Source of the DNA: Escherichia phage nieznany
DNA: 64,000 bases
Strand: one strand, 5' to 3'
Sequence record: NC_052659.1
Shown here: piece after piece, positions 1 through 64,000 of the stretch
Layout of the letters: the number at the start of each line of letters is the position of its first letter
Numbering within the stretch: position 1 is the first letter of the stretch
Translations under genes and position numbers: made by a program
The notes under the pieces: model-generated
Database searches by the model: none
Told to the model about the DNA's origin: nothing
What the model saw: only the letters and a program-made list of their open reading frames with translations

Positions 1-738
1 TTGGAATACGATATTGCTTCTCAAGGAGATAGCACAGAAGCTTTGATTAGTTATTGTGAAGACTCTGATGATATTCGTCGAACTTACGCTGGACACGTTG
101 TTGCTCCTTTAGATGTGCTCTACCTTCTTAAAATGAGTCATCGTTTTAAAAAGGATAGTCCTCACTTCTTTAAAACTATGAAAGATATTCATTTCATGCG
201 ATCACTAGGCGCAAAGATCCCAGAAAATCTTAAGAGTATTTATGAGTTGCGTGAGAAAGAAACATACACTTACTCTCATCCAAACTTAAACGTGAGAAGT
301 AAAGACTTCTTTAAAGGTGATGAGGTTCCGTATGTTTATGATCATGACTCTATTCATGAAGCAATCGCAGTAATGGATGCTCCAGCATATAAATCTTATA
401 TGAAAGATGGAAGTGAAGTTATGACCAGCAAAGAAAAGTTTTTTGCTCAACCAAAACATGTGCGCCTGTTAGGTGTTTATGAAGAAGCGTGTGTTTTGGC
501 TTTGGAACGTTCACAAATTCCTTTCGGTGAAGAGATCGGAGGTCCAACCCCTAAGCAAAGTTTTATGATGGCTTTATCTAAAGTTTGCACATCTATCACT
601 AGTGGTTGGTTTAGGGAATATGCTTGGGAGAACTTTTATATTGTTACTAAACTATATGAAAACATGGGTGAAAACGACTATGTTGAACGTTTTAAAGCTA
701 ATCGACATGTAGTTAAGCCTTTTGAAGGAGGTTATTAA
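1..738 (+). CDS. hypothetical protein (5' end may lie outside window)
   Basis: 245-codon ORF running from window edge; no recognisable motif. Confidence 0.45.
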   Translation: MEYDIASQGDSTEALISYCEDSDDIRRTYAGHVVAPLDVLYLLKMSHRFKKDSPHFFKTMKDIHFMRSLGAKIPENLKSIYELREKETYTYSHPNLNVRSKDFFKGDEVPYVYDHDSIHEAIAVMDAPAYKSYMKDGSEVMTSKEKFFAQPKHVRLLGVYEEACVLALERSQIPFGEEIGGPTPKQSFMMALSKVCTSITSGWFREYAWENFYIVTKLYENMGENDYVERFKANRHVVKPFEGGY

Positions 739-739
739 T

Positions 740-1135
740 ATGTGTGGATATCTTTCAGAAAGTTATTTCAAAGTGACGCATGAGGATTTAGAAAAAGCAC
801 GATTGAAATTGACAGCTATTATTGAATACTCTAATACTGTTGATCACAGATTAAAGACTACTAAAGTATCTGTTCCTTGTTGGTTAGGTTTACGGCATAA
901 AACAATGTCTCAACATGATCATGTTGTTCGAGAGATGCATGGTTGGTGTTGGTTTCACGATGTGGCTTTGCATTTTGGTTATATTACAGAAGAAGAACAT
1001 AGATTCTGTGAACTAACGTATCGTATTCCAACCCTTCACGATCTAGATTTGTGGAAGAAAGCAAACGAGATTTTTCTTACAGAAAGTGATTGGCGTAAAG
1101 TTATGGCTTGTCTTGAATGGAGGGGTAATGAGTAA
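740..1135 (+). CDS. hypothetical protein
   Basis: ATG at 740 preceded by GAAGGAGG; ORF track frame 722..1135. Confidence 0.45.
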   Translation: MCGYLSESYFKVTHEDLEKARLKLTAIIEYSNTVDHRLKTTKVSVPCWLGLRHKTMSQHDHVVREMHGWCWFHDVALHFGYITEEEHRFCELTYRIPTLHDLDLWKKANEIFLTESDWRKVMACLEWRGNE

Positions 1136-1811
1136 AACAGTTTTGTCTATGTTTGACGGATCTGGGATCATGGTGTTACGTTATGCTGAAGCAGGTCACA
1201 AGTGTTTTTGTGTAAACGCTGATGAAGGGGACCACGGTAAATACGAGGTTAGGATGGAGCACCCAAACATAACCTATGTGAATGCTTGGATAGATTCTAC
1301 ATTCAACCCTGAAGATCATGGAATACCTAAACCCGATATTATTTTTGGATTTCCACCTTGCACTATGTTAGCAGGTAGTGGTAGCAAACACGAACGCAGC
1401 ACAGAGGAATTAGATGAAGCTTTAGCTAATATTCGTGTAGTGGAAGCTTTGGGTAACAAATACAATGTTCCTTGGATGATTGAGAACCCAGTAGGTAAAC
1501 TTTCAACCTTATGGCGTAAACCCGATTTTTACTTTGATCCTTATGAGTATGGTGGGTATTTGTTTGAAGAGGAAGGAAGCTTTCATCCTAAAATGCCTAC
1601 CCGCGATGGGTATACAAAGAAAACTTGTATTTGGCACGGGAATGGTTTTGTTCAACCAGTGAAGAAACCAGTAGATCATATAGGCTGCTTCTGGGGTTGG
1701 AAAAGCTTAGGCGGAGCTAGTGCAAAAACAAAACAACTTAGATCACTAACCGCACGTGGTTTTGCTCGTGCAGTGTTTTTGTCTAACAATCTTCTAGATA
1801 AGGAGAAATAA
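1128..1811 (+). CDS. SAM-dependent methyltransferase, DNA cytosine-5 MTase-like (short)
   Basis: Motifs FDGSG (motif I-like), FPPCT (PC motif IV-like), ENP (ENV-like); ATG 1128 after GGAGGG, overlaps upstream stop. Confidence 0.4.
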   Translation: MSKTVLSMFDGSGIMVLRYAEAGHKCFCVNADEGDHGKYEVRMEHPNITYVNAWIDSTFNPEDHGIPKPDIIFGFPPCTMLAGSGSKHERSTEELDEALANIRVVEALGNKYNVPWMIENPVGKLSTLWRKPDFYFDPYEYGGYLFEEEGSFHPKMPTRDGYTKKTCIWHGNGFVQPVKKPVDHIGCFWGWKSLGGASAKTKQLRSLTARGFARAVFLSNNLLDKEK

Positions 1812-2464
1812 TGTCAAATTCCAAACCAGTAGTTGCTTATCAAGTAGATCGTAATGATGGTGAAGGAAGTGTTGTTATTTTCAGTACACACGGTCTTGAG
1901 GCTCGTCGAAAAGGTGCGTATCGTTTAGAATGTGAGTTTGAAGACTGCACAAGCCACCGTGTCAAACAATTTGATCAATATGCAGATAAAGGTTTTGTCC
2001 CTATCAAAGCCTTGCTGGAAGATGGTTGGTGGGTATATTCCGCTTTTGACTACTCAAAGTTGGAGGAGTCAGCTTCGTGCGCATCCGAGATCGAATATGA
2101 TGATTACTATGACACTCTCTACCTTCCAGAATGGCTTGTCTTTTCCCCTGATGAGAGAAGCGTCTGGAAAACTTGGGAAGAAATGGAGAGACATGCATAT
2201 AGCATCAATGAAGCCTTAGATCGTAAAGCTTGGTTTATTGAGGCAGTAAAGGCGGCATACCCTCAATTTTCATTCTGTGATTTCACTGGTGGCCCAGGGT
2301 ACATTACACATACAGCCTCTTTTGAGTTCCCTGGTTCACGTTATAAAGGTAACGTTTATTGGGATTGGGATGAAAATAAACAACCTTCGGCTCAAGACTT
2401 CCGTTGCTATGTTTGCCAAGGTGATCAAGAAGCCCTTGACAAATACCTACAAAGTCTGGTATAG
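1811..2464 (+). CDS. hypothetical protein
   Basis: 217-aa ORF, AAGGAG RBS, start overlaps upstream stop. Confidence 0.5.
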   Translation: MSNSKPVVAYQVDRNDGEGSVVIFSTHGLEARRKGAYRLECEFEDCTSHRVKQFDQYADKGFVPIKALLEDGWWVYSAFDYSKLEESASCASEIEYDDYYDTLYLPEWLVFSPDERSVWKTWEEMERHAYSINEALDRKAWFIEAVKAAYPQFSFCDFTGGPGYITHTASFEFPGSRYKGNVYWDWDENKQPSAQDFRCYVCQGDQEALDKYLQSLV

Positions 2465-2479
2465 TGCCAACATCTGAAC

Positions 2480-2510
2480 AAAGCCTCCTGTTTCAGGGGG
2501 CTTTTCTTTT
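2480..2510 (+). terminator. rho-independent terminator candidate
   Basis: GC hairpin GCCTCCTG..CAGGGGGC followed by TTTTCTTTT. Confidence 0.5.
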
Positions 2511-2522
2511 ATAGGAGGGAAT

Positions 2523-2996
2523 ATGTTTCAAGTAAATGTCAATGTGCATAATAGTTACTCTGATTGTGAGACGTGTGGCTATAATTCATCTAATGTTGTT
2601 CGTATTAGTGGCGATTTAGGAGAAGCTTCTTTTGGAGAAGAAGCAAGTTGCTTTAGTGGTATGGATGCAGAATGGAACGATATTGCACATTGGTTGGTGA
2701 GCAAACTAAAAGAAAAAGAGAAACCATTTCCTACTCTGCTTGATCGTTCTCTTGTAGAAGATGCAGGTAAAGCATATGCAGACTATGCGTATGCAGACGG
2801 GAAATATTTGGAAGATGATAAGGCTAACCATTTGCTTTATGTTTACTATGAAGCTGAATCTGCCTACGATAATTATTATAGCATGTCTAACATCCTACGT
2901 CTGTTTGCAGAGTTTGATATTTATTTCGAAGTAGAATTTTCAGAAGATGATACTTACGAATATGATTCTTATGATCCATTTGAGGAGGACGAATAA
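2523..2996 (+). CDS. acidic hypothetical protein
   Basis: 157-aa ORF after TAGGAGGG RBS; D/E/Y-rich C-terminus. Confidence 0.45.
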   Translation: MFQVNVNVHNSYSDCETCGYNSSNVVRISGDLGEASFGEEASCFSGMDAEWNDIAHWLVSKLKEKEKPFPTLLDRSLVEDAGKAYADYAYADGKYLEDDKANHLLYVYYEAESAYDNYYSMSNILRLFAEFDIYFEVEFSEDDTYEYDSYDPFEEDE

Positions 2997-3796
2997 TGCC
3001 AAGACGTGTATATTTTATTAGTGGTGCGGGACTAAGTGCTGACAGCGGAATCCAAACATTTCGCACAGAAACAGATTCTGGAAAGGCATTATGGGATGAA
3101 TACGATTTAACAGAAGTCTGTGACATTTTCAACTTCCGTGACGGTTATCAGCAAGAACAGGGTATTCCTGATGCTATGGGTGGCTTAGATGTGGAAGGAT
3201 ATAACCTCTACCGTAAAACTCACGACTTCTACAATAAACGTCGCGTGGAATTAGAGAAAGTTGACCCGAATCCAGCACATCTTCAGATTGGAGAATGGTT
3301 CGAAAAATACGGTGCAGAAAGGATTATTAACATTACTACTAACGTTGACGATCTATTAGAACGCGCTGGAATCGATAGAGAAGAAATATTGCACGTTCAT
3401 GGTTTCTTGCCAGAAGTTGTTGTTGATAACAAAATTATCAAAGATGTGGGTTACGCAGCTATTGATGTAGACGATTACAAATATGTGAAGCCTAATGTGG
3501 TGTTTTTTGGTGAGAATGCACCACTCTACACAGACATGTATCACAAACTGGATCAACTAACATCACAAGATATGGTTATCGTTGTAGGCTGCTCTAACCA
3601 AGTAATCAACTTCAACTGGGAACTCTTCCCTGCCCTGAATATTGGGGTTAAGATGGTTGTAGTTAACCCAGGTTTGAATTTTGTAGAACAAACTCTCTAC
3701 GAAGAACGTGGAGTGCTTGTCTACCGAGAGAAAGCAGGAACAGTCTTCAGTGATGAAGGCTTTATCAAAATGGTTGAAGACCATTTAAACAAATAA
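2996..3796 (+). CDS. Sir2-family (sirtuin-like) NAD-dependent protein
   Basis: FISGAGLSADSGIQTFR matches sirtuin GAGIS..GIP.FR NAD-binding motif; NITTNVDDLLERAG..HVHG matches sirtuin N.D.L..AG..LHG region. Confidence 0.65.
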   Translation: MPRRVYFISGAGLSADSGIQTFRTETDSGKALWDEYDLTEVCDIFNFRDGYQQEQGIPDAMGGLDVEGYNLYRKTHDFYNKRRVELEKVDPNPAHLQIGEWFEKYGAERIINITTNVDDLLERAGIDREEILHVHGFLPEVVVDNKIIKDVGYAAIDVDDYKYVKPNVVFFGENAPLYTDMYHKLDQLTSQDMVIVVGCSNQVINFNWELFPALNIGVKMVVVNPGLNFVEQTLYEERGVLVYREKAGTVFSDEGFIKMVEDHLNK

Positions 3797-3802
3797 ACCA
3801 CT

Positions 3803-3826
3803 CAAGGGGCTTCGGCCCCTTTCTTA
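3803..3826 (+). terminator. rho-independent terminator candidate
   Basis: GGGGCTTCGGCCCC hairpin followed by TTTCTT. Confidence 0.5.
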
Positions 3827-3839
3827 TTAGGAGAATAAA

Positions 3840-4112
3840 ATGACTGAAGAAATCCGTGATTACTACCTTGCACATTACGTTTACTACTTTGCTAATGCTA
3901 CACAAAAAGGGGAAGGTAATCTTTACTTGGCAACAGGACATGGAACAGGTGTTAGGAAATCAAATATTGATAATGCCTTGGCTCAAGTAGCTGCGGGGCT
4001 AGAAGATAAACTTCAAACACCTGTAGTTGCAGTGATGCAAAATATAAGTTACCTAGCAAGTTGTACTGAAACCGAATTTAACGCATCTGAAACGCAATCT
4101 AACGAAGAATAA
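3840..4112 (+). CDS. hypothetical protein
   Basis: 90-aa ORF after AGGAGAATAAA RBS. Confidence 0.4.
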   Translation: MTEEIRDYYLAHYVYYFANATQKGEGNLYLATGHGTGVRKSNIDNALAQVAAGLEDKLQTPVVAVMQNISYLASCTETEFNASETQSNEE

Positions 4113-4116
4113 AACA

Positions 4117-4148
4117 AAGGCACCCAAGTGGGTGCCTTTTCTATTTTA
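4117..4148. terminator. bidirectional terminator candidate at strand-switch point
   Basis: GGCACCCAAGTGGGTGCC hairpin flanked by A-run and T-run between converging blocks. Confidence 0.5.
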
Positions 4149-4181
4149 GAGCGTCTCTGTTCGATTTAGGTGGGTTCTAGC

Positions 4182-4412
4182 TTACTTGTGCAGTGCTCTC
4201 TCGTATAACTCAACAATCAATTCATCCTCTACTGTAATACGCGCCATTTGATCCGTCTTAAGAATTGTTGGTTGGTAGTGATGCATTTCACTATTAATAC
4301 TACAATCCCATTCATCATTACCTAAATACTCTCCTACATGAATCTTAACCATAAACGGAAACGGGTTATCTACCAAAAATGCCATACAACCTTCTTCGAT
4401 TTTATTTAACAC
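4182..4412 (-). CDS. hypothetical protein
   Basis: 76-aa ORF on minus strand. Confidence 0.4.
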   Translation of the reverse strand: MLNKIEEGCMAFLVDNPFPFMVKIHVGEYLGNDEWDCSINSEMHHYQPTILKTDQMARITVEDELIVELYERALHK

Positions 4413-4436
4413 ACGACCTCCTATTGCTACAGATAT

Positions 4437-4458
4437 GAAAAAACCCGCCGAAGCGGGT
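4437..4458 (-). terminator. rho-independent terminator candidate
   Basis: ACCCGCCGAAGCGGGT hairpin with T-run on minus strand. Confidence 0.45.
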
Positions 4459-4503
4459 TCTATTGCTACGATAGAATCACTATCCTATAGTATTGTTTCT
4501 GTG

Positions 4504-4785
4504 TCAAGCCTTAGCGTAGAAAAACTTCTCATATTCAGCTTTTGTTACGATTGTGGGGCAACCTTTTGTTCCATCCTCGATAACAGGGGCTTCTACCATT
4601 CTGGTGTTGAATAAGCAATAAGTTCCACGCATATAAATACCCAGTTTTGTTTGTACAATGTGCTCTTTACTTACGCTTGAAAACTTAATCTCACCATCGG
4701 AGTCTCTTATAGCAATAAGCGCATGTTCGGGCCAATCTTTTCCTTTTGCTCCTAAAGCATTATACAGTTCTTGAACGAGTTCCAT
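4504..4785 (-). CDS. hypothetical protein
   Basis: 93-aa ORF, RBS GGAGG upstream. Confidence 0.45.
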   Translation of the reverse strand: MELVQELYNALGAKGKDWPEHALIAIRDSDGEIKFSSVSKEHIVQTKLGIYMRGTYCLFNTRMVEAPVIEDGTKGCPTIVTKAEYEKFFYAKA

Positions 4786-4797
4786 ATTACCTCCTTA

Positions 4798-4998
4798 TTA
4801 AATAACAAATTTTTCTTCTTCTGGTTTATCGTAATCTGGAGAATAAACATGTGCAGGATTAAAACCTTTAAAATTTCCGCGACCTTTACGTGGACAATTG
4901 AATGTGCGAGCTTGATGATCCCCAAAAGATTTCCCACAATGCATACATTTAAAATCAGTGCGTTTAGTCATGCCGTATCTCCTTTTAAAAGGCTGCAC
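4798..4998 (-). CDS. small zinc-ribbon-like protein
   Basis: 66 aa with CxxC (CMHCGK) and C..RKGRG; basic. Confidence 0.4.
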   Translation of the reverse strand: MQPFKRRYGMTKRTDFKCMHCGKSFGDHQARTFNCPRKGRGNFKGFNPAHVYSPDYDKPEEEKFVI

Positions 4999-5134
4999 CT
5001 ATTGAAGATGCAGCTTTGATAGATTATTTAGATGAGTCTAAAATGTCTTTTACTTTTGCCGTGATAACGTCTTGATATTTGTTAATAAGATAGCCTACAA
5101 CTACACCTACGATAAATGAAACCATTATTTCTCC

Positions 5135-5743
5135 TTACTTAAGTGGTGAGAGAACAATCTCTCGGTTTTTTAAGAACCAAAGCATGTCATCTTGATCATA
5201 ATCTGATCCCTCTGTAGTAGAATTTTTGATAGAATCAAAAAACCAACGAGGTATACCAAAACAACTTCCAGATGACTGCACGTCTTTCTGTGACATTTTA
5301 AATGTGATTGGAAAATCACAATTATCAATCTCTCGAATATCTGCTGAAGATAAGATTGTAACTTCAACCAGTTCGTCGTTAGATGTAGTATCGTTGTCTT
5401 CCTGAATAATGTCAAATGCTTTTTGCACATCTTTTGCATCTAATGTTAAACCTGTGGCTTTCTGAAAAGCCGAAACAAAAATGAGAGCTTCTTCAGAGCA
5501 AGGGGCTTCCAGCAAATGAGCCATAATAGGTGACAAGCAAATGTTAAGATTTTTGTCATACCAACGAACAATCCACACAGGTGTTGATCCGTTTTGTTTG
5601 TCACGAGCCAAAATTGTAACGTGCTGACCCTCTTCTGGTATATGATACAAACCAGAAAAACCAGGGCCTGTAGTAGATTTTTTGACACGTGCTACATGTC
5701 CCACTTCTAAAGGATCTTTACCATCCCAAATCTTCTCTTCCAT
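5135..5743 (-). CDS. hypothetical protein
   Basis: 202-aa ORF with RBS. Confidence 0.5.
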   Translation of the reverse strand: MEEKIWDGKDPLEVGHVARVKKSTTGPGFSGLYHIPEEGQHVTILARDKQNGSTPVWIVRWYDKNLNICLSPIMAHLLEAPCSEEALIFVSAFQKATGLTLDAKDVQKAFDIIQEDNDTTSNDELVEVTILSSADIREIDNCDFPITFKMSQKDVQSSGSCFGIPRWFFDSIKNSTTEGSDYDQDDMLWFLKNREIVLSPLK

Positions 5744-5751
5744 ATAACCTC

Positions 5752-6015
5752 CTAAATAACATCTTTGAAATAGTGAATCACTTCAATATTATGATACAAA
5801 GTGCTTCGCTCTTTTGTGTACTCTGTTTTAGTAACAAACACTTTTGCAATACCGTACTTATGTGCTGGTAGGTTTGGATTAGTTTGCATAATTTCTTTCA
5901 CTACGCTTATAGTTTCGTGCTCGGATTCCCAATAAGTGAAGTAACCCTCACTATCAACGATTAAAGACTCGTTTTCAAGATCTACAAAACAGAAAAATAT
6001 TGACGGATGGCTCAT
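5752..6015 (-). CDS. hypothetical protein
   Basis: 87-aa ORF. Confidence 0.4.
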   Translation of the reverse strand: MSHPSIFFCFVDLENESLIVDSEGYFTYWESEHETISVVKEIMQTNPNLPAHKYGIAKVFVTKTEYTKERSTLYHNIEVIHYFKDVI

Positions 6016-6175
6016 TCTTTTTCTTCAACCTTCCTCAAAGCTTTTTGATCGAATATGGCGTGTTGCAATTCCCCGTTTTCATCGAACCAAGTTACTTTAC
6101 AAGATTCACCATAACTTTCTATTACTGTCATTTGTTTGTTTGCACCTTTAAGGCAAACCACATCACCTACTTGCA

Positions 6176-6625
6176 TCATGATTGAGTTCCTTTTTGTTTT
6201 TCAATAGCTGCACGAATTTCTGCTAAAGGTTCTGCTACCAAGTCTTCAACTTCTTGGATTTGTTCATTCATCACATCACGAACCATTTGAATACGCTCTT
6301 CAAGGGAAACAGCAAGTTCATCTGCATAAGCCATATTAAGAACGTGGTAGAAATTTTCTTGTGCACTTAAAGCACCAGATAACAAATAATCCTGATCTTC
6401 CTCTGGTAAAAGCATGTGTTGCTCATATTCAGCAAAAGTGTTTTTGTTAATCTCAAGCAAAGCACCCATCATAACATCATACTGATAATCTTTATGACCA
6501 GGATTGTTTAAAATAATATCTTCAAAGATATTAAGAAGAATCTTAGTAACAAAAGCATTGTTTTCGGCACCTTCCATCTGACGGATTACCGTGATTACTT
6601 CTTTTTCTTTAGCGTTTTGGCTCAT
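6176..6625 (-). CDS. hypothetical protein
   Basis: 149-aa ORF. Confidence 0.5.
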   Translation of the reverse strand: MSQNAKEKEVITVIRQMEGAENNAFVTKILLNIFEDIILNNPGHKDYQYDVMMGALLEINKNTFAEYEQHMLLPEEDQDYLLSGALSAQENFYHVLNMAYADELAVSLEERIQMVRDVMNEQIQEVEDLVAEPLAEIRAAIEKQKGTQS

Positions 6626-6815
6626 AGTGTTTCTCCTCTGATTCTATTTCGATATAGCCTGTGGTTTTGCACGGGTTACACTCGTAAATTTGACCTACAT
6701 CCGCCATAACATATCCTGCACCACCACAATAGGGGCAAGGCATAGGAGGACAAGGTATGGACGTAGTGATTGTTACGACATTATCAATTTCCAACATTTT
6801 CGCCATTATTACCAT
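6609..6815 (-). CDS. small Cys-rich (zinc-binding?) protein
   Basis: CPPMPCPYCGG ... CNPC motifs in 68 aa. Confidence 0.4.
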   Translation of the reverse strand: MVIMAKMLEIDNVVTITTSIPCPPMPCPYCGGAGYVMADVGQIYECNPCKTTGYIEIESEEKHYEPKR

Positions 6816-7057
6816 TCCGCTATTAACGTCAAACCAAGTGCATCGTTAAAACGCTCAACATTTGAGTATAGGTATGGAGGGGTTATTTGCTCTAAAATTT
6901 GTGCTGCTTCCACTTGGTGTTCTATGTTTTGAGAAGTTCGGGCATAAACTAAGACACCCATTTTATTCAAAATAAAAACAGAATCAGACCCATCCAGCTT
7001 ATCAACGGCTGCATACATTTTAGTCATATTTTCTCCTGGATTACCATTCAGCAACAA
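6809..7057 (-). CDS. hypothetical protein
   Basis: 82-aa ORF. Confidence 0.4.
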   Translation of the reverse strand: MLLNGNPGENMTKMYAAVDKLDGSDSVFILNKMGVLVYARTSQNIEHQVEAAQILEQITPPYLYSNVERFNDALGLTLIAEW

Positions 7058-7256
7058 GACTAGGATTCATAGCAAAAGCTTTGAAAGTTGTTATGTCATG
7101 ACTAACATTAAAACTAACACCTTTTACTTTCTCTAATATTTGAACTTTCGTCTCTCCGTCCCACGGTAGGATGATAACACCATCTTCTGTGATCAACCAC
7201 CAATGGTTCTCTCCATCTCGTGAATCTTTTGCTTTGTATAGAAAATTGGAACTCAT
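7041..7256 (-). CDS. hypothetical protein
   Basis: 71-aa ORF; TTGACA-N17-TTACAT promoter-like sequence upstream on minus strand. Confidence 0.4.
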   Translation of the reverse strand: MSSNFLYKAKDSRDGENHWWLITEDGVIILPWDGETKVQILEKVKGVSFNVSHDITTFKAFAMNPSLVAEW

Positions 7257-7457
7257 TCTTCCTCCTGTTCGGTATTATTCACCTGTGAGACACAATGTAA
7301 CACAAGTTTTGTGAGTTTGTCAAGGATCTAATTACATTCTACAGAAGAAGAGGGTTAATAACTATAGGAATAGTCTTACTATAGGTGCAATACTAGTTAA
7401 GAGTTAGATTGATAGGTAAGACTTATCTTAAACAGATAATTGATAGGTGAGTCACCA

Positions 7458-7520
7458 TTGACTTTTTCAAAAAAGTATGGTACCCTAAACATATGTTTAC
7501 GAGCGATAGCGAGTAGTAGA
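7458..7520 (+). repeat. about 60-bp repeated element (copy 1) with promoter-like TTGACT-N17-TACCCT and conserved CGAGCGATAGCGAGTA box
   Basis: Near-identical to 34420-34480. Confidence 0.45.
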
Positions 7521-7616
7521 TTTCTATATAATAATGTTTCATGTTACTCACGATAGTGAGGTATGAAACGTAAGTGAAGGTAGATAAACTATGATCATCT
7601 ATCTACCATCTATTAA

Positions 7617-7826
7617 TCAATATAGATCTAATGTTAGACTAACAGTTATCCAACAAACAATAGCAGTCCATATAACAAGTAATGATCTACAAACTACATC
7701 CCATTCGAATACATTGTATGTTAACCATTCTCCCATCACAACACAAGAACCTAACCAACATCCGACAATAACTATAATCCAATAAAAGAATCCTACAGTA
7801 GAGTATACAGCAAAAGCTTTTAACAT
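7617..7826 (-). CDS. small membrane protein
   Basis: 69 aa, hydrophobic segments; ATG overlaps upstream reading frame. Confidence 0.4.
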   Translation of the reverse strand: MLKAFAVYSTVGFFYWIIVIVGCWLGSCVVMGEWLTYNVFEWDVVCRSLLVIWTAIVCWITVSLTLDLY

Positions 7827-8239
7827 CTTTCCTCCAGAAGTTGTTCAACAGTTTGACGAGTATGATTGTCCCAGTAAACCTTAGTGAAGTCAAGAGTTCC
7901 TTGTTCGTTTCTCTTAGTTTCGAAGAAGTATCCGCCTTCTCTTTCTACTCTGTCTCTAATGTGCTCTATGAGGTGCTTTTTACAAGATGCTGATAAACAA
8001 TAGTCATACTCCCCACGAAGTAACGCTATAGCTGCAAGTCTGTTATCACCAACTTAAGATATTGTCCAAGAAAGCATACTACCTTCTATACCTAAAGGTG
8101 TTTGTCGAATGGAATATCCACCATGCCGACTGATAGAAATTATGGCAAGTGGTTCTCCTGTTAGAGATCTTCCTAATGCACCTTCTGTTGGACTTCCTTC
8201 AACAATACGTTTGAAAAAAGCTTTGATCTTACCTAACAT
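7820..8239 (-). pseudogene. reading frame interrupted by in-frame TAA (61 codons + TAA + 76 codons); pseudogene or readthrough candidate
   Basis: ORF 8054..8239 and a start-less 76-codon ORF (stop 7820-7822) are in the same frame separated only by TAA at 8054-8056. Confidence 0.35.
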
Positions 8240-8256
8240 AAGTCCCCCTTAAAAAC

Positions 8257-8391
8257 TTACTTGTTTAAAGTATCTCTTACTTGTTCTGCTTGACGTTTAG
8301 TAATAAAAGTCCCAACCGAAACGTTAAACTCATTGACTACAGAGAACGATCCATCACGGTTCTCACGAATATTAAACAATTTCTTACTCAT
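8257..8391 (-). CDS. small protein (44 aa)
   Basis: ATG preceded by GGAGGAGGTAGAA on minus strand; not in ORF track (<60 aa). Confidence 0.4.
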   Translation of the reverse strand: MSKKLFNIRENRDGSFSVVNEFNVSVGTFITKRQAEQVRDTLNK

Positions 8392-8587
8392 TTCTACCTC
8401 CTCCGATGCTTTGTGCCGTACCATCCCAAGCCATTAGAATATTTGCCAATAGTTCACGAGGCTCTTTAAACCAAACTTCCATTTCATCAAGAATCTCGTC
8501 CGTGTCGTAAGTATAACCTGGAACACCAAGTTCACATTTCTTAAGATAGCTTTCTAACCAGCGGTGATAATTCTTAACCCCATTCAT
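8384..8587 (-). CDS. hypothetical protein
   Basis: 67-aa ORF, start overlaps upstream stop. Confidence 0.35.
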   Translation of the reverse strand: MNGVKNYHRWLESYLKKCELGVPGYTYDTDEILDEMEVWFKEPRELLANILMAWDGTAQSIGGGRNE

Positions 8588-8960
8588 ACTGTGCTACCTT
8601 TTCTTTTACCCAATCTACACGATCTTTATCATAATGTTGAGTGCCAAGGAAAAGACCATTGTGGAAACTTTCCTCACCGAAAGGATAAATCGGATCTAAA
8701 CCATCTTCTTCAAATAACATTTTTAGTCTCTGTGATGTAGATTTCTTAGTTTCTGAGTTGTAGCTTGTGGTTATAAGCCAATCTTCCAAACAACGACACA
8801 AACCTTGACGAGAATCCCAAGGAAAAACACAATCTCCGACAGGAGCTTGTTCAGCCCATTTCAACCAGCCTTTAAAAAAGTTATACAGTATGTAGTCTTC
8901 AGTGTAATACATTATCTCCTCCTTTACGTATACAATAACACCCCGAAGAACGGGGTGCAA
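8574..8960 (-). CDS. hypothetical protein
   Basis: 128-aa ORF with GGAGGAG RBS. Confidence 0.5.
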   Translation of the reverse strand: MHPVLRGVIVYVKEEIMYYTEDYILYNFFKGWLKWAEQAPVGDCVFPWDSRQGLCRCLEDWLITTSYNSETKKSTSQRLKMLFEEDGLDPIYPFGEESFHNGLFLGTQHYDKDRVDWVKEKVAQYEWG

Positions 8961-8963
8961 CTG

Positions 8964-9575
8964 TTATTTAATCTGTTTGAAAATTTCGTTTGGAACGGTA
9001 CCGTTTAAAATACCTTCTACGATCTCCTGTGCAGATGTGTAAGAGAGTCCAAAAGAAGCTACGCCTAAAATTGCCTCCTTCAAAGGATCTGGCAGGGGTT
9101 CAAAATTACCTGCAACAAAGCCACCTGCACAAGCAGCGCCTTCATCATCCCAGAAAACAACTGCTACATCGTTACCATGCGAAGTTGTGCGATGTGCAAT
9201 AACTTCAACTTCGGTGCCTTCTTTAGGAACAGAATAAGAACTGTCCCAAGAATATCTTTCCAAATCAGGAACAAAGATAACCTTTTCACCTACTGGCGGC
9301 AGTTCACAACGATAATACCAAGAATTTTTTTCGTTCATTGTTTTATTTTCCTCCACGTCTTCAAAAGTAACGATCCAATCGTAGCCGTAAGAAAACGGAT
9401 ATTTTAGATCTAAAGAATAAGTTTGACCTAGATCGTCCTCAACAAGAACCATCCTGTCAAAGTTTGCGATGTTAGGATTATGTTTAATGATAGGGTATGT
9501 TTCCCCTACAGTAAATTGTCCCAAATGGTAAAGTTCATCTCTCCAAGTAATTTGGATATGAGTGCATTGAATCAT
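8964..9575 (-). CDS. hypothetical protein
   Basis: 203-aa ORF. Confidence 0.5.
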   Translation of the reverse strand: MIQCTHIQITWRDELYHLGQFTVGETYPIIKHNPNIANFDRMVLVEDDLGQTYSLDLKYPFSYGYDWIVTFEDVEENKTMNEKNSWYYRCELPPVGEKVIFVPDLERYSWDSSYSVPKEGTEVEVIAHRTTSHGNDVAVVFWDDEGAACAGGFVAGNFEPLPDPLKEAILGVASFGLSYTSAQEIVEGILNGTVPNEIFKQIK

Positions 9576-9579
9576 AAAA

Positions 9580-9852
9580 TCACCCCCAAGAAATATTTAT
9601 ATATCTTACAATGTTTGCACTGTCTAAAGCCATGTTTGCACCACACCCACGCTCGCGCCAGTAACTAACAATACCTTCACAGATACTTTCTTGTATCTTC
9701 TTATCACTTGGCATTTCTAGTATAAGACTTGGGTTGTGGATGTTTATGTTATAATATCCTTCCTCTGCGGCTTGAGCTACCAATTTACTTACTTTTTCAA
9801 AGTACGGGGAATTAGTGGCATCTGCCATTGTTTTTAAGGTTTGTCTATCCAT
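9580..9852 (-). CDS. hypothetical protein
   Basis: 90-aa ORF. Confidence 0.45.
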   Translation of the reverse strand: MDRQTLKTMADATNSPYFEKVSKLVAQAAEEGYYNINIHNPSLILEMPSDKKIQESICEGIVSYWRERGCGANMALDSANIVRYINISWG

Positions 9853-10250
9853 TATTCTGCCTCATCATAGAAGAAATCCAACTCTTGTTCCAGTTGTTTA
9901 ACTCGATCCTTAACCCACTGTACACGTTTTTCATTAAACATGCAACGTTTTTCCTTACACTCTTGCTCAAAAGATTTTGCTGTGTTAAATGGGAAAGTTG
10001 TATCTAAGCCAGCGTTTTCAAAACTGGCTAATTGCATACCATAAACAGAATATGCTAAAGAATGATCGGCTCGAAATTCATCACTTATATACATACGTAG
10101 ACCTCGGCATAAGCCAACATCAGCGTAACCACTTTCTCGTGGAAAGAGACGGAGGTGTTCTAACCAATTATTATAGAAATCTAAAAGAATCCTTTTACAC
10201 TTCAAATCAATTGTCATAAAAAGTTTCTCCTTCGTCGAACAAGTTGGCAA
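9852..10250 (-). CDS. hypothetical protein
   Basis: 132-aa ORF, stop/start overlap with neighbours. Confidence 0.5.
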   Translation of the reverse strand: MPTCSTKEKLFMTIDLKCKRILLDFYNNWLEHLRLFPRESGYADVGLCRGLRMYISDEFRADHSLAYSVYGMQLASFENAGLDTTFPFNTAKSFEQECKEKRCMFNEKRVQWVKDRVKQLEQELDFFYDEAE

Positions 10251-10617
10251 GATTGTTCACGGCAATCTGCGTGGAAAGAAGACAACTGTTTGCAGACACA
10301 TAAGCACGAGCTATTTTGTAAACATAGGCTTTCGTATTACAATTGTCCAGGATCGGAAGACTTTCGTCGATAGCATCTATAACACTAAACATCACATCTA
10401 AAACTTTAATGGTGAGTGTTGTATTTGTATCTTCGTAACCTTTTTCAATCCGACCTGAATAGAAAGCATAGTCCTCAACAGTTCGTCGTTTAAACTGCCG
10501 CATAAAATCGGAACCATCTGTAGCAGAATTGAACAAATTTTCAAAAAATACGTCCCATCCGGCAAAAAGGGCTGACAGCATGATTAAGTGATCTACAGAT
10601 TCATTTTCTTGTTTCAT
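10207..10617 (-). CDS. hypothetical protein
   Basis: 136-aa ORF. Confidence 0.5.
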   Translation of the reverse strand: MKQENESVDHLIMLSALFAGWDVFFENLFNSATDGSDFMRQFKRRTVEDYAFYSGRIEKGYEDTNTTLTIKVLDVMFSVIDAIDESLPILDNCNTKAYVYKIARAYVSANSCLLSTQIAVNNLANLFDEGETFYDN

Positions 10618-10625
10618 ATCCTCTC

Positions 10626-11303
10626 CTATTTAATGTTAAGTCTGGCACACAAACGAGAAACAGTTTTAGCATCCCATTTACCACCACGTGCTGTTGCTAT
10701 TTTCTTACTATTGAATTTTTCAGCAATAGTTTTGTAAGGTGTATTTAAATCTCTAAGGATCTCCAAGCGTTCACGGAATGTCTCTGCAAAAGCGTCTGCT
10801 TTAACAGAGTTGTATTCCATTTTTCCTTTTCTACGTGCAGCGGCAGTTTTAGGATTAGCACTACCTAATAAAACACCTTTACTTTTTGCTACAGCAAGAC
10901 CCTTTTTAATGCGATCAGCAATGCCTCTAACTTCTTGTTCAGCCAGAACAGATAGAAGTTGTATAACCATTTTATCTGCGTCTGGCATGATGGCTATCTT
11001 AACATCGATCATTTCTAGAAGAGTTGCTACGGAGGCGTTGTTACGACCCAAGCGGTCAACTTTAGCTACCAATAAAGTTGCTCCGGTAGCTTTACACATT
11101 TCAACCGCTTTAACCAGTTCCTTACGTTGCTTCCAATCGCCCTTACCCGAATAGTATTCAGAAAATTGACCAATAACTTCAGCATCAGGCACAGAGTCTA
11201 AGAAGTAACGGATATCGTTCTCTTGGCTCTCCATACCATATTGTGCCTCACCTTTTTTCTGTTTAGAAAGACGACTGTAAACAACAAACTTTTTCATAAC
11301 CAC
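10626..11303 (-). CDS. serine recombinase (resolvase/invertase family)
   Basis: N-terminal VVYSRLSKQ (catalytic Ser region), LLVAKVDRLGRN and LAEQEVRGIADRIKKGLAVAKSKG match resolvase/invertase conserved blocks; C-terminal HTH-like tail. Confidence 0.65.
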   Translation of the reverse strand: MVMKKFVVYSRLSKQKKGEAQYGMESQENDIRYFLDSVPDAEVIGQFSEYYSGKGDWKQRKELVKAVEMCKATGATLLVAKVDRLGRNNASVATLLEMIDVKIAIMPDADKMVIQLLSVLAEQEVRGIADRIKKGLAVAKSKGVLLGSANPKTAAARRKGKMEYNSVKADAFAETFRERLEILRDLNTPYKTIAEKFNSKKIATARGGKWDAKTVSRLCARLNIK

Positions 11304-11367
11304 TCCTAAACCATTGCTGTATTCTCACTTTACAAAACGAATAAACACTTGTCAAGGTATTTATTAT

Positions 11368-11580
11368 TTACAGCCATTCTACTCTTAAGCAGTATTCCTC
11401 GACATGTTGTTTACGCTTGTTTTTATCTATGTAAGTGTATTCAACAAATGTTCCAAGATAGTCCTTGTCTACATTGTGTGGGCTATTGATTGGACATTTA
11501 GTACGACAAACCCGTTGCCACTGACGAAGAATTACGGCTTTGTTTTTAGGATCAAAGGGATGAGGGTAATGTACCTTCAT
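11368..11580 (-). CDS. hypothetical protein
   Basis: 70-aa ORF. Confidence 0.4.
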   Translation of the reverse strand: MKVHYPHPFDPKNKAVILRQWQRVCRTKCPINSPHNVDKDYLGTFVEYTYIDKNKRKQHVEEYCLRVEWL

Positions 11581-11904
11581 TCACGCCTCCTGTTTTAGTC
11601 GAAAAATATTTTGAATAACTAGAGATGTATAGTTATCACTTAGTCCCATAAGTTCTACTTCCAAGTTTCGAATATCTTCTACTGTAGGAGGATATGTTGG
11701 TAAAAATGCTTGAGCATTACCAGATCCAACCTCATTGCTGTAAGCAGTTGTAAAATTGTAAGATACAAAACATGAAACACCTTTTTGTCGGTACCCGATT
11801 AATCGACGAATACACCAGATAAGAGCCAAACCTATGAGAACACCTCCTAAACCAGCTAACAAGAAGGATAAGTTCATAATAGCTTCGTTAACAACTGCTT
11901 GCAT
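11581..11904 (-). CDS. membrane protein
   Basis: 107 aa with hydrophobic helix LLAGLGGVLIGLALIWCI. Confidence 0.45.
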   Translation of the reverse strand: MQAVVNEAIMNLSFLLAGLGGVLIGLALIWCIRRLIGYRQKGVSCFVSYNFTTAYSNEVGSGNAQAFLPTYPPTVEDIRNLEVELMGLSDNYTSLVIQNIFRLKQEA

Positions 11905-11914
11905 TCTTTTCTCC

Positions 11915-12214
11915 TTAGTTATGTAAACCCAAATGTGCTACAACTTCTCTACGATAAGATAACTGCATAGCAATTTTATAGCCAGGATGAAAACCATTTA
12001 CATCAATGTCATCAAACCAAACCTCAAACGAACCGTGCTTAAGAGTCATTAAGTTGATATACCATTCGATAATATAATGATCGTCAGCAATACCTTCGAT
12101 GTAAAATTCTCGGCAACAGTGAGATAGGTCTTCACTTGTTTCACGTTTCCAGTCCTTGATAGCACCTTTCTCTTTGGCTTCATTCAAAATTTTGATCAGG
12201 TCTTCAACTTGCAT
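11915..12214 (-). CDS. hypothetical protein
   Basis: 99-aa ORF. Confidence 0.45.
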   Translation of the reverse strand: MQVEDLIKILNEAKEKGAIKDWKRETSEDLSHCCREFYIEGIADDHYIIEWYINLMTLKHGSFEVWFDDIDVNGFHPGYKIAMQLSYRREVVAHLGLHN

Positions 12215-12267
12215 ATCTATCTCCTTTGTGGTTAATCTTTATATTTTAAATATTGTACCGTCTTCTA

Positions 12268-12681
12268 TCAAATAGCCTCTTTCTCTAAAACAACTCTTTG
12301 GATCACAACATCTTCAATGTTTGCCAAACAATGACCCAAAGTCAATCCTGCCTTGAAAGGTGCTTGTAGTTTGGACTCGGCTTCTACGCGAATAGAATGT
12401 TCCGCTCCACACATCGTGTAATCTACACGGTAAACGTTTAAACCTAAGAACATAGATTCTTCTTCCTCACAACAAGGATTGAGTTCAGCCCATTCCCAAG
12501 CATCTCCTTCTAAAGCAAATGGAGTGTTGTAATTGAAGAAAGTGCAGCGCGGATACTCCCCGTTGAAAGAATCTTTCAACAAGATATATTTCTTACCGTT
12601 TGCGTGGAAGAGTTCTCCTTTGATAACCTTGCCTACAAGGATATCACTGTTAGTAGAACGGGTGCAGATAAACTTTTTCAT
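12268..12681 (-). CDS. hypothetical protein
   Basis: 137-aa ORF with RBS. Confidence 0.5.
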   Translation of the reverse strand: MKKFICTRSTNSDILVGKVIKGELFHANGKKYILLKDSFNGEYPRCTFFNYNTPFALEGDAWEWAELNPCCEEEESMFLGLNVYRVDYTMCGAEHSIRVEAESKLQAPFKAGLTLGHCLANIEDVVIQRVVLEKEAI

Positions 12682-12743
12682 GATTTTCTCCTCTTTGTTT
12701 TGATGAGATGATTATGACAAAGACAGATCCTTCTGTCAACGAT

Positions 12744-12983
12744 TTATTTCCACTCGCCTTGATGTTCTTTGATCTCGTAAGAGTAGTATTCGAACATGCT
12801 CATACAAACCACACCTGCCATTTCTAAACAAAGAGGTTTGTCATTATAGAAGGCACTTACTGCTCTTCCTGCTTTATGTGCTGCTTCTTCGGAATCACAA
12901 CCGCAAACGTTATGCACCCAAGGATCAGGGCCATCATATTTAAGACGTACAATCCACATGATCATTCTTCCATCTCGAACCAT
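12744..12983 (-). CDS. hypothetical protein
   Basis: 79-aa ORF. Confidence 0.4.
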   Translation of the reverse strand: MVRDGRMIMWIVRLKYDGPDPWVHNVCGCDSEEAAHKAGRAVSAFYNDKPLCLEMAGVVCMSMFEYYSYEIKEHQGEWK

Positions 12984-13189
12984 TCAGGGAACACTTTGTG
13001 GAAGACACGTGTTGTTTCTAAGAGAAATTCCAACTCTTTTTCCAAATCTGCGTTCCAACCGTTTATTTTAACACGGATTGCCAATGCACTTGCACGGCGA
13101 CTCAATTCTTGACAGATTGGATCACGCAGAACTATTGAGTCATAAAACTGACAAACAGCCTCAAGTTCATACCAGTTATAATCCGACAT
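12962..13189 (-). CDS. hypothetical protein
   Basis: 75-aa ORF. Confidence 0.4.
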   Translation of the reverse strand: MSDYNWYELEAVCQFYDSIVLRDPICQELSRRASALAIRVKINGWNADLEKELEFLLETTRVFHKVFPEWFEMEE

Positions 13190-13515
13190 TATTCATCCTC
13201 CTCTGCAATACGATCTCTTACCCAATTAATCCTGTCCACGTTCAGGTGACATACCTTTGCATCTGATTCTAAGACATATGCATCGTAGTTCTCATTGAAA
13301 GGGAGTTCTTGACTCAACCCTTTGTGGTAAAACTGTGCGTGCATTTCATCTGACAAGGTTGTTATAATGGGGTTGTAATTACCTCTGTGCACATAATCGA
13401 ACAAGTTGGCACACAAACCACAATCCCGCCGAAAAGGTTTACCATCAGGAGCACCAACATCAATCCATGCTAGATAAATTTTATAAAACTCCATCAAATC
13501 TTTACTTGTTTTCAT
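13189..13515 (-). CDS. hypothetical protein
   Basis: 108-aa ORF. Confidence 0.45.
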   Translation of the reverse strand: MKTSKDLMEFYKIYLAWIDVGAPDGKPFRRDCGLCANLFDYVHRGNYNPIITTLSDEMHAQFYHKGLSQELPFNENYDAYVLESDAKVCHLNVDRINWVRDRIAEEDE

Positions 13516-13859
13516 TATTTTACCTCGATCACGTTGATAAATACATCTTCACGACAATCTTTATCGTCCCCGTAGATTTGACCTAATCGTACACATGCGT
13601 TAAAGGCGGATTTTGCGGGAATTTGATATTTACGGACAGGACCATTGTCTTTTGTGTAGGAAACCTCAAAGAGACGAATAGTGTCATCCTCAATTACATG
13701 AAACCGACCACAATCCATAATCAAAGAGATACACAGGGTATCCCCTTCTTCGTCTGTAATATAAAACAAACCTGGATTATCTATAACTTGGGAAGCTAGA
13801 TACTGCTTACCCTCTTTAAGGAACTCGACAGAAGACTCTGCACATAAAAGTTTAATCAT
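13515..13859 (-). CDS. hypothetical protein
   Basis: 114-aa ORF. Confidence 0.45.
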   Translation of the reverse strand: MIKLLCAESSVEFLKEGKQYLASQVIDNPGLFYITDEEGDTLCISLIMDCGRFHVIEDDTIRLFEVSYTKDNGPVRKYQIPAKSAFNACVRLGQIYGDDKDCREDVFINVIEVK

Positions 13860-13920
13860 TTTTCTCTCCTTATCTGTGTTGATAATGTATGTATACCATA
13901 CATAAAAGAAATGTCAAAGT

Positions 13921-14121
13921 TTATCGACACAGATAGTTGTAACGATCCGCTTTATCCTCTGCTTCAGCAAAGTCAGCAATCAAGGAAGTTTTGAGTTCTT
14001 CCAACTCTTTCACCCAAGAGTCGTAATCGTTCTGTGTTTCTCCAATAGTTTGGAGAAAACAATCGTCGTAGCCAATAGACATGGCTAACTCGATAATACG
14101 TTCCAGTTTTTCTTCCATCAC
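13921..14121 (-). CDS. hypothetical protein
   Basis: 66-aa ORF. Confidence 0.4.
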   Translation of the reverse strand: MMEEKLERIIELAMSIGYDDCFLQTIGETQNDYDSWVKELEELKTSLIADFAEAEDKADRYNYLCR

Positions 14122-14480
14122 TTCTCTCCTTCTACAGACTTCTGTTTAACATAAAAGTAAGCACCACGAGCAAGATACAAATCATGTTCAATATCGCTCA
14201 CAGGAAAACCATCTGGATTTTTAAAACCGTCTTCTACAGCCAAAATGAGAGATCGTAAACTGATAGCTAACAACTCCATTTGATCTTGTAGTTTTCTATT
14301 TTCTGCATAAAGGTTTTTGCATTTTTGTTCTGCATTTTTCCATTGTTCTAATGCATGATCATAGTTTCGCATAAGGATAGCTTTTTCTTGTTCACGTTTA
14401 AAAGTTTCTTCACAAATGAAACCTGTGCCTAAACCAGTTTCTTCATCTTTGACAAACACTTCAACAAAATCTTTAGACAT
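14118..14480 (-). CDS. hypothetical coiled-coil protein
   Basis: Start moved to ATG at 14480 (AGGAGATAAT RBS), abutting the stop of upstream gene. Confidence 0.45.
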   Translation of the reverse strand: MSKDFVEVFVKDEETGLGTGFICEETFKREQEKAILMRNYDHALEQWKNAEQKCKNLYAENRKLQDQMELLAISLRSLILAVEDGFKNPDGFPVSDIEHDLYLARGAYFYVKQKSVEGEK

Positions 14481-14481
14481 A

Positions 14482-14745
14482 TTATCTCCTATTTGCTTTT
14501 GGATACTCCCAACCTTCTGGGAGATCTTCTTTACACATCCACTCAAAAGGCCAGCGACAATAACTATGCCACTTTCCATCGAGATATAAGCAATCTTCAT
14601 CCACTGGTCCACAAGGATTGATAACTACAACACACCCTTTTGCTCGCCAATATTGAACTATTTCGGGGTAAAAACAAGAAACGTCGGTCCACTCCCAGAT
14701 ACGTTCATCATTCAAACGATATGCTGCTGGCAATGTTTCTTCCAT
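14482..14745 (-). CDS. hypothetical protein
   Basis: 87-aa ORF. Confidence 0.45.
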   Translation of the reverse strand: MEETLPAAYRLNDERIWEWTDVSCFYPEIVQYWRAKGCVVVINPCGPVDEDCLYLDGKWHSYCRWPFEWMCKEDLPEGWEYPKANRR

Positions 14746-14749
14746 ATTA

Positions 14750-15196
14750 TTAAACCTCTGTCAAAGAGAAACGCCAATCCTTACTACTACCTACACCAAG
14801 GAAGATATAGTCTCCGGTACTAACGGAATATCCCCCAGCGGGAATCCAATCAGGAATCTCTGGCTTATGGCTGTAGCCATAACGCTCGCCACTCGAATCT
14901 GTTGCAATATAATTAACAAATTCAGGAACCTCTAAAGTTTCACCTTGATACTCTACACGCTTGAAGCCATCTTCCACTTCTTTCTCACCTTCTACCAGAG
15001 AAGCAAGAAGTTTGATGTGAGGGCAAGTGAAATCTTGTCCTGGATAACGTGAACGGATATCAGTTAACAATGCGATCACAGCATCAGATAACTCTTTATA
15101 ATCCTCATATCTTACAAATGTGCCTTCTGTCGGATCATCAGGACACAAACGCCAAACATCATTGCAGTTTACAGCATAATGTCGCACTTTAGTCAT
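14750..15196 (-). CDS. hypothetical protein
   Basis: 148-aa ORF. Confidence 0.5.
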   Translation of the reverse strand: MTKVRHYAVNCNDVWRLCPDDPTEGTFVRYEDYKELSDAVIALLTDIRSRYPGQDFTCPHIKLLASLVEGEKEVEDGFKRVEYQGETLEVPEFVNYIATDSSGERYGYSHKPEIPDWIPAGGYSVSTGDYIFLGVGSSKDWRFSLTEV

Positions 15197-15206
15197 AAAT
15201 ACCCCC

Positions 15207-15605
15207 TTATCGTTGCGTACAATCAGCTTCTAGAGTAAGAACATTCGTTATTGTTTTATCATTTTTTAGAAATGCAAACCAAGCTAAAGTGTCCCGATAT
15301 TCTGTGCGTAGCATAACCACTTCAGTAGTGCCAATAAATTGTTGTGAACCGTACATAGCACTACCATCTTTACTTTTTTCTCCTGTGTATTGCAGAATGC
15401 CACTCATCAAAGCACCACCTGAATTTTTAAGGATAAAGGAGTTATCTTTATTAATGACAACAGAAGCCATTTTCTTAGGACCAGAAATCACTTCACCTTT
15501 CAGATTTTTAACAACCACATCTGACACACACTCATAAACTTGAGACGCATTTGCTGTTCCAAGTGATGCAATGAGTAACAAGAAACCTACGATGATCTTT
15601 TTCAT
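15207..15605 (-). CDS. secreted protein with N-terminal signal peptide
   Basis: MKKIIVGFLLLIASLGTANA signal-peptide-like N-terminus. Confidence 0.5.
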   Translation of the reverse strand: MKKIIVGFLLLIASLGTANASQVYECVSDVVVKNLKGEVISGPKKMASVVINKDNSFILKNSGGALMSGILQYTGEKSKDGSAMYGSQQFIGTTEVVMLRTEYRDTLAWFAFLKNDKTITNVLTLEADCTQR

Positions 15606-15701
15606 ATAAACTCTCCTCTTTGTTTACCCGATGCGCCCCCTGTTGGGCAGAAAGGGTTGTACGCAAAATTTTTAGCTCCAATCGTCGGGTGTCCCGACTC
15701 C

Positions 15702-15908
15702 TTACGCTTTTAATGTTTTAACAGAATGACAAGCTTTGCAAACAATAACCGGAACAAGTTCATCTCCATTATCCGCATAAATCACTGTTTTCTTCATTCT
15801 GCCACCGCATGAACAATACTCTGTATGATCCGCAGGAATATTAAATATTCCGTAATCACTTTCATACTGTTTCTTACATATGGACACTGCTTTCGTAAAA
15901 CAAGACAT
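15702..15908 (-). CDS. small Cys-rich zinc-ribbon-like protein
   Basis: CSCGG ... CKAC motifs in 68 aa. Confidence 0.4.
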   Translation of the reverse strand: MSCFTKAVSICKKQYESDYGIFNIPADHTEYCSCGGRMKKTVIYADNGDELVPVIVCKACHSVKTLKA

Positions 15909-15910
15909 GC

Positions 15911-16132
15911 CTACTCCGCAAGAACCTTCACTTCGTCAGAGAAGAATACGTAATCACAACCTTCCCAAACATCTTCTTCAAACCACTCCCATCCCTCGAC
16001 TTTGGACATTTCTTCTATCGTAACAAAGAATGTTGTCATATCCTCACTAACAAGATGTGCTTCAACAACAAAAGGAATCTGAACATTCTCAAAACCAACA
16101 TAACCCAATACATCACAAACTCTAATTTTCAT
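15911..16132 (-). CDS. hypothetical protein
   Basis: 73-aa acidic ORF. Confidence 0.4.
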   Translation of the reverse strand: MKIRVCDVLGYVGFENVQIPFVVEAHLVSEDMTTFFVTIEEMSKVEGWEWFEEDVWEGCDYVFFSDEVKVLAE

Positions 16133-17771
16133 ATTATGCTCCTTTGTAGATTATGTTGGTGCGTTCACACTCTGCCACCAGCAAGCCAAGCTTTGTAAAA
16201 CTTCATTAGACGTAAGCTACTCAACGGAACATTTTTACTCTCTTGCATGATAATCTCCTCTCATCGTTAGCCATCTTTCATGGCAATCATCAATCACCAA
16301 CATCATACGATCAATCTTAGGGAATTACAATCGAATTATCATAGGGGATTCCTATCAATTATCCCCTATATACCGATTATTTTTGACACCCCACTCTTGT
16401 ATAAAAAGTAACCCAAAATATCTACGGGGAGAGATTATTTCGGGACACCCTGTTTCATGGCAATCATGGCAAGAATATCTAATAGAATCAATATCATATG
16501 GCAAAAATCATGGCGCATACGTAAGAAGTGCTTAACGCGAATTTTCGGGCCGTCAGGTCCACGCAGCGACAATTCCCAAATATCATGCGAATGAGAATAA
16601 TTATCATTCGTATTCAATGACTTATGCAAAGCTCATGCCAACGTAGCGACAAGGTGGGCCACTTGATTATAAATCACACAAACACTTATTTATCAATGGT
16701 TTGGCAACCTCATCATATGACGGAACAATGTCAACTAATCCCGCTCATGACAAGCAGACTATTATTTATATGAGAATGATTATTATTTAAACGTTTATTA
16801 ATATAAAAACTAGAATAAATCAAGATTATTCTGATTTTATTTACGTTTAAGAGAAGGTGCTCAACATATCGCGTAGCGATAGTATTCGCCCCCCAAAAGA
16901 TTAGCCTTTATTTTCTTGTATGTTTATACACTATGTGCACACTATGCAACCTGTCGCTATTCGCTCATGTTGCTACGTGCAATTATTCATCTTGCTAATG
17001 ATGATCACACTGAACGATAGTGATAACTCTTGTAATTACCACAATGATTATTGTTATTGCGCTAATGTTATGATCTTGGTAATTACATATAATGCTAATA
17101 ATAAGCCAGCGCAATAAGTGTAAGCGTCATTACGCTTGCAATTATTGCAAGCTACGCAGTAACAAGAAATAACCGTCACCGATGGTTATGATTGTTGGGG
17201 TGTAGTTGGCTTATTATTAGCTCGCTATGTGTCCGGCATAGCGTGCTAATGATGACTCTGTGAATGATTAGTTTTGTAATGATTTCATTCAGGCACTATT
17301 TTGCTAATAGTTATTATTTTAATGGTTTCGTTTGTTATTGTTCGTTAGTTGGTTGTTTTGTCATGTTATCGTTATTTTGCTTAGTATTCATCATGGTTTG
17401 ATTGTTTGTCGTTATCAATCATCTTGCTATTATTCCTTTGATTATGATTAGTTTGCTTATTGTTTTATGTTGTTTGTTGGTTAGTTGTTGCGAACTATTA
17501 TCAACATTATAGTTATGCACTTATATTGCATAGATAAACATGGATAGATGATAATGGTTATCATTGCACCAGAAAGGAGGTAAAAGGGTGTTTTTGATGG
17601 TTTGTTGTTGGTTGTTGATCGATTTTAACCGCTTTAAATGGCTCTCTAACAGCCTGTAACCCTGGGATGTATGGTTATTCGTTTGCTGGTTGATTAGCTC
17701 GATACCACGATTTATTCAGTTTTGTTCTGTGTCGGTTTTTCATAGGCGAAAGCTATCAACATTGTTCGGGC
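16133..17771. other. 1.6-kb gene-free region with repeated motifs and strong GT skew (17220-17700); candidate origin or non-coding locus
   Basis: No credible ORF; repeated CATGGCAATCAT and GTAGCGAC-type motifs; G+T-rich plus strand. Confidence 0.5.
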
Positions 17772-17808
17772 AAAAAGAAAGGGCGCTTGGTGCGCCCCTT
17801 GTTTTGTT
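17772..17808 (-). terminator. rho-independent terminator ending the leftward small-gene array (bidirectional shape)
   Basis: GGGCGCTTGGTGCGCCC hairpin flanked by A-run and T-run; same element recurs at 20124-20156. Confidence 0.55.
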
Positions 17809-17813
17809 GTCGA

Positions 17814-18047
17814 TTATAACGCTTCATAGATTGAGTAGATCCGGTTTGCCAGGTCATTACGAAAGCGGAATTTTTCATCACGTTTGATCATCAGATCCTT
17901 AAAACCATATTCTTTCAATGCTTCATTAACTTTATGGCGGCAAACGTTCATATTATCCTGCGCGTCACCAATAAACTTATTACTGTGATGCATTGCTTTG
18001 ATCTCTTCCTCTAATACCAGGGCAACTACTGCGATCATCTTTTTCAT
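17814..18047 (-). CDS. small protein
   Basis: 77-aa ORF; GGAAGAGGA RBS; GC hairpin in 5' leader. Confidence 0.45.
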   Translation of the reverse strand: MKKMIAVVALVLEEEIKAMHHSNKFIGDAQDNMNVCRHKVNEALKEYGFKDLMIKRDEKFRFRNDLANRIYSIYEAL

Positions 18048-18101
18048 GCGTCTATCCTCTTCCTATTGCGTTTAATGGGGCGTTACCGCCCCGCTTATGG
18101 T

Positions 18102-18338
18102 TTATTGATTGATGTTATGATGAAAGTTATTTTCTTCAATAGCTTTTAAAATAAAAGCCGTGATCGCTTTCGTGTCTACTTGTTCGAACGTATCAGAATA
18201 AGCCCAATAATAATCATCCCCTACTTTCGGCGGGTAAACCTGGACAAGGAGATCGCCACCTGGTTGATCTATAAGCTCAACATGCAAGCCGGATGATTCA
18301 GCGGTTTTAACGGCGTTTAATACTGTTGCAATACTCAT
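18102..18338 (-). CDS. small protein
   Basis: 78-aa ORF; GAAAGGAAAAG RBS; GC hairpin in leader. Confidence 0.45.
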   Translation of the reverse strand: MSIATVLNAVKTAESSGLHVELIDQPGGDLLVQVYPPKVGDDYYWAYSDTFEQVDTKAITAFILKAIEENNFHHNINQ

Positions 18339-18382
18339 AATCTTTTCCTTTCTGATGTGGGGCGTTGCCGCCCCTTTGTTGA

Positions 18383-18682
18383 TTAGATCGCTGTTTCCAG
18401 TAGTTCGGCTAACGTCTTACCGCCTGATAGTTGGTCTAACGTTTGCTCTTCTGGCAAGAAATTAGCTGATATTAAACCGACTTGATTCCCTTTGTGCCAG
18501 TTAGCCTGGCGGATGATTCCATCCTTTAAGGATTTTACCGCCATTGTGCAACCGTCGCCAAATGATTCATTTTTATGGTCCATCACTTCATAAGCGCCCA
18601 GTTTGCTGCTGTTAGGCACCATTAACGCGAACACATCACCAACAACCAGTTTTTCTACGGTAACAATAGCGATAGTTTCCAT
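18383..18682 (-). CDS. small protein
   Basis: 99-aa ORF downstream of promoter-hairpin module. Confidence 0.45.
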   Translation of the reverse strand: METIAIVTVEKLVVGDVFALMVPNSSKLGAYEVMDHKNESFGDGCTMAVKSLKDGIIRQANWHKGNQVGLISANFLPEEQTLDQLSGGKTLAELLETAI

Positions 18683-18700
18683 TTTATTTTCCTCATTATC

Positions 18701-18757
18701 GGCGGCACCATTGCCGCCCTACAAGATACATATTACCAGACTAAGCCGACTTGTCAA
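18701..18757 (-). promoter_or_regulatory. promoter (TTGACA..TAATAT) plus 5' leader stem-loop GGCGGCA-CCAT-TGCCGCC
   Basis: -35 complement at 18752-18757, -10 complement at 18730-18735, hairpin 18701-18718, then RBS. Confidence 0.5.
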
Positions 18758-18758
18758 A

Positions 18759-18869
18759 CTATTTTTTCTTTTTCTTTGCTTCCAACCGTCTAAGGTTACG
18801 GCTGGACTTATTACGCAAGGCGCTCAGATCGTCGTACCCTTTCCATGCTTGCATATCTTTCGGATTCAT
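18759..18869 (-). CDS. micro-protein (36 aa, basic C-terminus)
   Basis: ATG preceded by AAGGGGG; below ORF-track length cutoff. Confidence 0.3.
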   Translation of the reverse strand: MNPKDMQAWKGYDDLSALRNKSSRNLRRLEAKKKKK

Positions 18870-18878
18870 GTTACCCCC

Positions 18879-19040
18879 TTACTTGTTAGCCGGATCATAT
18901 ACCAGGACCGCGCCACTTGCTTTCACGCTTTCCGCTTCATAGTTGCGCAAATCGTTTTCTGTAAGATTGAGCGCGATCACTTCCTCGATCTCGATACCAG
19001 TGGCAAGGGCGATCTCTTTGATAATGTCTGCTATTTTCAT
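18879..19040 (-). CDS. small protein
   Basis: Internal ATG at 19040 chosen so as not to overlap neighbour. Confidence 0.35.
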   Translation of the reverse strand: MKIADIIKEIALATGIEIEEVIALNLTENDLRNYEAESVKASGAVLVYDPANK

Positions 19041-19050
19041 GGTGTGTACC

Positions 19051-19170
19051 TTATAAGATGATTGATAAGATAGTGACAACGAAAGCGATTATACTGATGG
19101 CAAATGTCATCTTTTTACCTTCGGATACTGCCGGATTCTCTACCGTGTATTCTACTGTGTACTTGCTCAT
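19051..19170 (-). CDS. micro membrane protein (39 aa)
   Basis: ATG after GAGAGGA RBS; hydrophobic C-terminus; downstream of promoter-like module at about 19194-19250. Confidence 0.3.
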   Translation of the reverse strand: MSKYTVEYTVENPAVSEGKKMTFAISIIAFVVTILSIIL

Positions 19171-19267
19171 CGTGTAATCCTCTCGTTTGCTTTGGGGACT
19201 ATTCCCGCCGCCCTATGAATTAAATATACACTATCTCAAAATGATTGCAAGCCTTTTTCTAAATTAT

Positions 19268-19552
19268 TTATGCAGTAAACAAACCATCATTTACAACGGC
19301 GGCGATGATCTCCCGTGCCATTGATTCAGGGAAAGGGGCGCTATAGTCCTGGCTTGTCTCGTCGGTGTCAGTGATACAATGATAAGCTAACGAGTAAAAG
19401 CCTTTACTAACTGTTTTCAGTGAGACGATGATCACTCGGTCAAGCTTATTGGTGAATGTTGCCGTTAATGTGTTACCCTCCTGCGTCATGTTGGACAAGT
19501 AAGCGAGATCATTAATCAGGGAAAACATTAGCACGGTGTTAGCTTTACTCAT
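19268..19552 (-). CDS. small protein
   Basis: Start at ATG 19552 after GAGGATG RBS. Confidence 0.45.
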   Translation of the reverse strand: MSKANTVLMFSLINDLAYLSNMTQEGNTLTATFTNKLDRVIIVSLKTVSKGFYSLAYHCITDTDETSQDYSAPFPESMAREIIAAVVNDGLFTA

Positions 19553-19568
19553 GATTGCATCCTCAAAG

Positions 19569-19617
19569 GGGCGCGGCACCATTGCCGCCCTACACGATAA
19601 CTATAACACAATGTAAA
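19569..19617 (-). promoter_or_regulatory. promoter-like sequence plus leader stem-loop (GGCACCATTGCC family)
   Basis: Hairpin 19569-19590; -35-like TTTACA complement at 19612-19617. Confidence 0.4.
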
Positions 19618-19623
19618 ACAGGA

Positions 19624-19830
19624 TCAACCTTTATTTTTCCACGGTGTCAGCTTGTTAATCATTGGTGATAAATAGCGTTTACCAACGTAAAACAGTACGC
19701 CAACTGATGCAACGGCGGCGACCTCATGCATAGCCGACGGGAAACGGGTATCATAATAAGATCCAATAATAGCGATAGCGGCAACGGCTGCAACGTCGAT
19801 AATGATTTTTTCTTGTTTTGCGGTGATCAT
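19624..19830 (-). CDS. small membrane protein
   Basis: 68 aa with hydrophobic core AAVAAIAIIGSYY. Confidence 0.45.
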   Translation of the reverse strand: MITAKQEKIIIDVAAVAAIAIIGSYYDTRFPSAMHEVAAVASVGVLFYVGKRYLSPMINKLTPWKNKG

Positions 19831-19852
19831 AATATTTACCTTTTTGTATGGT

Positions 19853-19909
19853 GGGGAACTATTCCCCGCCTGATGTAATACAGTTTAACAGGTCCGGTTA
19901 TGGTGTCAA
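19853..19909 (-). promoter_or_regulatory. promoter (TTGACA-N17-TAAACT) plus leader stem-loop GGGGAATAGTTCCCC
   Basis: -35 complement 19904-19909; hairpin 19853-19870. Confidence 0.5.
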
Positions 19910-19915
19910 CCGTTT

Positions 19916-20101
19916 TTAAAGATATTTTATGCTAATAACGTTTTCCGGTTTAACCTTGTTATAATGTGCATCAACATAGATCAAACCATCGTCAGAAAAG
20001 CCCAGGATCACGCCCTGCGCAATAAAACCGTATTCGTCACGGTAACGCACGGCTATTTTTAATGTTGCGCTGTACGCTGTTTTAAGCTCGTTTAAAATCA
20101 T
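19916..20101 (-). CDS. small protein
   Basis: 61-aa ORF. Confidence 0.4.
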   Translation of the reverse strand: MILNELKTAYSATLKIAVRYRDEYGFIAQGVILGFSDDGLIYVDAHYNKVKPENVISIKYL

Positions 20102-20123
20102 TTTTGTTTATCCTCTACATGTA

Positions 20124-20156
20124 AAAAGAAAGGGCGCTTGGTGCGCCCTTGTTATG
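20124..20156 (-). terminator. terminator candidate (second copy of AAAGAAAGGGCGCTTGGTGCGCCC element)
   Basis: Hairpin 20132-20148 with flanking T/A runs. Confidence 0.5.
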
Positions 20157-20303
20157 TTAATCCTCTAAATCCATCCAATTATATTTGTCACTCTTCCCGC
20201 GCTTTGTTTTATTACGCTTGTCGCCTTTGCGGATCACTTCCTCGTTCCAGGCCTTGCGGATCTTGGAAGATTGAATTTTTTCTGCGCGATTAGATGTATT
20301 CAT
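20157..20303 (-). CDS. micro-protein (48 aa, basic)
   Basis: ATG after GAAGAGGAAA RBS. Confidence 0.35.
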   Translation of the reverse strand: MNTSNRAEKIQSSKIRKAWNEEVIRKGDKRNKTKRGKSDKYNWMDLED

Positions 20304-20322
20304 TTTGTTTCCTCTTCATATG

Positions 20323-20376
20323 AGCGGCACCATTGCCGCTATATTGTTAATTTAAACTGTTTTGTAAAATTGTCAA
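20323..20376 (-). promoter_or_regulatory. promoter plus leader stem-loop
   Basis: Hairpin 20323-20340 (AGCGGCACCATTGCCGCT); -35 complement 20371-20376. Confidence 0.5.
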
Positions 20377-20382
20377 GGTTTA

Positions 20383-20736
20383 TCATTCATAAGAGCAAGC
20401 AAGGATCACGCCTGCAATATAAAGCCAATAATTTTCCCTTTCTCGTTGGATTTTATCATCGCGGCTATTCTCTTTAATGTATCCCCAGGATGTTAACAGG
20501 CGATCAATTTCCCAATATTCGAAAGCGATATTGATATCTGATGGCAAACCTTGTAACCATGATGCAAGTGCTTTAACAATACTATAATTAAAACGTGATT
20601 GGTTATCAGGGTACCAGTACTCGGAATTAAAACGGCGCATCAATTCCGCGATCTTCTCTTTTTCGGTTGTAATACCGTAATCATTAAAATCGATAGCGGC
20701 AAGGATGTACTCTTTAATTGCATTTTGTGCTTTCAT
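20383..20736 (-). CDS. small protein
   Basis: 117-aa ORF with AAGAGAGAAAG RBS. Confidence 0.5.
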   Translation of the reverse strand: MKAQNAIKEYILAAIDFNDYGITTEKEKIAELMRRFNSEYWYPDNQSRFNYSIVKALASWLQGLPSDINIAFEYWEIDRLLTSWGYIKENSRDDKIQRERENYWLYIAGVILACSYE

Positions 20737-20755
20737 GGTCTTTCTCTCTTTTTGA

Positions 20756-20812
20756 GCGGGAGCTATTCCCGCCCTACGTGTAACAGTTTACTGAAAATTA
20801 AATCCGTGTCAA
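20756..20812 (-). promoter_or_regulatory. promoter plus leader stem-loop
   Basis: Hairpin 20756-20772 (GCGGGAGCTATTCCCGC); -35 complement 20807-20812. Confidence 0.5.
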
Positions 20813-20815
20813 GCT

Positions 20816-21037
20816 TTATTTTGTTACTACCATTTGGTACCCTGTTTCAATGTTAGTAAATACTGTTATCCCGTCCTGGCGTTCACTCATTAGCATACAA
20901 GGCGCTAACATCCTTTCTACTGCCTTGCACTCGTTGTAAACGGCGGTTATATCTCCTGCGGCCTTGTCTTCTGTAGTAAATGTCTCGTTTACGTAAACCT
21001 GACCAGCAACAACGGCGACAATAGCAAAAGTGATCAT
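20816..21037 (-). CDS. small secreted or membrane protein
   Basis: Start at internal ATG giving MITFAIVAVVAGQVYV hydrophobic N-terminus. Confidence 0.4.
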   Translation of the reverse strand: MITFAIVAVVAGQVYVNETFTTEDKAAGDITAVYNECKAVERMLAPCMLMSERQDGITVFTNIETGYQMVVTK

Positions 21038-21116
21038 AATGTTTTTTCTCTTTATGTGTTTCGTTTCAATTAGTTGATAATACAGCAATTTGCAGATTAG
21101 TCTTTAGCAATTCATG

Positions 21117-21335
21117 CTATTTACTCACAACAATATCGAAAACAAATTTTTCTTTGTTGTCTAAGCTCACGTATCCGATTCGACCACGCAATCCGAGAGT
21201 AGTGCCGTATTCGTAACCATCAAGACCTTTAACCTTCCAATCCATGCCCATTAAAACCGCATTATATTTCTGACCAACTACAAAAGCGCCACCAGTTGAT
21301 TCAATGCAAACAACTTTAATTTTACGGATTGCCAT
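21117..21335 (-). CDS. small protein
   Basis: 72-aa ORF; upstream TTGACT-N16-TATAAT on minus strand (about 21378-21410). Confidence 0.45.
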   Translation of the reverse strand: MAIRKIKVVCIESTGGAFVVGQKYNAVLMGMDWKVKGLDGYEYGTTLGLRGRIGYVSLDNKEKFVFDIVVSK

Positions 21336-21412
21336 TTTCTTTCTCTCTTTCTGGTGATTGGTTTCTCTTCTCTATAGCGCCCATTATAAGGCGCTATAAC
21401 GAAAAGTCAACG

Positions 21413-21582
21413 ATTATTTTTTAAGGCTTAAAGTACCTAACTTGTCAGCATGACGTAGACCAGGGAAGATCCATTTTCCTGATTCATCTTTTACAGGGGC
21501 TTTAAGCGTAGCGCCCAGGTTGGCGGCGTTAACTTTACGTGCAACGTTGCGAGCGGCTTCACGGGTAGCGAAAGTGATCATG
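21413..21582 (-). CDS. micro-protein (55 aa)
   Basis: ATG with RBS; CGT/CTG-rich codons; below ORF-track cutoff. Confidence 0.4.
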
Positions 21583-21605
21583 ATATTTTCCTCTTCTCTT
21601 TGTTA

Positions 21606-21667
21606 GGCGGTGGACCATTCCGCCGCCTTGATGTAATACAGTTTACTCTTTTTCTTTCCCGTGTCAA
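21606..21667 (-). promoter_or_regulatory. promoter plus leader stem-loop
   Basis: Hairpin 21606-21627; -35 complement 21662-21667. Confidence 0.5.
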
Positions 21668-21676
21668 CAATCTTTT

Positions 21677-21904
21677 TCAGATTAATTCATCCAGGCATAA
21701 CAGGCGATCAACGTTGAGATCGGTCAGGCTGATGGTTGGCACCTGGTAGGATTCGATGTACTCGACGCTTGCATATTCCCCAAAATTAGCAATAGCCCAC
21801 TTATTCAAGATCTCACATACATCATTAATCTTTTTGTTTGTTACAACTGCAATAACCTGGGAAGTGCCAACGGTGCCGGATACGCGAACAATATTGATAG
21901 CCAT
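21677..21904 (-). CDS. small protein
   Basis: 75-aa ORF. Confidence 0.45.
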   Translation of the reverse strand: MAINIVRVSGTVGTSQVIAVVTNKKINDVCEILNKWAIANFGEYASVEYIESYQVPTISLTDLNVDRLLCLDELI

Positions 21905-21926
21905 AATCTTTAATCTCTCTGTTGTT

Positions 21927-21986
21927 GGCGGGAAACCACTTCCCGCCCTATGTGATACATCTTACACTAATTTTAAACGTTGTCAA
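21927..21986 (-). promoter_or_regulatory. promoter plus leader stem-loop
   Basis: Hairpin 21927-21947 (GGCGGGAAACCACTTCCCGCC); -35 complement 21981-21986. Confidence 0.5.
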
Positions 21987-21995
21987 CTGTTTTTA

Positions 21996-22235
21996 TTACA
22001 TTCCAACCATCGCGGCGCGGATCGCTGTAGTGCTATACTTGAAACCGTCTGGAGTTTTATCTTGTCCAGTTTGTTCCAGGAATAACATCATATCACGGGC
22101 AGCATCATTACGATTAGTATTAGCGGCGATAAATTCTTTCGCCAACCGATATAATGATTCATCGTTATTAATCCAAAGGCTTACATTCCAGTGAGTTTTA
22201 TTTTTGTGACCTAAGAACATTTTTGATTTAGCCAT
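21996..22235 (-). CDS. small protein
   Basis: 79-aa ORF. Confidence 0.45.
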   Translation of the reverse strand: MAKSKMFLGHKNKTHWNVSLWINNDESLYRLAKEFIAANTNRNDAARDMMLFLEQTGQDKTPDGFKYSTTAIRAAMVGM

Positions 22236-22259
22236 GATATTAATCTCTTTTTCAGTGAG

Positions 22260-22318
22260 GCGGGAAGTATTCCCGCTCTCTATGTAATACAGTTTACTCT
22301 TTTTATTCGTGCTGTCAA
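22260..22318 (-). promoter_or_regulatory. promoter plus leader stem-loop
   Basis: Hairpin 22260-22276 (GCGGGAAGTATTCCCGC); -35 complement 22313-22318. Confidence 0.5.
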
Positions 22319-22324
22319 TGCTTT

Positions 22325-22690
22325 TTATAAATCTTTTTTACGTTTAACATCGCTCGCATGACTGTATACAGTGATCCCATTGTCACGGCAAAAACGGGAA
22401 AGATACGCGCCGCGTGAAAACTCTTTACCTTCCATATTAATAACCTTGCTAAATTCTTCCAGGGCGACGGTATCAAAATGATCACCATAGCCATATTGAA
22501 ACGGAACGTTAACCACCTCGATCAGTTTACCGCCGATCTCAACGTCAACCATTAAAGAAAAATATGTGTTACCGTAAGACTGTTGAAACCAGCGACGGGC
22601 GCTAATGTGCACCGCTTCAATGCTGGATAATTCAATTTTAGCCGTGTTAGCCAGGGTAGCATAAGCGGAAACATTGATATTAATAGCCAT
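22325..22690 (-). CDS. small protein
   Basis: 121-aa ORF. Confidence 0.5.
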   Translation of the reverse strand: MAININVSAYATLANTAKIELSSIEAVHISARRWFQQSYGNTYFSLMVDVEIGGKLIEVVNVPFQYGYGDHFDTVALEEFSKVINMEGKEFSRGAYLSRFCRDNGITVYSHASDVKRKKDL

Positions 22691-22716
22691 GATGATAATC
22701 TCTCTTTTTGGTTAGT

Positions 22717-22769
22717 GGGAAGTATTCCCGATAAAAGTTATTATGCTTATACTATCACTCATTGTCAAT
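22717..22769 (-). promoter_or_regulatory. promoter plus degenerate leader stem-loop
   Basis: GGGAAGTATTCCC 22717-22729; -35 complement 22764-22769. Confidence 0.4.
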
Positions 22770-22787
22770 AGTATAAGACTAAAACTT

Positions 22788-22967
22788 TTAACGATAATCG
22801 TTATAGGCTTTATTGACCTGGCGAATGTAACATTCGAAAGCAAGATCAATGTATTCGTATTCACGCACATAATCACCATAGGTCACTACATACATTTTTA
22901 AAGTTTCCTCATAAGCCAGGAGGATCGAATCTAAACCTATAATCTCAGTTTTTGCAATGATAGCCAT
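22788..22967 (-). CDS. micro-protein (59 aa)
   Basis: ATG-initiated ORF downstream of promoter module; below ORF-track cutoff. Confidence 0.4.
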   Translation of the reverse strand: MAIIAKTEIIGLDSILLAYEETLKMYVVTYGDYVREYEYIDLAFECYIRQVNKAYNDYR

Positions 22968-22987
22968 GATGTTAACCTTTTATTGTT

Positions 22988-23044
22988 GGCGGCACCATTG
23001 CCGCCCTACGTGATAAACTATACCAGAAGTTTAAACAGTGTCAA
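22988..23044 (-). promoter_or_regulatory. promoter plus leader stem-loop
   Basis: Hairpin 22988-23005 (GGCGGCACCATTGCCGCC); -35 complement 23039-23044. Confidence 0.5.
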
Positions 23045-23050
23045 CCGTTT

Positions 23051-23413
23051 TTATTCGTAAATTTTACCGCTTTCGGCCCATACCATAACGCGGCGCATAC
23101 TATCCCAAGTGTTTTGATCCAAGTTTAAGCCGTGCAACTCTTCGGTACTTCCCAGACCAGGTACCGCTTTGTTGTAAGTCGCATATAAGCGCCCTTGATA
23201 CTCATACGCCAGAGTAAGATCCGTTTGAATCATCTTTTTAAGCATAGCATTAAGCATCATATTAGCGGCATGTTGATCACGTTTTAGCGGTAACATGTCA
23301 ATAAGGGCGCGATAAGCTGAAACATGAATATCAACCGTTTCACGTGGTAAATTTTTCATATCATCGCGGAAAGATACCAGATTAAACATGATAGTATTGA
23401 TTTGCTTGCTCAT
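23051..23413 (-). CDS. small protein
   Basis: 120-aa ORF. Confidence 0.5.
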   Translation of the reverse strand: MSKQINTIMFNLVSFRDDMKNLPRETVDIHVSAYRALIDMLPLKRDQHAANMMLNAMLKKMIQTDLTLAYEYQGRLYATYNKAVPGLGSTEELHGLNLDQNTWDSMRRVMVWAESGKIYE

Positions 23414-23434
23414 TGTGTTACCCTTTTTTGTTTT

Positions 23435-23495
23435 GGCGGGGAAGTATTCCGCCGCCCTATGTGATACATCTTATCAGATTAAAAAACGTTGTCAA
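23435..23495 (-). promoter_or_regulatory. promoter plus leader stem-loop
   Basis: Hairpin 23435-23456; -35 complement 23490-23495. Confidence 0.5.
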
Positions 23496-23503
23496 GAATA
23501 TTT

Positions 23504-23599
23504 TTAGAAAATAATAGCCGCTACTACAACCCAAAATGGAACGGCTAGAATGATAGCGTTAATCGTTCCAACCGTCAAGCTATTTTCTTTATTAATCAT
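23504..23599 (-). CDS. micro membrane peptide (31 aa)
   Basis: ATG after AAGAGG; entirely hydrophobic core; has its own promoter-hairpin module. Confidence 0.3.
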   Translation of the reverse strand: MINKENSLTVGTINAIILAVPFWVVVAAIIF

Positions 23600-23627
23600 T
23601 GTAAGCCTCTTGCATAATTTCACTATG

Positions 23628-23685
23628 AGCGGCACCATTGCCGCCCTACGTGGTAAATATTATGCCAGTGGCGGCGATATGTCAA
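23628..23685 (-). promoter_or_regulatory. promoter plus leader stem-loop
   Basis: Hairpin 23628-23647; -35 complement 23680-23685. Confidence 0.5.
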
Positions 23686-24248
23686 AGACTATTTTCAAAG
23701 TTTTCTAGTGCGATCCTTTTTTCTTCCTCTGTCGGCTGATAATCAGGAAAAGCATCAACACACAACAACGGCGGGATCTCTTCGTACTCTTCCTCTTCCG
23801 TTGTCTCCTCGTCTTCCTCCTGGGCTATGGCTGCAATTTTGGCTAATTTTCTTTCAGCTTGAATCAATTTACCATCAAGTACGTTTTTTGCCATGTTGTA
23901 AGCGGTCCAGGTGATGCGCTTACTTTCCAGGGCCTGATCGAGCGCCGCTATCTTGCTGGGGTATTCATCCAGGACACGAAAAGCTGGATCAACTTTGTAC
24001 AAAGGATTATCTTTCGCGCCGTCGCTCGCATCTTCCGCACTGGATAAATCAGCGTTACCATTTGCCAGCCAGCCAGGGCGCACATAACGCGCTTTTACGT
24101 TGCCGTTACTACGTGCTAATCTGTTACCTATTTGCTCACCACTATATCCCGTGGATTCATCGATAAGATGATCGGGAATGATGCGCGGATCATCTGCTTC
24201 ATGTTTTACCCAAGACTGGATCACATATTCGCGGCCCATATTAACCAC
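23682..24248 (-). CDS. hypothetical protein with acidic linker
   Basis: 188-aa ORF, largest in the array. Confidence 0.5.
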   Translation of the reverse strand: MVNMGREYVIQSWVKHEADDPRIIPDHLIDESTGYSGEQIGNRLARSNGNVKARYVRPGWLANGNADLSSAEDASDGAKDNPLYKVDPAFRVLDEYPSKIAALDQALESKRITWTAYNMAKNVLDGKLIQAERKLAKIAAIAQEEDEETTEEEEYEEIPPLLCVDAFPDYQPTEEEKRIALENFENSL

Positions 24249-24498
24249 CTTTTTTCAACAATTGGCATACTTTAAAAAGACTTGCTGAATCCTTGCAAGG
24301 GTAGAAAGATGTACGATAATCACGTACGCCAACCTTGAGGATCTCGATGTTCTCGCATGTTGTTTGATCAAAGATATTTATTTCATCACGCCCCCTTATA
24401 TAAACATAGTGGGGATGTATTAACGCATATTTTGCTAATCTGTAAAAAGCGTTATCTTTGAACGCGATCACGTGACCTTTTAATTTGATGTAAAACAT
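24241..24498 (-). CDS. small protein
   Basis: 85-aa ORF, AAGGTGG RBS. Confidence 0.45.
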   Translation of the reverse strand: MFYIKLKGHVIAFKDNAFYRLAKYALIHPHYVYIRGRDEINIFDQTTCENIEILKVGVRDYRTSFYPCKDSASLFKVCQLLKKGG

Positions 24499-24515
24499 TC
24501 TACCACCTTACAAAT

Positions 24516-24571
24516 AGCGGGAACTATTCCCGCTTTATGTAACATATTAACAAATTATTCGTTAATGTCAA
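24516..24571 (-). promoter_or_regulatory. promoter plus leader stem-loop (a second -35-like TGTCAA at 24614-24619)
   Basis: Hairpin 24516-24534 (AGCGGGAACTATTCCCGCT); -35 complement 24566-24571. Confidence 0.45.
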
Positions 24572-24574
24572 GCC

Positions 24575-24847
24575 TTAAAGCAAAAACGCTACATCTTGCG
24601 CTTTTAATGTAGTGTCAACCATTTTCGGGCTTTTATAATCAACAAAGCGCGCGGTTTTTTCAATAGCAAAACCGAGATAATCTTGTTTATTGAATTTACA
24701 TTCTTTCTTAAATGTTTCCCGCGCCACGGTGATCGCTGCGTCCAGGGATAAACGCCCGTCAATATTGATATTAGCGAAAGATCCGCCACCGCTCATAGGT
24801 TTACCAGTTGTGCCAGCTACGATCATTGTTGCGCTATATGATGCCAT
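24575..24847 (-). CDS. small protein
   Basis: 90-aa ORF. Confidence 0.45.
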   Translation of the reverse strand: MASYSATMIVAGTTGKPMSGGGSFANINIDGRLSLDAAITVARETFKKECKFNKQDYLGFAIEKTARFVDYKSPKMVDTTLKAQDVAFLL

Positions 24848-24872
24848 GATGATAATCTCTCTTCTGTTACGA

Positions 24873-24932
24873 GCGGGAAACCACTTCCCGCCCTATGTGA
24901 TACATCTTATCAGGTTGTTGTTTGTTGTCAAT
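24873..24932 (-). promoter_or_regulatory. promoter plus leader stem-loop
   Basis: Hairpin 24873-24891; -35 complement 24927-24932. Confidence 0.5.
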
Positions 24933-24937
24933 AGTTT

Positions 24938-25135
24938 TTATTCTATTCCTGCAATTTGATTAACGCGCTTGCATTTTGTAGCGTGCTGGTCTTCTGTAAT
25001 GACTCCCATTTCTAACAGGGAATCAATGAAAGATAAAACCGTTTCATGATCATCCTGGGGGTGACTGAACTCAGTAAAACCGTTTACCACTACGTTGATT
25101 TGTCCAGCTTTCGCCACAATGTGCAATGTTGCCAT
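24938..25135 (-). CDS. small protein
   Basis: Start at internal ATG 25135 with GGAG RBS, downstream of hairpin 25154-25172. Confidence 0.45.
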   Translation of the reverse strand: MATLHIVAKAGQINVVVNGFTEFSHPQDDHETVLSFIDSLLEMGVITEDQHATKCKRVNQIAGIE

Positions 25136-25153
25136 GATCTTAACTCCAAATAG

Positions 25154-25213
25154 TGAGCGGCACCATTGCCGCCCTACAAGATGAATACTACGCCGCCGTC
25201 TGGTTAACGTCAA
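25154..25213 (-). promoter_or_regulatory. promoter (TTGACG -35) plus leader stem-loop; first module of leftward array
   Basis: Hairpin 25154-25172 (GAGCGGCACCATTGCCGCC); -35 complement 25208-25213. Confidence 0.45.
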
Positions 25214-25321
25214 CCATTTTTCAATCTTTTTTATTTTCTTTTTGCTTGCTATATATAAAGAAAAGGGCTATTATCTTTCTACCGCGCCAACCAGGGCGCA
25301 CAACAAAGAAAGGGCGATACC

Positions 25322-25585
25322 ATGACAACTACATTACACCTTATGCACTCATTGGGCTGGCAAGGCGGCACGGTGCACCAGGTAGCAAGCGCAACGGGCT
25401 TAAAGGTTGAAACAGTTCTCAACCTGGGCGATCATAGGGTGGAAGAAATAGATCATTTTGATACGTTCGCAAATGGTTATCTATGGGCTTGCAGTGGCGG
25501 CGGGGAAAGCAAGATACCACCAGGGGCGCGGGGCGATATGTATTTTTGGTTAGGTGTCCTATCCTGGCAAGAAAACAAAAAATAA
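25322..25585 (+). CDS. hypothetical protein (uncertain)
   Basis: 87-aa GC-rich ORF on plus strand, isolated among minus-strand genes. Confidence 0.3.
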   Translation: MTTTLHLMHSLGWQGGTVHQVASATGLKVETVLNLGDHRVEEIDHFDTFANGYLWACSGGGESKIPPGARGDMYFWLGVLSWQENKK

Positions 25586-25587
25586 TC

Positions 25588-25616
25588 TTGACAAGCCCAG
25601 GGATCGGGCTTATACT
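25588..25616 (+). promoter_or_regulatory. sigma70-like promoter TTGACA-N17-TATACT
   Basis: -35 25588-25593, -10 25611-25616; followed by about 110-nt GC-rich non-coding segment. Confidence 0.45.
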
Positions 25617-25974
25617 GTTTTACATACAGAAGAGGAAGCGCCACCCCCACGGCGTAAAGGCGGGGCTAACATACCAGGGGGCACTGGTTGGAAGGTTGAT
25701 CGCCGGTAGGCTGGGCGCTATATATTTGTAAAGAAATGTAAAGATAAAATAATCGCTTGCTTTCCTAGCTGGATCTGTTATTCTTATTACATGGCGAGGG
25801 GACACGGGAGCGCGAGACAAACACCGCCCCTGCGCGTCATTCTCTAAATGAGATTGATTCTTATTTAATAAGGTAAATGACAATCATTCTCATTTATAAA
25901 CTTAAATGCGAATCATTATCATTTGCATTTCCATATGAGAACTCTTCTCATTTTCACCTGCATAAAAATTTTTG

Positions 25975-26155
25975 TAAACTTTAAATTTTGCTTTTGTACT
26001 TTCATTTTTGTAAAAGCAAAAAAACTTTAAATACTGTGGGCGCGCAAAATTTTTAAAATTTTCCTTGACTTTTGAGTTTTGTTTTGTATCTAACATTTTA
26101 AGATAATTTTCCTAAACTTTAAATTTTGGTTTTCAACTTTCACTTTTGTAAATTC
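25975..26155. repeat. two direct repeats of about 43 bp (25975-26016 and 26113-26155) in AT-rich intergenic DNA
   Basis: TAAACTTTAAATTTTG(C/G)TTTT..ACTTTCA.TTTTGTAAA repeated; AAACTTTAAA motif four times. Confidence 0.45.
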
Positions 26156-26302
26156 TTAAAAAGTTTAAATAATTTGAGGGATTTTTGAGATAAAAGATAG
26201 TGGGAATTTGATATAACCTTTAATCTTATTGGTAAACCTTCAGGAACCCACTCAGATCGAATCCTAGTGATGCAAACTGAAAAAGACAAGGGTTTGTATA
26301 GG

Positions 26303-26340
26303 ACAAAATAACAGGCTCTCTACGGTGCTGTAGGAGCCTT
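26303..26340 (-). terminator. terminator candidate downstream of NADAR gene
   Basis: Imperfect hairpin GGCTCTCTAC..GTAGGAGCC with T-rich flank on minus strand. Confidence 0.4.
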
Positions 26341-26394
26341 ATTTCTGGGCTACAAAGTGACACCTTTGTTCTAAAAATGAAAAAAGTTAAAATA

Positions 26395-26937
26395 TCACAA
26401 ATATCGTCTTTGCGGTATTTTGTCTGGGAAAAGTATTTCGATCAGTTTATTATGATATTTGCCTAAAAGATTCTGCCCTTTCCAGGTAGCAGGGTTTAGC
26501 ACCCCTGGTTCATACATTCCCATTCCAATACCGTAAACCTTATCGTAAGGACTTGCTTCAACAAACGTTTTGTATTGGTAAAGGTGTAAGTCTGCATACA
26601 AATCTGGATTCTGTACATATTTCAAGCATAAGCCTCGCATAACAATACGCTCACGGTTCTCTTCCCACATATCATTATTAAAACCAGATACCGCTCGACC
26701 CATACGTTTGTAGTATGCTTGTTTCCTCTCGTTGTCACGTATAGTTGAGTGATCAAGGATAGCTGCTGCAATCGCATGATCCTTGAACAGCAAAGCCTTA
26801 CGCCACATCATATATTGCTCAACACAACAGAAAGTCTCATTGTAACCTGGTTCAGTTTCTGTAAAGGGTGCAATATACCAATTACTAAACACATCTTTAT
26901 GTGAAAAGAAGAATACATATTCATCAGTTATTCTCAT
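26395..26937 (-). CDS. NADAR-domain (YbiA/DUF1768-like) protein
   Basis: N-terminal FFFSHKDVFSNWY..F and EQYMMWRKALLF match NADAR conserved blocks. Confidence 0.6.
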   Translation of the reverse strand: MRITDEYVFFFSHKDVFSNWYIAPFTETEPGYNETFCCVEQYMMWRKALLFKDHAIAAAILDHSTIRDNERKQAYYKRMGRAVSGFNNDMWEENRERIVMRGLCLKYVQNPDLYADLHLYQYKTFVEASPYDKVYGIGMGMYEPGVLNPATWKGQNLLGKYHNKLIEILFPDKIPQRRYL

Positions 26938-27149
26938 TTTTTCATGCCTTCTAAAACTTTAGCTTGCCCGTCTTGAAAAGCTTTCATCAGAACTATCTTA
27001 AGATTGACTTCCAAACGTTCTTCATCCTCTCTATAACAATCCAACACTGCTTTAAGTTCATCATAGTGGTTCAGAATAGGTTTAAAGATTTCATGATCTG
27101 CTAAACGTGCCATAGTTTCTCCTTTGTTAGTCCATCCACCAGTAGCCAT
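26934..27149 (-). CDS. hypothetical protein
   Basis: 71-aa ORF. Confidence 0.45.
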   Translation of the reverse strand: MATGGWTNKGETMARLADHEIFKPILNHYDELKAVLDCYREDEERLEVNLKIVLMKAFQDGQAKVLEGMKK

Positions 27150-27492
27150 AAACTGCGTCTGCGTCGATGAGTTTGTGTTTGTTGTTCCGCATGTAGTCTA
27201 AGATAAGTAGACGTTTATTGTATCTGGAGAGATTATGACCCTCTTTTCCGCCATAGTCAAAATATTTTGCAAGATCTTTACACTCAAACAAAATCAGTTC
27301 GGGAGTTTCTTCACACTGGTCTGTCTGGTACACTTGACGAATGATCATGTATACATCGTCGTCTTCCGCTAAATGCTCTACTGGTCCACATCCAGCAGGA
27401 ACAAATTCATAGTCCCATCTGATCAGATGTTTCTCTACTGCTTCAAAGAAATCCATCCTTTCATTGCGCATAATTTGAACGTCAACTAACAT
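27127..27492 (-). CDS. hypothetical protein
   Basis: 121-aa ORF. Confidence 0.45.
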   Translation of the reverse strand: MLVDVQIMRNERMDFFEAVEKHLIRWDYEFVPAGCGPVEHLAEDDDVYMIIRQVYQTDQCEETPELILFECKDLAKYFDYGGKEGHNLSRYNKRLLILDYMRNNKHKLIDADAVYGYWWMD

Positions 27493-28946
27493 GTTTCCTC
27501 CTCTCTCATTATTCCACCTGCTTGGTTGATAGCACTTAAGACGATAGCCAAATCCTCGCGCAGGAAGGTTTCACTATGACCATCTTTCATGTGCAAGCGT
27601 TCTACACAGCCAATAGACGGTAGAATCTGATCAGTCTTAGACTTTAGCTTACTCTCTAACGCCCTGCAAGCTTGGTAGGACGGCAGATCGAACAATGCTA
27701 TACGGCGCATAGAGTAATTGTTGTTTGCATTCTGCCCTTTGATCCTGATATCACTGTCCTTTGCAATCCCCAACTTGTAAGCTCCCGTGTCTTCTCCGTA
27801 CTCATCAAGAATAATATTGATGTAAAATTCTTGCATATTTCTGTTCTTACAGCCTGGACAACCTTTCCCATTGAGATAATCGGTAGGTGTGATCGTTTGC
27901 TCTCCATGCTCCCTACATAGATATTTAAACTTGCTGTTATTGCTTACCTTATCAATGAATCCTATAAATTGATCCCCTCGTTCCTGGCAAGCTTTGGTCA
28001 TACGGTAGGCCCATTGTTCAGGAGTGTAATGATAATATTTAGAACAACGGCAAGGAAGGCCACCCCTTTTCAAATGACTCATCTTCATCTCAAATTTATT
28101 ATCGCATAAGCCTTCTTTACAATAATCATCCTCTGCACATATAGGACATTCTACAATCCAGTAAACCTGACGACCTAATCTATCTACTCTATCGCTACGA
28201 TAATATTTACGCTCTACATTATCAGGACAAGCTTTTATAAAATCTTCAACATGTTGTTTATCCTCCATAGTATTCCTTTGTTTCGTCATTTCTCTTTGAC
28301 AACTGTAGCATCCAGTCCCTTGTTTAGCACTGTTTACAGTGGTAGTGCACCATTGACCATGAACCTTACACTCACAAATCAACTTAGTGCGGGAACCGTT
28401 CCACGGTTCCACATAGCCTCTAACAATCCAGGGTTTTTCTTTATAAGCTTCTTCTACTTCTTCTTTATGTTTCTCCCATGCAATCGATGTTCTTTCTCTG
28501 TTTGCTTCTCCCATACACTTCCTGCATCCACTCCCGTTTTTCGCAGAAGATATAGAAGTAGACCTCCACTCCCCATGTAAAGCACAACAACAAACCAGTT
28601 TAGTATTCCATCCTTTCCATTCTCCGTGCCATCCTGTAACAGTCCAAAACTTACCTGCCTGATTGTAAGTGGTTTGCACTTCTTCTTTATATTGCTCCCA
28701 GGTTTTTGATTTGTTTATAGATACTGCTTTACTTATAATCTCCCTACCGCATTCTGGACAACCCCTCCCTAGTTTAGCGGTATTTATGCTTGTTGTTTTC
28801 CATTCTCCATGCAGAGCACAGATGCATCTAAGTTTAGTTTTATTGCCGTTCCACGGCTCAATATAATCTACAACAGTCCAAGACTTACCTTGATAAGCTT
28901 GTTTTATATCTGTTTTATATTGTTCCCAAGTGACTATTTTTGGCAC
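27486..28946 (-). CDS. multi-repeat zinc-ribbon protein with C-terminal T5orf172 / GIY-YIG-like domain
   Basis: Three to four tandem repeats of about 60 aa (WEQYK..KL.C.C..HGEW.TT...AK.G.GC..C); C-terminal FYINIILDEYG..AYKLGIAKD..R resembles T5orf172 motif. Confidence 0.5.
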   Translation of the reverse strand: MPKIVTWEQYKTDIKQAYQGKSWTVVDYIEPWNGNKTKLRCICALHGEWKTTSINTAKLGRGCPECGREIISKAVSINKSKTWEQYKEEVQTTYNQAGKFWTVTGWHGEWKGWNTKLVCCCALHGEWRSTSISSAKNGSGCRKCMGEANRERTSIAWEKHKEEVEEAYKEKPWIVRGYVEPWNGSRTKLICECKVHGQWCTTTVNSAKQGTGCYSCQREMTKQRNTMEDKQHVEDFIKACPDNVERKYYRSDRVDRLGRQVYWIVECPICAEDDYCKEGLCDNKFEMKMSHLKRGGLPCRCSKYYHYTPEQWAYRMTKACQERGDQFIGFIDKVSNNSKFKYLCREHGEQTITPTDYLNGKGCPGCKNRNMQEFYINIILDEYGEDTGAYKLGIAKDSDIRIKGQNANNNYSMRRIALFDLPSYQACRALESKLKSKTDQILPSIGCVERLHMKDGHSETFLREDLAIVLSAINQAGGIMREEETC

Positions 28947-29007
28947 ACCTCCCCCTTTAGCTATTAGTGCGAGCCTACAACAAAAGAATAACTAAAATCC
29001 CTCCATA

Positions 29008-29032
29008 ACAAATGCCCCTTGCGGGGCATCTT
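29008..29032 (-). terminator. terminator candidate
   Basis: ATGCCCCTTGCGGGGCAT hairpin with T-rich flanks. Confidence 0.45.
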
Positions 29033-29034
29033 TA

Positions 29035-30174
29035 TTAGAACACGCTACCAAGTGTAGTGGAACGTTGTGTTACAGGCTCCAGCACCACTCGCAAAGTGTT
29101 TCCTGGTGTAGTGCTCATAACCAGAATCTTACCACCTTCAATCAGATCACAAGTTAGACCATCAGCCGTTGCACATAGATCAATATGTGGATCACCATCT
29201 TCATCCAGGATAACATAACTGTTGGTTTCCATTGCTTCCACTTCATCATCTTTCAAACTTTGTAGATAGATGTTCAGGGAACAAGCACCCGACAAAAACT
29301 TAGTAGGGGTGAAGTCGTGCCAGTTATTGATCCAATTCACCTTCAAGGTTTTGCCATTAGCTACGATAGAAGCCACATTCCATTTAGCATCGTTCCCTAA
29401 AGAAATACCCATCATTTCAAGACATTCTTTAAAAGTCATTTTTGGATAGAAATTCAATTCTTCTACAATGCCTTGAATAACATCGAAAGACAACTCTGTG
29501 CTAACATCCCATAAACGTTGGAAGTTATCTACGTGCTTTTTATTTACCAAGTTCTTATCCAAGTAATCTAACATAGTTTCACTAGACAGTTTATCGTAAT
29601 TGAAACTGTAGTAGATACGACTAGGACGGTTTACAAAATATTCCGAGATATAACCACTATTTTTAGTGAGGATGTAAAGTTTATTCCCACTTCCTGTTCC
29701 ATCCAACAAGGTCAACAGTGCTTCCTGATCTTCTTTCTTAGCGTACACTTTATCAAATTCGTCAAATAAAACAACAGCACGATCTGTAATTTTACTCATA
29801 AATTCTAAGAAGCCAGCATCTGTGTAAGGCTGTGTAACCAAAATGGTTGGAATACCTAAACCTTCTGTGGACATTAGAGACATGCTAATCAGTTTAGCTA
29901 ACATCGTCTTACCACTGCCTTTTGTCCCTGTCAGTAACACCCCAGTATTTTTACCTTCTTTACTACGACGAGCAAATGTTTTAATAACATGTGCGGCGCG
30001 ATTTTTAGTTTCCCCATAAAGAGTGTTCGGAAGAGAGAAACTTTCACCACGCACTAAAGAGTAGTTACCGTGCGGATCGCAGTTGACAACCCAAACTCCA
30101 GCAGGAAGTTTATTAGCTTCAACGCCATATTCCTTATTTACAACAGCTACATCTCCAAAAATAGTGTATTTCAT
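29035..30174 (-). CDS. AAA+ family ATPase
   Basis: Walker A GTKGSGKT and Walker B VVLFDEFD. Confidence 0.6.
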   Translation of the reverse strand: MKYTIFGDVAVVNKEYGVEANKLPAGVWVVNCDPHGNYSLVRGESFSLPNTLYGETKNRAAHVIKTFARRSKEGKNTGVLLTGTKGSGKTMLAKLISMSLMSTEGLGIPTILVTQPYTDAGFLEFMSKITDRAVVLFDEFDKVYAKKEDQEALLTLLDGTGSGNKLYILTKNSGYISEYFVNRPSRIYYSFNYDKLSSETMLDYLDKNLVNKKHVDNFQRLWDVSTELSFDVIQGIVEELNFYPKMTFKECLEMMGISLGNDAKWNVASIVANGKTLKVNWINNWHDFTPTKFLSGACSLNIYLQSLKDDEVEAMETNSYVILDEDGDPHIDLCATADGLTCDLIEGGKILVMSTTPGNTLRVVLEPVTQRSTTLGSVF

Positions 30175-30530
30175 TAGAACGTTTCTCCTTTTAAAATAAT
30201 TACTGTAAACTTTGCAGTTTTTTCACTCTTAATATTCTTGACTAATAAGTATTCTCCTCCAGGGGCATCTTTGTATTGTTTAATAGCTACTATTTCATTT
30301 TTGCAAGTAGCTATAATCGAATAAAAAGGACGTTCCGTGTTATCTTCTTTTCCCGTATATGCCTCAACATCTTTACACTCTTCTAGAACACCATTCCCAG
30401 GTGTATAGTAAAACTTGTTGCCTGTGATCACAACATCTTTACCAATATCTGTTTTAACTGCTACAAATTTTTGAGCGTAAGTGGTGAAGCTTACGGTAGC
30501 CAGCAATGTGGCTAAGATTAGTTTTTTCAT
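30174..30530 (-). CDS. secreted protein with signal peptide
   Basis: Start at MKKLILATLLATVSFTTYAQ (internal ATG 30530) after GGAGGG RBS. Confidence 0.5.
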   Translation of the reverse strand: MKKLILATLLATVSFTTYAQKFVAVKTDIGKDVVITGNKFYYTPGNGVLEECKDVEAYTGKEDNTERPFYSIIATCKNEIVAIKQYKDAPGGEYLLVKNIKSEKTAKFTVIILKGETF

Positions 30531-30541
30531 AAACTTCCCTC

Positions 30542-30706
30542 CTATTCCCACAACATACAAATCGCAGCGACAAACATATTAGCAATAGCCGCACCAAGAA
30601 CTATAAACATCGCCAGTTCAGAACAATATTCACCAACCAAAGGGGATACTATTGCACAGAGTAACCCCAATGTCAAACACAAGTTGATGATGAAGTTTAA
30701 AATCAT
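30542..30706 (-). CDS. micro membrane protein (54 aa)
   Basis: ATG after GGAGAG; hydrophobic throughout. Confidence 0.3.
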   Translation of the reverse strand: MILNFIINLCLTLGLLCAIVSPLVGEYCSELAMFIVLGAAIANMFVAAICMLWE

Positions 30707-30715
30707 ATTCTCTCC

Positions 30716-30907
30716 TTACAACCAACCTTTTGCCTGATAGCCTTTAGAAAATCCATCTTCCCATTCTTCGAATTCCTTTTTGTGTGTCATTGGACAATAT
30801 GGATTTACTTTATTAAACATACCAAACTTGAACCCTGCGGTATACCCCTTCTTAAAAGCTATTGATTCTAAAGAGATCATATTCTTTCTCCTCTTAGAAC
30901 TCGACAA
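30716..30907 (-). CDS. hypothetical protein
   Basis: 63-aa ORF. Confidence 0.4.
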   Translation of the reverse strand: MSSSKRRKNMISLESIAFKKGYTAGFKFGMFNKVNPYCPMTHKKEFEEWEDGFSKGYQAKGWL

Positions 30908-31145
30908 TGATTTTGTCTAAGTGTTCTGCTTCAACTTGGGATAATGTTAACACCTGCACCAAACCTCTGTCAATACCAATTTTAATGACTTGCAAATAAT
31001 CACCAAAAAGATCTGATAAAGAAATAGCATGTTCCGTAACTACAATAACTTCATTACCTTTAGTGTATTCTTTCCACACCCGACCACATTTATAAATGTA
31101 ATCTTTTTGATCTTCAGTAATCATTTTAGGTTTGATACTTAGCAT
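30894..31145 (-). CDS. hypothetical protein
   Basis: 83-aa ORF. Confidence 0.45.
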   Translation of the reverse strand: MLSIKPKMITEDQKDYIYKCGRVWKEYTKGNEVIVVTEHAISLSDLFGDYLQVIKIGIDRGLVQVLTLSQVEAEHLDKIIVEF

Positions 31146-31501
31146 TAAAGACTCCCGTATTCTGGTTCAATATTATGTTTACGACAAATAGTATCCCAAC
31201 GTTCATTACCAAAACTTCTTCCATGTAGAGCGTTAAATGCGAAATGCTCTGCCAACCACAATACTACATCATCAGGATCTGTGTCAAGAGGAATTCTAAA
31301 CTCTCGATCATAACGCATACGCAGAATAAAATCCTTATCATCTTCAAGGAGATACATGTGACTTTTAGCCCGTGATGCCAAATCAAAGAAAGGAGGCTCG
31401 TCTTTCCAAACGTGACGCTCAACTTCAACACCATGATCAACTACCAGAGTAGCGATCACCTCTCTCATTTCTTTACTAAACATATTACCTCCATTAACCA
31501 A
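31145..31501 (-). CDS. hypothetical protein
   Basis: 118-aa ORF. Confidence 0.5.
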   Translation of the reverse strand: MVNGGNMFSKEMREVIATLVVDHGVEVERHVWKDEPPFFDLASRAKSHMYLLEDDKDFILRMRYDREFRIPLDTDPDDVVLWLAEHFAFNALHGRSFGNERWDTICRKHNIEPEYGSL

Positions 31502-31682
31502 TTAGTTCAACCGATTTGCAAATGTAGATCCAAACTGGAGTGAGCATAAGAGCTATACCGAATGCACAATTCCACTTAATTCCCATTTCCTCTATTAGAG
31601 ACATGATTAAGCCAACAGCACTAATAATCAGATAGATCCCTAAGAAAGCCATTGTGAAGAATTCAGACATATTTAGCTCCAA
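31494..31682 (-). CDS. small membrane protein
   Basis: 62 aa, two hydrophobic segments. Confidence 0.4.
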   Translation of the reverse strand: MELNMSEFFTMAFLGIYLIISAVGLIMSLIEEMGIKWNCAFGIALMLTPVWIYICKSVELIG

Positions 31683-32032
31683 AGATTATCAAAATAATTA
31701 GCGAATAAAAGACGGCCTTCTAATCGTGCCTTCCTTTGATCTTCAGCATACACGATTTCTGGATTACCACTATCAATAAAAGCATTCTCCATCTTTTCTA
31801 AAATATTTAACCACTCTCTTCTACCTGTCTCCTCTTCTTCATCTGTATACGGCGCACTTCTATTTGGATACAAAACACGCATCAGTTTAGTTGGGATCAT
31901 GACAAACGTGCTATTGTTTGCCTTCTCACGGAAGGCTTTAATTCCTGCATAGATTACCTTCCCCAAAGCTGCATCCAAATCCATCAGGTCACTTTCTTCT
32001 ATTTGAATTTCATCGTGTACAATTTTCATCAT
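31673..32032 (-). CDS. hypothetical protein
   Basis: 119-aa ORF. Confidence 0.5.
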   Translation of the reverse strand: MMKIVHDEIQIEESDLMDLDAALGKVIYAGIKAFREKANNSTFVMIPTKLMRVLYPNRSAPYTDEEEETGRREWLNILEKMENAFIDSGNPEIVYAEDQRKARLEGRLLFANYFDNLWS

Positions 32033-32313
32033 GCCTTCTCCCGATCTGCATCCAATTTCAACAAGAAGGTTGCATACTCTTCTGAGCCTTGATGCAAGAA
32101 CATACGATAAGAACTTACCAGTTTCTTCGTTGTCGTATAACGTTCCATTTCCCCAACAACACCTCCACCTAGTGTGTAGAGCACAATACCTTCAACTCCA
32201 ACATGGGTTACTACTTCAACCAAATCTCTGTTATCCCAATAGTAGTTAGGTGACACAATAAGATCTCCCACTGCCAGTTTAATGTTTGCTACTTCGTCTT
32301 GTGAATAGTACAT
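32029..32313 (-). CDS. hypothetical protein
   Basis: 94-aa ORF. Confidence 0.45.
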   Translation of the reverse strand: MYYSQDEVANIKLAVGDLIVSPNYYWDNRDLVEVVTHVGVEGIVLYTLGGGVVGEMERYTTTKKLVSSYRMFLHQGSEEYATFLLKLDADREKA

Positions 32314-32325
32314 TTTGTTCTCCTC

Positions 32326-32619
32326 TCACATTAAGACACGTTTTGTATCGATAGGTGCATTATCAAACATGTTAAGAACATTGTCAAGCAGTTTTACTAA
32401 TTCATTTGTAATTTGTTCTTTTGAACGGGAGGAAGTGAGCACTTTGCTTTCACCAACGATATGCATAACTTTTATAGGGGCATCTAAAATAATGTTGTGT
32501 TGACGATCCTCTTCAAAAGAAGCCAACCATTTCTCATTGTTACCGTGCAAGGCTACAATCACACCAAAACCGTTAATTGTTTCAGAAATATTCTTAGTTG
32601 CTAAAGTAATGTTCATCAT
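32326..32619 (-). CDS. hypothetical protein (first gene of leftward block)
   Basis: 97-aa ORF. Confidence 0.45.
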   Translation of the reverse strand: MMNITLATKNISETINGFGVIVALHGNNEKWLASFEEDRQHNIILDAPIKVMHIVGESKVLTSSRSKEQITNELVKLLDNVLNMFDNAPIDTKRVLM

Positions 32620-32674
32620 CTACCTCTCTTGTTAATGTTCATACATGATACCTGAAAATAATTTCAGATCAAGT

Positions 32675-32702
32675 ATTGACATACTTTTTAATCTTGTTAA
32701 GA
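32675..32702 (+). promoter_or_regulatory. sigma70-like promoter TTGACA-N16-TAAGAT for rightward block
   Basis: Located in divergent intergenic region 32620-32733. Confidence 0.5.
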
Positions 32703-32733
32703 TCAACTCCTACCAAACAAAAGGAGAAAACAA

Positions 32734-33177
32734 ATGCAAAACATCCAAAACATCAAACTGACTTGGCCCGAAGCTAAAGAAGCAATGAAGGAAGGTAGAC
32801 GTGTTGAGCACCGCCATTTTTGTGGTGGCGAATGGTTTGAGATGCGAGATGGTGTTATTCTCGACGAACAAGGTTATAACATGGAAACTTGGTTCAGAGG
32901 GGAAGCTTGGCAGGAAGAGGGTTGGTCTGTAATTGAAAAAGAAGACAGTAAGGAAGAAGGCGTGTTGTCTAATGTAGAACGCGAGATGAGGGAAACAAAG
33001 ATACCTGCTTTGGATTTTGTATACCTGGAAGAACTTGTGGCAGCATCTTTTGTAGCAGGAAACCTTTGGAATACACCTGTTAGCCGACTGGAGAACCAAA
33101 ATAACCCGTCTACTCGTAATCACAAGCTTTATAAGGGTAAAGGCCACAACAAATTAAAGAAAGGAAAGAAGAAATGA
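32734..33177 (+). CDS. DUF2829 / Tad2-like domain protein with Lys-rich tail (tentative)
   Basis: N-terminal W.EAKEAMKEGRRV..RHFCGGEWFEM..G..DEQGY...W resembles DUF2829 pattern; recalled similarity only. Confidence 0.35.
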   Translation: MQNIQNIKLTWPEAKEAMKEGRRVEHRHFCGGEWFEMRDGVILDEQGYNMETWFRGEAWQEEGWSVIEKEDSKEEGVLSNVEREMRETKIPALDFVYLEELVAASFVAGNLWNTPVSRLENQNNPSTRNHKLYKGKGHNKLKKGKKK

Positions 33178-33320
33178 TCTACAAAAACAAGTTCACTGGT
33201 TGTCTTCGTAAATTTATCGATAAGAAAGGGTATGTTTCTCTTGACAACGGGGCTACATGGATAGAGAATGGCGCTTCAGAACAATTGATTAAAGCTTTGC
33301 CTTACTACGAGGAGGTTTAA
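33174..33320 (+). CDS. micro-protein (48 aa)
   Basis: ATG overlapping upstream stop (ATGA). Confidence 0.35.
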   Translation: MIYKNKFTGCLRKFIDKKGYVSLDNGATWIENGASEQLIKALPYYEEV

Positions 33321-33644
33321 ATGTCAAACAGTCTGTTTAGCGTGTCAATTGCACCACGTGTCAATATCCGTTGTCAGTTTGTTACTTTACCTGGTGTAAC
33401 GCATATCACATTAGAATACGATCCTCGCTCACGAGACAACCCAATCACAGGGAAAATTGATTGTGCTTATGGAGACTTTGTTATGGATCACCAAACCCTC
33501 TTATGCTGTGTGCAACGCTTACAGGCAGGATCTTTATACATCTTTAAGAAAACAGTGTTCCAAGAGATTGCTCAAGCAGTTGAAAGCGGTATGGAGACTC
33601 TTAACGTTATGATTGAAGCAGCCAACCAGAAGGAGGTTTTATGA
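33321..33644 (+). CDS. hypothetical protein
   Basis: 107-aa ORF, GAGGAGG RBS. Confidence 0.45.
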   Translation: MSNSLFSVSIAPRVNIRCQFVTLPGVTHITLEYDPRSRDNPITGKIDCAYGDFVMDHQTLLCCVQRLQAGSLYIFKKTVFQEIAQAVESGMETLNVMIEAANQKEVL

Positions 33645-33898
33645 CACTTTATCACGTAACCACTGAAGGCGATACCGAAGGTCGTACTACGAAAGATTTA
33701 GGGTATGTTGAAGCAGATTCCCCTGAACACGCAATTAATTATTTGCATTCCATCGGTAAATATGCGACTTATGAATATACTATCTACAAGGTTGAAGTTA
33801 GCCCTATACAAGTGGCAACTCCTATGGTAGAGTTGAAACATCTTAAGGCAAAAGTAAGACCTGGTATAGTGTCCGATTACAAAGGGGAAGTAAAGTGA
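33641..33898 (+). CDS. hypothetical protein
   Basis: 85-aa ORF, coupled start. Confidence 0.45.
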   Translation: MTLYHVTTEGDTEGRTTKDLGYVEADSPEHAINYLHSIGKYATYEYTIYKVEVSPIQVATPMVELKHLKAKVRPGIVSDYKGEVK

Positions 33899-34107
33899 GT
33901 GGATGGATTAAAGTATCTGGTACCGAGGATGTTCCTATCGGAGAGTGGCTTGTAATCATGGCAAACGGCAAGAAGGGATTCTGTGAAGTTAACAAAACAC
34001 GCAATGGCACGATAGCTGTTATCAATGGTCATTTTTATTTTGACTTGGCACCTGTGATCGCATACCATGCACTACCAACATATAAAGAGGAGATTAACAA
34101 TGGCTAA
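33895..34107 (+). CDS. hypothetical protein
   Basis: 70-aa ORF. Confidence 0.45.
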   Translation: MSGWIKVSGTEDVPIGEWLVIMANGKKGFCEVNKTRNGTIAVINGHFYFDLAPVIAYHALPTYKEEINNG

Positions 34108-34423
34108 CAAAGAACCACATGTATACACTGCACTGGTAAAGCACTTGAACAAAGAACGTAACAAGATCATTGCAGATTATCGTAAATTTAAACGTAGTAG
34201 TCTAAATCGTAAATACATGCCACATGCAGCTTTTGACGCTACACGTGCAGTATTTCGTGCAAAGATTGCGGAAATGGATAATCTGCTTAAGCTTGCACGA
34301 TTATCTATTCAGGCATCCAAAGTAACAGGGGTCACTCACTTCTTTGACTTCGATACTAAAGCACTATATGCACCAGAAGCAGGTGAACAATTGATTTCTC
34401 TACTTACCAAAAATAAGTGTTGA
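34100..34423 (+). CDS. hypothetical protein
   Basis: Start at ATG 34100 after AAGAGGAG RBS. Confidence 0.45.
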   Translation: MANKEPHVYTALVKHLNKERNKIIADYRKFKRSSLNRKYMPHAAFDATRAVFRAKIAEMDNLLKLARLSIQASKVTGVTHFFDFDTKALYAPEAGEQLISLLTKNKC

Positions 34424-34480
34424 CTTTTTTCAAAAAATATGCTACCCTAACCCCGAAGGGTCGAGCGATAGCGAGTATAG
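34420..34480 (+). repeat. about 60-bp repeated element (copy 2) with promoter-like TTGACT-N17-TACCCT and CGAGCGATAGCGAGTA box
   Basis: Near-identical to 7458-7520. Confidence 0.45.
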
Positions 34481-34592
34481 ATTATGTAATAGATTAATCT
34501 CTATCGTTAGATGTTCGAAGAACAGAGATTTAAGTACTTGTTCTTATCGGTAGATGATCGTAAGATCAAGAACAATAATAGGAGAGTGTGTT

Positions 34593-34790
34593 ATGTTAGT
34601 CAGTGAAATACTACCTGACTCTAATGGTAATCAGATCACTGTTGATTGGTTTCCTGGTACTGGTACACTAGATCTAACTGCTGAATGGTCTGGTGATATT
34701 TATGGAGAAGGTGTATTATCATTATCTACAGAACAAATGATCATCCTTCGTGACTTCTTAATTAGTTTAGATCTAGGAGAAAACAAATGA
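34593..34790 (+). CDS. hypothetical protein
   Basis: Start at ATG 34593 after TAGGAGAG RBS. Confidence 0.4.
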   Translation: MLVSEILPDSNGNQITVDWFPGTGTLDLTAEWSGDIYGEGVLSLSTEQMIILRDFLISLDLGENK

Positions 34791-35056
34791 GTAAGACTTC
34801 TATCGAGTTTATCGAGAAATCCCCTGTTCCAAAATTATATCGTTTAGATGAAATTGAACCTATGTCTGTTTTCTACTACTACGATTCAGAAGTAAGTGAA
34901 CAAGAACGGGACTACTACTTAGCTACAGATACAGGTGCAGTGTGCTTAACAGGTTCTCGTGCAGGAGAATACATTGTGACTAGTCGTTTTAATGAAGCAG
35001 ACTACTGTTGGGCTAAGGTTGAAACTAAGATTGTCATCAACATCACTAATCATTAA
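34787..35056 (+). CDS. hypothetical protein
   Basis: 89-aa ORF. Confidence 0.45.
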   Translation: MSKTSIEFIEKSPVPKLYRLDEIEPMSVFYYYDSEVSEQERDYYLATDTGAVCLTGSRAGEYIVTSRFNEADYCWAKVETKIVINITNH

Positions 35057-35078
35057 GACTAATCTGACAAAGAGTTAC

Positions 35079-35107
35079 TTGACATGTGCAAAGCTCTTTG
35101 TGTAGAA
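35079..35107 (+). promoter_or_regulatory. promoter TTGACA-N18-TAGAAT with -35 embedded in 8-bp inverted repeat
   Basis: ACAAAGAG (35067-35074) and CTCTTTGT (35094-35101) flank the -35 hexamer. Confidence 0.45.
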
Positions 35108-35138
35108 TAAAGATTCACTTACTAAGGAGATTTTATAA

Positions 35139-35336
35139 ATGGCTACAAAGAAACAGAAAATGAAATGTCTTACTCTCACTGAACTGGGTCAAGCTTCCAA
35201 CTGCGTTACTGTTGGTAAGATTTATTCTACAGTTCTTGATAAAGACAACAACAGTTTTACTTTCAAAGATGATAACGGAAACCCTCAAGTTGGAATCTAC
35301 CCTTCCTGTGCTTTTGGTACTTGGGAAAAAGTGTAA
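35139..35336 (+). CDS. hypothetical protein
   Basis: 65-aa ORF after TAAGGAGA RBS. Confidence 0.45.
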   Translation: MATKKQKMKCLTLTELGQASNCVTVGKIYSTVLDKDNNSFTFKDDNGNPQVGIYPSCAFGTWEKV

Positions 35337-35379
35337 CTAATTAGAGGGTATACTTGTAAACAAGATTAAGGAGGCATTT

Positions 35380-35553
35380 ATGGGAGATAAACAAAGTAAC
35401 ATCCGTTACGCGCTTTATGGAAGAATGGGTGCAGATTGTGAATGGATGCTTCTGTCGCAACGTATACCCTCTTACAAAGAGGCTCTTGAAAAAAGAGACT
35501 ACTACAAACAAACATGGCGTTTTGTCATTTGTAAACACTATTTGGAGGCGTGA
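35380..35553 (+). CDS. micro-protein (57 aa)
   Basis: ATG after TTAAGGAGG; preferred over overlapping track ORF 35417..35641. Confidence 0.4.
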   Translation: MGDKQSNIRYALYGRMGADCEWMLLSQRIPSYKEALEKRDYYKQTWRFVICKHYLEA

Positions 35554-35861
35554 TGAGTACATTATCATTAGCAGTTACGGTGCACCAGTATTACGAAGAA
35601 GCTGTAAAAGATTCAGAAAATCCATCTACATTAGTATTTGAAGATCGGACTGGTCTTAAATGGGTAGAATCTTGTGGTGAACTTTACTTTTGGTATCCAC
35701 AAGGTTGCACAAGTAATTCTAATTTGTATAGTTATGAACTGGAGTATCGTGCGCCTGTAGACGAAGATGATAATTACATCATGTATTATGTTAATAATGG
35801 TTGCGGTGAAATGTTTAATGTAGTATTCTCTAAAGCCTTGAAGTCCGACGAGGAGATGTGA
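35553..35861 (+). CDS. hypothetical protein
   Basis: ATG 35553 after GGAGG, overlapping upstream stop. Confidence 0.45.
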   Translation: MSTLSLAVTVHQYYEEAVKDSENPSTLVFEDRTGLKWVESCGELYFWYPQGCTSNSNLYSYELEYRAPVDEDDNYIMYYVNNGCGEMFNVVFSKALKSDEEM

Positions 35862-36220
35862 TGAGAAAAGTGCTGTTTGCCTTGCTGTTATTAGCCTCTG
35901 CTGGTGTTTTTGCTCGTGACGGCTTTAAGGTTGGGGCAGATCGCACTAAATTCTTCACATGGTTCGGAGGTGAAGCACTTTACCAAGACGGTAAAGATAA
36001 AATAAAATGTAAGTATGTAGAAACATTAAAAGGTGTGGATGATTGGGGTGATGCTTATCAAGCAACAGGCTTCTCTTGTAAGAAACACCTTTACATTGTA
36101 GTAAAAGAGTTTCAAGATATAAATAAACAACTTTTTATTTTAGTAGATCCTAGCAAATTTGATGAACGGACAGCTTATGAAGTTGACATGTTCTTAGAAT
36201 ACAAGAAGGAGGAAAAATGA
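35858..36220 (+). CDS. secreted protein with signal peptide
   Basis: MMRKVLFALLLLASAGVFA N-terminus. Confidence 0.5.
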   Translation: MMRKVLFALLLLASAGVFARDGFKVGADRTKFFTWFGGEALYQDGKDKIKCKYVETLKGVDDWGDAYQATGFSCKKHLYIVVKEFQDINKQLFILVDPSKFDERTAYEVDMFLEYKKEEK

Positions 36221-36579
36221 GAGAAATGATTGTAGATGTTGTTATTAATGGTCAACGTTATGTGCCTGTTGTAGAGAAAGCTGAACCAGATGCTTTAGAT
36301 GTTGTTTTTGAAGACGATGATCTTGGAACTGTTACTGTGCGTGAATATTTCAGACGACTGCTCTCTACACTTTGGGAAGAAGAAGACAGTTTCAGTGGAA
36401 AACGCCCTTTCGGTAACTCTTGCTGGCAGTTCGATTTGATTATTGGTTTGATCGATGCTGGCTACCTGGAAGGTAAAGTTTATCGTGATGAAGATGGTGG
36501 TATAGAAGATACCGACTATGATCGTGAAGAAGCAGATAAACTCATCCAGGGTCTGATCGCACGTATGTGTTTAGGTTAA
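36217..36579 (+). CDS. hypothetical acidic protein
   Basis: 120-aa ORF, AAGGAGG RBS. Confidence 0.45.
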   Translation: MREMIVDVVINGQRYVPVVEKAEPDALDVVFEDDDLGTVTVREYFRRLLSTLWEEEDSFSGKRPFGNSCWQFDLIIGLIDAGYLEGKVYRDEDGGIEDTDYDREEADKLIQGLIARMCLG

Positions 36580-36580
36580 T

Positions 36581-36949
36581 ATGAAGGTATTAAACTTTTA
36601 CCATTTAGGCAAAACAATCCCAGATGGTGCTGTTTATATTGGTAGAGCAATGCCACATATGGGACTAAAAGCCTCTAAGTTTGCAAACCCTTTTAAGTTA
36701 AAAGATGATGAACCACGAGGATCAACTATACAAAGGTATAAAGAGTGGTTGTGGGAGCAAATTCGTTGTGGTAAGATCACTCTTGAAGATTTATTAGAGT
36801 TAGAAGGGAAAGATTTAGTTTGCTTCTGCTCCCCTCAACCTTGTCATGGAGATGTATTGATAGCAGCCGTGGCCTGGGCTAGAAAAGAGTGGGACAAAAG
36901 GCATCCTACTTATGTAGACAATTATTGGATTTGGGAGGAGAATTTTTGA
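36581..36949 (+). CDS. DUF4326-like protein
   Basis: YIGR..GL..S.FANPF ... LVCFCSPQPCHGDVL pattern. Confidence 0.4.
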   Translation: MKVLNFYHLGKTIPDGAVYIGRAMPHMGLKASKFANPFKLKDDEPRGSTIQRYKEWLWEQIRCGKITLEDLLELEGKDLVCFCSPQPCHGDVLIAAVAWARKEWDKRHPTYVDNYWIWEENF

Positions 36950-37299
36950 AAAATATTATTGATGTAGATGTGTTTGGTATCACAACACTACAAGACAAAC
37001 AAGCAACATTGTATTACCATAAAAAAGAGGACCAAGCTTACATCTACATCGGGGCAGAAAAGTTTGGTGTCGGAGATATGGTTTTAAATGTTGAAGGAGA
37101 TCTCCCTTTAGAACAAAAGTTGAAAGTTTTTCGTTTCACAGGAGATGTTAAACTAGACGGCGTTATCGCAATCCTACAAGAAGACCATTATTATATGGTA
37201 ACTTTCGTTACTCCTGCTTTCTCTGGTCTTAATGGAGAAGAAGCTCTTAATGATGTTATTATCTTAAAGATTGGTAATGCTCTAAACGATGTAAACTAA
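36946..37299 (+). CDS. hypothetical protein
   Basis: TTG start after GGGAGGAG RBS; track ORF 36889 shortened. Confidence 0.4.
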   Translation: MKNIIDVDVFGITTLQDKQATLYYHKKEDQAYIYIGAEKFGVGDMVLNVEGDLPLEQKLKVFRFTGDVKLDGVIAILQEDHYYMVTFVTPAFSGLNGEEALNDVIILKIGNALNDVN

Positions 37300-37306
37300 A
37301 GGGGGA

Positions 37307-37822
37307 GTGAGTATGTTCTTTGATGCAAATTCTCTTTTTGTATCTACAGCAGGGCAGTCTGCTGTTAATGCAGAATTTGAGGAAAGAGAAGAATGGATTG
37401 ATAATCACAACTACGATCCAAGTAATTTAAACTGGTGCAGTTTGGATGTTGGTAATCTTAGTAGAGATAATGCACTTAGAGCATACTACTCTGTATATAC
37501 TGTTGACAATCTTTATCAATACTACGTGTTTCGTAGTCTTATTGTTAATCTTAATTTAGCTGGACGTTTAAAGAACAATAAGGCATTCACATTGGGACAT
37601 TATATTCCCTTCCGTAAAGGTGGTGTGCATTTTCCATGTAATTGGATTATTCAAACACGAAAAGAAAACAGTTTAGCAGGAGACACCATGCCAAGATTTA
37701 AAGATAAGTGGACATGGGAAAAACAAATGGGATACATTAATGCACATTTGCCACCTAATCTAAAAGAACCTTACGCCAGCAGAGCTAAGGAAATGATGAG
37801 GATTGTCAAGAGTTTTTATTAA
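37307..37822 (+). CDS. hypothetical protein
   Basis: 171-aa ORF, GGGGGAG RBS. Confidence 0.45.
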   Translation: MSMFFDANSLFVSTAGQSAVNAEFEEREEWIDNHNYDPSNLNWCSLDVGNLSRDNALRAYYSVYTVDNLYQYYVFRSLIVNLNLAGRLKNNKAFTLGHYIPFRKGGVHFPCNWIIQTRKENSLAGDTMPRFKDKWTWEKQMGYINAHLPPNLKEPYASRAKEMMRIVKSFY

Positions 37823-37836
37823 GAGAGGAGAAATAC

Positions 37837-39429
37837 GTGTCTACACAATTGAGTTTTACACCTACCGACGAACAATACGCTATTGAAAGTGGGTATCAAG
37901 AAAATCGTTTCGTTACAATTCAAGCTAAATCTGGATCAGGTAAAACGTCAACACTGTATATGTTGGCTAATGGCACAAATGATAGTATTCTATACTTGGC
38001 ATTTAACAAAAGTATGGCAGAGGAAGCTCGACGTAAAATGCCACCTAATGTTATGTGCCGAACGCTACATTCTATCTGTTATCAGCGTCTTCCACAAAAC
38101 CTTCGACACAAATTATCTCGTCCAGAAGGTCAATATGTTAACGTAGCTGGAACTGGTAGTGAGATTGCCAAAAAATTCAAGATTCAGAACTTGATTGATA
38201 AGAATGGTAAAGTGCTACTGACTCGTGCAATGATTGGGTTAATGGTAAAACAAACTTTAGCTAAATATGAGTTTTCTGACGATGAACATATTGGACATAA
38301 ACATTTTCCTAAAGTGCATATGTCAGATCTTAAACGTAAAAACATCAACGAACAAAAACTTATTAACGAAGTTGTTAAATATGCGAAGCAACTTTGGCGT
38401 GAGCGTATTGATCCTAAATCAGAAACCATTATGACTCATGACACCTATGTGAAACTCTTTGAATTGAGTAAAGAAGATTTAGGATACGATATTATTTTTG
38501 GAGATGAATTCCAGGATGTTAACCCTGCATTCCTGTCTATCCTTCGCAATGCTAAATCGGCTAAACGTATTGTTGTTGTGGGTGATGAATTTCAGAGTAT
38601 TTATCAGTTCCGTGGAAGCCAGAACATGATGAAGCAAACAGCTACATATGGGGTTGAGTTGCCTCTGACAGCTTGTTTTCGCTTTGGTCCTAAAGTTGCG
38701 GACATTGCTAATGCGATCCTTTCTGATCGCTCACCTCTGAAGCATCCGCTGGTAGGAAAAGGTTATGATACTGTCACTGGAAGTTTTCATTCTGATGTGG
38801 TAGATTATAGTAAACCTTACACCATTATTTTCCGTAAAAATTTGACTCTGTTGCTCGAAGCTATGGACCGAATTGCTAACGGAGAAGAAATTATTATTAA
38901 CGTAGATACCAAAGACTTCATTTCTATGGTTGATAGTGTTAATGCTTTACGTAGAGGTGATTTGGACAAAGTTAAGCATGAGACAGTTCTACCTTACACT
39001 TCTTGGGAAGAATTTGTAGAGTGTGCAGAATCAGATCCTGATGCAAAACGACTTTTAAACATTGTTGTTTCTGGTAAAGCTAATAATATTGCATACACTC
39101 TACGTATGCACCGTAACTCTCCAACGGCTAAAGTTACTTTAACTACAGCCCATAAATCAAAAGGTTTGGAGTGGGATCAGGTTATTGTTGCAAATGACTT
39201 CCCTTCCAATTATGATAAGAAGGGTGAGTGGGTAGGTCTTGAAGAATCAGAACGAAATCTTCTGTATGTTGCACATACACGTTGTATTAAATGTCTGCAA
39301 TGGAACCGGACTGTTCAAGAGATTTTAGACATGCATCGTTTAGGTAAGAGCACGGCTCCTGTATCCGAAGAAGATAAGCTCATAGCTGCCCTTGCTCGTA
39401 AGATTAATCAAATCAGAGAGGATCGTTAA
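37837..39429 (+). CDS. superfamily 1 DNA helicase (UvrD/RecD-like)
   Basis: Walker A AKSGSGKTS; motif II-like GDEFQ; GTG start after AGAGGAG. Confidence 0.6.
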   Translation: MSTQLSFTPTDEQYAIESGYQENRFVTIQAKSGSGKTSTLYMLANGTNDSILYLAFNKSMAEEARRKMPPNVMCRTLHSICYQRLPQNLRHKLSRPEGQYVNVAGTGSEIAKKFKIQNLIDKNGKVLLTRAMIGLMVKQTLAKYEFSDDEHIGHKHFPKVHMSDLKRKNINEQKLINEVVKYAKQLWRERIDPKSETIMTHDTYVKLFELSKEDLGYDIIFGDEFQDVNPAFLSILRNAKSAKRIVVVGDEFQSIYQFRGSQNMMKQTATYGVELPLTACFRFGPKVADIANAILSDRSPLKHPLVGKGYDTVTGSFHSDVVDYSKPYTIIFRKNLTLLLEAMDRIANGEEIIINVDTKDFISMVDSVNALRRGDLDKVKHETVLPYTSWEEFVECAESDPDAKRLLNIVVSGKANNIAYTLRMHRNSPTAKVTLTTAHKSKGLEWDQVIVANDFPSNYDKKGEWVGLEESERNLLYVAHTRCIKCLQWNRTVQEILDMHRLGKSTAPVSEEDKLIAALARKINQIREDR

Positions 39430-39681
39430 ATGGCAGGGTATCACATAACAAATATTAAGAAGCAACCTTATGGCAGTATAGAAAAGATTAAAGAGGAAGT
39501 AGAAGAACTTTTTGATGCTGTTGAACAGGATTGCAAAATAATGCAACTTGTTGAATTGTCAGATATTATAGGTGCTGTCGAGGGAGTTTTAGAACAACAG
39601 TTCCCAGGTACGACTTTACAAGATTTGATCATTATGTCAAACATTACTAAACGTGCGTTTCGCACAGGAGGAAGGTCATGA
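39430..39681 (+). CDS. MazG-like nucleotide pyrophosphohydrolase (small all-alpha NTP-PPase)
   Basis: KIKEEVEELFDAVEQD EExxE-type motif. Confidence 0.45.
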   Translation: MAGYHITNIKKQPYGSIEKIKEEVEELFDAVEQDCKIMQLVELSDIIGAVEGVLEQQFPGTTLQDLIIMSNITKRAFRTGGRS

Positions 39682-40235
39682 ACACAGGTGTGATTGCCGA
39701 AGCCATCCAGAGTTATGGACGCTTTGCTGAAATGTTAGATGTTCCTTATTTAGTGGATGCAGATATTTTGGCATTCACACTGCCACCTGGCAAAGAAGAT
39801 GCTCCTTTGGGGCATCCTAATGGGAAGTTTTATGTTGCCAGTGCCGAGCAATCATTCTTGCAAATGGAAAAGGATGGCTACGAGTTTATCGCTGGTCATC
39901 CCTACATGGCCCTGACACCATGTTACCGCACAGAGGAAGTGTTGGATGATTCTCACTTCAACATCTTCTTGAAGCTGGAGTTGATTGAGTTCTATCCCAG
40001 CTTTGGTGAAGTGAAAGAGTATGCCGAAGAAATGCGATACTTCTTCTGGACCTACTACAAAGTCCAAACAAGAATTGTAGAAACAGAAATAGGGCTTGAC
40101 GTGGAAGACATGAATGGTTTAGAATTAGGGTCATTCGGAACAAGATTGTCCCCACAAGGTCATCCATATATTTATGCAACAGCCATAGCCGAACCTCGTG
40201 CATCTATGGCAATTAACAGGAGGAATCATGATTAA
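39678..40235 (+). CDS. hypothetical protein
   Basis: 185-aa ORF. Confidence 0.45.
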   Translation: MNTGVIAEAIQSYGRFAEMLDVPYLVDADILAFTLPPGKEDAPLGHPNGKFYVASAEQSFLQMEKDGYEFIAGHPYMALTPCYRTEEVLDDSHFNIFLKLELIEFYPSFGEVKEYAEEMRYFFWTYYKVQTRIVETEIGLDVEDMNGLELGSFGTRLSPQGHPYIYATAIAEPRASMAINRRNHD

Positions 40236-41613
40236 TAAATTTGCCCGTAAACAGGAAGTTGCTGAAGCAGCACGTCGCGCTGGTGTGTATGACAAATTGT
40301 GTGAAGGTATTGTGAAGGTGTATGGCTGGGAGGGAGAAGATGATCCAACCTGTTCAGGTGATTTTGCAATGAACGATATGACCTTCCCATATATTTCCTA
40401 CAATGCCTCCACTGGTGAAATAAACGGTGTAACCAGCACCAGTGTTGATCGTTATCCAGATGCAGAACAAACCACAGGAGGTTACATGTTAGATCTGATT
40501 CTTAAGAAATCAGGGTTATTGGGAATCGAAGACGTTTTCGTAGATGCAGATAGTTTATCATTAGGAGATGTTGTTAAACTACTGGTAGACTTTAGATTTG
40601 CAACAGGTAAAAGCTTCTGGAAGCCAGAAGATGCTGAACGTTTGAAGACAATCGATCCAAGTATGTATGAACTGCCACAATATAAAGATAAACAATTCCG
40701 CAAGGTTATCTTCTTTGATCGTCAAGCAGGCTTAGATGCAATGCATATTGAAGTTGGGGATTTACCACGCCCACACTCTGCTGCTACTGGTGATCGCGGC
40801 CTTGTAGAAGTCACGGCTCAAGAATTTAAAAATATGTTTGCTGCGAAATACGATGAAGCTGCGCCTGTGCCAAGTATTGAGGAGCAAGAGGAAGAACAGT
40901 TTGTAGCGGAAGATACTGCATTTGAATATCTGCCGAACACAGGTGTTATGCCTTCAGAAGATTTCGTGCAGGTTCGCTTCAACAATGGTCAAACAGATGT
41001 TGCTAAGGGAACAGTATTCACTTGGAATATCGACAATCTGGAAGAGTGGGCGATTAAAGAATACTTCATTCTCCCGCGCACGGCAAAATACAACTATAAT
41101 AATGGTGGACACCGCCCTTGTGGTGGTCACGTAGAAGTTCTCTTTCGTGACGGAACTACGGATAGTGGATCGGCTACGCATTTCACTTGGGGTCATGTTG
41201 GATATGATCGGGATATTGTTGGTTGGCTTCCAACTAACAACCCTAAACCACGTTACCGTAAGCCTCGTAAGAAGCCTCCGGTAGGTAAGAAGAGTGTCGT
41301 TCGTGTCCTCTACACTACGCAACAGACCTACACATTTAAAAATGTGGTAGACGTGCAAGTAACCGAGGAGCGAGTTTATATCCAATATGATCGTGAAGTT
41401 ACAGAGGGTATCAAAGAATCGGTTACTACCGAAATTGAAAATAAGCTTGTTATGGCAATCATTGTGGAAGAAAGTAAAGTAGAGAACGGTAAAGCCTATA
41501 CTGTTCGTGATAGCTTCTTGCGTAATATCGATGGAACCTGGGATTACAATGGACACGATGGGACCGCTGTGAAGAACGGTAAGATCATGGGAAGACAATT
41601 CCTCTCCAAATGA
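40228..41613 (+). CDS. hypothetical protein (461 aa)
   Basis: ATG 40228 after AGGAGG; long ORF with no recognised motif. Confidence 0.5.
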   Translation: MINKFARKQEVAEAARRAGVYDKLCEGIVKVYGWEGEDDPTCSGDFAMNDMTFPYISYNASTGEINGVTSTSVDRYPDAEQTTGGYMLDLILKKSGLLGIEDVFVDADSLSLGDVVKLLVDFRFATGKSFWKPEDAERLKTIDPSMYELPQYKDKQFRKVIFFDRQAGLDAMHIEVGDLPRPHSAATGDRGLVEVTAQEFKNMFAAKYDEAAPVPSIEEQEEEQFVAEDTAFEYLPNTGVMPSEDFVQVRFNNGQTDVAKGTVFTWNIDNLEEWAIKEYFILPRTAKYNYNNGGHRPCGGHVEVLFRDGTTDSGSATHFTWGHVGYDRDIVGWLPTNNPKPRYRKPRKKPPVGKKSVVRVLYTTQQTYTFKNVVDVQVTEERVYIQYDREVTEGIKESVTTEIENKLVMAIIVEESKVENGKAYTVRDSFLRNIDGTWDYNGHDGTAVKNGKIMGRQFLSK

Positions 41614-41623
41614 TAAAACTTAA

Positions 41624-41648
41624 AGGCGCACTTTGCGCCTTTTTTGAT
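41624..41648 (+). terminator. rho-independent terminator
   Basis: AGGCGCACTTTGCGCCT hairpin followed by TTTTTTG. Confidence 0.5.
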
Positions 41649-41716
41649 TTCCCTCAAAGCTTTTTTCGGTTGGAAGAGGTAGAATAATAGTTCTACTCAC
41701 AAAATAAGGATTAATA

Positions 41717-42589
41717 ATGAAAGATTTGTACCAAGATGTTTTTTCTTTTTTAGATCGCACTTCAGAAACATACACTAGAGAGAATGCAAACAAACCTTCC
41801 CACCTCGTTAACACGCATAGGGATCTCTTGGCGGGGATTTTAAGCAAACATATGGCAATGACACAGATACTGCCAAAAAACTTGTCAGAATGGCATACAG
41901 AAGGTTTTGGACATATTCACGACTTGGATTATCTGCTCTCTCCTCTTACAAACTGTTGTCTTGTTAATTATCAAGATATGTTAGAGAATGGTTTTAAGAT
42001 CGGTGCTGCACAGATAGAAAAACCAAAATCTATTGGAGTAGCTACTACCGTGCTAACTCAAATCATCCAAGCTGTTGCCTCCAGTCAGTATGGAGGTCAG
42101 ACGTGTGCGCACATTGATAAAGGTCTTAGTCCTTATGTTGAAGCTAGTTTCCTTAAAAACATGGAGATAACCAAACGTCGCTACGGTTGTTATGCAAGGA
42201 AAGAAGCCCTAGAAATGACCGAACAAGATGTATATGACGCTATGCAAACTCTTTTGTATCAGGTTAACACTTTAATGAGTGTTAATGGACAATCTCCTTT
42301 TATTACAATCAGTATGGGTCTGGATACCTCTGTTTTTGGCAGAATGATCACAGCTAACTATCTTAAAGTGCATAGTAACGGTCTAGGTAAAGATCATGTA
42401 ACGCCTGTATTCCCTAAAGTTATTTTCTTTTTACAAGAAGGTGTTAACATGAAACCTAGTGATCCTAACTACGACCTTAAGCAACAAGCTTTGGCATGTT
42501 GTGCTGATCGTATTTATCCAGATTTTATTTCTGTTCCTTTGAACAAAGAAGTTACGGGGTCAGCAGATGGCACTGTTACGAGTATGGGT
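41717..42589 (+). CDS. nrdD: anaerobic ribonucleoside-triphosphate reductase NrdD, exon 1
   Basis: N-terminal half of class III RNR; frame ends in stop shortly after proposed 5' splice site (..TSMG). Confidence 0.65.
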
Positions 42590-43360
42590 AAACTATAACT
42601 GCTCATGTAAAATCTGCCTAAACGGGGGAACTCTCAACAGAGACAATCCCGTGCTAAACGTAACAGAACTCCCAACACAGAAGAAGGGGGGTACTGATAT
42701 GAGAAAACAAATTCGTGATTTTGAAGGGTATGAAATTGACGAGCTTGGAAATGTTTATTGTACCAGGTATAAGGATGAAAGAATCCTTCGCTCGTGGGAA
42801 GAAATAAACACAGGATACCAACTTGTCAGAATACGTAAAAACAAGAAAACTGTTTGCTTTCGGGTGCACAGACTTGTAGCTGAAGCGTTTTTACCCAATC
42901 CAGACAATTTACCTTATGTGAAGCATAAAGGTGACAATAGGAAAGACAACAGTGTATACAATCTTGAGTGGGGATCTTGTCCAGACAACACGCAAGAGGG
43001 TTACGATAATAACTGTTATGCTTTCTACACAAGGTGTCACAGTGTAAAAGCTACTCATAAGGCTACTGGTGAAGTTTTTTACTTTAAAAGTCTGAGATGT
43101 TGTGCTGACGCTTTAGGGTTGGACAGAAAAAGAATATCTGCAATCTTAAAGCAAGGAGCACCAAATAATTATGATTATGAGTTCTGTTACGAAATGCCTA
43201 ACGACTAGCTGTGATGAATGTAGCAGCGTAGGGTGTAAGCCTATGACACCCCAAATGGTAGACATGCTTTAAGCATGAAGATATAGTCTGATCTGCATGG
43301 TGACATGCAGCAGCACGTAATGGTGCGGGAGTGGCCTTGCGAGCCACTTTGAACATAATG
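42590..43360 (+). mobile_element. group I intron (putative) interrupting nrdD, carrying HNH homing endonuclease ORF
   Basis: Exon 1 ends with T; intron ends with G before TGT(Cys); splicing restores frame giving ..TSMG-CRSFLSYY.. and about 604-aa NrdD. Confidence 0.5.
42699..43208 (+). CDS. HNH homing endonuclease (intron-encoded)
   Basis: GYEIDELGNVY ... VHRLVAEAF ... KHKGDNRKDNSVYNLEW HNH family pattern; own RBS. Confidence 0.6.
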   Translation: MRKQIRDFEGYEIDELGNVYCTRYKDERILRSWEEINTGYQLVRIRKNKKTVCFRVHRLVAEAFLPNPDNLPYVKHKGDNRKDNSVYNLEWGSCPDNTQEGYDNNCYAFYTRCHSVKATHKATGEVFYFKSLRCCADALGLDRKRISAILKQGAPNNYDYEFCYEMPND

Positions 43361-44302
43361 TGTAGAAGTTTCTTGTCATACTATGCAACAGAGCAAGGAG
43401 AAAAATATGATGGACGATTCAACCTTGGAGTAGTTTCTATCAACTTGCCTCTGATTGCTGCGGAAGCGAGAAGTAAAGGAGAATCTTTCACCGATCTTCT
43501 TAATAAACATATGGAGATAGCCTACGATGCTCACATGCTACGTGTAAACCGTATCAGACATACCAAAGCATCTGAAAACCCTATTCTTTTCATGGAAGGG
43601 GCTTTAGCGCGTTTAAATGCCAACGATGAAATTGGTGCTTTGTTTGAAGGTGGTTATGCTTCTATTAGTATTGGTTATGTAGGTCTTGCCGAAGCTTTGG
43701 AAATCCTTTATCCAGAGGAAAAAGATAAAAAGGAACTAGGTAAAAACATTCTGCAACATATGAAAGATGTGTGTGCTGTGTTTAAAGAACGATCTAAGTT
43801 GGCATTTAGTCTTTATGGAACTCCAGCAGAATCCTTGTGCTATAAATTTGCAACAGCTTTAAATGAAAAATATCCAGGTCTGGTAGAAAGAGACTATCTT
43901 ACTAATTCTTTTCATCAACCTGTATGGTTGGTAACAAATCCTTTTGAAAAATGGGATTATGAAGCAGGTTTTGCACAGATTAGCAATGGTGGTAACATAA
44001 GTTATGTCGAAACACCAAACTTAAAGAATAACTTAGAAGCTTTGGAGACTTTAGTAGACTACGCTTATGAACATATTCACTATTTTGGTATTAATCAGCC
44101 CGTGGATCAATGCTTTAAGTGTGGTTTTCATGGAGAATTTAAGGCAACGGCTAAAGGGTTTGAGTGTCCTAATTGTGGCAACCATGAAGAAGAAACTATT
44201 TCTGTAGTTAGACGTGTATCAGGGTATCTTTCTGCCCCTAATTCACGGCCTTATAACAAAGGTAAAATGCAGGAAGTTTTGCAAAGGGAGAAACATCTTT
44301 GA
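43361..44302 (+). CDS. nrdD: anaerobic ribonucleoside-triphosphate reductase NrdD, exon 2
   Basis: C-terminal Zn ribbon CFKCG..CPNCG and glycyl-radical motif RRVSGYL. Confidence 0.65.
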   Translation, partial: CRSFLSYYATEQGEKYDGRFNLGVVSINLPLIAAEARSKGESFTDLLNKHMEIAYDAHMLRVNRIRHTKASENPILFMEGALARLNANDEIGALFEGGYASISIGYVGLAEALEILYPEEKDKKELGKNILQHMKDVCAVFKERSKLAFSLYGTPAESLCYKFATALNEKYPGLVERDYLTNSFHQPVWLVTNPFEKWDYEAGFAQISNGGNISYVETPNLKNNLEALETLVDYAYEHIHYFGINQPVDQCFKCGFHGEFKATAKGFECPNCGNHEEETISVVRRVSGYLSAPNSRPYNKGKMQEVLQREKHL

Positions 44303-44769
44303 ATTTTGCAGGATATGAACCTGTAGATCTTATTAATGGTGAGGGAGTTAGGTGCTCCCTCTGGGTTAGTGGTTGTAGCCACGGTTGTCGTGGCTGTTTT
44401 AACCAAAAAGCCTGGTCTTATTCTTATGGGAAACCGTTTACTGACGAAAATGTAGAGCAAGTTTTAAAAGATTTGTCAAGACCATTTGTAAAAGGTTTAA
44501 CAATTTTAGGAGGAGAACCATTAGATCCGCAGAATATTCACAATGTTAAAAGCCTTATAGAAAAGGTTAGAGACGTTTATGGGTCAAGCAAAGATATAAT
44601 GGTGTATACAGGATATACTTTTGAGGAAGTGCCTTTGTATATTAAAAATCTTGTTGACATTATTGTAGACGGAAAGTACGAAATAAACAATCCAACTACA
44701 AAACCTTTCAGAGGGTCAGATAATCAAAGATTATGGACCAAAACGGCAAGTGGTTGGCAATCAGATTAA
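44299..44769 (+). CDS. nrdG: anaerobic RNR activating protein NrdG (radical SAM)
   Basis: CSHGCRGC Cx3Cx2C cluster; TTG start overlapping nrdD stop. Confidence 0.6.
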   Translation: MNFAGYEPVDLINGEGVRCSLWVSGCSHGCRGCFNQKAWSYSYGKPFTDENVEQVLKDLSRPFVKGLTILGGEPLDPQNIHNVKSLIEKVRDVYGSSKDIMVYTGYTFEEVPLYIKNLVDIIVDGKYEINNPTTKPFRGSDNQRLWTKTASGWQSD

Positions 44770-44782
44770 CTTAGGAGGTTTC

Positions 44783-44974
44783 ATGGTTACATATTTTGCT
44801 GTAGGGGATAGAGTAGGGACGGCAGGAGAACTTTTGAAGAACAGTGATCGGGACGTTAAGGACATTCTTGCAACCCTTGTGGATATTTTACAAAGAAAAG
44901 AGTTGCTTTCTGATCGAGATGTTGCTAAATTACTTGATATCGGAGGAGATGAACTTCAAAGACTTCCATTTTAA
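44783..44974 (+). CDS. hypothetical protein
   Basis: ATG after AGGAGG. Confidence 0.4.
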   Translation: MVTYFAVGDRVGTAGELLKNSDRDVKDILATLVDILQRKELLSDRDVAKLLDIGGDELQRLPF

Positions 44975-44989
44975 GTGAGGAGATAAGTA

Positions 44990-45595
44990 ATGCAACATAG
45001 TGTAGTAGTCAACATGCCGAATAGTGGGGATAAATCTTTTGGTGTTCCTGCTAAAAAAGTATGGAAAGCCCATTTTCATCTTACTTTATCTAACGTTAGT
45101 TCTGAAGAGTTGATGAAAGCAGCTAAGATTATTGGTGCCAAATGCACAACAATTGATTTACATCGGGATACAAAGTCTCAACGTGATCGTATGTTAACAA
45201 AGTATCAAAGCGATCTCGACACTACTTTAATGTTGCAGTGTGTAGAAAAACTTGAGAATGCAGGTTTCAATGTTGTTCGTTACAAACTGGAACGAATGTT
45301 TAAACATGTTGCCTGTGTTCTTTTCATGGATCTAAGTAAAGAAAATTATGGAGAAGTTCACATTAAGACTTCAGCAAGTGATCCCGAAGTAGAAACAAAC
45401 TTCTTCCGTATTTCTTCTAATGCTGAAGAAATTGATTACCGATTTTATAATGCTCGCTTATATTCCGCAGAAGATAAGTTGCGTTTCAATGAAGCGTATG
45501 ATATGCTCTTGAACAGTGGGATACAGATAAAAGGCTACCACATAGAACAAGTTGTGGTAGATAGTAACTTAAATCTTGATGCGTGGTGGGCCTAG
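44990..45595 (+). CDS. hypothetical protein
   Basis: 201-aa ORF after GAGGAGA RBS. Confidence 0.45.
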   Translation: MQHSVVVNMPNSGDKSFGVPAKKVWKAHFHLTLSNVSSEELMKAAKIIGAKCTTIDLHRDTKSQRDRMLTKYQSDLDTTLMLQCVEKLENAGFNVVRYKLERMFKHVACVLFMDLSKENYGEVHIKTSASDPEVETNFFRISSNAEEIDYRFYNARLYSAEDKLRFNEAYDMLLNSGIQIKGYHIEQVVVDSNLNLDAWWA

Positions 45596-45596
45596 T

Positions 45597-46253
45597 ATGA
45601 CAATAAAACATATCTCTTTTGATGTATGGAATACTCTTATTTCTGCCAATCAAAACTATGCAGATGCACGTACGCACACTATTGCTACATATGGTAGAAT
45701 GTCTGAACGTGCGGCAAAAGAAGCGTATAAAGATGCCAAAGAAATTATGGATAATGCTGCACTAAATGGGTGTGCAGAAGGTGTAGCATATGCATGGAAT
45801 ATGTTGGGAAGAAAGATAGGTTTAACCCCTGTAGAATCTGCACAAATGCGTTTTGAATGTGAGCAATGGTTTCTTAAATTTCCTCCACATATCGCTTTAG
45901 ATTTGCCAGTTTGTTTGCTATACTTGTCTGGTAAATATGATCTTAGTATTAAAAGCAATACTAATTTTATATCTGGGGATATTTTGCGTCGTGCTTGTAT
46001 GTTCGACAGTTGGAATTGTTTTGAATTTATGCATTTTTCAGACGAACATCTGTTATGTAAACCAGATCCTAGATTCTTTGTTAGGACCGCCACATATTCA
46101 AGCATTCCTTTGAAGGCTGAAGAGATTTTACATGTTGGGGACAGCGAAGAATTTGATGGTAAATGTGTTGACATAGGGATTAACTTCTGTCATATTAAGA
46201 ACCCTAACGACTTACTAGAGAAACTTAAAAGAGGAGAAATTGTAAATGCGTAA
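45597..46253 (+). CDS. HAD-superfamily hydrolase-like protein (non-canonical motif I)
   Basis: ISFDVWNTL in place of DxDGT, and C-terminal HVGDSEEFD (GDxxxD). Confidence 0.4.
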   Translation: MTIKHISFDVWNTLISANQNYADARTHTIATYGRMSERAAKEAYKDAKEIMDNAALNGCAEGVAYAWNMLGRKIGLTPVESAQMRFECEQWFLKFPPHIALDLPVCLLYLSGKYDLSIKSNTNFISGDILRRACMFDSWNCFEFMHFSDEHLLCKPDPRFFVRTATYSSIPLKAEEILHVGDSEEFDGKCVDIGINFCHIKNPNDLLEKLKRGEIVNA

Positions 46254-47073
46254 TCAAACTCAAATTTTTGCAAATAAATTTGATGACCTGGAAACTGCTA
46301 CTTTTGATATCAAAGATTATTCAAAATTGAAATTTGGTAGTAACCAAGCTGCGCGTCGTATGGGTAAAGAATTGGCACTTCAGTTTTTTGCTCAAGTGGC
46401 AATGAAACATATTGGGGAACAATTTGTTATCATTCCTTCTCCTTATAACCATGTGCATAATGCTGCAACAATGATGACAGATCATTTTATTAATTACTTT
46501 AATATGTTGCAAGCACAATATGATCAAGGTTGTTCAGCAGAACTGGATATTATTCATCGTAAAGTTAGCTATATCAACGATTATGGTTTCTTGGATAAAG
46601 CTAGTCGTAAGAAACTTATTGATGGGGATACATTCTACTGCAACAAAGAATTCTGGGGTGATAAGAAGCTTGTGTTCATTGATGATGTAAATATCACTGG
46701 AACTCATGAAGACAAACTGATTGAGATTCTTGATGAAAATCAAGTTAAAAATGATGTTTACTTCTTGTATTTTGCAAAATATGAAGGTAATCAAGCAGAT
46801 ACTGAAGCTAAACTGAATTTTAACTACATCAATACACCAGAAGCGTTTGTTAAAATGATTAATGAAGAACGTGATGCACAGTGTCTTGTTCGTCCTATTA
46901 AGTATCTTATGGGCCAAAATCACGAAGACTTCAAAATCATTCTTAGCCAATTGCCACACTACTATGTAGAGCAACTTTTCTTCGGATGTTTGGGAGAAGG
47001 TTACAACCGAATTTCAAAGTATGCTGAAAACTTTGAATTCTTGGATCGTTACACAAAACAACACATTCTGTAA
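46246..47073 (+). CDS. phosphoribosyltransferase (type I PRTase)-like protein
   Basis: KLVFIDDVNITGT matches PRTase PRPP-binding motif. Confidence 0.5.
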   Translation: MRNQTQIFANKFDDLETATFDIKDYSKLKFGSNQAARRMGKELALQFFAQVAMKHIGEQFVIIPSPYNHVHNAATMMTDHFINYFNMLQAQYDQGCSAELDIIHRKVSYINDYGFLDKASRKKLIDGDTFYCNKEFWGDKKLVFIDDVNITGTHEDKLIEILDENQVKNDVYFLYFAKYEGNQADTEAKLNFNYINTPEAFVKMINEERDAQCLVRPIKYLMGQNHEDFKIILSQLPHYYVEQLFFGCLGEGYNRISKYAENFEFLDRYTKQHIL

Positions 47074-47086
47074 TAAGGAGCTAAAA

Positions 47087-47560
47087 ATGCTTAAAATGAA
47101 AACAGGTAATCTTATTGATGCCGCTAAAGCAGGTGAAGTAACTGTTATTGCTCATTGTTGCAATTGTATGTGTAATATGGGGGCAGGAATTGCTCCGCAA
47201 ATTAAACGAGCATTCCCTTATGCATATGCGGCAGATTTAGACACAACGGCTGGTGATCAAAGTAAGTTAGGTTCTTTTAGTTTAGGGGTGCCAGACGAAC
47301 AATCAGACCCTTTGGTATATAATCTATACGGGCAATACCGTTACGGATACAATGCTAAAGGTCGTCAGTTGGACTATGATGCACTTTACGATGCACTAAT
47401 AGCTATGGCTAATGATTTGCTTCTCCGTGACCAAAAATGTAAGATCGGCTTACCTATGATTGGCGCTGGATATGCTGGAGGTAATTGGGCTATCATCCAA
47501 GTGATGATTGAAGAAACTTTAGTAAAAACAGGTCACGATGTGACTATTTATAAACTTTAA
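47087..47560 (+). CDS. macro-domain (ADP-ribose binding/processing) protein
   Basis: HCCNCMCNMGAGIA resembles macro-domain N..N..GgGv.A motif; start at ATG 47087 after AAGGAG. Confidence 0.55.
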   Translation: MLKMKTGNLIDAAKAGEVTVIAHCCNCMCNMGAGIAPQIKRAFPYAYAADLDTTAGDQSKLGSFSLGVPDEQSDPLVYNLYGQYRYGYNAKGRQLDYDALYDALIAMANDLLLRDQKCKIGLPMIGAGYAGGNWAIIQVMIEETLVKTGHDVTIYKL

Positions 47561-47572
47561 GAGGAGATTAGT

Positions 47573-47794
47573 ATGGGTGTTTTTGCAGGTATTGTTGCAG
47601 TGGTAAGCTTTTTTGTTATTGCTTTTATGCTTAGTTTGATTCCAGCTTGGTTACTGTTGCTGGCTTACAACTATGTTGCTGAAGTTATGGGTCATGCAGA
47701 TATCACTGTCCCAGTAACCTTCTGGACCGTGGTTTGTGTTTCGTTTATTCTGGCAGTATTACGAGGAATCTTTTCCTCTCATTCAACAAAATAA
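47573..47794 (+). CDS. small membrane protein
   Basis: 73 aa, two hydrophobic helices. Confidence 0.45.
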   Translation: MGVFAGIVAVVSFFVIAFMLSLIPAWLLLLAYNYVAEVMGHADITVPVTFWTVVCVSFILAVLRGIFSSHSTK

Positions 47795-47797
47795 GTG

Positions 47798-47856
47798 TTG
47801 ACATAGTTCTTAAAAAGAGTAAGATATATCACATGAAGCGGGGAATAGTTCCCCGC
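47798..47856 (+). promoter_or_regulatory. promoter (TTGACA..TAAGAT) plus leader stem-loop GCGGGGAATAGTTCCCCGC upstream of TerC gene
   Basis: Same stem-loop family as the leftward early array, here on plus strand; hairpin 47838-47856. Confidence 0.5.
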
Positions 47857-47873
47857 AAAGAGAGGAGAAAAGA

Positions 47874-48848
47874 ATGCAACTCGGTTTCCCAGTTATTGAT
47901 GTAGTTGTTTTAGTTGGTATTTTGGCATTGTCTATTGGTATCGATTTCTTTGGTCATAAAGAGAATAAAGAAATTGGAATTAAATCTGCTTTGCTTTGGT
48001 CTGTTTTTTGGATTGCTTTAGCTTTAGGATATTACGCATTCATTTGGGTAGAACATGGTAAAGAGTTTGCCGCGCTTTTCCTAAGTGGCTATGTGTTGGA
48101 AAAGAGTCTTTCTGTAGATAACCTGATGGTGTTCATGGCAATTTTTGCAAGCTTTGGAATTAAGAGCACACATCTCCAACATAAGATTTTACTTTGGGGG
48201 ATTGCAGGAGCCATTGTCTTCCGAGGTATTTTTGTTGCAGCAGGGACCGCTTTGTTTAACCTTCATTGGTCGGTCCAAGTGTTGTTCGGTTTGATTGTAG
48301 CTTGGTCTGCCGTGGCTATCATCAAAGGTGGTGACGAAGAAGAGGATATTGATTACTCTAAGCATTGGGCTGTTCGTTTAGTAGGTAAAGTTCTGCCTGT
48401 GCACAATGCACTAGATGGTGAAAAGTTCATTACCATTAAGAATGGTATTAAATATGCAACTCCTGCTCTTCTTTGTGTGTTTGTTATTGAGCTTACAGAT
48501 ATTGTCTTCTCTTTTGATTCAGTTCCGGCTGTGATCGGTGTGACACAAGAACCTCTGCTAGTTTATTCTGCAATGCTGATGGCTGTTCTTGGTTTACGTG
48601 CACTTTTCTTTGTGTTAAGTGTAGCTGTGAAATATCTGGTTCACTTAGAGAAAGCTGTTGCTGTGGTTCTGGTGTTTGTTGGTGCTAAACTTATGTATCA
48701 CCCGTTCGGTGAAACACTTCATGCCAAGTGGTCATTCCTCCCGCATGATATTTCCCCTAACGTAAGTCTGATGATTGTTCTAGGCACATTATCTCTTGGT
48801 GTTATTGCAAGCTTTATCTTCCCTGAAAAAGAAGAAGCTACTGTTTAA
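47874..48848 (+). CDS. TerC-family integral membrane protein
   Basis: 324 aa, multiple TM helices, conserved acidic residues in helices typical of TerC. Confidence 0.55.
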   Translation: MQLGFPVIDVVVLVGILALSIGIDFFGHKENKEIGIKSALLWSVFWIALALGYYAFIWVEHGKEFAALFLSGYVLEKSLSVDNLMVFMAIFASFGIKSTHLQHKILLWGIAGAIVFRGIFVAAGTALFNLHWSVQVLFGLIVAWSAVAIIKGGDEEEDIDYSKHWAVRLVGKVLPVHNALDGEKFITIKNGIKYATPALLCVFVIELTDIVFSFDSVPAVIGVTQEPLLVYSAMLMAVLGLRALFFVLSVAVKYLVHLEKAVAVVLVFVGAKLMYHPFGETLHAKWSFLPHDISPNVSLMIVLGTLSLGVIASFIFPEKEEATV

Positions 48849-48853
48849 TAAAT

Positions 48854-48880
48854 GAGCCTCCTTCGGGAGGCTATTTTATA
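48854..48880 (+). terminator. rho-independent terminator
   Basis: AGCCTCCTTCGGGAGGCT hairpin followed by ATTTTAT. Confidence 0.5.
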
Positions 48881-48890
48881 GGAGAGACTT

Positions 48891-49241
48891 ATGAGTAATT
48901 TTGATGAAATTCAAGAACTTGTTTGGGATTTATCTGGTGATGTGGATTACGTTTTAGATTATCTTTCAAAAGTTTACCCTGGGGTAAGCGTTATGATCGT
49001 GACCAAAGATCCAATTAATTTGCCTCCTAATGTGGTAGCTTGTTGTGGGAGTGGTTCAGGGGAAGTGGAGCCTGTATCCCGTTGGGAATTAACTAAAGCT
49101 GTTTCAAAACGAAACGGTGAAGTTTTGAATATTGATATCGAGCAAATATGGACTTCTCCAGCAGCTAAATGGAATGATCCGAATGGTTGGGACTTGTTCT
49201 TCTGGGATAATGAAACTGATGATGAGGTATTTTTAAAATGA
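48891..49241 (+). CDS. hypothetical protein
   Basis: 116-aa ORF. Confidence 0.45.
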   Translation: MSNFDEIQELVWDLSGDVDYVLDYLSKVYPGVSVMIVTKDPINLPPNVVACCGSGSGEVEPVSRWELTKAVSKRNGEVLNIDIEQIWTSPAAKWNDPNGWDLFFWDNETDDEVFLK

Positions 49242-49424
49242 AATACTTGTTGGTTGTGTTTGAAAATATTTGTTTTGCAATAGGGTTGTTTGTTGTAATT
49301 TTTGTATTGACAAGCGTAATCAACGGCAGTAAAGTGAGTTTATACCGAGATGGAGAGCAACTTTATTGCTTCTCTGGAGATTTCAAACACAGATGTATTA
49401 ATAGCCAAAACGAGGAAAGCAAAT

Positions 49425-49862
49425 ATGAAAAAACTAGCCCTGATTTTAATTGGTTGTATCTTTTTAACAGCTTGCGAGGATGAGACAAATCCTGCACAAT
49501 ACCAACAACCTCCTCAACAATACGCTCAACAAGGATCTGACGGAGATACAACTATTATCAACAATGGTGGCGGTTCTAGTAGTAGCGGTGTTGGTGAGTT
49601 TGCTACAGGTATGTTGTTAGGGCATATGATGAGTGGCGGTAGTAATCGTAGCAGTGGGGATTATAACGATAACAGAACGATTATTAATAAGCATTATAAT
49701 ACACCTAAACCGAAAACTAATTTTTATGGTAAGCCTAAACAAGAGATAAAAACTTATGAAAAGCCGAGACAAACTTTTAAAACAAATAGTAGCTATACAA
49801 CTCGTAAATCTTACAATAGCCCTTTAAGTAAAAAGAGTTCATCTCGTAGCAAGCGACGTTAA
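49425..49862 (+). CDS. lipoprotein (Gly/Ser/Asn-rich)
   Basis: MKKLALILIGCIFLTAC signal peptide with lipobox; start moved to ATG 49425. Confidence 0.5.
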   Translation: MKKLALILIGCIFLTACEDETNPAQYQQPPQQYAQQGSDGDTTIINNGGGSSSSGVGEFATGMLLGHMMSGGSNRSSGDYNDNRTIINKHYNTPKPKTNFYGKPKQEIKTYEKPRQTFKTNSSYTTRKSYNSPLSKKSSSRSKRR

Positions 49863-49876
49863 TAAGGAGAAAAACA

Positions 49877-50470
49877 ATGACAATTTCTATTCGTACTTCC
49901 ATTACAGGTGTTAAAAGTTTGCCTAATGCTTTGCAAATCACACGTGCTTTGAGGGATACGTTCTCTGCTGTGGATGAGCATAAGATGCTCGATAATCTCT
50001 CAAATTGGCCCTATTTTCATTATTTTAAAAATGAAGACGACGAGTTTATAGACGCTGTTTCTTACGGTTATGATTTCGGTAAGGAGGTTTCTCCTGAAGA
50101 ATTTGTAGTTATGGTGTTCCCAAACGGTTTGCCTACTCGCAGTAAACGTAAAAAAGGACCAAAAAACAAGAAACGTGCTACTAATAAAGCTACCATTTTC
50201 TTTACTGATGGCACACAATATACGATTAAAGATTTTGAAGAGGTATCTTATACAGCAGGTGGGAATCTTTCTTTCTACACCATCAAAAAACAAAACTCTA
50301 CGTTCAGCCATGTTTCTAACATGATTGAAATGTTAGTAGAAGATATTGAAAGCGTAGCTGTGTTAGGTATGCATAAAAGCTTTTTAATTACAAATATTTC
50401 AGATTTCAGTGCACGTTTATCTGGTCCTGATTTTGAAACCACGACCACGCATTTCACTTTTAAGGTGTAA
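49877..50470 (+). CDS. hypothetical protein
   Basis: 197-aa ORF, TAAGGAGA RBS. Confidence 0.45.
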   Translation: MTISIRTSITGVKSLPNALQITRALRDTFSAVDEHKMLDNLSNWPYFHYFKNEDDEFIDAVSYGYDFGKEVSPEEFVVMVFPNGLPTRSKRKKGPKNKKRATNKATIFFTDGTQYTIKDFEEVSYTAGGNLSFYTIKKQNSTFSHVSNMIEMLVEDIESVAVLGMHKSFLITNISDFSARLSGPDFETTTTHFTFKV

Positions 50471-50473
50471 GTT

Positions 50474-51064
50474 ATGTATACCGAGAGAGACTTGCAACTC
50501 TTGTGGTGGGAAGTGATGCAGGAAATAAAAGAAGATTTTCCTGTTTACTACAACATGTTACGTGAAGCAGGATATAAAGCTTGTGTTAGAAACAAAGTGA
50601 ATAACTCTTTCGGTTGGTGCAACTACCGAGATAAAATTGTTGTTGTAAATTGGCACTTGCATAAGAACTCTACAAGAGATATGATCGTGGATACAATGAA
50701 GCACGAAATTGCTCATGCTATTGATGGTTGTATGGGTAAGTTTAGTAGACACGGTGCTCATTGGCAAAAACTGGCAGCAGAGTTAGGGGCTAATCCTAAA
50801 GCCACTTCCAAAGAGCCGTTGAACCACGAATATAAATATGTTCTTGTTCTGGTAGATAGGTTTGCGACAAGATGTGTTAGAGGTTATAATCGTAAACCTA
50901 ATCGCATGTACCCAGGTAAGCAACCTAATATGTGGTTGAAATCAGATAAAGAAGGGACCGAAGGAAAATTATGGTTGTATAAATGGGACGATTGGGTTAA
51001 AGTAGCTAAAGAGTACGGTGTTTCACCATATATAAGAGATGCAGAAGAGGAGAATGAAGAATGA
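50474..51064 (+). CDS. SprT-like zinc metalloprotease domain protein
   Basis: MKHEIAHAI HExxH plus downstream HGAHWQ. Confidence 0.5.
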   Translation: MYTERDLQLLWWEVMQEIKEDFPVYYNMLREAGYKACVRNKVNNSFGWCNYRDKIVVVNWHLHKNSTRDMIVDTMKHEIAHAIDGCMGKFSRHGAHWQKLAAELGANPKATSKEPLNHEYKYVLVLVDRFATRCVRGYNRKPNRMYPGKQPNMWLKSDKEGTEGKLWLYKWDDWVKVAKEYGVSPYIRDAEEENEE

Positions 51065-52173
51065 CAAGTCCATTTTTAAAAGCAGCTACTGGCGGTCAGA
51101 AGAAGCCTGAAATGAGCGTATTTGCTGCAACAACAGATGCAAGTAAATCTGTATTCGCTCCAAGCGTGTTAGATGCCAGTCCTGTTTATGCACCAGCGGC
51201 ACCGCAAGAAGTTCCAGTTTTGCCTTCTATGACCCGACAAGAGATCGAAGAGATTGGGGCAGAGGCAGGAACAACCTTGCGTTCCTTGAATGCCGAGGTA
51301 TTAAAACATCAACGTAGTAATCAAGGCGATCAGATGAGTGAACGACTCACAGCTTTGATTAAACAGGCAAAACAACTTGATCCAAACTCTATTAAACAAA
51401 GCAAGGGTATTACTAAACTCATTAAAAAAGTTATGGGTATGAAAGAAGATCTGTTTGGGGAGTTTGATAATGTTAATAACCGTATTGAAGAGTTGGTAAA
51501 AAACCTTCAAATGGATATTCGCAAAGAAGAAGATTCCTTGGTATATCTTGAAAAGCTACATCAAGCTATTGGACAATATGCTGCAAGTTTGAACCGAGAT
51601 ATGCAGCTTCTAACAGCAACCTATGAAAAAGAAGAACAAGCTTTGGCTGCTCTTCCAGAAGATGCAGTAGAACAGCGACAAGTGATCCGAGATACTTTGG
51701 ATCTTCTGGAGATTCGTATTGCAGATTTAAAAGCATTGCGCCTACTGTGTGTCCAAATGGGACCGCGTGTACAAGGTATGCAAAAAGTTTCTGCAAGCTT
51801 AATGCGATCTGCGCGTAACATAGTAAATAATGTTATTCCTGCTTACTCTGCTAACTTCTCAATGTATATCGAGAGCTTACGTCAAATGAAAGCAGCAGAG
51901 ACGCAGAATAACGTTCTTGATGAATTTAACCTGGCAATTAAACTGGGTAGCGATCTTGCCACACAGAATCAGATCGAAGCAGCAGCACTGGCTAACCGTC
52001 AAGTGTTGGATATTGAAACTCTGCGTCACGATCAGGAAAACTTGGTTAAGATGTTGGAAGAAACTAACCGCATCAATACGGAAGCCCGTGCTGCTCGTGT
52101 TGATTATATTAATGAAGTTCAATCTTTGGAAGACGGGATGGTAGCTGCTGTGAAACGAGGGCTTGGTAAATGA
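51061..52173 (+). CDS. coiled-coil protein, possibly TelA-like (unverified)
   Basis: 370 aa, size and helical character compatible with TelA family; no motif-level proof. Confidence 0.4.
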   Translation: MTSPFLKAATGGQKKPEMSVFAATTDASKSVFAPSVLDASPVYAPAAPQEVPVLPSMTRQEIEEIGAEAGTTLRSLNAEVLKHQRSNQGDQMSERLTALIKQAKQLDPNSIKQSKGITKLIKKVMGMKEDLFGEFDNVNNRIEELVKNLQMDIRKEEDSLVYLEKLHQAIGQYAASLNRDMQLLTATYEKEEQALAALPEDAVEQRQVIRDTLDLLEIRIADLKALRLLCVQMGPRVQGMQKVSASLMRSARNIVNNVIPAYSANFSMYIESLRQMKAAETQNNVLDEFNLAIKLGSDLATQNQIEAAALANRQVLDIETLRHDQENLVKMLEETNRINTEARAARVDYINEVQSLEDGMVAAVKRGLGK

Positions 52174-52370
52174 GAATCCGTATCTATATAATTGATGAGG
52201 ACATTGGTGTCCGTTATGATGACGAAAAACGATTCGCGCCGATGGGAGGCATATATCCCCCAAGTGTTCTAGCAGTTTGTCGTGATTGTTATATTTATGA
52301 AGGTTGTCGTAACTTCCGTAAATTCGAACTCCTTGCAGATATTGACTTCAATGAGGAGGAGGAGGAGTAA
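52170..52370 (+). CDS. small acidic protein
   Basis: 66-aa ORF, Cys pairs and poly-E tail. Confidence 0.4.
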   Translation: MRIRIYIIDEDIGVRYDDEKRFAPMGGIYPPSVLAVCRDCYIYEGCRNFRKFELLADIDFNEEEEE

Positions 52371-52543
52371 TGAAAATATTACGAGTGAATATTGAAACTG
52401 CTTGGTGTGGATGCAATGAGGTTGTGGATATCGAAATTGAAGATGATATGTCTCAAGAGGATATAGAAGATCTTGCACACGAAACCTTTCAGGACTATTG
52501 TAATTACGGGTTCCATATTTTAGAGGAGGAAGAGGATGTTTAA
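52370..52543 (+). CDS. micro-protein (57 aa, acidic)
   Basis: ATG overlapping upstream stop; CGC pair. Confidence 0.35.
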   Translation: MKILRVNIETAWCGCNEVVDIEIEDDMSQEDIEDLAHETFQDYCNYGFHILEEEEDV

Positions 52544-52739
52544 CTACGATAACGACCCTAATATTATCCAGTTAACCCGACAAGAACTGATCACAATCAT
52601 TGAAGATGCTTTTATTGATGGCTGGAATACACAAGACAATGATTGGGGTGGACCCGAAGCTTTTCTGGAACATCATAAAGCTTATGGAGAATTTTGTGAA
52701 ACCACTGTAGCTCTTGATAATCTGAAGGAGGGTTTGTAA
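52536..52739 (+). CDS. hypothetical protein
   Basis: 67-aa ORF. Confidence 0.4.
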   Translation: MFNYDNDPNIIQLTRQELITIIEDAFIDGWNTQDNDWGGPEAFLEHHKAYGEFCETTVALDNLKEGL

Positions 52740-53302
52740 TGGGTTGTTTTAGCTTTTTGTGCAAAGAATCGGGCAAAGCTGCCCTTTCTACTTCTTTCGA
52801 CGGATCACCTTGTTATCTCTTTCTTTTGAAGGACGGTGTTGTTATTGAAGAGATGTATGGCAACTATGATAGTTATGGTTGTGTTTTCTCTGGAAAGGAG
52901 GATGAAAATGGCGTTCGTGAACGGTTCGAATGGGCTATGGATTGGGGTAAGGTTTGTGATTTAATGCATTCCTCGAATCCAAGGGATGGTATCGCTATGG
53001 TGCTGGAAGAGTATTTTACAGGTGAAATCCCTACAGAACAATCTGACGGAGATCCTAACCAAGGTTGGGGTGATGGCGAAGAAGATCCAGATTGTTTTTT
53101 CAGCACAGAAAAGAATAAGTTTAAACGTGTTGACAACCCTTATCACAAAGTGCATAATACTCTCATTGAAACAGAAGATGACAAGATGGAAATTGAAGAA
53201 GATGATCCTCTTGTAACACTTCCTATAAGTGAGTTACAAAAGATCACTAAGGAAGCTTACGATTTGGGCTTCAAAATTGGTAGAGGAGGTATGCGTGTTT
53301 AG
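52739..53302 (+). CDS. hypothetical protein
   Basis: 187-aa ORF. Confidence 0.45.
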   Translation: MGCFSFLCKESGKAALSTSFDGSPCYLFLLKDGVVIEEMYGNYDSYGCVFSGKEDENGVRERFEWAMDWGKVCDLMHSSNPRDGIAMVLEEYFTGEIPTEQSDGDPNQGWGDGEEDPDCFFSTEKNKFKRVDNPYHKVHNTLIETEDDKMEIEEDDPLVTLPISELQKITKEAYDLGFKIGRGGMRV

Positions 53303-53573
53303 ATTCAATATTCAAGAAGAAAAAAGTCAGGATTTACCTATTGCTTTCGAAGATCTTGACGTAGGGGCCACATTCATGTATTATGATGCCTATGAAGACG
53401 CAGGGTTGGATACCTACCGTAACTTGGTGTTCATTAAAAATTCCACAAACAGTGCGATTTGTATTAATGGATCACTAGCACAACGAGGCTATACTCATTG
53501 CATCCCACCAGATACAAATATGGTGGAAGTAGATTTAGAAGTTACCAATATTACACTTAAGAAGGAGAAATAA
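53295..53573 (+). CDS. small protein, paralog A (flanks vWA gene)
   Basis: GTG start; shares ..DLDVG.TF.Y..A..E.GLD.. and EV.L.VT.ITLK with ORF 54595..54864. Confidence 0.45.
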   Translation: MFRFNIQEEKSQDLPIAFEDLDVGATFMYYDAYEDAGLDTYRNLVFIKNSTNSAICINGSLAQRGYTHCIPPDTNMVEVDLEVTNITLKKEK

Positions 53574-53574
53574 T

Positions 53575-54369
53575 ATGTCCGAGAAAATCAGCCTGAAAAA
53601 ACGTCAAGAAAACCTTGCTTTCTCTCTGAAAAAGAATAAGAACCTGAATGAAGGTAAGATTGTTCTTCGTGTAGCATGTGCTCTAGATATTTCTGGTAGT
53701 ATGCATGGTCTATATTCTAGTGGGGTAGTGAGTGATTTTGTAGGTAAACTGCTTCCTTTTGGTATGCTGTTCGACGATAATCAACAAATTGATATGTGGG
53801 CCTTCAATACGAGTTCCCAAGAGCTTACTCCAGCAACAGCAGACGTTTACGATGACTATGTTGGTAAATGTATGCGTAATGTTCGTATCGGAGGTGGAAC
53901 AAATTACGCCCCTGTAATGGCAGATATCTACGATGAGTATTTTGGCACTGTTACCAAATATATTACCACTAAACAAGTGGTACAAGAGGAGGCTCCAAAG
54001 AAAGGCTTCTTTAATCGTCTGCTTGGTAAAACTGAAACAGTGTCTGTAGAGCGTGAAAAAGTTGTAGCTGTATCTGAACCAGGTGCTGACGTTACCCCTG
54101 GTGTTGTATTCTTCCAGACGGATGGTGAGAATGGTGATCCTAGTGCTGTTCGTCGTCTTATTGAAGAGAATAAGAATAAACCTATTTATTGGTTCATGGT
54201 TGGCGTTGGTAATGAGAAGTTTGGCTTCCTGAAAGAACTGGCAAATGCTTATGATAATGTTGGTTTTATTGGCATTAAAGATTTAGACTTGACAGATTCA
54301 GAGCTTTATGACAAACTCTTATCTGAAGAGTTCGGAGAGTGGGTTGTTAAAGTAGGTGCTAAAAAATGA
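53575..54369 (+). CDS. von Willebrand factor A domain protein (TerY-like)
   Basis: MIDAS motif ALDISGSM; N-terminal EKISLKK shared with TerD gene. Confidence 0.55.
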   Translation: MSEKISLKKRQENLAFSLKKNKNLNEGKIVLRVACALDISGSMHGLYSSGVVSDFVGKLLPFGMLFDDNQQIDMWAFNTSSQELTPATADVYDDYVGKCMRNVRIGGGTNYAPVMADIYDEYFGTVTKYITTKQVVQEEAPKKGFFNRLLGKTETVSVEREKVVAVSEPGADVTPGVVFFQTDGENGDPSAVRRLIEENKNKPIYWFMVGVGNEKFGFLKELANAYDNVGFIGIKDLDLTDSELYDKLLSEEFGEWVVKVGAKK

Positions 54370-54614
54370 TCGACGAGCTTGCCTCTCAAGTCGTAGAAAA
54401 TTATTGGCGCGAGAGAGAAGCTTTCATTATGCGCAGTCTCAAAGAGTATTTCATTGGGACTGTGCGAATGGAAGATATTGTAAGTAGAGTAGAGATTCAT
54501 GTATGGCCCGATTATGAAGAATGGGTTGACAAAGAAAATGAAAATGCTATAATTCTTCGTATATACAAACCGGAGATAACATTAGGAGGAAGAAGTGTTA
54601 AACTTCGAAATTGA
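54366..54614 (+). CDS. hypothetical protein
   Basis: 82-aa ORF. Confidence 0.4.
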   Translation: MIDELASQVVENYWREREAFIMRSLKEYFIGTVRMEDIVSRVEIHVWPDYEEWVDKENENAIILRIYKPEITLGGRSVKLRN

Positions 54615-54864
54615 TGAGCAAAAAGTAAATAAACGATGCCTTACCATTAAAGATTTGGATGTAGGAGATACTTTCGTCTATGAAAATGCATTTGACGAAA
54701 ATGGTTTAGACCTTAGTGAAATCATTGTTTATTTAAAAGTAGATGATGGGGAAAATGATTATTCTGCTGTAGAACTAAACCATCATGCACAATTAGTATC
54801 AATCCAAAACACATCTAAGCTTTTGGAAGTAGAATTGACTGTAACTGGTATTACACTTAAATAA
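54595..54864 (+). CDS. small protein, paralog B
   Basis: GTG start; paralogous to 53295..53573. Confidence 0.45.
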   Translation: MLNFEIDEQKVNKRCLTIKDLDVGDTFVYENAFDENGLDLSEIIVYLKVDDGENDYSAVELNHHAQLVSIQNTSKLLEVELTVTGITLK

Positions 54865-54879
54865 TAGAGGAGACAAAAG

Positions 54880-55482
54880 ATGACTGATAAAATTTCCCTG
54901 AAAAAAGGCTCTAGCGAAAAAATTTCCCTGAAGAAAGTTGCTCCGGCTCTGAAAGAACTGCGCCTGGAATTCTCTTGGAAATCTGATTCTAAACTGGATC
55001 TGGATGTAAGTGCACTGGTTTGTCGTCACAATGCCGCTGGCAATCCTGAAATGCTGTCTGCACGTCATCTGGTTTGCTATGCTAACAAGTTTGATCCTGA
55101 ACGTTCTACCTTCGCTGGTGACGATGTTCGTGATGGGACTGGCAGCATGGAGCAGATTGATATTACTCTGGCTAAAATCTCTCCTGATGCACAAGAGATT
55201 GCCTTTGTTCTGACCATTGATGATGATACAGGTCTGAAACGTTTTGGTCATGCTTCTGAAGGTATGCTTAAAATCTTCGACTCCGAGCGTAATGTGGAAA
55301 TTCTGGATTTTGACTTCCTGGCTCCTGAAGTAGCTGGCAACACAATCTGCCACGTGGCTTCCCTGGTTCGTGAAGATGGAGAATGGAAGCTGAAAGCATA
55401 TGGTGTAGGTAAAGCTGGTCTGGATATTTGCGATGTGGTGATGGCCTTCGGTGGTAAAAAAGAATGGTATGAATGTCCATAA
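54880..55482 (+). CDS. TerD-domain protein
   Basis: KISLKK..LKELRLEFSWK..LDLDVSALV ... IAFVLTIDD pattern typical of TerD family; strongly CTG/CGT-biased codons. Confidence 0.7.
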   Translation: MTDKISLKKGSSEKISLKKVAPALKELRLEFSWKSDSKLDLDVSALVCRHNAAGNPEMLSARHLVCYANKFDPERSTFAGDDVRDGTGSMEQIDITLAKISPDAQEIAFVLTIDDDTGLKRFGHASEGMLKIFDSERNVEILDFDFLAPEVAGNTICHVASLVREDGEWKLKAYGVGKAGLDICDVVMAFGGKKEWYECP

Positions 55483-55500
55483 TAATTAACAAATGATTTT

Positions 55501-55528
55501 GAGGGGGAGAAGTCCCCCCTCTTGCAAT
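55501..55528 (+). terminator. rho-independent terminator
   Basis: GAGGGGGAGAAGTCCCCCCTC hairpin followed by T-rich tract. Confidence 0.5.
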
Positions 55529-55582
55529 AAAGCCTCTATCGTGTTATACTAGAAGTTCGTTAACTTAAAAAGGAGGCAAAAT

Positions 55583-56104
55583 TTGCTGATAAAAAACTTT
55601 GTAACAGTTGCGTTACTATCCTTAACTGCTTTTACATTTACACCTGTTGTGGCGAAAGCCGAAGCTGCAAACGTAAAAACCGCTAAAGTAGTTCACAAAT
55701 GTACAAAGCAATATAATGATAAAATTCTATTAGCTTGTGCAATTTACGCAGAAGGTCGCGGTCTGGGTAAAAAAGGAATGAATGCCGTTGGGAATGTGGT
55801 AATCAACAGAAGAAATGATGCCTACTTCCCTAACACAGTCAAGGGAGTCTTGTTCCAGAAAGGGCAATTCTCATATGCGAAAACTTTTAACGTGACAGAG
55901 AAAGATAAGTGGCAGGAAGCAAAAGCAATAGCGGAGCGTTTACTTTATTTAGAGAAACATTTTCCTGAATTGCGGTCTGTTTTAGATGTTACTAAAGGTG
56001 CTCTATACTTCAAGAAACGGAATATAAGGACACACTGGGAGCGTGATATGCGTCTTGTTTATCGAGATAAAGTGCATGGTTTCTATCTACCAAAGGGGAG
56101 TTAA
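55583..56104 (+). CDS. SleB-like cell-wall hydrolase (Hydrolase_2 family) with signal peptide
   Basis: LACAIYAEGRG..GMNAVGNVVINRRNDAYFPNTVKGVLFQKGQFS matches SleB-type conserved block; TTG start after AAAGGAGG. Confidence 0.6.
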   Translation: MLIKNFVTVALLSLTAFTFTPVVAKAEAANVKTAKVVHKCTKQYNDKILLACAIYAEGRGLGKKGMNAVGNVVINRRNDAYFPNTVKGVLFQKGQFSYAKTFNVTEKDKWQEAKAIAERLLYLEKHFPELRSVLDVTKGALYFKKRNIRTHWERDMRLVYRDKVHGFYLPKGS

Positions 56105-56105
56105 A

Positions 56106-56390
56106 ATGCAAGAAGATAATACTGTTGTTGTAGCAAGTTACCTGGTTGTCGGTCTTACCGAAGAGGACGTATACTACACCCGTAAACATTTGGAAGCATA
56201 CGCTACTTTGTTTATGGAAGATGAAAAGGATGTAGATAAATATAGCATTGATATGATCAACGACAGTATTTATCCTTGTATGGTTCTTAAAGTAGATGCT
56301 GTGCTGTGGGAGCGTTTTGCAAGGACTCATGATGCTGTAGAATGCTCCGCAGTAATGTCTCAAAACAACATTTTAGGGGAGATTCACTGA
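56106..56390 (+). CDS. hypothetical protein
   Basis: ATG 56106 after GGGGAG. Confidence 0.45.
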   Translation: MQEDNTVVVASYLVVGLTEEDVYYTRKHLEAYATLFMEDEKDVDKYSIDMINDSIYPCMVLKVDAVLWERFARTHDAVECSAVMSQNNILGEIH

Positions 56391-56620
56391 TGGGAGAAGT
56401 CATTGAAGTAAATTTTCGCACTAAACAAAAAGTGCAAAAATATGTTGTTATTAAAAACATTTGCGTTGTCTGCTTCAATACTGTAATATACGATTCACGA
56501 CGCGGAGAAAACGAAAATGAACCTTACATTGAAATTTCTAAGAACAAAGGTCAATGTATTTGTAAGAACTGTGCAGTAGCTATTAAGGAGGTTGTAAATG
56601 AAAACGCTTGGGACCAATGA
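56390..56620 (+). CDS. small Cys-rich protein
   Basis: CVVCFN ... CICKNC motifs; ATG overlapping upstream stop. Confidence 0.4.
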   Translation: MGEVIEVNFRTKQKVQKYVVIKNICVVCFNTVIYDSRRGENENEPYIEISKNKGQCICKNCAVAIKEVVNENAWDQ

Positions 56621-56789
56621 AACTGGCGAGATCTCTCTTCAAGAAGTGACAAACGACAAGCTGATTAAACTACGGGATGTAGCTCGTGACCATCTCCAAG
56701 AATCTTTTAAAGAATATATGGAAGCACGAGATCGTGTCATCCAAATCCAACAAGAAATGATTAAACGTGGGATTGTAGCTGACAGTTAA
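56598..56789 (+). CDS. hypothetical protein
   Basis: 63-aa ORF. Confidence 0.4.
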   Translation: MKTLGTNETGEISLQEVTNDKLIKLRDVARDHLQESFKEYMEARDRVIQIQQEMIKRGIVADS

Positions 56790-56805
56790 TATAACGGAGG
56801 GGAGA

Positions 56806-57369
56806 ATGATTTATTATATTACTCCCTATCTGACAGGAAATATCGGCAAGGCTATCAATGAAGCTATTGCCGTTCTTCCAGATGATAGTTGGGTGTGCTT
56901 AAGAGATACCGATACAATGTTCCTCCTGCCTGATCAACCATCTATGCTTGAAGAGCTTATTATGTCAAACCCGCCTTTTGATGTAATAGGTGCAACTTGT
57001 AACAGGTTAGGTAGTGGTTATCAGCTTTTCTCTAACCAAATTAACGATGATCCAAATATTCTAAACCATATAGAATATGCTAAGATTGCAAGAGAATATC
57101 ATAAAGTGAGTGTTGAAGAAGTTCCTTTCGGAACACCTCTGGCAGGTTTCTTTTTGCTTTTTAGAAAATCATTGTGGAATGAAATTCCTTTCGAAGAAAA
57201 ATCTATCCAATTCGACCTAATTTTCTCTCGCACTTTACATGAAAAAGGAAAAAGGTTAGGATTGATGCGGGGAATGTATCTGTTTCACATTTACAGATTA
57301 GGTCAAACAAATCCTCAACGGTCTATACATCATTTATTACACTGTCACGATCACAGTAAAACTATCTAG
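56806..57369 (+). CDS. glycosyltransferase-like protein (GT-A-like, tentative)
   Basis: DTD acidic motif (WVCLRDTDTMFL) after hydrophobic strand. Confidence 0.35.
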   Translation: MIYYITPYLTGNIGKAINEAIAVLPDDSWVCLRDTDTMFLLPDQPSMLEELIMSNPPFDVIGATCNRLGSGYQLFSNQINDDPNILNHIEYAKIAREYHKVSVEEVPFGTPLAGFFLLFRKSLWNEIPFEEKSIQFDLIFSRTLHEKGKRLGLMRGMYLFHIYRLGQTNPQRSIHHLLHCHDHSKTI

Positions 57370-57377
57370 GAGAGAAA

Positions 57378-58061
57378 ATGGAAAATATTAAAATCGGAGT
57401 GGGTGTTATCACTGTAGGTGTCCGTCCACTTAAAGACTATCTTGTAACAGATCCACATGCAGATTTTCGAGTATTCAACGATCCAGATCGTAAAGGTGTA
57501 GCTTACGCCAGGAATGAACTTATGCACCAGTTTTATGAAGAAGGTTATGATTATTGGTTTATTTTTGACGACGATTGCTACCCAATCATGGAGGGATGGG
57601 AAACATATTTTGTAGATCAAGCTGTCTCTGGAGGATGGGATTTCTTTGGTATGCCGGAGTATTTCAAAGATAAAGTTGTTGGGAGTAAAGGAGAAGTTAT
57701 TCTCTGGGAACTTGCAATGTGTCAATTTGCAATGTATTCTCGTGCCGTTGTTGAGAAGATGGGTTATTTCCGCCCTTACACTCACGGCTATGGTTTTGAA
57801 GATGCTGAATGGGTACACCGTTTGAAAGCTGCTGGTTTGAATCAGGGCATTCAGGCAATACCTTGTCCACTTCATATCATGGCTTATATCCACCCAGACG
57901 ATGTTTTTGGAAACAATCCTATGCCTTTTGCTAATCTGACAAAAGAAGAGAAAGAAGCTGCTATTGGCATTAACTGGGAAGAATATAAAGCGTCTTTAGA
58001 AGATATTAAAAATGGGAAAATCCGAATTTCTTATGAGGAGGCACTGGCACATGTCAAATAA
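57378..58061 (+). CDS. glycosyltransferase-like protein (GT-A-like, tentative)
   Basis: DYWFIFDDDCYP DxD-type motif. Confidence 0.4.
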   Translation: MENIKIGVGVITVGVRPLKDYLVTDPHADFRVFNDPDRKGVAYARNELMHQFYEEGYDYWFIFDDDCYPIMEGWETYFVDQAVSGGWDFFGMPEYFKDKVVGSKGEVILWELAMCQFAMYSRAVVEKMGYFRPYTHGYGFEDAEWVHRLKAAGLNQGIQAIPCPLHIMAYIHPDDVFGNNPMPFANLTKEEKEAAIGINWEEYKASLEDIKNGKIRISYEEALAHVK

Positions 58062-58998
58062 AAAATGGACTAAACTGAAAATTGATGCAAAACCTCACAG
58101 TGGTTGTGATTATCATCGTATTGTTATACCATTTAACAACAATAATCTTCAACCTAAGAAAGATGTTGTTGTGTTTAACCGTATTCACTCTAAAGGTGCA
58201 GAATATGTTTTGTCCCTGAAACGTCAAGGTGTTAAGATTGTTGTAGATTTAGATGATTTCTACCAACTTAATCCAGAACATTATTTAGCAAGTCTATACG
58301 AGTCAAACACCCATTCTATTGTAGCTATGGTTAAGCTTGCTGATGTGGTCATTGTGACTACGGAATACTTGGCATATAAGATCCGTCACTTAAATAGGAA
58401 TGTTGTTGTGATCCGAAATGCACTTCCTTTTGATAGCGGACAATTCACTTTGTCAAATGATCGTTCATCCGGTACCCCTGTCGTATGGGCTGGCGGTGCT
58501 AGTCACGAACCCGACTTACGACTAGTCTCTAATACTTTCGACGATGACCTTCTTACTATTGCGGGATATGAGGCATCACAGAGCATCACGGGACAAGAGT
58601 GGATTAAGATTCGCAGAAATTTACCAAATGCCAAATATAAAGCCGCTGTAAAAGATTTAGATAATTACATGAGTGTTTACGAGGGTCATGCTATTGCTAT
58701 AGCTCCTCTGGTAGATAACGATTTTAATAATTGTAAAAGTAATCTCAAAATCTTGGAAGCTGGGGCAAAAGGTATTCCAATTGTTTGTTCTAAGGTATTA
58801 CCTTATTTTAACCCTGTAGATGCTCGCGCTGTTGCTTACGCAGAGAATAAAGCAGAATGGCATTACGAAATTGTTAAGCTTCTTCGCAATCCGAACTATC
58901 GGGAAGATCGTGGCTTGTTCTTAGCGGAACATGTTCGAACACATTATAATCTGGCAGATGCAAACGAATTGCGACGCCAGGTTATTGAAAGTTTGTAG
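58051..58998 (+). CDS. glycosyltransferase, GT-B-like C-terminal domain (paralog 1)
   Basis: NxKSNLKILEAGAKGIPIVCS resembles GT4-type E-x7-E region; paralogous to next gene. Confidence 0.45.
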   Translation: MSNKKWTKLKIDAKPHSGCDYHRIVIPFNNNNLQPKKDVVVFNRIHSKGAEYVLSLKRQGVKIVVDLDDFYQLNPEHYLASLYESNTHSIVAMVKLADVVIVTTEYLAYKIRHLNRNVVVIRNALPFDSGQFTLSNDRSSGTPVVWAGGASHEPDLRLVSNTFDDDLLTIAGYEASQSITGQEWIKIRRNLPNAKYKAAVKDLDNYMSVYEGHAIAIAPLVDNDFNNCKSNLKILEAGAKGIPIVCSKVLPYFNPVDARAVAYAENKAEWHYEIVKLLRNPNYREDRGLFLAEHVRTHYNLADANELRRQVIESL

Positions 58999-59005
58999 GT
59001 GAAGT

Positions 59006-59950
59006 ATGGGACAAATAATTCTTGACAATCGTAACGGAATCAATTATAGTGTCTGCGATTTCCATAGGGTAGTGCTGCCTTACTCAAGGCAGTTCTCTTC
59101 ACAACCTAAATACAACGTTTTCGTTTTTAACGGAGTGCCAACAAAAGGTAAAGAGGGCTTTTTAGCCCTTAAAAACCTGGGCTTTAAAATGGTTATGGAT
59201 TTGGATGACTCTTTAGTTATTCCAAAAGGACACATGTTAGAAGGTATTTTTGAATCAGGTATTCGTGAACATTTAAAATGGTTTTTAGAGCACAGTGATC
59301 TTGTTACAACTACGACACCTGCCTTGCAAGTTGAACTTTCACAATACAATGATAATGTGCACATAATCCCTAATGGACTTCCTTACGATGAAGGTCAATT
59401 TGTGTTGACCCGTGATCGCTACTCCAAAACTCCATTAGTCTGGGCTGGAAGTGAAACACATAAACAAGATTTGGCTATCTTGCCCGATTTTGGTAAAGAT
59501 CTTACAATATGTGGTTTTCGTAGGGATTCTGAAGTTTTAAGTAGTCGTGAATGGTCTTTAATCAGGGAAAATGTAGCACCAACTTGTGTTTATGAAGGTG
59601 TAAGACCATATGCCAACTACATGGAATCTTACGATGGTCATCAAATCAGTCTTGCACCATTGATCGATAACGTGTTTAATAATGCAAAAAGCAATCTTAA
59701 AATTCTTGAGGCAGGTGCTAAGGGTTTACCTTTAATCTGCTCTCCTCGTGAGAATTATCATACACAAGAGTTTAAAGATTTGTTATTCTTTGCTGAAACA
59801 CCTTCCGAGTGGAAAGATATTACGGAATACTTATTAAGTGCTCCCGATGTTTGCATGGAGAAAGGATTAGCATTAGCTAAGTATGTCAGGACTCATTATC
59901 ACATTGATGTGTTGAATGAGCGTCGTAGACTTTTATTTGAGGAGCTATAA
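59006..59950 (+). CDS. glycosyltransferase, GT-B-like (paralog 2)
   Basis: NAKSNLKILEAGAKGLPLICS; collinear similarity with 58051..58998. Confidence 0.45.
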   Translation: MGQIILDNRNGINYSVCDFHRVVLPYSRQFSSQPKYNVFVFNGVPTKGKEGFLALKNLGFKMVMDLDDSLVIPKGHMLEGIFESGIREHLKWFLEHSDLVTTTTPALQVELSQYNDNVHIIPNGLPYDEGQFVLTRDRYSKTPLVWAGSETHKQDLAILPDFGKDLTICGFRRDSEVLSSREWSLIRENVAPTCVYEGVRPYANYMESYDGHQISLAPLIDNVFNNAKSNLKILEAGAKGLPLICSPRENYHTQEFKDLLFFAETPSEWKDITEYLLSAPDVCMEKGLALAKYVRTHYHIDVLNERRRLLFEEL

Positions 59951-60228
59951 TGATTAACACTTTTGATTTTGAATACACCACTCGTAACGGGAAAGCCTTG
60001 GTTGTGGAGGTGGATTACTATTATGAAGAACCTAATCCACTTTCTCGTGAAAGCGATTGGGATTACCACGGAGGGCTTTTAATTGACGGTATTCGTTTTT
60101 ATGAAGGATCTACAGAAGTTTTTGAAAAAGATTTAAATGTAACTGTAGCAGAAATTGCTTTCCAATTTAGAAAGCACATGGAAGAACTAGAAGCAGAATA
60201 TATGATGGAGACTAACGAACCATTTTAA
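59950..60228 (+). CDS. hypothetical protein
   Basis: 92-aa ORF. Confidence 0.4.
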   Translation: MINTFDFEYTTRNGKALVVEVDYYYEEPNPLSRESDWDYHGGLLIDGIRFYEGSTEVFEKDLNVTVAEIAFQFRKHMEELEAEYMMETNEPF

Positions 60229-60240
60229 CAGGAGAACAAA

Positions 60241-62019
60241 GTGTCGCACATTATAACTAAATATGGATTTGATGTTGATCTTAGCAAGGAAGGGCATACA
60301 GGTTGTCCGCGCTGCATGAAAAATGGCAAGGATCGCTCTCGTAATAACCTGATGGTTTATGGATTAGATTCTAATGGAGAGCATAAAGGTGCTAAGTGCT
60401 TTGCGTGTGAATACACTATTCCTAGCGTAGAATGGTTACGAGAAAATGGTGAAGTTTTAGAAGAAGAGGAGGAGATTGTGGGTTCGGAATTTAATAAACA
60501 GATTCATCGTAAAATTGTTCAAGAAACATCAACCAACCCACGTGGTTATCGAGGCATTAAAGAAAAAGTTTCATCTTTCTATGGTGTTCGTTATGAATAC
60601 CGTCAGGAAGGGGATCAGATGGTAGTAGAAAGTTGTTTATATCCAACTACTATCGGTAAAGAATTGGTTGGTTTTAAGCGTCGTATTCATCCTAAAGATT
60701 TCAGTAAACCTATTGGTCAAGTAGGTAAAGATGTAGATCTTTTTGGACAAATTCGTTTTGCAGACCGTTCTCATACTGTGGTAATTACAGGTGGTGAACA
60801 CGATGCTCTGGCAGCTTATCAAATGCTGTCTGAAAACTTGGACAACAAATATGAACTTCCAGCAGTAGTTAGTGGCACAACTGGTGAAACCAGTATGTAT
60901 AAACAAGTTCAGGCACAATACCCTTTCTTTGAAAAATTTAAGAAGATTATTGTTTGCATGGATAATGACAAAGCAGGTAATGAGGCATTTGAAAATATTG
61001 TTAAGGTGCTGCCTCGTAACAAAGTCTACCGTATGCAGATGGATCTTAAGGATGCCAATCAGTATCTGGAAGAAGGTCGTGCAAAAGATTTCGTAAAAGC
61101 TTTTTGGAGTGCTCGTCTATACACCCCAGCAGGTGTTTATGCTTCTAATGTCTTGTATGAAGCTGCATTAGAATGCTTGGAATCCAAGATGATTACCTTG
61201 CCTCCTTTTATGCGTGTTGCTGCAAATATGCTGGGTGGTGGTTTAGTAGAGGAAGAGATTACAGTCATCCTGGCAAAGACCAGTATCGGTAAAACTTTGA
61301 TGGTGAACGAGATCACCAAACATATTATTGTTGCGCACCCAGAACATACCCTAGGTATTCTGTCCTTGGAAGCAACTTATAAGAAATATTCTCGTAACCT
61401 GTTGTCCTCGTTCCTGCATATTCCTCTACACAGGAAAACACCGGAAGAGAAATTTCAAATCTTGGAAGAGAATAAAGAAAAAATCCTAGATTTTTACGAA
61501 AGAGAAGATGGATCACCACGTTTTTATGTGTGTGATGATCGTGGAGCAGATGTGGAGTCTATCAAAGAAAAAGTTTTGGAGATGATCATCTATTTTGGAG
61601 TAACAATTCTTGTTATCGACCCTTATTCTGATTTGCTTTCTGGTATGGATGTTCAAGCCCAGGAAGAGTTAGCAACATGGTTGAAGCGCATCATGAAAGA
61701 GTATGCTATAACTATTATCGTCATCTCACACGTTAAGAAATCGGCTAATGGTGGCAATGAACACTTAACAGAGGACGATGCAATGGGTAGTAGTTTCTTG
61801 GCTAAAGGTGCTGGTATTACCTTGGCTTTGGAACGAGATAAAGCCGCTGAAGACCCTGTAGAACGCAATACGACTCATTGCTTTATCCTAAAAAACCGTG
61901 AGTTCTCGGAAACTGGTCCGGCAGGGCAGTTTTACTATGACATTAGAACTGCAACTCTGCATGACAAAGAGCAGTATTTCAACAATCCTGCTAATTTGCC
62001 TACGGATAGCAACTACTAA
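60241..62019 (+). CDS. bifunctional DNA primase-helicase (T7 gp4-like)
   Basis: N-terminal Zn ribbon CPRC..CFAC; TOPRIM-like region; Walker A-type AKTSIGKT; GTG start. Confidence 0.7.
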   Translation: MSHIITKYGFDVDLSKEGHTGCPRCMKNGKDRSRNNLMVYGLDSNGEHKGAKCFACEYTIPSVEWLRENGEVLEEEEEIVGSEFNKQIHRKIVQETSTNPRGYRGIKEKVSSFYGVRYEYRQEGDQMVVESCLYPTTIGKELVGFKRRIHPKDFSKPIGQVGKDVDLFGQIRFADRSHTVVITGGEHDALAAYQMLSENLDNKYELPAVVSGTTGETSMYKQVQAQYPFFEKFKKIIVCMDNDKAGNEAFENIVKVLPRNKVYRMQMDLKDANQYLEEGRAKDFVKAFWSARLYTPAGVYASNVLYEAALECLESKMITLPPFMRVAANMLGGGLVEEEITVILAKTSIGKTLMVNEITKHIIVAHPEHTLGILSLEATYKKYSRNLLSSFLHIPLHRKTPEEKFQILEENKEKILDFYEREDGSPRFYVCDDRGADVESIKEKVLEMIIYFGVTILVIDPYSDLLSGMDVQAQEELATWLKRIMKEYAITIIVISHVKKSANGGNEHLTEDDAMGSSFLAKGAGITLALERDKAAEDPVERNTTHCFILKNREFSETGPAGQFYYDIRTATLHDKEQYFNNPANLPTDSNY

Positions 62020-62020
62020 G

Positions 62021-62040
62021 GGCTTCGGCCCTTTTATTAA
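62021..62040 (+). terminator. rho-independent terminator
   Basis: GGGCTTCGGCCC followed by TTTTATT. Confidence 0.5.
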
Positions 62041-62049
62041 AAATACCTG

Positions 62050-62078
62050 TTGACAACTTTGCGGAAGGGACTTATACT
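62050..62078 (+). promoter_or_regulatory. sigma70-like promoter TTGACA-N17-TATACT
   Basis: Immediately downstream of terminator, upstream of ORF 62112. Confidence 0.5.
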
Positions 62079-62111
62079 TGTCTCATCAACCAAACAAGAG
62101 GAGAAGTAAAA

Positions 62112-62543
62112 ATGCGTATGACAATCGATCTGAATGCAAAAGTTAAAGCTGCTGGTGCTCTGGGTGCTGGTGTTATTAAACACAAACAAGCGTTGGCATT
62201 TGCCATCCCACATATGATTGTTGAGGATCATCCTGAAGAGTTTGCTGTAAAAGTTGTTGAGAACAATGTCTCTGTTATTGAACATCTTCCAACTGGACGT
62301 TCTTACCGTGTTGTTTCTTCTAAAGGTTTCCGTTTCGATGTAAGCCCTTCTTTCACAAAAGGTGCTGGTCGTAGTAAAGTGGGTATTCTTTCTTACAAAT
62401 ATTATATCGATAAAGTTGCAGATGGTGTTGCATTCTGTCGTGTAAGTGAAGGTAAAGTAGATATCATCTTTAAAAATACCAAAAACATGGTTATTTCTGA
62501 CGATGGTAAAGTTGACCTCACTATTGAGTTCGCTAACAACTAA
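62112..62543 (+). CDS. hypothetical protein
   Basis: 143-aa ORF, AGAGGAGAAG RBS. Confidence 0.45.
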   Translation: MRMTIDLNAKVKAAGALGAGVIKHKQALAFAIPHMIVEDHPEEFAVKVVENNVSVIEHLPTGRSYRVVSSKGFRFDVSPSFTKGAGRSKVGILSYKYYIDKVADGVAFCRVSEGKVDIIFKNTKNMVISDDGKVDLTIEFANN

Positions 62544-62552
62544 GGAGGACTA

Positions 62553-63347
62553 TTGAGCAAGTTGAACACACTTGATCAATATTACACTAACCCCGCTTAT
62601 GCGGGGTTCTTATGTGATAAGATCAAAGAAATTTTTGGAGAGGAAGCTAACTACGTAGAACCATCTGCGGGAGAAGGAGCTTTCTCTTCTTGTTTTAAAA
62701 ACATAACTTCTTTTGATATTGATCCTAAGTTTGAAGATTGTATTGAGGCAGATTTTTTAGCTCAATCTGTAGAGTCTGTTGGTAGTGTAACTGCTTTTGT
62801 CGGTAATCCTCCGTTTGGAAAAAATGCTAGTCTTGCCATTAAGTTCTTTAACCATTGTGCTGAAATGTTGGATAACGAAGGTGGTATTTGTTTTATCTTG
62901 CCTCGCACATTTCAAAAAATCTTTTTTGCACACAAACTAAATCCCCACATGCATCTTCTTTACGAAGAAGAATGTCCAAAAGGATCTTTTATTCTTCATG
63001 GAGAACCTTGGGATGTTCCTTGTGTATTCCAGATATGGACTAAACGCAACGAGAAGCGTTCTCCCGTTGTTTTAGGAGAAAATCGACTATTCGTATTAGG
63101 CAACAGTAAAGACTACGACATAGCCGTTAGGAGAGCGGGAGCAAGTGCAGGTAAAGTGTTATCAGAAGAAGATTCTTTATCTGAAGCATCTACCTATTTT
63201 TTAAAAGCCTTGACTTCTGATCTTAAAACGCGTATCATTGAGGCTTACCCGTTACTTAAAGCTGAAGCTAGTAAAACTGCGGGAGTAAGAAGTTTAAGTT
63301 TAAAAGAACTTCAGTGGGTTCTGGAGAACATTAGAAAGGAGGAATAG
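62553..63347 (+). CDS. N6-adenine-type DNA methyltransferase
   Basis: EPSAGEGAF (SAM-binding) and VGNPPFG motif; TTG start after TAAGGAGG. Confidence 0.55.
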   Translation: MSKLNTLDQYYTNPAYAGFLCDKIKEIFGEEANYVEPSAGEGAFSSCFKNITSFDIDPKFEDCIEADFLAQSVESVGSVTAFVGNPPFGKNASLAIKFFNHCAEMLDNEGGICFILPRTFQKIFFAHKLNPHMHLLYEEECPKGSFILHGEPWDVPCVFQIWTKRNEKRSPVVLGENRLFVLGNSKDYDIAVRRAGASAGKVLSEEDSLSEASTYFLKALTSDLKTRIIEAYPLLKAEASKTAGVRSLSLKELQWVLENIRKEE

Positions 63348-64000
63348 TGAGTAAGTTTACATGGGATATTGAAGCAAACGGATTGTTGAATAATGACACT
63401 ATTGATTATTTAGCTAGTCCTTATCGTCTCAAAGACACATTTCAAATGCACTGTATTGTCTTAGAGAACCATGAAACAGGAGAAATAGTAGCTTTCCACG
63501 ATGGCCCTAAATACATTTTTGATGGTCGTCCTTATGAAGAGTCAGATGATAAATATACATATGTTCTTAAAGAATATGTGGCGCAAGATTACACACATTT
63601 TCAACTAAAAGATTTCCCAGATTTTATTAATCATGAAGGTTATTTTAAAGACAAGCCTGAATATTTGGTTGAAATGGCTGTGGCACACAACGGTATCAAC
63701 TATGACTGGTTGGCTACAAAACTGTTTTATGGATTAGATTACAGTGTTAAATATAACACGTGGGGTAAAAGCAAGGTAAAACTTATTGACTCCTTAATTT
63801 TGAGTAAAGTGTTAAACCCAGATCGAAAGATTGAGGGCAAATCAGGACATAGTTTGGCAGCACTTTCTCGAAAGGCAGGTGGGGATGTAAAAATAGATTT
63901 CCGTAAAGAGATTCCAGAAGAAGATCGATTTAAGACTTTTGCTGCGGATATGCTTTATTACTGTATCTATGACAACAAAGCCAATACGAGCGTATATAAT
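63347..64000 (+). CDS. family A DNA polymerase (T7 gp5-like), N-terminal 3'-5' exonuclease part; continues beyond window
   Basis: Own translation from GTG 63347: ..WDIEANGLL.. ..VAHNGINYDW.. ..IDSLILSKV.. matches T7 DNAP exonuclease motifs. Confidence 0.65.
   Translation, partial: MSKFTWDIEANGLLNNDTIDYLASPYRLKDTFQMHCIVLENHETGEIVAFHDGPKYIFDGRPYEESDDKYTYVLKEYVAQDYTHFQLKDFPDFINHEGYFKDKPEYLVEMAVAHNGINYDWLATKLFYGLDYSVKYNTWGKSKVKLIDSLILSKVLNPDRKIEGKSGHSLAALSRKAGGDVKIDFRKEIPEEDRFKTFAADMLYYCIYDNKANTSVYN

Follow-up and report, generated by a model that had tools for sequence, protein, structure and literature searches.

The gene described here lies in a 64,000-nucleotide stretch of the genome of Escherichia phage nieznany (NC_052659.1), which is referred to below as the window. 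The source phage is a phAPEC8-like myovirus of the genus Phapecoctavirus, whose genome measures about 150 kb, and bases 32000-34500 of the window are 98.6% identical to Escherichia phage vB_EcoM_01. The features of the locus are listed in Table 1. The open reading frame is real, and the original prediction had placed both of its ends exactly. It encodes a protein of 147 amino acids and is the first plus-strand gene past a divergent intergenic region of 114 bp, the closest leftward gene ending at 32619. The early-gene-type position that had been claimed for it was borne out, as the rightward block opens with it, directly past a divergent promoter-like region, and we infer early expression of the protein.

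The start codon is preceded by a Shine-Dalgarno sequence and by a candidate sigma-70-like promoter, from which transcription would be predicted to start near 32710. This promoter had been described as strong. A candidate was indeed present, but its strength is plausible only, because seven sigma-70-like sites were counted in the 1.2-kb region compared to 3.1 +/- 2.0 in shuffled sequences. The best promoter-like match of the region (TTGACA-17-GATAAT, 11 of 12 positions; 32359..32387, minus strand) was located inside the leftward gene 32326..32619 and would drive the next leftward gene. On the other side, the stop codon overlaps the start of a 48-aa gene, whose ribosome-binding site sits within the final Lys/Gly codons of the 147-aa protein. 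The same 4-nt stop/start overlap was present in three distant loci (L006, L007 and L008).

Table 1. Features at and around the gene for the 147-aa protein, in coordinates of the window.
Feature	Position	Strand	Details
NADAR-domain protein, 180 aa	26395..26937	-	PF08719, E 3.4e-35; leftward block, ~6 kb away
486-aa protein with three CapR-homology domains	27486..28946	-	PF21817, 1.4e-28; 'endonuclease' in phage ukendt
379-aa AAA/nSTAND-like ATPase	29035..30174	-	adjoins the 486-aa CapR protein; 'ATPase' in phage ukendt
Phage_tudor (PF24144)	32029..32313	-	
DUF7325	32326..32619	-	
Candidate sigma-70-like promoter	32676..32703	+	TTGACA-16 nt-TG-n-TAAGAT; consensus match only, 10/12 positions
Shine-Dalgarno AAGGAG	32721..32726	+	7 nt before the ATG, read from the sequence
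CDS, 147 aa	32734..33177	+	ATG 32734; TGA ends 33177
N-terminal Tad2-fold domain (predicted), residues 8-68	32755..32937	+	
Acidic linker of variable length, residues 69-92	32938..33009	+	indels among homologues; pLDDT ~48-54
Conserved helical segment, residues 93-120	33010..33093	+	LDFVYLEELVAASFVAGNLWNTPVSRLE
Polybasic tail, residues 121-147	33094..33174	+	NQNNPSTRNHKLYKGKGHNKLKKGKKK; 9 K, 1 R, net +10
Tail core motif K-G-[KR]-G-H-N-[KR]-L	33133-33156	+	invariant in 22 aligned homologues
Downstream gene, 48 aa	33174..33320	+	phrog_2381; ATG overlaps the stop of the 147-aa CDS (ATGA)
DUF7247	33321..33644	+	
DUF4326 protein	36581..36949	+	PF14216, 9.4e-22; same rightward block as the 147-aa CDS

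The immediate neighbours of the gene were all DUF or PHROG families and gave no functional clue. Phage_tudor, DUF7325 and DUF7247 are recently defined Pfam families, and DUF7325 stays beside the homologue in the distant loci L007 and L008. The homologue opens the rightward block, or lies close to its beginning, on four distant syntenic contigs (139-154 kb), and the first-gene position was kept in L006. Proteins with recognisable domains were encoded further away in both blocks (Table 1). NADAR enzymes process NAD/ADP-ribose adducts, and phage NADARs have been tied to the reversal of ADP-ribosylation by DarT. In L008 the leftward block harboured a gene of the Gad2 family (anti-Gabija, PF26128; 1..662, minus strand) about 3.3 kb from the homologue P0038, which suggests that the divergent early region gathers anti-defence genes in relatives of this phage.

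Residues 1-128 of the protein were 100% identical to the phAPEC8 sequence, and the orthologue in phage ukendt (JR326_gp042) is annotated as a hypothetical protein. The gene family was not found mentioned in a search of the literature. In PHROGs, the entire protein matched phrog_22208 (E 2.7e-102) and residues 7-68 matched phrog_3474 (5e-30). Identity across 21 clusters of homologues was 60-97%, and 189 relatives at E<1e-3 emerged when 1.84 billion representatives were searched exhaustively with HMMER. Nearly all of these relatives matched profile positions ~5-65 only, and most were standalone proteins of 60-70 aa. The domain was found in 480 enterobacterial phage records, again mostly in the standalone form, which is carried by Klebsiella T4-likes, rV5-likes, Salmonella T5-likes and phages of Erwinia and Cronobacter, among others. 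The full-length form was restricted to Phapecoctavirus-like genomes, with 68 records containing 80% or more of the protein. One match of 2489 aa (P0051), to a eukaryotic protein made of Tudor/Agenet repeats, consisted of 15 weak stretches and was treated as spurious; it is probably due to a generic small beta-barrel likeness.

The T5-like Salmonella phage faergetype encodes a standalone homologue of 66 aa (L004 5001..5201, plus strand; positions 920-1120 of the record), which is encoded about 1 kb away from the end of the genome and a few kb from the gene of an A2-like DNA-binding protein. This location is what we take to be the T5 pre-early, first-step-transfer region, devoted to host takeover. 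A gene annotated as an endonuclease that nicks the abasic sites made by host Ung was also present nearby.

The structure of the protein was predicted with AlphaFold2 from a 112-sequence alignment. Residues 8-68 were modelled confidently, and the C-terminal half was modelled poorly (pLDDT 48-69) and was left out of the fold inference. When the domain was modelled alone, a pLDDT of 88.2 and a pTM of 0.74 were obtained, and the model comprised helix alpha1 (11-19), beta strands at 23-26, 35-38 and 41-44, a short helix (58-61) and a last beta strand at 64-67. This predicted arrangement contains the elements of the Tad2 fold, namely alpha1, a small antiparallel sheet and the C-terminal strand with its W. 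In a Foldseek search of the PDB, the top 17 matches were all Tad2 chains (SPO1 Tad2, ModTad2 and SptTad2), with a target-normalised TM of 0.41-0.63 and a probability of up to 0.99, as for the Tad2 structures 8wje, 8smf and 8sme, at E values of only 0.1-1.2. Against BFVD, the family itself was retrieved first, followed by proteins named DUF2829 or Tad2-like. The resemblance of fold is therefore real. Some of these viral proteins, such as A0A8S5RI74 and A0A2K9VAK2 (Klebsiella phage KpS110), are just 60-63 aa long and share the minimal size and fold of the domain (E 1.5e-4 to 3e-2, query-normalised TM 0.65-0.69, 23-33% identity); they are standalone and do not have the C-terminal module of the 147-aa protein. 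This suggests a continuum between the family and the fringe of PF11195.

The original prediction had assigned the N-terminal 70 residues to DUF2829 (PF11195). The corresponding HMM check did not support membership, as Pfam hmmscan gave no family at E<=10 for the 147-aa protein or for 21 close homologues. Neither the protein nor a 22-sequence profile retrieved anything relevant from NCBIfam or from the PDB sequences, and a weak match to CutA (E 0.27) was dismissed as chance. For profile comparison, SPO1 Tad2 (gp34.65, 89 aa) was recovered from the SPO1 genome, PF11195 homologues were gathered, and a Tad2 HMM was built from 64 PF11195 proteins. This HMM did not report the 147-aa protein, and the best score in its family was 12.8 bits, compared with 97-138 bits for true members. 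Weak PF11195 matches were obtained for 34 of 100 relatives (best 2.9e-4), and other Pfam families each recurred in four relatives or fewer. Alignment of the family profile to that of Tad2 with hhalign gave a probability of 82.9%, or 93.7% with trimmed alignments (pairwise E 1.9e-7), with the confident alignment covering alpha1-beta2 only and the remainder being of low confidence. Reciprocal HMM searches between Tad2 and the family fell in the twilight zone. The residues collinear with SPO1 Tad2 were A14/A10, G21/G17, K/R23, V24, the aromatic residue 29/25, W53/W73 and G-W64/D-W85. The N-terminal ~60 residues are a remote homologue of Tad2/DUF2829. For the original prediction the outcome was thus divided, a DUF2829 match being absent and structural similarity to Tad2 being present in the model.

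SPO1 Tad2 binds gcADPR via W25, N26, W73 and D79, with contributions from T78, S76, D67 and H71 (10.1101/2023.05.01.538930), and in HgmTad2 the substitutions W21A/N22A and S90A/T92A/D93A markedly lower gcADPR binding (PMC10680739). The gcADPR-contact positions were 98-100% conserved in the 64-sequence Tad2 alignment. Among the SPO1 contacts W25, N26, W73, S76, T78 and D79, W73 alone was retained in the 147-aa protein, as W53, and the wider family has W at this position in only 30% of its members. W25 is replaced by the aromatic F29 (F in 95% of the wider family) and N26 by C30 (T, S or C in the family), and S76, T78 and D79 correspond to G56, E57 and A58, respectively, at positions that are variable in the family. 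The GWN motif, which in Tad2 sits in the beta1-beta2 loop, was found in none of 169 family members, compared with 117 of 121 Tad2 homologues; this position reads [YFH]-F-[TSC] across the family and H28-F29-C30 in the 147-aa protein. The pattern W..S.[TS]D, whose residues line the Tad2 pocket (W87, S90, T92 and D93 in HgmTad2), was likewise found in none of the 169 members and reads W..G-EA here. Four further residues that are invariant in Tad2 (R22, K28, M30 and T65) are H, G, E and D, respectively, in the 147-aa protein.

The beta2-beta3 insertion with helix alpha2 was also absent, leaving a gap of 24 columns in the hhalign alignment, and the model runs from the beta strand 35-38 straight to that at 41-44. 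In Tad2, alpha2 is part of the V-shaped dimer interface (10.1101/2023.05.01.538930). Because this dimer-interface helix is deleted, a pocket-forming oligomer of the Tad2 type, a homotetramer in which the ligand pockets sit between protomers, may not form. The family has a signature of its own, consisting of A14 (95%), G21 (97%), H26 (87%), F29 (95%), E33 (98%), E45 (95%), G47 (93%) and W64 (94%), and several of these residues fall at positions equivalent to the pocket loops of Tad2. The 147-aa protein carries all eight and scored 94.4 bits with an HMM built from 100 members. The domain constitutes a family in its own right (phrog_3474 / phrog_22208), which is without a Pfam entry. Since the defining residues and the insertion of Tad2 are missing and another signature is found instead, the N-terminal domain was classed as a sister family that shares the Tad2 fold, and is not a Tad2. 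Of the likeness that had been proposed, the fold and a remote homology are retained, while membership in PF11195 and function as a gcADPR sponge are not, the ligand residues being missing.

The protein was compared with named phage systems. Tad2 (SPO1 gp34.65; PF11195 'Tad2-like', formerly DUF2829) has in common with it the N-terminal helix on a small antiparallel sheet, and it too is small, phage-encoded and located where an early gene would be. Unlike Tad2, the 147-aa protein bears an extra C-terminal extension of 80 residues with a polybasic tail. In AcrIIA7/HgmTad2 (PDB 8KBI), an insertion at 32-72 binds cGG/cGAMP, and W21/N22 and S90/T92/D93 serve gcADPR binding (PMC10680739); neither this insertion nor these gcADPR residues were found in the 147-aa protein. 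ModTad2 (PDB 9EIB) binds His-ADPR. With TadIV-1 (T4 Vs.3), Sequestin, Tad1 and Acb2, the common logic would be that of a small, early, signal-sequestering phage protein. TadIV-1, Sequestin and Acb2 are helical and of unrelated folds (PMC13243611; 10.1101/2025.07.12.664507), and no phage sponge of that set was retrieved in the fold searches. TadIV-1 and Sequestin were accordingly rejected as counterparts of either the N- or the C-terminal part, being helical and absent from the fold searches (10.1101/2025.07.12.664507), and the Sequestin family PF21825 gave no match. Atd1, an anti-TIR protein reported in Phapecoctavirus, was also rejected, as it is an unrelated MazG-like enzyme.

The Lys-rich tail that had been described from the sequence is real and carries a charge opposite to that of the rest of the protein, residues 1-120 having a net charge of -11 and residues 121-147 of +10. 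Conservation was highest in residues 93-147, where it exceeded that of the Tad2-like domain, in the helix LDFVYLEELVAASF, the stretch W-x-TPVSR and the tail NHKLYKGKGHNKLKKGKKK, which was invariant in 22 sequences. The C-terminal helix together with the tail KGKGHNKLKKGKKK is the most conserved part of the protein. Helices were predicted, with low confidence, at 95-107 and 115-119. The invariant columns of segment 93-120 were L98, E99, L101, A103, A104, S105, G109, W112, P115, V116, S117 and R118, and the helix core D-[FY]-x-x-L-E-x-x-h-x-A recurred in the distant homologues P0022, P0023, P0025 and P0038. The tail, as KG[KR]GHN[KR]LQKR(G)KKK, was retained in P0022, P0023, P0029 and P0038, the N-domains of which are only 40-48% identical. 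Between the 147-aa protein and P0023, 13 of 15 tail residues were the same and 7 codon changes were synonymous. From this comparison the tail is under selection at the protein level, because the codons differ synonymously while the residues stay. The final Lys/Gly codons may be constrained at the DNA level too, because the downstream ribosome-binding site is located there.

No second copy of the tail motif was found within the 64-kb window by a six-frame regular expression, and a degenerate DNA pattern for the motif detected one IMG/VR locus only, on a 153-kb contig. On these two grounds the tail is not a shared module, and it is confined to Phapecoctavirus-like phages. When the C-terminal 58 residues were used in a word-indexed search for homologues, just two fragments turned up, both of the same family. 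Searches of Pfam and NCBIfam did not detect a nucleic-acid-binding or other known domain in the C-terminal part, and to our knowledge the polybasic tail has no known counterpart. In P0015, P0017, P0021 and P0290, the N-domain was truncated or without G21 and W64, and the C-terminal part was kept. Other homologues keep just an N-terminal fragment, and P0017, P0041 and P0042 were truncated or frameshifted. These truncated or degenerate lineages could reflect pseudogenisation or the independent use of the two modules.

Among the 46 longer relatives, SEC-C tails were the only domain fusions that recurred. P0110, P0113 and P0118 end in true SEC-C motifs (SecA-type, zinc-binding; PF02810; E down to 1.9e-8), placed at the position equivalent to the tail. 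Basic tails of other kinds terminate P0048, P0060 and P0109, and short basic additions at the C-terminus recur on the N-domain. SEC-C is also a short, basic, Gly-rich C-terminal tail. The SEC-C pattern C-x-C-x8-C-[CH] was not found in the tail of the 147-aa protein, which contains no Cys and gave no Pfam match. By eye, the tail spacing R-N-x5-G-x-G-x4-K resembles that of SEC-C, a likeness which we take to be compositional and a lead only.

The reading that we tentatively favour is that of a two-module phage accessory protein, in which a Tad2-like binder whose pocket has been re-tooled is joined to a polybasic tether. The first module (residues 8-68) is a minimal Tad2 fold from a separate family that is widespread in enterobacterial phages. 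Its pocket-lining positions remain conserved with an altered chemistry (F29 for W25, T/S/C30 for N26, and loss of S-x-T-D), and E33 and E45 are nearly invariant new acidic residues. This module may oligomerise and sequester a small molecule in the manner of Tad2. The ligand would probably be a host signal derived from a nucleotide, either distinct from 3'cADPR/2'cADPR or of the same class and bound differently. The second module (residues 93-147), formed by a putative amphipathic helix and the conserved tail and specific to Phapecoctavirus-like phages, might provide an oligomerisation surface replacing the missing alpha2 insertion, or a tether to something polyanionic such as nucleic acid, ribosome or membrane. 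Sponges of the Tad2 family have diversified to take 3'cADPR/2'cADPR, His-ADPR, cGG/cGAMP, cCMP/cUMP and N7-cADPR (PMC10680739; 10.1101/2025.08.24.671296), and about a quarter of tested sponge homologues showed no inhibition of any known system. The fold, the remote homology and the conserved pocket positions argue for a binder, as do the first-gene position, the location of the standalone homologue in the T5-like phage, the Gad2-family gene near the homologue in relatives, and the NADAR and DUF4326 genes within 6 kb. Against it, the new invariant residues are two glutamates, whereas known sponges have positively charged pockets (10.1101/2025.07.12.664507), and the gene is conserved genus-wide (68 records), unlike typical anti-defence genes, which are patchy. 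The sequence comparison also suggests that the key activity may lie outside the Tad2-like domain, because the C-terminal module is more conserved and is kept in variants with a truncated N-domain. A wider form of the binder reading, which we regard as speculative and unlikely as it stands, would make the ~60-aa mini-Tad2 an unrecognised sponge family of virulent enterobacterial phages, in which the F/E/E pocket takes an immune or metabolic signal outside the Tad2 range, possibly from an uncharacterised defence system, and the Phapecoctavirus tail localises the sponge.

A serious alternative is that the Tad2 fold serves as a scaffold for binding a macromolecule. The protein would then be a host-takeover factor with its essential activity in the C-terminal module and without small-molecule sequestration; the helix and polybasic tail would dock on DNA/RNA, ribosome, membrane or a host protein, and the acidic N-domain would modulate this or recruit a partner. 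The position of most invariant columns in the C-terminal 50 residues, the protein-level selection on the tail, the strong charge dipole (-11 in the body, +10 in the tail) and the retention of the gene across the genus are consistent with such a role, as are the persistence of the C-terminal part in P0015, P0017, P0021 and P0290 despite a truncated or degenerate N-domain and the different basic or metal-binding tails (SEC-C and others) of other N-domain relatives. We consider it only slightly less likely than the binder reading. Against it, most family members are tail-less standalone proteins of 60-70 aa, so the N-domain must work alone, and the residues conserved in it coincide with pocket positions of Tad2 instead of being scattered over the surface. 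Moreover, the searches above revealed neither a nucleic-acid-binding domain nor any other known one in the C-terminal part, and the truncated variants may simply be pseudogenes or artefacts of gene calling. In favour of a bona fide Tad2 anti-Thoeris sponge as originally predicted, which would be a homotetramer sequestering 1''-3'/1''-2' gcADPR, the protein shares with Tad2 the fold, the alpha1-beta1 motif EA..AMK.G..V, an aromatic residue at the W25 position, W53/W73 and G-W64/D-W85, as well as the small size and the early-gene position, and Thoeris systems occur in E. coli. This is improbable, given that PF11195 was not matched at E<=10 by the protein or 21 close homologues, that the Tad2 HMM was silent on it (family best 12.8 versus 97-138 bits), that N26, S76, T78 and D79 have given way to C, G, E and A at positions that vary across the family, and that the alpha2 insertion, on which the V-shaped dimer depends, is missing. 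The marked loss of gcADPR binding in the HgmTad2 mutants W21A/N22A and S90A/T92A/D93A (PMC10680739) also counts against it. That the reading frame is a chance ORF or a decaying gene without a functional protein might be thought from the truncated or frameshifted homologues (P0041, P0042 and P0017), but it is hardly credible beside a good Shine-Dalgarno sequence, a confidently predicted fold, 60-97% identity in 21 clusters with 189 relatives at E<1e-3, and the synonymous substitutions in a tail whose residues are kept; as judged from sequence conservation, it is effectively refuted.

With the Tad2 fold but without the ligand-binding residues, the 147-aa protein is a testable anti-defence candidate and no recognisable anti-Thoeris protein. 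Its N-terminal domain represents a minimal Tad2-fold family in which another pocket is conserved and which hundreds of phages infecting E. coli, Klebsiella and Salmonella carry, and Phapecoctavirus itself is under consideration for phage therapy. This makes the domain a cheap and well-defined candidate to be screened against Thoeris, CBASS and Pycsar and to be used in ligand fishing. The sponges Tad1, Tad2 and Acb2 have repeatedly opened the way to new bacterial immune signals (10.1101/2025.08.24.671296). If the domain binds nothing, the Tad2 fold serves other purposes too, and caution would be needed with 'anti-Thoeris' labels for DUF2829 look-alikes. The polybasic tail, invariant and selected as a peptide, is a second and independent puzzle.

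Some records of the family deserve a comment. In LR597654.1 (H24; phAPEC8_ev052) the homologue match falls on a feature labelled 'tRNA methyltransferase', and in OY979426.1 (H30), from a Klebsiella phage, features named 'portal protein | unknown function' cover the match. Both labels seem to result from annotation errors or from features that overlap. One relative of 175 aa, P0043, contains two tandem copies of the mini-Tad2 domain.

Follow-up and report, generated by a model that had tools for sequence, protein, structure and literature searches.

The textbook group I intron of phage T4 nrdD (sunY) interrupts codon 179 after its first base (...AYE|YEV) and carries the gene for a GIY-YIG endonuclease, I-TevII, 3' of P9/P9.1. 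Group I introns of Bacillus and Staphylococcus phages encode the HNH nicking endonucleases I-HmuI, I-HmuII, I-BasI, and I-TwoI, and I-HmuI is encoded by an intron within a phage DNA-metabolism gene. Ribonucleotide reductase genes can also be divided by an endonuclease gene that is not accompanied by a ribozyme. In Aeromonas phage Aeh1, nrdA is split by the free-standing mobE, and the two resulting polypeptides assemble into a functional split reductase (PMC3653736).

The GenBank record of the Justusliebigvirus phage phi92 (NC_023693) lists nrdD as a "spliced variant" with exons joined over 279 nt, while the records of nepoznato, VEcB, PD06, and other phages list two NrdD fragments. The nepoznato record annotates these fragments together with a hypothetical protein and no intron feature, and the DIJ07P2 and 536P1 records are unannotated. 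Our literature search found no paper describing this nrdD intron in Phapecoctavirus, and the words "intron" and "homing" are both absent from the nepoznato paper.

The window analyzed here, the whole 64,000-nt stretch of DNA from Escherichia phage nieznany, comes from a Phapecoctavirus that shares 99% identity with Escherichia phage nepoznato. Within it, nrdD is almost certainly interrupted between the codons for Gly291 and Cys292 by a mobile group I intron of the IA type, close to that of T4 nrdD (sunY), for which splicing and homing are predicted. The nrdD and intron features below are all on the + strand.

Insertion site and restoration of nrdD

The exact boundaries of the insert, and the reading frame restored by its removal, were established by aligning the locus with nrdD of phage ESCO13, which is uninterrupted. 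Relative to that gene, the extra DNA in nieznany is exactly positions 42590 to 43360, or 771 nt. Exon 1 (41717 to 42589) supplies codons 1 to 291, ends with the residues TSMG, and is identical to ESCO13 at 866 of 873 nt. Its open reading frame continues past the boundary to an in-frame TAA at 42596 to 42598, only two codons beyond the 5' splice site, and the ORF as a whole (41717 to 42598) matches the N-terminal part of NrdD (Pfam NRDD, 6.6e-69, profile positions 1 to 263 of 562). Exon 2 (43361 to 44302) supplies codons 292 to 604. The ORF containing it (43331 to 44302) matches the remainder of the profile (NRDD, 1.7e-88, positions 263 to 562) as well as Gly_radical (2.2e-27), and includes both the Zn ribbon (CFKCG...CPNCG) and the RRVSGYL glycyl-radical motif. 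Its first codon, Cys292, aligns with Cys290 of T4 NrdD.

Exon 1 ends in ...ATGGGT (T42589), the insert ends in ...ATAATG (G43360), and exon 2 begins with TGT (43361). Joining 42589 to 43361 yields a 604-amino-acid protein with the junction TSMG|CRSFLSYY, and this product matches ESCO13 NrdD at every residue (604 of 604). Neither exon is damaged by a frameshift or stop codon, and removing the insert exactly restores the nrdD reading frame, as expected of a group I intron. The original prediction, made from the letters of the sequence, had placed the end of the N-terminal frame at 42598, the resumption of the C-terminal frame near 43331, and the junction between T42589 and the TGT at 43361, with an in-frame product of about 604 residues. 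The ORF and Pfam results agree with those frame limits, and the alignment with an intron-less NrdD that it had proposed gave identity to ESCO13 over the entire joined product. The terminal G that it assigned to the intron is conserved in all homologues.

An intein was considered as another form of in-frame interruption and rejected, as only two codons of the insert can be read in the nrdD frame before a stop, the HNH ORF lies in a different frame, and Pfam detected no Hint domain.

A conserved and covarying group I ribozyme

The intron (42590 to 43360) can be folded into a group I core in which P7.1 and P7.2 are present and P2 is absent, as in T4 sunY. P1 is formed between the final 6 nt of exon 1 (AUGGGU, 42584 to 42589) and the internal guide sequence GCUCAU (42602 to 42607); the pair at the splice site is the wobble U42589·G42602. 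P1 was paired at every position in six of six sequences, and both the splice-site U·G and the terminal G were invariant. The 5' half of the core (42614 to 42661) contains P3 (UCUGCC, 42614 to 42619), P4 (ACGGG/CCCGU), and P5 (UCUC/GAGA), all with compensatory changes, followed by P6, which consists of GC and the P6a 5' strand CGUAACAGAACUC (42649 to 42661); P6a complementarity is 13 of 13 bp. The 3' half, from 43209 to 43360, first provides P7.1 (GCUGU/GCAGC), P7.2 (GGGUGU/ACACCC), the P3 3' strand (GGUAGA), and P8 (CAUGC/GCAUG). The same interval then provides J8/7 (AAGAUA), the P7 3' strand (UAGUC, 43284 to 43288), P9 (CUGCAUG/CAUGCAG), P9.1 (GCAC/GUGC), and P9.2 (AGUGGC/GCCACU). The evidence for this half comes from the Rfam alignment, the pair counts, and a minimum free energy (MFE) fold. 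After P9.2, the intron ends in ...GAACAUAAUG, of which the last base is the terminal G. Helices P3 through P9.2 are all present, including the P3/P7 pseudoknot.

This structure is conserved and covarying. Across six homologues, 96.5% of cells were paired and 16 of 57 pairs had changes on both sides, including three pairs in P3, two in P4, one in P7 (U-A to C-G), four in P7.1, and three in P8. None of 500 shuffles reached the observed values, and slid controls were 33 to 47% paired with zero to three both-side pairs. P6a and P9.1 were excluded from the count and inspected by eye because MAFFT misaligned both, and P8 was only 87.5% paired because a MAFFT misalignment of the Vibrio P8 was kept in the count. 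Between the 5' splice site and the end of P9, no core position distinguishes nieznany from the copies in phages phiWec187 and PD06 (100% identity).

Covariance-model searches bore out the prediction of a group I intron with a qualification concerning this particular copy. Rfam detected no Intron_gpI (RF00028) match anywhere in the window at the gathering threshold of 50 bits, and the intron produced a partial match to the 3' half only (43071 to 43310; 39.7 bits, E=1.8e-8), which includes the J8/7-P7 signature AAGAUAUAGUC. The shortfall is explained by the 510-nt ORF that occupies the P6 loop; natural copies that have no endonuclease gene, with cores 99 to 100% identical, scored 70.4 bits (PD06, 290 nt) and 79.8 bits (phage 19-1-2); T4 nrdD scored 105.3 bits. 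A second exact AAGAUAUAGUC at 14802 was rejected as another intron, being antisense to the local genes and without an Rfam signal at E≤1, and the number of occurrences of this motif in the window is within chance.

The original description of the 3' end as GC-rich and structured was accurate as to composition, with 48% GC in the last 152 nt and 45% in the first 109 nt of the insert, against 38.8% for the whole window. As to structure, when the 3' part is folded by itself the MFE structure contains the P7.2, P8, P9, P9.1, and P9.2 hairpins, but the folding energy of these 152 nt alone is not significantly low (z-score, −1.23), so the term "structured" rests on the comparative evidence. A P10 helix is proposed tentatively between UGUAG, within the first exon 2 codons (UGU AGA), and CUAUA at 42593 to 42597, separated from P1 by 4 nt.

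The nrdD-nrdG transcript would fold into this ribozyme, with P1 formed by the exon 1 AUGGGU and the guide GCUCAU. Exogenous guanosine would attack after U42589, the freed exon would then attack after G43360, and the product would be an mRNA for full-length, 604-amino-acid NrdD.

A ribozyme between the two NrdD fragments also bears on whether splicing is needed at all. If an HNH cassette had simply broken nrdD, two separately translated polypeptides could assemble into an active enzyme, much like the Aeh1 reductase, which also is encoded by two ORFs flanking an HNH gene and provides a precedent for function (PMC3653736). Two fragments are what GenBank records such as those of nepoznato, VEcB, and PD06 annotate. 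Translation signals for the second fragment can be proposed as well, since an in-frame TTG (43337) is preceded, at a distance of 6 nt, by an SD-like GGGAG (43326 to 43330), a ribosome binding site is annotated there in the phi92 record, and the last three bases of the intron are an AUG in frame with exon 2. However, this only candidate binding site and start for the second fragment falls inside the P9.2 hairpin, the break immediately precedes the codon for the catalytic Cys, which sits at the finger-loop tip, and the fragments would gain residues at the break (KL on the N-terminal piece, 8 to 10 on the C-terminal piece). Aeh1 has no ribozyme, whereas in nieznany the HNH gene is embedded in a group I ribozyme that is complete, covarying, and retained after loss of the endonuclease gene, and exact excision gives a protein 100% identical to an uninterrupted homologue. 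We therefore do not place this locus with split genes of the Aeh1 type and give that explanation hardly any credence. Two separately functional NrdD fragments, the finding that the original prediction had set against an intron, are not supported when the ribozyme is complete and its excision restores an NrdD identical to that of ESCO13.

The HNH endonuclease gene within P6

The loop closed by P6a contains an ORF of 169 codons (42699 to 43208) that is predicted to encode a homing endonuclease of the I-HmuI family, with an HNH domain and a NUMOD-like DNA-binding tail. A Shine-Dalgarno-like AAGGGGGG is present 7 nt upstream. The last ~30 nt of the ORF (43179 to 43208) double as the P6a 3' strand GAGUUCUGUUACG, J6/7, and the P7 5' strand GACUA, which the stop codon UAG overlaps. 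A promoter and terminator scan of positions 41500 to 44900 found sites no more often than in shuffled sequences and is therefore uninformative about expression of this gene.

The family assignment is based on several comparisons, and the coordinates of this ORF given in the original prediction hold. The protein aligned end to end with I-HmuI (PDB 1U3E; E=8.7e-9, residues 3 to 166) and matched PHROG 59 (HNH endonuclease, 3.8e-34) and PHROG 959 (1.9e-27). Pfam scores were slightly under the curated cutoffs both for HNH_3 (22.0 versus 24.8) and for the I-HmuI NUMOD-like domain (25.4 versus 27), a pair of domains that by sequence places the protein in the I-HmuI family. Homology to I-HmuI is full length, with the same order of N-terminal β-region, HNH domain, and NUMOD-like helix-turn-helix tail, although identity is ~30% and the target gene and host range are different. 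A tblastn search with the endonuclease also matched I-BasI and the HNH protein of the Twort nrdE intron.

In I-HmuI, the catalytic residues of the ββα-metal motif are reportedly Asp74 (metal ligand), His75 (general base), and Asn96, with Asn87 having a structural role. The equivalents of the last three (His76, Asn88, and Asn97, corresponding to His75, Asn87, and Asn96) are invariant in the homologue alignment, but the Asp74 ligand is not conserved, the position being Lys in nieznany and in a Felixounavirus homologue and Cys in a Vibrio homologue. Catalytic competence is for this reason not certain. As Lys or Cys is common to homologues that are ~50% identical, this looks like a trait of the subfamily rather than a lesion. 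In a mixed infection, an active enzyme would nick or cut intron-less nrdD near the insertion site, and during repair that allele would acquire the intron along with a short segment of exon 2. We infer both this activity and splicing from sequence.

Transfer between genera and relation to the T4 intron

In most close relatives, ESCO13 and phAPEC8 among them, nrdD is uninterrupted. When a 2.8-kb intron-bearing query was searched, a match in a single place covering at least 80% was found in only 9 of 308 matching records, and the insert-less Phapecoctavirus genomes among the matches listed (for example, ESCO13 and phAPEC8) aligned in two pieces with 72% coverage and 98 to 99.4% identity. The same intron is at the same site in phi92, PD06, VEcB, and phiWec187, with cores 99 to 100% identical. 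The copies in phiWec187 and VEcB contain the same endonuclease gene as nieznany (99% identical protein), whereas phi92 and PD06 have lost it by two different deletions that leave the ribozyme in copies of 279 and 290 nt, respectively. Vibrio phages have a diverged copy at the same site (SYMG|CRS), with an endonuclease ~50% identical by tblastn (52% in a protein alignment) that occupies the same loop and shares the same EMPND* overlap with the core. Empty sites, introns with an endonuclease gene, and introns from which it was deleted on two independent occasions all occur in the population.

Sequence conservation across genera is concentrated in the intron. In the Justusliebigvirus phage phiWec187, the intron is 99.4% identical to that of nieznany and the flanking exons are only 71% (exon 1) and 78% (exon 2) identical. 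Immediately downstream of the intron is a tract of ~35 to 38 nt (43361 to 43398) that holds all 10 of the exon 2 differences from ESCO13. Every one of these is synonymous, 37 of the 38 nt correspond to the Justusliebigvirus allele, and over its other 904 nt exon 2 does not differ from ESCO13 at all; the first two codons, UGU AGA, are specific to intron-bearing alleles. This contrast between intron and exons, together with a one-sided tract resembling co-conversion, indicates that the intron homed recently between Phapecoctavirus and Justusliebigvirus.

Such recent movement is difficult to reconcile with an intron that no longer functions. A ribozyme dead for splicing, an inactive endonuclease, or both would leave nrdD effectively a pseudogene, a state that laboratory growth could permit, as the anaerobic reductase is not essential there. 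The replaced metal ligand would fit such a state, and relatives repeatedly lose the endonuclease gene, as usually happens when the homing cycle reaches its decay phase; T4 itself has a defunct intron endonuclease, I-TevIII (PMC2988022). Yet every helix, J8/7, P7, and the terminal G are kept in a core that is unchanged relative to phiWec187 and PD06, the exons are undamaged, and homologues only half identical share the substitution at the Asp74 position. With 99.4% identity between genera and a fresh co-conversion tract pointing to very recent successful homing, we regard a decayed intron as very unlikely and favor a mobile intron that still splices.

Similarity to the T4 sunY intron extends beyond the shared host gene. 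The cores are 81% identical in BLAST pieces and 73% over aligned core columns, the guide GCUCAU is identical, and the 3' ends are similar (UGAACAnAUUG). The nieznany intron cannot be assigned to the same insertion-site lineage, as it separates codon 291 from codon 292, that of the catalytic Cys, rather than interrupting codon 179, and has an I-HmuI-like HNH gene in P6 rather than a GIY-YIG gene. It is possible, if doubtful, that a single ribozyme moved between two nrdD sites and that the two introns are its sister lineages. Their targets differ by a single base (AUGAGU| in T4, AUGGGU| in nieznany) under an unchanged guide, as would be predicted for reverse splicing into an ectopic site and not for endonuclease-driven homing. 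If so, the two lineages would have captured different endonucleases in different peripheral loops (a GIY-YIG enzyme after P9 for T4, an HNH enzyme in P6 for nieznany), and the series from Stephanstirmvirinae, Vibrio phages, and T4 would be a natural record of intron site switching followed by independent endonuclease capture.

A spliced nrdD is already annotated for phi92, and the reading of this locus as an intron, with its predicted splicing, is correct yet ordinary; it leaves the current understanding of group I introns unaltered. Its main gain is correct annotation, with a single full-length anaerobic ribonucleotide reductase plus a mobile intron replacing the pair of "NrdD-like" fragments and the hypothetical protein given in the examined annotated Phapecoctavirus and Justusliebigvirus records other than phi92. 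A second nrdD site, exactly at the codon for the catalytic cysteine, is now seen to hold a relative of the textbook T4 sunY intron. Within one phage subfamily, the intron family offers an unusually complete natural picture of the homing cycle, from empty sites to introns with an endonuclease, two independent deletions, and a recent transfer between genera.

nrdD is interrupted at the catalytic cysteine codon

The window is a segment of a Phapecoctavirus genome and shares 99.1% identity with Escherichia phage nepoznato over the 2.8-kb query. Three plus-strand ORFs lie exactly where they had been placed by the original prediction: an N-terminal NrdD ORF (41717 to 42598; Pfam NRDD model positions 1 to 263 of 562), an ORF with weak Pfam HNH_3 and I-HmuI NUMOD-like matches (42699 to 43208), and a C-terminal NrdD ORF (43331 to 44302; NRDD positions 263 to 562 plus the glycyl-radical domain). 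A terminator-like hairpin (41622 to 41642) lies upstream of nrdD, and nrdG follows at 44299. Just 5' of nrdD, a 471-aa ORF (40198 to 41613, plus strand) goes by "class III ribonucleotide reductase" or simply "ribonucleotide reductase" in the entries for ESCO13, nepoznato, and phi92; because this ORF has no Pfam domain at an E value of ≤0.01, the name looks carried over from the neighboring gene. ARAGORN called neither tRNA nor tmRNA genes across the entire 64-kb window.

Only 9 of 308 matching phage records covered at least 80% of the query in one place, and insert-less Phapecoctavirus relatives among those listed (ESCO13, phAPEC8, ESCO5, and others) matched in two pieces, with 72% cover and 98 to 99.4% identity. 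Alignment to the uninterrupted ESCO13 nrdD placed the insertion at 42590 to 43360 (771 nt), preceded by ...ATGGGT and followed by TGT..., and joining 42589 to 43361, as had been proposed, produced 604 codons encoding a protein identical to ESCO13 NrdD at 604/604 residues. The junction falls directly 5' of the codon for Cys292, the equivalent of T4 NrdD Cys290 in a protein alignment, which in class III reductases is the catalytic cysteine at the finger-loop tip. The nrdD frame closes two codons inside the intron (TAA, 42596 to 42598), and a host-gene frame that stops shortly inside the intron is the usual arrangement in phages.

The ribozyme core and its relation to T4 sunY

At the gathering threshold, Rfam reported no family anywhere in the 64-kb window. 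A permissive scan of 42500 to 43450 matched Intron_gpI at 39.7 bits (E = 1.8e-8; gathering score, 50 bits), aligning P3', P8, J8/7-P7' (AAGAUAUAGUC), and P9 while forcing the 5' half into the ORF. The window copy scores below gathering because of this 510-nt ORF; the copy in Justusliebigvirus PD06, which has a core 100% identical to that of the window but lacks most of the ORF (290 nt), scored 70.4 bits, a naturally ORF-less relative in Avunavirus 19-1-2 scored 79.8 bits, and the T4 nrdD intron scored 105.3 bits. Helices P1, P3, P4, P5, P6/P6a, P7, P7.1, P7.2, P8, P9, P9.1, and P9.2 were assigned by eye, with P1 formed by AUGGGU/GCUCAU and containing U42589·G42602. Across six aligned homologues (the window, phiWec187, PD06, 19-1-2, T4 nrdD, and Vibrio phage 184E37.1), 96.5% of cells were paired and 16 of 57 pairs had changes on both sides. 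Neither value was matched in any of 500 shuffles, and sliding the 3' partners by 1 to 3 columns reduced pairing to 33 to 47%, with 0 to 3 compensated pairs. The covariance-model scores of ORF-less copies and the covarying helices bear out the reading as a group I intron.

An alternative with thin support is a split gene, in which nrdD would be translated as two chains in the style of Aeh1 nrdA-mobE. A Shine-Dalgarno-like GGGAG does precede an in-frame TTG at 43337, but this candidate start lies within P9.2, the break falls at the catalytic Cys, and the ribozyme is intact, covarying, and kept after endonuclease gene loss. We consider the predicted intron real and correctly interpreted, with splicing itself inferred from sequence.

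The closest characterized relative is the T4 nrdD (sunY) intron, also hosted by nrdD, with a homologous core (81% in BLAST pieces, 73% over aligned columns), an identical guide sequence, and a similar 3' end. The layout, with P7.1 and P7.2 and without P2, is also that of sunY, which is classified as IA2. However, the T4 intron splits codon 179 after its first base (...AYE/YEV) and carries I-TevII, a GIY-YIG endonuclease encoded 3' of P9; these are therefore related ribozymes at separate sites with separate passengers. Speculatively, the guide sequence shared at another site offers a lead on intron site-switching. A P10 pairing exon-2 UGUAG with CUAUA (42593 to 42597) is only tentative, because 4 nt lie between it and P1, whereas a canonical P10 (UGCC/GGCA) adjoins P1 in the Vibrio copy. 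A second exact J8/7-P7 signature, AAGATATAGTC at 14802 to 14812 (plus strand), was rejected: it is antisense to local genes, gives no signal in Rfam, and occurs within chance expectation for the motif.

The phi92 GenBank record, with this intron at the identical site, already marks nrdD as a "spliced variant." Split phage nrdD genes and ribonucleotide reductase introns in general have been reviewed (PMC3653736), and a literature search found no description of this nrdD intron in Phapecoctavirus.

The endonuclease reading frame

The predicted HNH homing endonuclease was supported by end-to-end alignment of the 169-aa product with I-HmuI (PDB 1U3E; E = 8.7e-9, residues 3 to 166 versus 4 to 172) and by a match to PHROG 59, "HNH endonuclease" (3.8e-34). 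A tblastn search matched roughly 1,600 phage records; I-BasI, I-KsaIII, and the HNH of the Twort nrdE intron are among them. Activity is plausible but not certain, because His76, Asn88, and Asn97 align with I-HmuI His75, Asn87, and Asn96 but the Asp74 position differs, being Lys in the window and Felixounavirus proteins and Cys in the Vibrio homologue.

The ORF occupies the P6a loop. Its annotated start at 42699 is the one with a Shine-Dalgarno-like sequence (AAGGGGGG, 7 nt 5' of the ATG); the frame is also open 5' across all of the intron's 5' part to an ATG at 42567 in exon 1 (42567 to 43208, plus strand, in a frame different from nrdD), an extension that is probably due to chance. The final codons (E F C Y E M P N D stop) double as the P6a 3' strand, J6/7, and the P7 5' strand, and the Vibrio homologue has the same core overlap and the same EMPND-stop ending. 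Endonuclease translation and ribozyme folding are thus likely to compete.

Homing within Stephanstirmvirinae and related interruptions

Every stage of the homing cycle is found within Stephanstirmvirinae. Sites are empty in most Phapecoctavirus and in Justusliebigvirus muut, inny, W22, and others; the intron with its endonuclease gene is present in the window, nepoznato, DIJ07P2, 536P1, VEcB, phiWec187, SD2, and arall; and the endonuclease gene is deleted in two different ways. The phi92-type intron (279 nt; 1401 to 1679 of the phi92 locus, L012) has ...GGGGGTACTG joined to TTACGAAATG, and the PD06-type intron (290 nt; 1501 to 1790 of the PD06 locus, L004) has ...GAAGAAGGG joined to TTATGATTATGAG. 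These are independent deletions, each keeping a pairable P6a remainder.

Between the window and phiWec187, the intron is 99.4% identical, while exon 1 and exon 2 are 71% and 78% identical. All 10 exon-2 differences from ESCO13 are synonymous and lie in the first 38 nt, where 37 of 38 positions agree with the Justusliebigvirus allele; the other 904 nt are identical. Exon 1 has no comparable conversion tract. Co-conversion is a hallmark of homing (PMC2988022), and an intron far more conserved than its exons, together with the exon-2 tract, is the mark left by recent homing, with co-conversion on one side only, from a donor resembling Justusliebigvirus. This fresh transfer signature, and a core identical to those of relatives, make it unlikely that the window nrdD carries a dead intron. 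The differences between intron-bearing and intron-less Justusliebigvirus alleles are confined to exon-2 positions +3, +4, and +6 (UGUAGA versus UGCCGU), and P10, target immunity, or the ancestral donor may account for them.

Other interruptions were seen in related genes. Vibrio phage F96 nrdD (L007, 1 to 3669) has a second HNH gene between NrdD fragments (312 to 1241) and an additional break at 3288/3289, and Avunavirus 19-1-2 nrdD has a 360-nt gap between fragments (L006, 2241 to 2601); these extra breaks are probably further introns or frameshifts. The last ~80 nt of the window intron (P9.1/P9.2 to the 3' splice site; 43280 to 43358) have an 85% match to Escherichia phage V5 (DQ832317, 58834 to 58913), in the terminase large-subunit region of V5/rV5, a gene published as intron containing (PMC3606486), which suggests that 3' modules may be shared among introns of rV5-like phages. 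Five GenBank records carry the label "Campylobacter phage" (MG065639, MG065645, MG065655, MG065656, and MG065689; A150, A145, C2, C3, and A110a). A150, A145, C3, and A110a, labeled Campylobacter jejuni phages, are a 98.8% match to the nrdD junction of the Justusliebigvirus coliphages, and C2 contains the whole intron at 84% identity; the host label looks doubtful.

The window intron is mostly unannotated and belongs to a well-known kind, and its value lies in aiding annotation and in showing the homing cycle cleanly in a natural setting.

What the first reader, a model, noticed from the sequence alone, without database searches (positions are those of the whole stretch)
45597..55482. Phage-borne Ter-like module: TerD, TerC, vWA (TerY-like) with PRTase, HAD-like, macro-domain, SprT-like and lipoprotein genes
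A contiguous rightward block encodes a TerD-domain protein (54880-55482), a vWA protein with MIDAS motif (53575-54369), a TerC-family membrane protein (47874-48848), a type I PRTase-like protein (46246-47073), a HAD-like hydrolase whose motif I reads DVWNT instead of DxDGT (45597-46253), a macro domain (47087-47560), a SprT-like HExxH protease (50474-51064), a lipoprotein and a 370-aa coiled-coil protein that may be TelA-like. TerD, TerC, TelA and TerY are reported to co-occur with phosphoribosyltransferases and HAD phosphatases in Ter-dependent stress-response neighbourhoods proposed to make a nucleoside-like metabolite. Finding this combination in a lytic-phage replication region, with an altered HAD catalytic motif, suggests a phage-adapted and possibly uncharacterised variant.
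Basis: partly seen in the sequence, partly recalled or inferred. Interest (0 to 1): 0.8.

Follow-up and report, generated by a model that had tools for sequence, protein, structure and literature searches.

The report
Known phage-borne Ter (tellurite-type) gene module
This stretch of a phAPEC8-like E. coli phage does carry TerC, TelA, TerD, a TerF-type vWA protein and a phosphoribosyltransferase/HAD enzyme pair, but the block is already sequenced, annotated and discussed for many phages, and its role in infection has not been tested.

Summary
HMM searches place every named gene at the stated coordinates: HAD-like, PRTase_3, Macro, TerC, SprT-like, TelA, vWA-TerF-like and TerD.

The window is a Phapecoctavirus, 99.5% identical to Escherichia phage ESCO13. 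Sixty-one phage records carry at least 80% of the block, and several annotate its genes as tellurite resistance, VWA, TerD or phosphoribosyltransferase. Phage Ter systems with PRTase and HAD enzymes have been described in the literature, with superinfection exclusion as the proposed role.

- **HAD motif:** DVWNT is not a phage adaptation. Trp at Asp+2 is invariant in 31 aligned homologues. It also occurs in two rhizobial plasmid copies and in archaeal PDB entry 2om6.
- **HAD–PRTase_3 pair:** the two genes were adjacent in all 27 loci examined. At least two Ter genes lay within 10 kb in 15 of the 25 phage loci.
- **Macro domain:** it is a homologue of T4 Tk.4/AdfM, an anti-DarTG2 factor, not a Ter component.
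- **SprT-like gene and several small ORFs:** these are lineage-specific fillers, absent from phi92.
- **vWA protein:** it is TerF-type, not TerY-type.

The block is therefore a mosaic: an old phage-resident Ter core, the enzyme pair, and unrelated counter-defence genes. Function is inferred only. Novelty: already known. Interest about 0.3.

The parts
44990..45595 (+). 201-aa ORF directly upstream, 1 nt before the HAD gene. It lies outside the finding and is not a conserved Ter component. It has a predicted tandem ferredoxin-like fold and matches PADLOC models named AbiEi.
   Evidence: phrog_22504, function unknown. PADLOC AbiEi PDLC02277 E 4.7e-13 over the full length. AF2 pLDDT 82. No convincing fold match. 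Relatives are fused to NUDIX or HD_4. Absent from phi92.
45597..46253 (+). HAD-IA-like hydrolase. Motif I is FDVWNTL: the nucleophile Asp is present and Asp+2 is replaced by Trp. Motifs II (SNTN), III (K155) and IV (GD182xxxD187) are intact.
   Evidence: Its stop overlaps the PRTase start by 8 nt.
46246..47073 (+). Type I phosphoribosyltransferase of family PRTase_3 (ComF-like), with an intact PRPP loop LVFIDDVNITGTHE.
   Evidence: Pfam E 2.9e-42. 57 invariant columns in alignment A2. AF2 pLDDT 93. Foldseek finds only remote HGPRT and ComF matches.
47087..47560 (+). Macro domain protein, a homologue of T4 Tk.4/AdfM (DarG2-like). It is most likely an independent counter-defence gene.
   Evidence: 37% identity, E 7e-22 to T4 Tk.4.
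47573..47794 (+). 73-aa protein with two hydrophobic segments. Conserved in phi92.
47798..47825 (+). Sigma-70-like promoter match (TTGACA-16-TAAGAT, 10 of 12) upstream of TerC.
   Evidence: This is a consensus match only.
47874..48848 (+). TerC/Alx-family polytopic membrane protein.
   Evidence: Pfam E 3e-40. NCBIfam TIGR03718 318.6 bits, above its cut-off. Multiple hydrophobic segments.
48855..48872 (+). GC-rich hairpin (AGCCTCC-TTCG-GGAGGCT) followed by a T-rich tail, 7 nt after the TerC stop. Terminator-like.
48891..50470 (+). Four small ORFs of unknown function: 116 aa; 81 aa with an N-terminal hydrophobic segment; a 145-aa lipoprotein (49425-49862, lipobox LTAC); and 197 aa. Only some have phi92 counterparts.
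50474..51064 (+). SprT-like zinc metallopeptidase (HEIAH). Lineage-specific. It overlaps the TelA start by 4 nt.
   Evidence: Pfam E 4.2e-9. Present only in loci L001, L014 and L015, and absent from phi92.
51061..52173 (+). TelA-family protein.
   Evidence: Pfam E 3.2e-33 over profile positions 13-327 of 332. phrog_5890 'tellurite resistance'.
52170..53302 (+). Four tightly packed ORFs of 66 aa, 57 aa (DUF7167), 67 aa and 187 aa. The 187-aa protein is 76% identical to phi92 gp175.
53130..53158 (+). Sigma-70-like promoter match (TTGACA-17-CATAAT, 11 of 12) ahead of the first phrog_11278 gene and the vWA gene.
53295..53573 (+). 92-aa protein of phrog_11278, paralogue a, directly before the vWA gene.
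   Evidence: 34% identity, E 2e-14 to paralogue b.
53575..54369 (+). vWA domain protein of the TerF C-terminal type, with MIDAS motif DISGS.
   Evidence: Pfam PF10138 E 1.6e-37. No PDB sequence match.
54366..54614 (+). 82-aa ORF, absent from phi92. It contains the promoter match listed next.
54526..54553 (+). Perfect sigma-70 consensus (TTGACA-16-TGcTATAAT, 12 of 12), about 40 nt before the second phrog_11278 gene and TerD.
54595..54864 (+). 89-aa protein of phrog_11278, paralogue b, directly before TerD.
54880..55482 (+). TerD-domain protein. The canonical Ca2+-binding motif GDNxTGxGxGDDE reads GDDVRDGTGSMEQ.
   Evidence: Pfam E 3.2e-28. PDB 2kxt E 1.5e-15. Alignment A4.

Best explanation
The block is the Ter-type module that phAPEC8/phi92-like myoviruses (Stephanstirmvirinae) and many other large phages carry. 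It is a mosaic of three kinds of genes.

1. Ter core. This consists of a TerC/Alx-type membrane transporter, TelA, a TerF-type vWA protein with an intact MIDAS site, and one TerD protein. By homology with bacterial Ter systems, these are inferred to assemble at the inner face of the cytoplasmic membrane and to alter metal/ion flux and envelope state.

2. An obligatorily paired, translationally coupled enzyme unit, HAD-PRTase_3. The PRTase is inferred to attach ribose-5-phosphate from PRPP to an unknown acceptor. The HAD enzyme is inferred to process the product, probably by removing the 5'-phosphate. The family-wide Trp in place of the general acid/base Asp leaves its exact chemistry open. The product would be the 'nucleoside-like metabolite' proposed for Ter systems.

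3. Unrelated genes inserted between them. These are an AdfM-like macrodomain (anti-DarTG2), a SprT-like peptidase and small ORFs.

Sigma-70-like promoter matches suggest expression from host RNA polymerase early in infection. The most likely payoff is protection of the infected cell against superinfecting phages, colicins and envelope or metal stress. This mirrors the phage-inhibition and colicin-resistance phenotypes of the plasmid ter operon.

Shown here: gene identities, conservation, linkage and motif states. Inferred: complex formation, the enzymatic reactions, timing and phenotype.
For: Family assignments.

Identity to known phages: 99.5% to ESCO13, and 61 records cover at least 80% of the block.

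Conservation:
- The same set (HAD, PRTase_3, Macro, TerC, TelA, vWA, TerD) is present in phi92 at 47-81% protein identity.
- Klebsiella phage KP13-16 carries it without the Macro and in shuffled order.
- Metagenomic phage contigs show the order TerC-x-TerD-x-vWA-HAD-PRTase_3.

Linkage:
- HAD lies directly upstream of PRTase_3 in 27 of 27 loci.
- At least two Ter genes lie within 10 kb in 15 of the 25 phage loci.

Enzymes look active:
- The PRPP loop DDVxITGTHE is invariant, and the type I PRTase fold is predicted at pLDDT 93.
- The HAD nucleophile Asp and motifs II-IV are invariant.

Ancient residence in phages rather than recent capture from the host:
- TerD is about 30% identical to Klebsiella TerD.
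- PRTase_3 has no homologue on enterobacterial ter plasmids.

Expression signals: consensus promoter matches before TerC, vWA and TerD, and a hairpin after TerC.

Literature:
- The same reading of phage Ter systems is given in PMC7824862 (section 3.4.10) and PMC6141743.
- The Phi and PacB phenotypes of the R478 ter cluster (Whelan et al. 1995) are cited in PMC9796965 and PMC8386662.
Against: - No experiment on any phage Ter gene was found in six literature searches on Ter genes and this phage subfamily.
- The mechanism of bacterial Ter systems is itself unresolved (PMC8115787, PMC12054061).
- TerB, the extra TerD paralogues, and the ATP-grasp and C-C lyase enzymes of bacterial Ter loci gave no Pfam match in the block.
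- The HAD-PRTase_3 pair also occurs without Ter genes within 10 kb in 10 of 25 phage loci and on rhizobial plasmids. The functional link to the Ter core is therefore statistical, not obligatory.
- The TerD Ca2+ motif is partly degenerate in this lineage.
- The overall number of promoter-like matches is not above shuffled controls: 52 found against 42.9 +/- 6.8.
- Trp at Asp+2 argues against a textbook phosphomonoesterase mechanism for the HAD enzyme.
Confidence: 0.5

Rival explanations
1. Metal-homeostasis helper. The phage TerC/Alx-type protein, with TerD, vWA and TelA as accessory metal-binding or scaffolding parts, exports or delivers Mn2+/Ca2+-type cations. This would keep the infected cell's metal balance, or the metalation of envelope enzymes, favourable for replication and lysis. 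It would have no role in excluding competitors.
For: - TerC scores above the NCBIfam cut-off for 'TerC/Alx family metal homeostasis membrane protein'.
- The vWA MIDAS motif is intact.
- TerD is homologous to the Klebsiella TerD structure 2kxt. That canonical TerD binds Ca2+ is from my own knowledge.
- K. pneumoniae terC contributes to zinc resistance (PMC12054061).
- The block sits between a metallo/radical nucleotide reductase (nrdDG) and a cell-wall hydrolase.
Against: - The TerD acidic Ca2+ motif is partly lost in this lineage.
- This reading does not explain the tight association with a PRTase/HAD enzyme pair.
- No metal phenotype is known for any phage Ter gene.
Confidence: 0.22
2. Counter-defence island. 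The whole stretch 44990-55482 is mainly a collection of anti-immunity genes. HAD-PRTase_3 would make or destroy a nucleotide-derived immune signal or replenish a depleted metabolite. The Ter proteins would blunt membrane-acting abortive-infection effectors.
For: - The Macro is an AdfM (anti-DarTG2) homologue (bioRxiv 10.1101/2025.11.20.689424; PMC13309987).
- The upstream 201-aa ORF matches PADLOC models named AbiEi. Its relatives are fused to NUDIX or HD_4 nucleotide hydrolases.
- Phages are known to carry orphan antitoxin-like enzymes (PMC11825919).
Against: - AdfM-like and AbiEi-labelled genes accompany HAD-PRTase_3 only in the Stephanstirmvirinae-type loci, not in the other phage loci. Their adjacency looks lineage-specific.
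- None of TerC, TelA, vWA, TerD, HAD or PRTase_3 matches any PADLOC model.
- No known immune signal is made or broken by a type I PRTase plus a HAD enzyme.
Confidence: 0.12
3. Auxiliary 'tellurite resistance' genes that raise the host's tolerance to tellurite or other toxic oxyanions. This is what database product names and some genome papers imply.
For: - Product names in deposited records.
- The suggestion is made in PMC11256456.
Against: - The phage is strictly lytic, so any benefit to the host is short-lived.
- TerB and the other determinants of terZABCDEF gave no Pfam match in the block, and only one TerD-family gene is present in the window.
- PMC9796965 and PMC11256456 themselves note that incomplete phage sets are unlikely to confer tellurite resistance.
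Confidence: 0.04

Closest known systems
Bacterial Ter-dependent stress-response systems (Anantharaman, Iyer & Aravind 2012; terZABCDEF/terXYW loci of IncHI2 plasmid R478, E. coli O157 and K. pneumoniae pK2044)
   Same: - TerC, TerD, TelA and a Ter-type vWA domain occur together with a PRTase and a HAD enzyme. PF15610 and PF10138 are the matching Pfam families.
- That these two families were defined from Ter neighbourhoods is from my own recollection.
- The proposed logic is a membrane complex plus a nucleoside-like metabolite (PMC7824862, PMC8115787).
   Different: - No Pfam match in the block to TerB, TerW/X/Y, ATP-grasp or C-C lyase families, and only one TerD paralogue in the window.
- TerD is only about 30% identical to Klebsiella TerD and has a partly degenerate Ca2+ motif.
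- PRTase_3 has no homologue on enterobacterial ter plasmids.
- The genes sit in a lytic phage genome.
Phage Ter modules already described: Klebsiella phage ZCKP1 (a Phapecoctavirus), Acinetobacter jumbo phage ME3, Caulobacter jumbo phages, PhiPsa374, phiKp34
   Same: - ZCKP1 carries this very block at 98.5% identity, and its paper notes four tellurite-resistance-related genes (PMC6141743).
[quoted passage not shown]
- TerC, TerD, TerF and TelA sets are reported in PhiPsa374 and phiKp34 (PMC9796965, PMC8386662).
   Different: Nothing essential. This window adds only detail: motif states, linkage statistics, and which neighbours are not Ter components.
AdfM (anti-DarT factor macrodomain): T4 Tk.4 and chimallivirus AdfM
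   Same: - The window Macro is 37% identical to T4 Tk.4 over 124 residues, E 7e-22.
- It matches DarG models and TARG1-class macro structures.
   Different: - Activity against DarT2 is untested for this protein.
- In phi92 the homologue is longer, 238 aa.
PDB 2om6, Pyrococcus horikoshii 'probable phosphoserine phosphatase' (HAD-IA)
   Same: It is the best solved relative of the HAD family, E 1.1e-18 over the full length, and it shares the FDVWNTL motif I with Trp at Asp+2.
   Different: It is an archaeal structural-genomics entry. I know of no functional data for it, and no PRTase_3 partner was examined.
Bacillus subtilis yceCDEFGH-type operons (TerD paralogues, TerC-family YceF, TelA-like YceH); from my own knowledge, not tested here
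   Same: A Ter set built from TerD, TerC and TelA without TerB. Phage records even name the TerD homologue 'general stress protein 16U/YceD'.
   Different: The bacterial operon has three TerD paralogues and no PRTase_3/HAD pair. The phage has one TerD and a separate TerF-type vWA protein.

Membership tests
Ter system (sensu Anantharaman/Aravind) | TerD-domain protein | tested here: met
   PF02342 E 3.2e-28. 2kxt E 1.5e-15.
Ter system (sensu Anantharaman/Aravind) | TerC-family membrane protein | tested here: met
   PF03741 E 3e-40. TIGR03718 318.6 bits against a 246.4 cut-off.
Ter system (sensu Anantharaman/Aravind) | TelA and a Ter-type vWA domain in the same neighbourhood | tested here: met
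   PF05816 E 3.2e-33 and PF10138 E 1.6e-37. Both lie within 4.5 kb of TerD and TerC.
Ter system (sensu Anantharaman/Aravind) | Linked PRTase and HAD 'biosynthetic' enzymes | tested here: met
   PF15610 E 2.9e-42. The HAD family is confirmed by profile. Linkage to Ter genes in 15 of 25 phage loci.
Ter system (sensu Anantharaman/Aravind) | Phage, colicin or tellurite resistance phenotype | not testable with these tools
   Needs expression or knock-out experiments.
Classical terZABCDEF operon | TerB plus several TerD paralogues (TerZ/A/D/E/F) | tested here: not met
   Only one TerD-family ORF is present in the 64-kb window. No protein in the block matched a TerB family in Pfam.
TerY / TerY-P triad | TerY-type vWA protein with adjacent kinase and PP2C phosphatase | tested here: not met
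   The vWA protein matches the TerF C-terminal family PF10138; generic VWA PF00092 scores only E 2.5e-3. No kinase or PP2C domain was found in the block.
HAD phosphatase (canonical) | Motif I DxDx(T/V): nucleophile Asp and general acid/base Asp+2 | tested here: not met
   The nucleophile D9 is present, but Asp+2 is an invariant Trp (FDVWNTL) in 31 of 31 sequences.
HAD superfamily | Motifs II (S/T), III (K) and IV (acidic pair) and the HAD fold | tested here: met
   S120, K155, D182 and D187 are invariant. The profile matches HAD structures 2om6 and 2hoq.
Type I phosphoribosyltransferase | PRPP-binding loop and PRTase Rossmann-like fold | tested here: met
   LVFIDDVNITGTHE, with D146, D147, T151, G152 and T153 invariant. 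The AF2 model at pLDDT 93 matches HGPRT and ComF structures at probability 1.0, though with low TM-scores of 0.28-0.49.
Type I phosphoribosyltransferase | Catalytic transfer from PRPP to a defined acceptor | not testable with these tools
   The acceptor is unknown. There is no close solved or characterised relative.
AdfM / DarG2-like macrodomain | Sequence homology to T4 Tk.4 and to DarG macrodomains | tested here: met
   E 7e-22 to Tk.4. PADLOC DarG 1.6e-10 and NCBIfam DarG 9.9e-9, though far below its full-length cut-off because the DarG C-terminal domain is absent.
AdfM / DarG2-like macrodomain | [quoted passage not shown] | not testable with these tools
   Needs a delta-macro phage on DarTG2 hosts, or an enzyme assay.
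SprT-like metallopeptidase | HExxH zinc site within the SprT-like domain | tested here: met
   PF10263 E 4.2e-9. HEIAH is in the translation.
2H phosphoesterase (considered for ORF 44990-45595) | Two HxT/S motifs on a two-lobed 2H fold | tested here: not met

The most novel reading that the evidence does not exclude
The HAD(Trp+2)-PRTase_3 pair is a self-contained, mobile two-enzyme cassette, found in phages and on rhizobial plasmids. It would make a still unidentified ribosylated small molecule by non-canonical HAD chemistry. In large lytic phages this molecule would be the signal or cofactor that drives a TerC-TelA-vWA-TerD membrane machine, used in phage-versus-phage or phage-versus-host conflict.
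Probability: 0.25. Interest if true: 0.7.

Novelty: already known. Interest (0 to 1): 0.3.

Why it matters
Ter genes are among the most widespread bacterial gene sets of unknown mechanism, and their presence in many large lytic phages is an open puzzle. This window does not change that puzzle, because the same block is already public, annotated and discussed.

The follow-up adds practical clarity for anyone who wants to test it:
- **Conserved core:** TerC, TelA, TerF-type vWA, TerD and the inseparable HAD-PRTase_3 pair.
- **Passengers:** the AdfM-like macro, the SprT-like gene and the small ORFs.
- **HAD motif:** the odd motif is a family signature, not decay.

Phapecoctavirus and phi92-like coliphages grow on laboratory E. 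coli. They are therefore convenient systems for the first genetic and metabolomic test of a Ter system.

Tried and rejected

2. The PADLOC 'AbiEi' label for that ORF could not be corroborated. There is no Pfam AbiEi hit and no winged helix in the model, so I kept it only as a lead.

3. Anantharaman et al. 2012 (PMC4104200) is not held. Its content is cited through papers that summarise it.

4. Sequence searches of the PDB with PRTase_3 and the vWA protein found nothing useful.

5. I considered recent capture of the module from host ter plasmids and rejected it. PRTase_3 has no enterobacterial plasmid homologue, and TerD is about 30% identical to Klebsiella TerD.

6. The promoter scan gives individually strong matches, but the total count is not above shuffled controls. 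Early expression therefore remains an inference.

7. The longer 'HAD-IA' annotation of 417 aa on a Rhizobium plasmid has no extra Pfam domain. Its N-terminal 200 residues look like an over-extended start.

8. I considered whether the Macro, PRTase and HAD form one ADP-ribose-type pathway. This is not supported. The Macro accompanies the pair only in the Stephanstirmvirinae-type loci, and it belongs to the AdfM family.

Full report
**What the window is.** Megablast of 45597-55482 against 50,697 phage records finds the whole block at 99.5% identity in Escherichia phage ESCO13. It is 96-99% identical in dozens of other Phapecoctavirus genomes, including phAPEC8_ev052, ZCKP1 and SF1-1. Sixty-one records cover at least 80% of the query. 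Several of those records already name the genes 'TelA-like', 'tellurite resistance', 'integral membrane protein TerC', 'TerD family protein', 'VWA domain-containing protein', 'macro domain-containing protein', 'putative orotate phosphoribosyltransferase' or 'hydrolase'. The block lies between nrdD/nrdG and a cell-wall hydrolase followed by glycosyltransferases.

**Check of the observation.** Assignments are from Pfam unless stated.

| Gene | Coordinates | Evidence |
|---|---|---|
| PRTase_3 | 46246-47073 | E 2.9e-42 |
| TerC | 47874-48848 | E 3e-40; NCBIfam TerC/Alx 318.6 bits, above its cut-off |
| TelA | 51061-52173 | E 3.2e-33 |
| vWA-TerF-like | 53575-54369 | E 1.6e-37; MIDAS DISGS in the translation |
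| TerD | 54880-55482 | E 3.2e-28; E 1.5e-15 to Klebsiella TerD 2kxt |
| SprT-like | 50474-51064 | E 4.2e-9; HEIAH |
| Macro | 47087-47560 | E 1.5e-4, at the gathering score; E 6e-13 to macrodomain 5e3b |
| HAD-like | 45597-46253 | below the Pfam cut-off alone; a 31-sequence profile matches HAD structure 2om6 at E 1.1e-18 |

Two corrections apply. The vWA protein is the TerF C-terminal type, not TerY. The 370-aa coiled-coil protein is a clear TelA. A scan of all ORFs of the 64-kb window with profiles built here finds only one copy of each family.

**The HAD motif.**
- In an alignment of 31 homologues down to 27% identity, D9, W11 and T13 are invariant. So are motif II (S120 in SNTN), motif III (K155) and motif IV (G181-D182 ... 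D187).
- The same FDVWNTL is present in the copies on Sinorhizobium and Rhizobium plasmids.
- It is also present in the best solved relative, Pyrococcus horikoshii 2om6.
- Trp at the Asp+2 position is therefore the signature of a conserved, evidently functional HAD subfamily. It is neither decay nor a phage-specific change.
- In canonical HAD phosphatases Asp+2 is the general acid/base (established knowledge; Burroughs et al. 2006). Its absence means that phosphomonoester hydrolysis is an assumption for this subfamily, not a given.

**The PRTase.** The protein belongs to a very well conserved family. Homologues are 45-65% identical and there are 57 invariant columns. The PRPP loop DDVxITGTHE is intact. 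An AlphaFold model (pLDDT 93) has a type I PRTase core plus a C-terminal helical extension. It resembles solved structures only remotely: HGPRTs and H. pylori ComF, with TM-scores of 0.28-0.49. There is no PDB sequence match. The acceptor substrate cannot be inferred.

**Linkage.** The HAD stop overlaps the PRTase start by 8 nt. I examined 27 loci:
- public phages;
- metagenomic contigs;
- 16 IMG/VR loci;
- two rhizobial plasmids.

The HAD gene lies directly upstream of PRTase_3 in all 27. At least two of TerC, TelA, vWA and TerD lie within 10 kb in 15 of the 25 phage loci. A recurrent order is TerC-x-TerD-x-vWA-HAD-PRTase_3. In the other ten phage loci and on the plasmids, the pair stands without Ter genes nearby. 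In Caulobacter phage CcrPW, TerD lies about 28 kb away.

By tblastn, PRTase_3 occurs in 155 phage records and TerD in 147. The host genera largely coincide; the main exception is Rhizobium phages, which were not detected with this TerD query. The pair is thus an autonomous cassette that is frequently, but not always, joined to the Ter core.

**Core versus passengers.** I compared the block with phi92 (Justusliebigvirus).
- phi92 shares HAD, PRTase_3, Macro, the 73-aa membrane protein, TerC, TelA, the 187-aa protein, one phrog_11278 protein, vWA and TerD. Identities are 47-81%.
- phi92 lacks the SprT-like gene, the upstream 201-aa ORF, DUF7167, and the 116-, 66- and 82-aa ORFs. tblastn finds only one phrog_11278 gene there.
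- In the wider sample, the Macro sits next to the pair only in the Stephanstirmvirinae-type loci. The SprT-like gene occurs only in the closest relatives.

**The Macro.** The protein is 37% identical over 124 residues (E 7e-22) to T4 Tk.4. It also matches DarG models. Tk.4 was recently named AdfM and shown to protect T4 from DarTG2 (bioRxiv 10.1101/2025.11.20.689424). Chimallivirus AdfM removes DarT2-made ADP-ribose from DNA (PMC13309987). The Macro is therefore best read as an independent counter-defence gene that happens to sit in the block.

**State of the Ter proteins.**
- TerD is about 30% identical to Klebsiella TerD.
- The canonical acidic motif GDNxTGxGxGDDE reads GDDVRDGTGSMEQ here, and GEDVRDGVGQMEQ in phi92.
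- Metagenomic phage TerDs keep the canonical form. The loop alignment is approximate.
- PRTase_3 has no tblastn match on enterobacterial ter plasmids; only Rhizobium, Sinorhizobium and Hymenobacter plasmids match.
- Together these results argue that the module has long resided in phages and was not recently captured from the host's ter island.

**Operon structure.**
- Genes from 50474 to 55482 are packed with overlaps of 1-20 nt or gaps of at most 15 nt.
- A 12-of-12 sigma-70 consensus with an extended -10 TG lies at 54526-54553, before the second phrog_11278 gene and TerD.
- An 11-of-12 match lies at 53130-53158, before the first phrog_11278 gene and vWA.
- A 10-of-12 match lies at 47798-47825, before TerC.
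- A GC-rich hairpin with a T-rich tail follows TerC.
- The total count of promoter-like matches is not above shuffled controls. Early expression by host polymerase is therefore an inference.

**What is known.**
- Iyer et al. 2021 (PMC7824862, section 3.4.10) describe Ter systems in jumbo 'and certain other related smaller tailed phages', including a version with PRTases and HAD enzymes. They propose a role in competition with superinfecting phages.
- The ZCKP1 paper (PMC6141743) notes four tellurite-resistance-related genes in this very genus and makes the same suggestion.
- PhiPsa374 (PMC9796965) and phiKp34 (PMC8386662) carry terC, terD, terF and telA sets.
- I found no experimental study of any phage Ter gene.
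- The mechanism of bacterial Ter systems is itself unresolved (PMC8115787, PMC12054061).

**Most likely mechanism.**
- Shown: gene identities, motif states, conservation and linkage.
- Inferred, step 1: TerC, TelA, vWA and TerD form a membrane-proximal assembly that changes ion or metal flux and envelope state.
- Inferred, step 2: PRTase_3 ribosylates an unknown acceptor from PRPP.
- Inferred, step 3: the HAD enzyme processes the product to a nucleoside-like molecule that feeds or signals to that assembly.
- Inferred, step 4: the system acts early in infection and protects the infected cell from competing phages, colicins or stress.
- Rivals: a pure metal-homeostasis role, a counter-defence role for the whole island, and literal tellurite resistance. 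The last is the least likely for a lytic phage with an incomplete set.

**Verdict.** The Ter reading is correct in outline. The claim of a novel, phage-adapted variant is not supported. The finding is already known at the genomic level, so interest is modest. The residual value is that this coliphage lineage is a tractable place to test what a Ter system and its HAD-PRTase_3 cassette actually do.

Noticed in passing
window 44990-45595 (+): A 201-aa ORF sits directly upstream of the HAD gene. It has invariant HxHxT and ExHxK motifs and a predicted tandem ferredoxin-like fold. It matches two PADLOC models named AbiEi (E 5e-13, full length), but no Pfam AbiEi family and no solved structure. Its family has 254 representatives at E<=1e-3, and includes members fused to an N-terminal NUDIX or HD_4 domain. 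It may be another orphan antitoxin-like or nucleotide-binding counter-defence gene.
   Followed up: partly
window 53295-53573 and 54595-54864 (+): Two paralogous small proteins (phrog_11278, 34% identical, E 2e-14) each sit immediately upstream of a Ter gene, vWA and TerD respectively. Each is preceded by a near-perfect sigma-70 promoter match. tblastn finds only one copy in phi92, before vWA. They may be adaptors or chaperones of the Ter proteins.
   Followed up: partly
window 54880-55482 (+), residues about 80-95: The TerD Ca2+-binding motif is partly degenerate in Phapecoctavirus and phi92. GDDVRDGTGSMEQ replaces GDNxTGxGxGDDE, with three acidic positions lost. Metagenomic phage TerDs (L005, L006) keep the canonical motif.
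   Followed up: partly
window 42567-44302 (+): The anaerobic ribonucleotide reductase gene nrdD appears split. An I-HmuI/HNH-like homing endonuclease ORF (42567-43208) precedes the C-terminal NRDD/glycyl-radical half (43331-44302). phi92 annotates a spliced nrdD at the same place.
   Followed up: partly
L008 (Sinorhizobium garamanticum plasmid NZ_CP120375.1) 9370-10840 and flanks: A bacterial copy of the HAD(FDVWNTL)-PRTase_3 pair lies among genes for a glycosyltransferase, a radical SAM enzyme, an NAD-dependent epimerase, an SMR transporter, a GMC oxidoreductase and a UbiA prenyltransferase. From my own knowledge, this resembles PRPP-dependent polyprenyl-phospho-pentose (DPA-like) pathways. 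The acceptor of PRTase_3 may therefore not be a nucleobase.
   Followed up: no
L009 (Rhizobium leguminosarum plasmid NZ_CP022669.1) 8731-9984: The annotated 417-aa 'HAD-IA family hydrolase' has no domain in its first 200 or so residues. It probably starts near LISHISFDVWNTL, which would make it a mis-called start codon in the public record.
   Followed up: partly
window 56806-58061 (+) and beyond: Glycosyltransferase genes follow the endolysin-like cell-wall hydrolase (55583-56104); the closely related SF1-1 annotates four at this position. The second (57378-58061) has a weak sub-threshold match to the TET-associated glycosyltransferase family (E 1.3e-3). Whether these modify DNA or host surface glycans was not examined.
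   Followed up: no
L010 (phi92) 9784-10944: Between nrdG and the HAD gene, where the window has the 74-aa and 201-aa ORFs, phi92 carries a 386-aa AAA/STAND-like ATPase (gp190). This spot looks like a variable accessory-gene slot.
   Followed up: no
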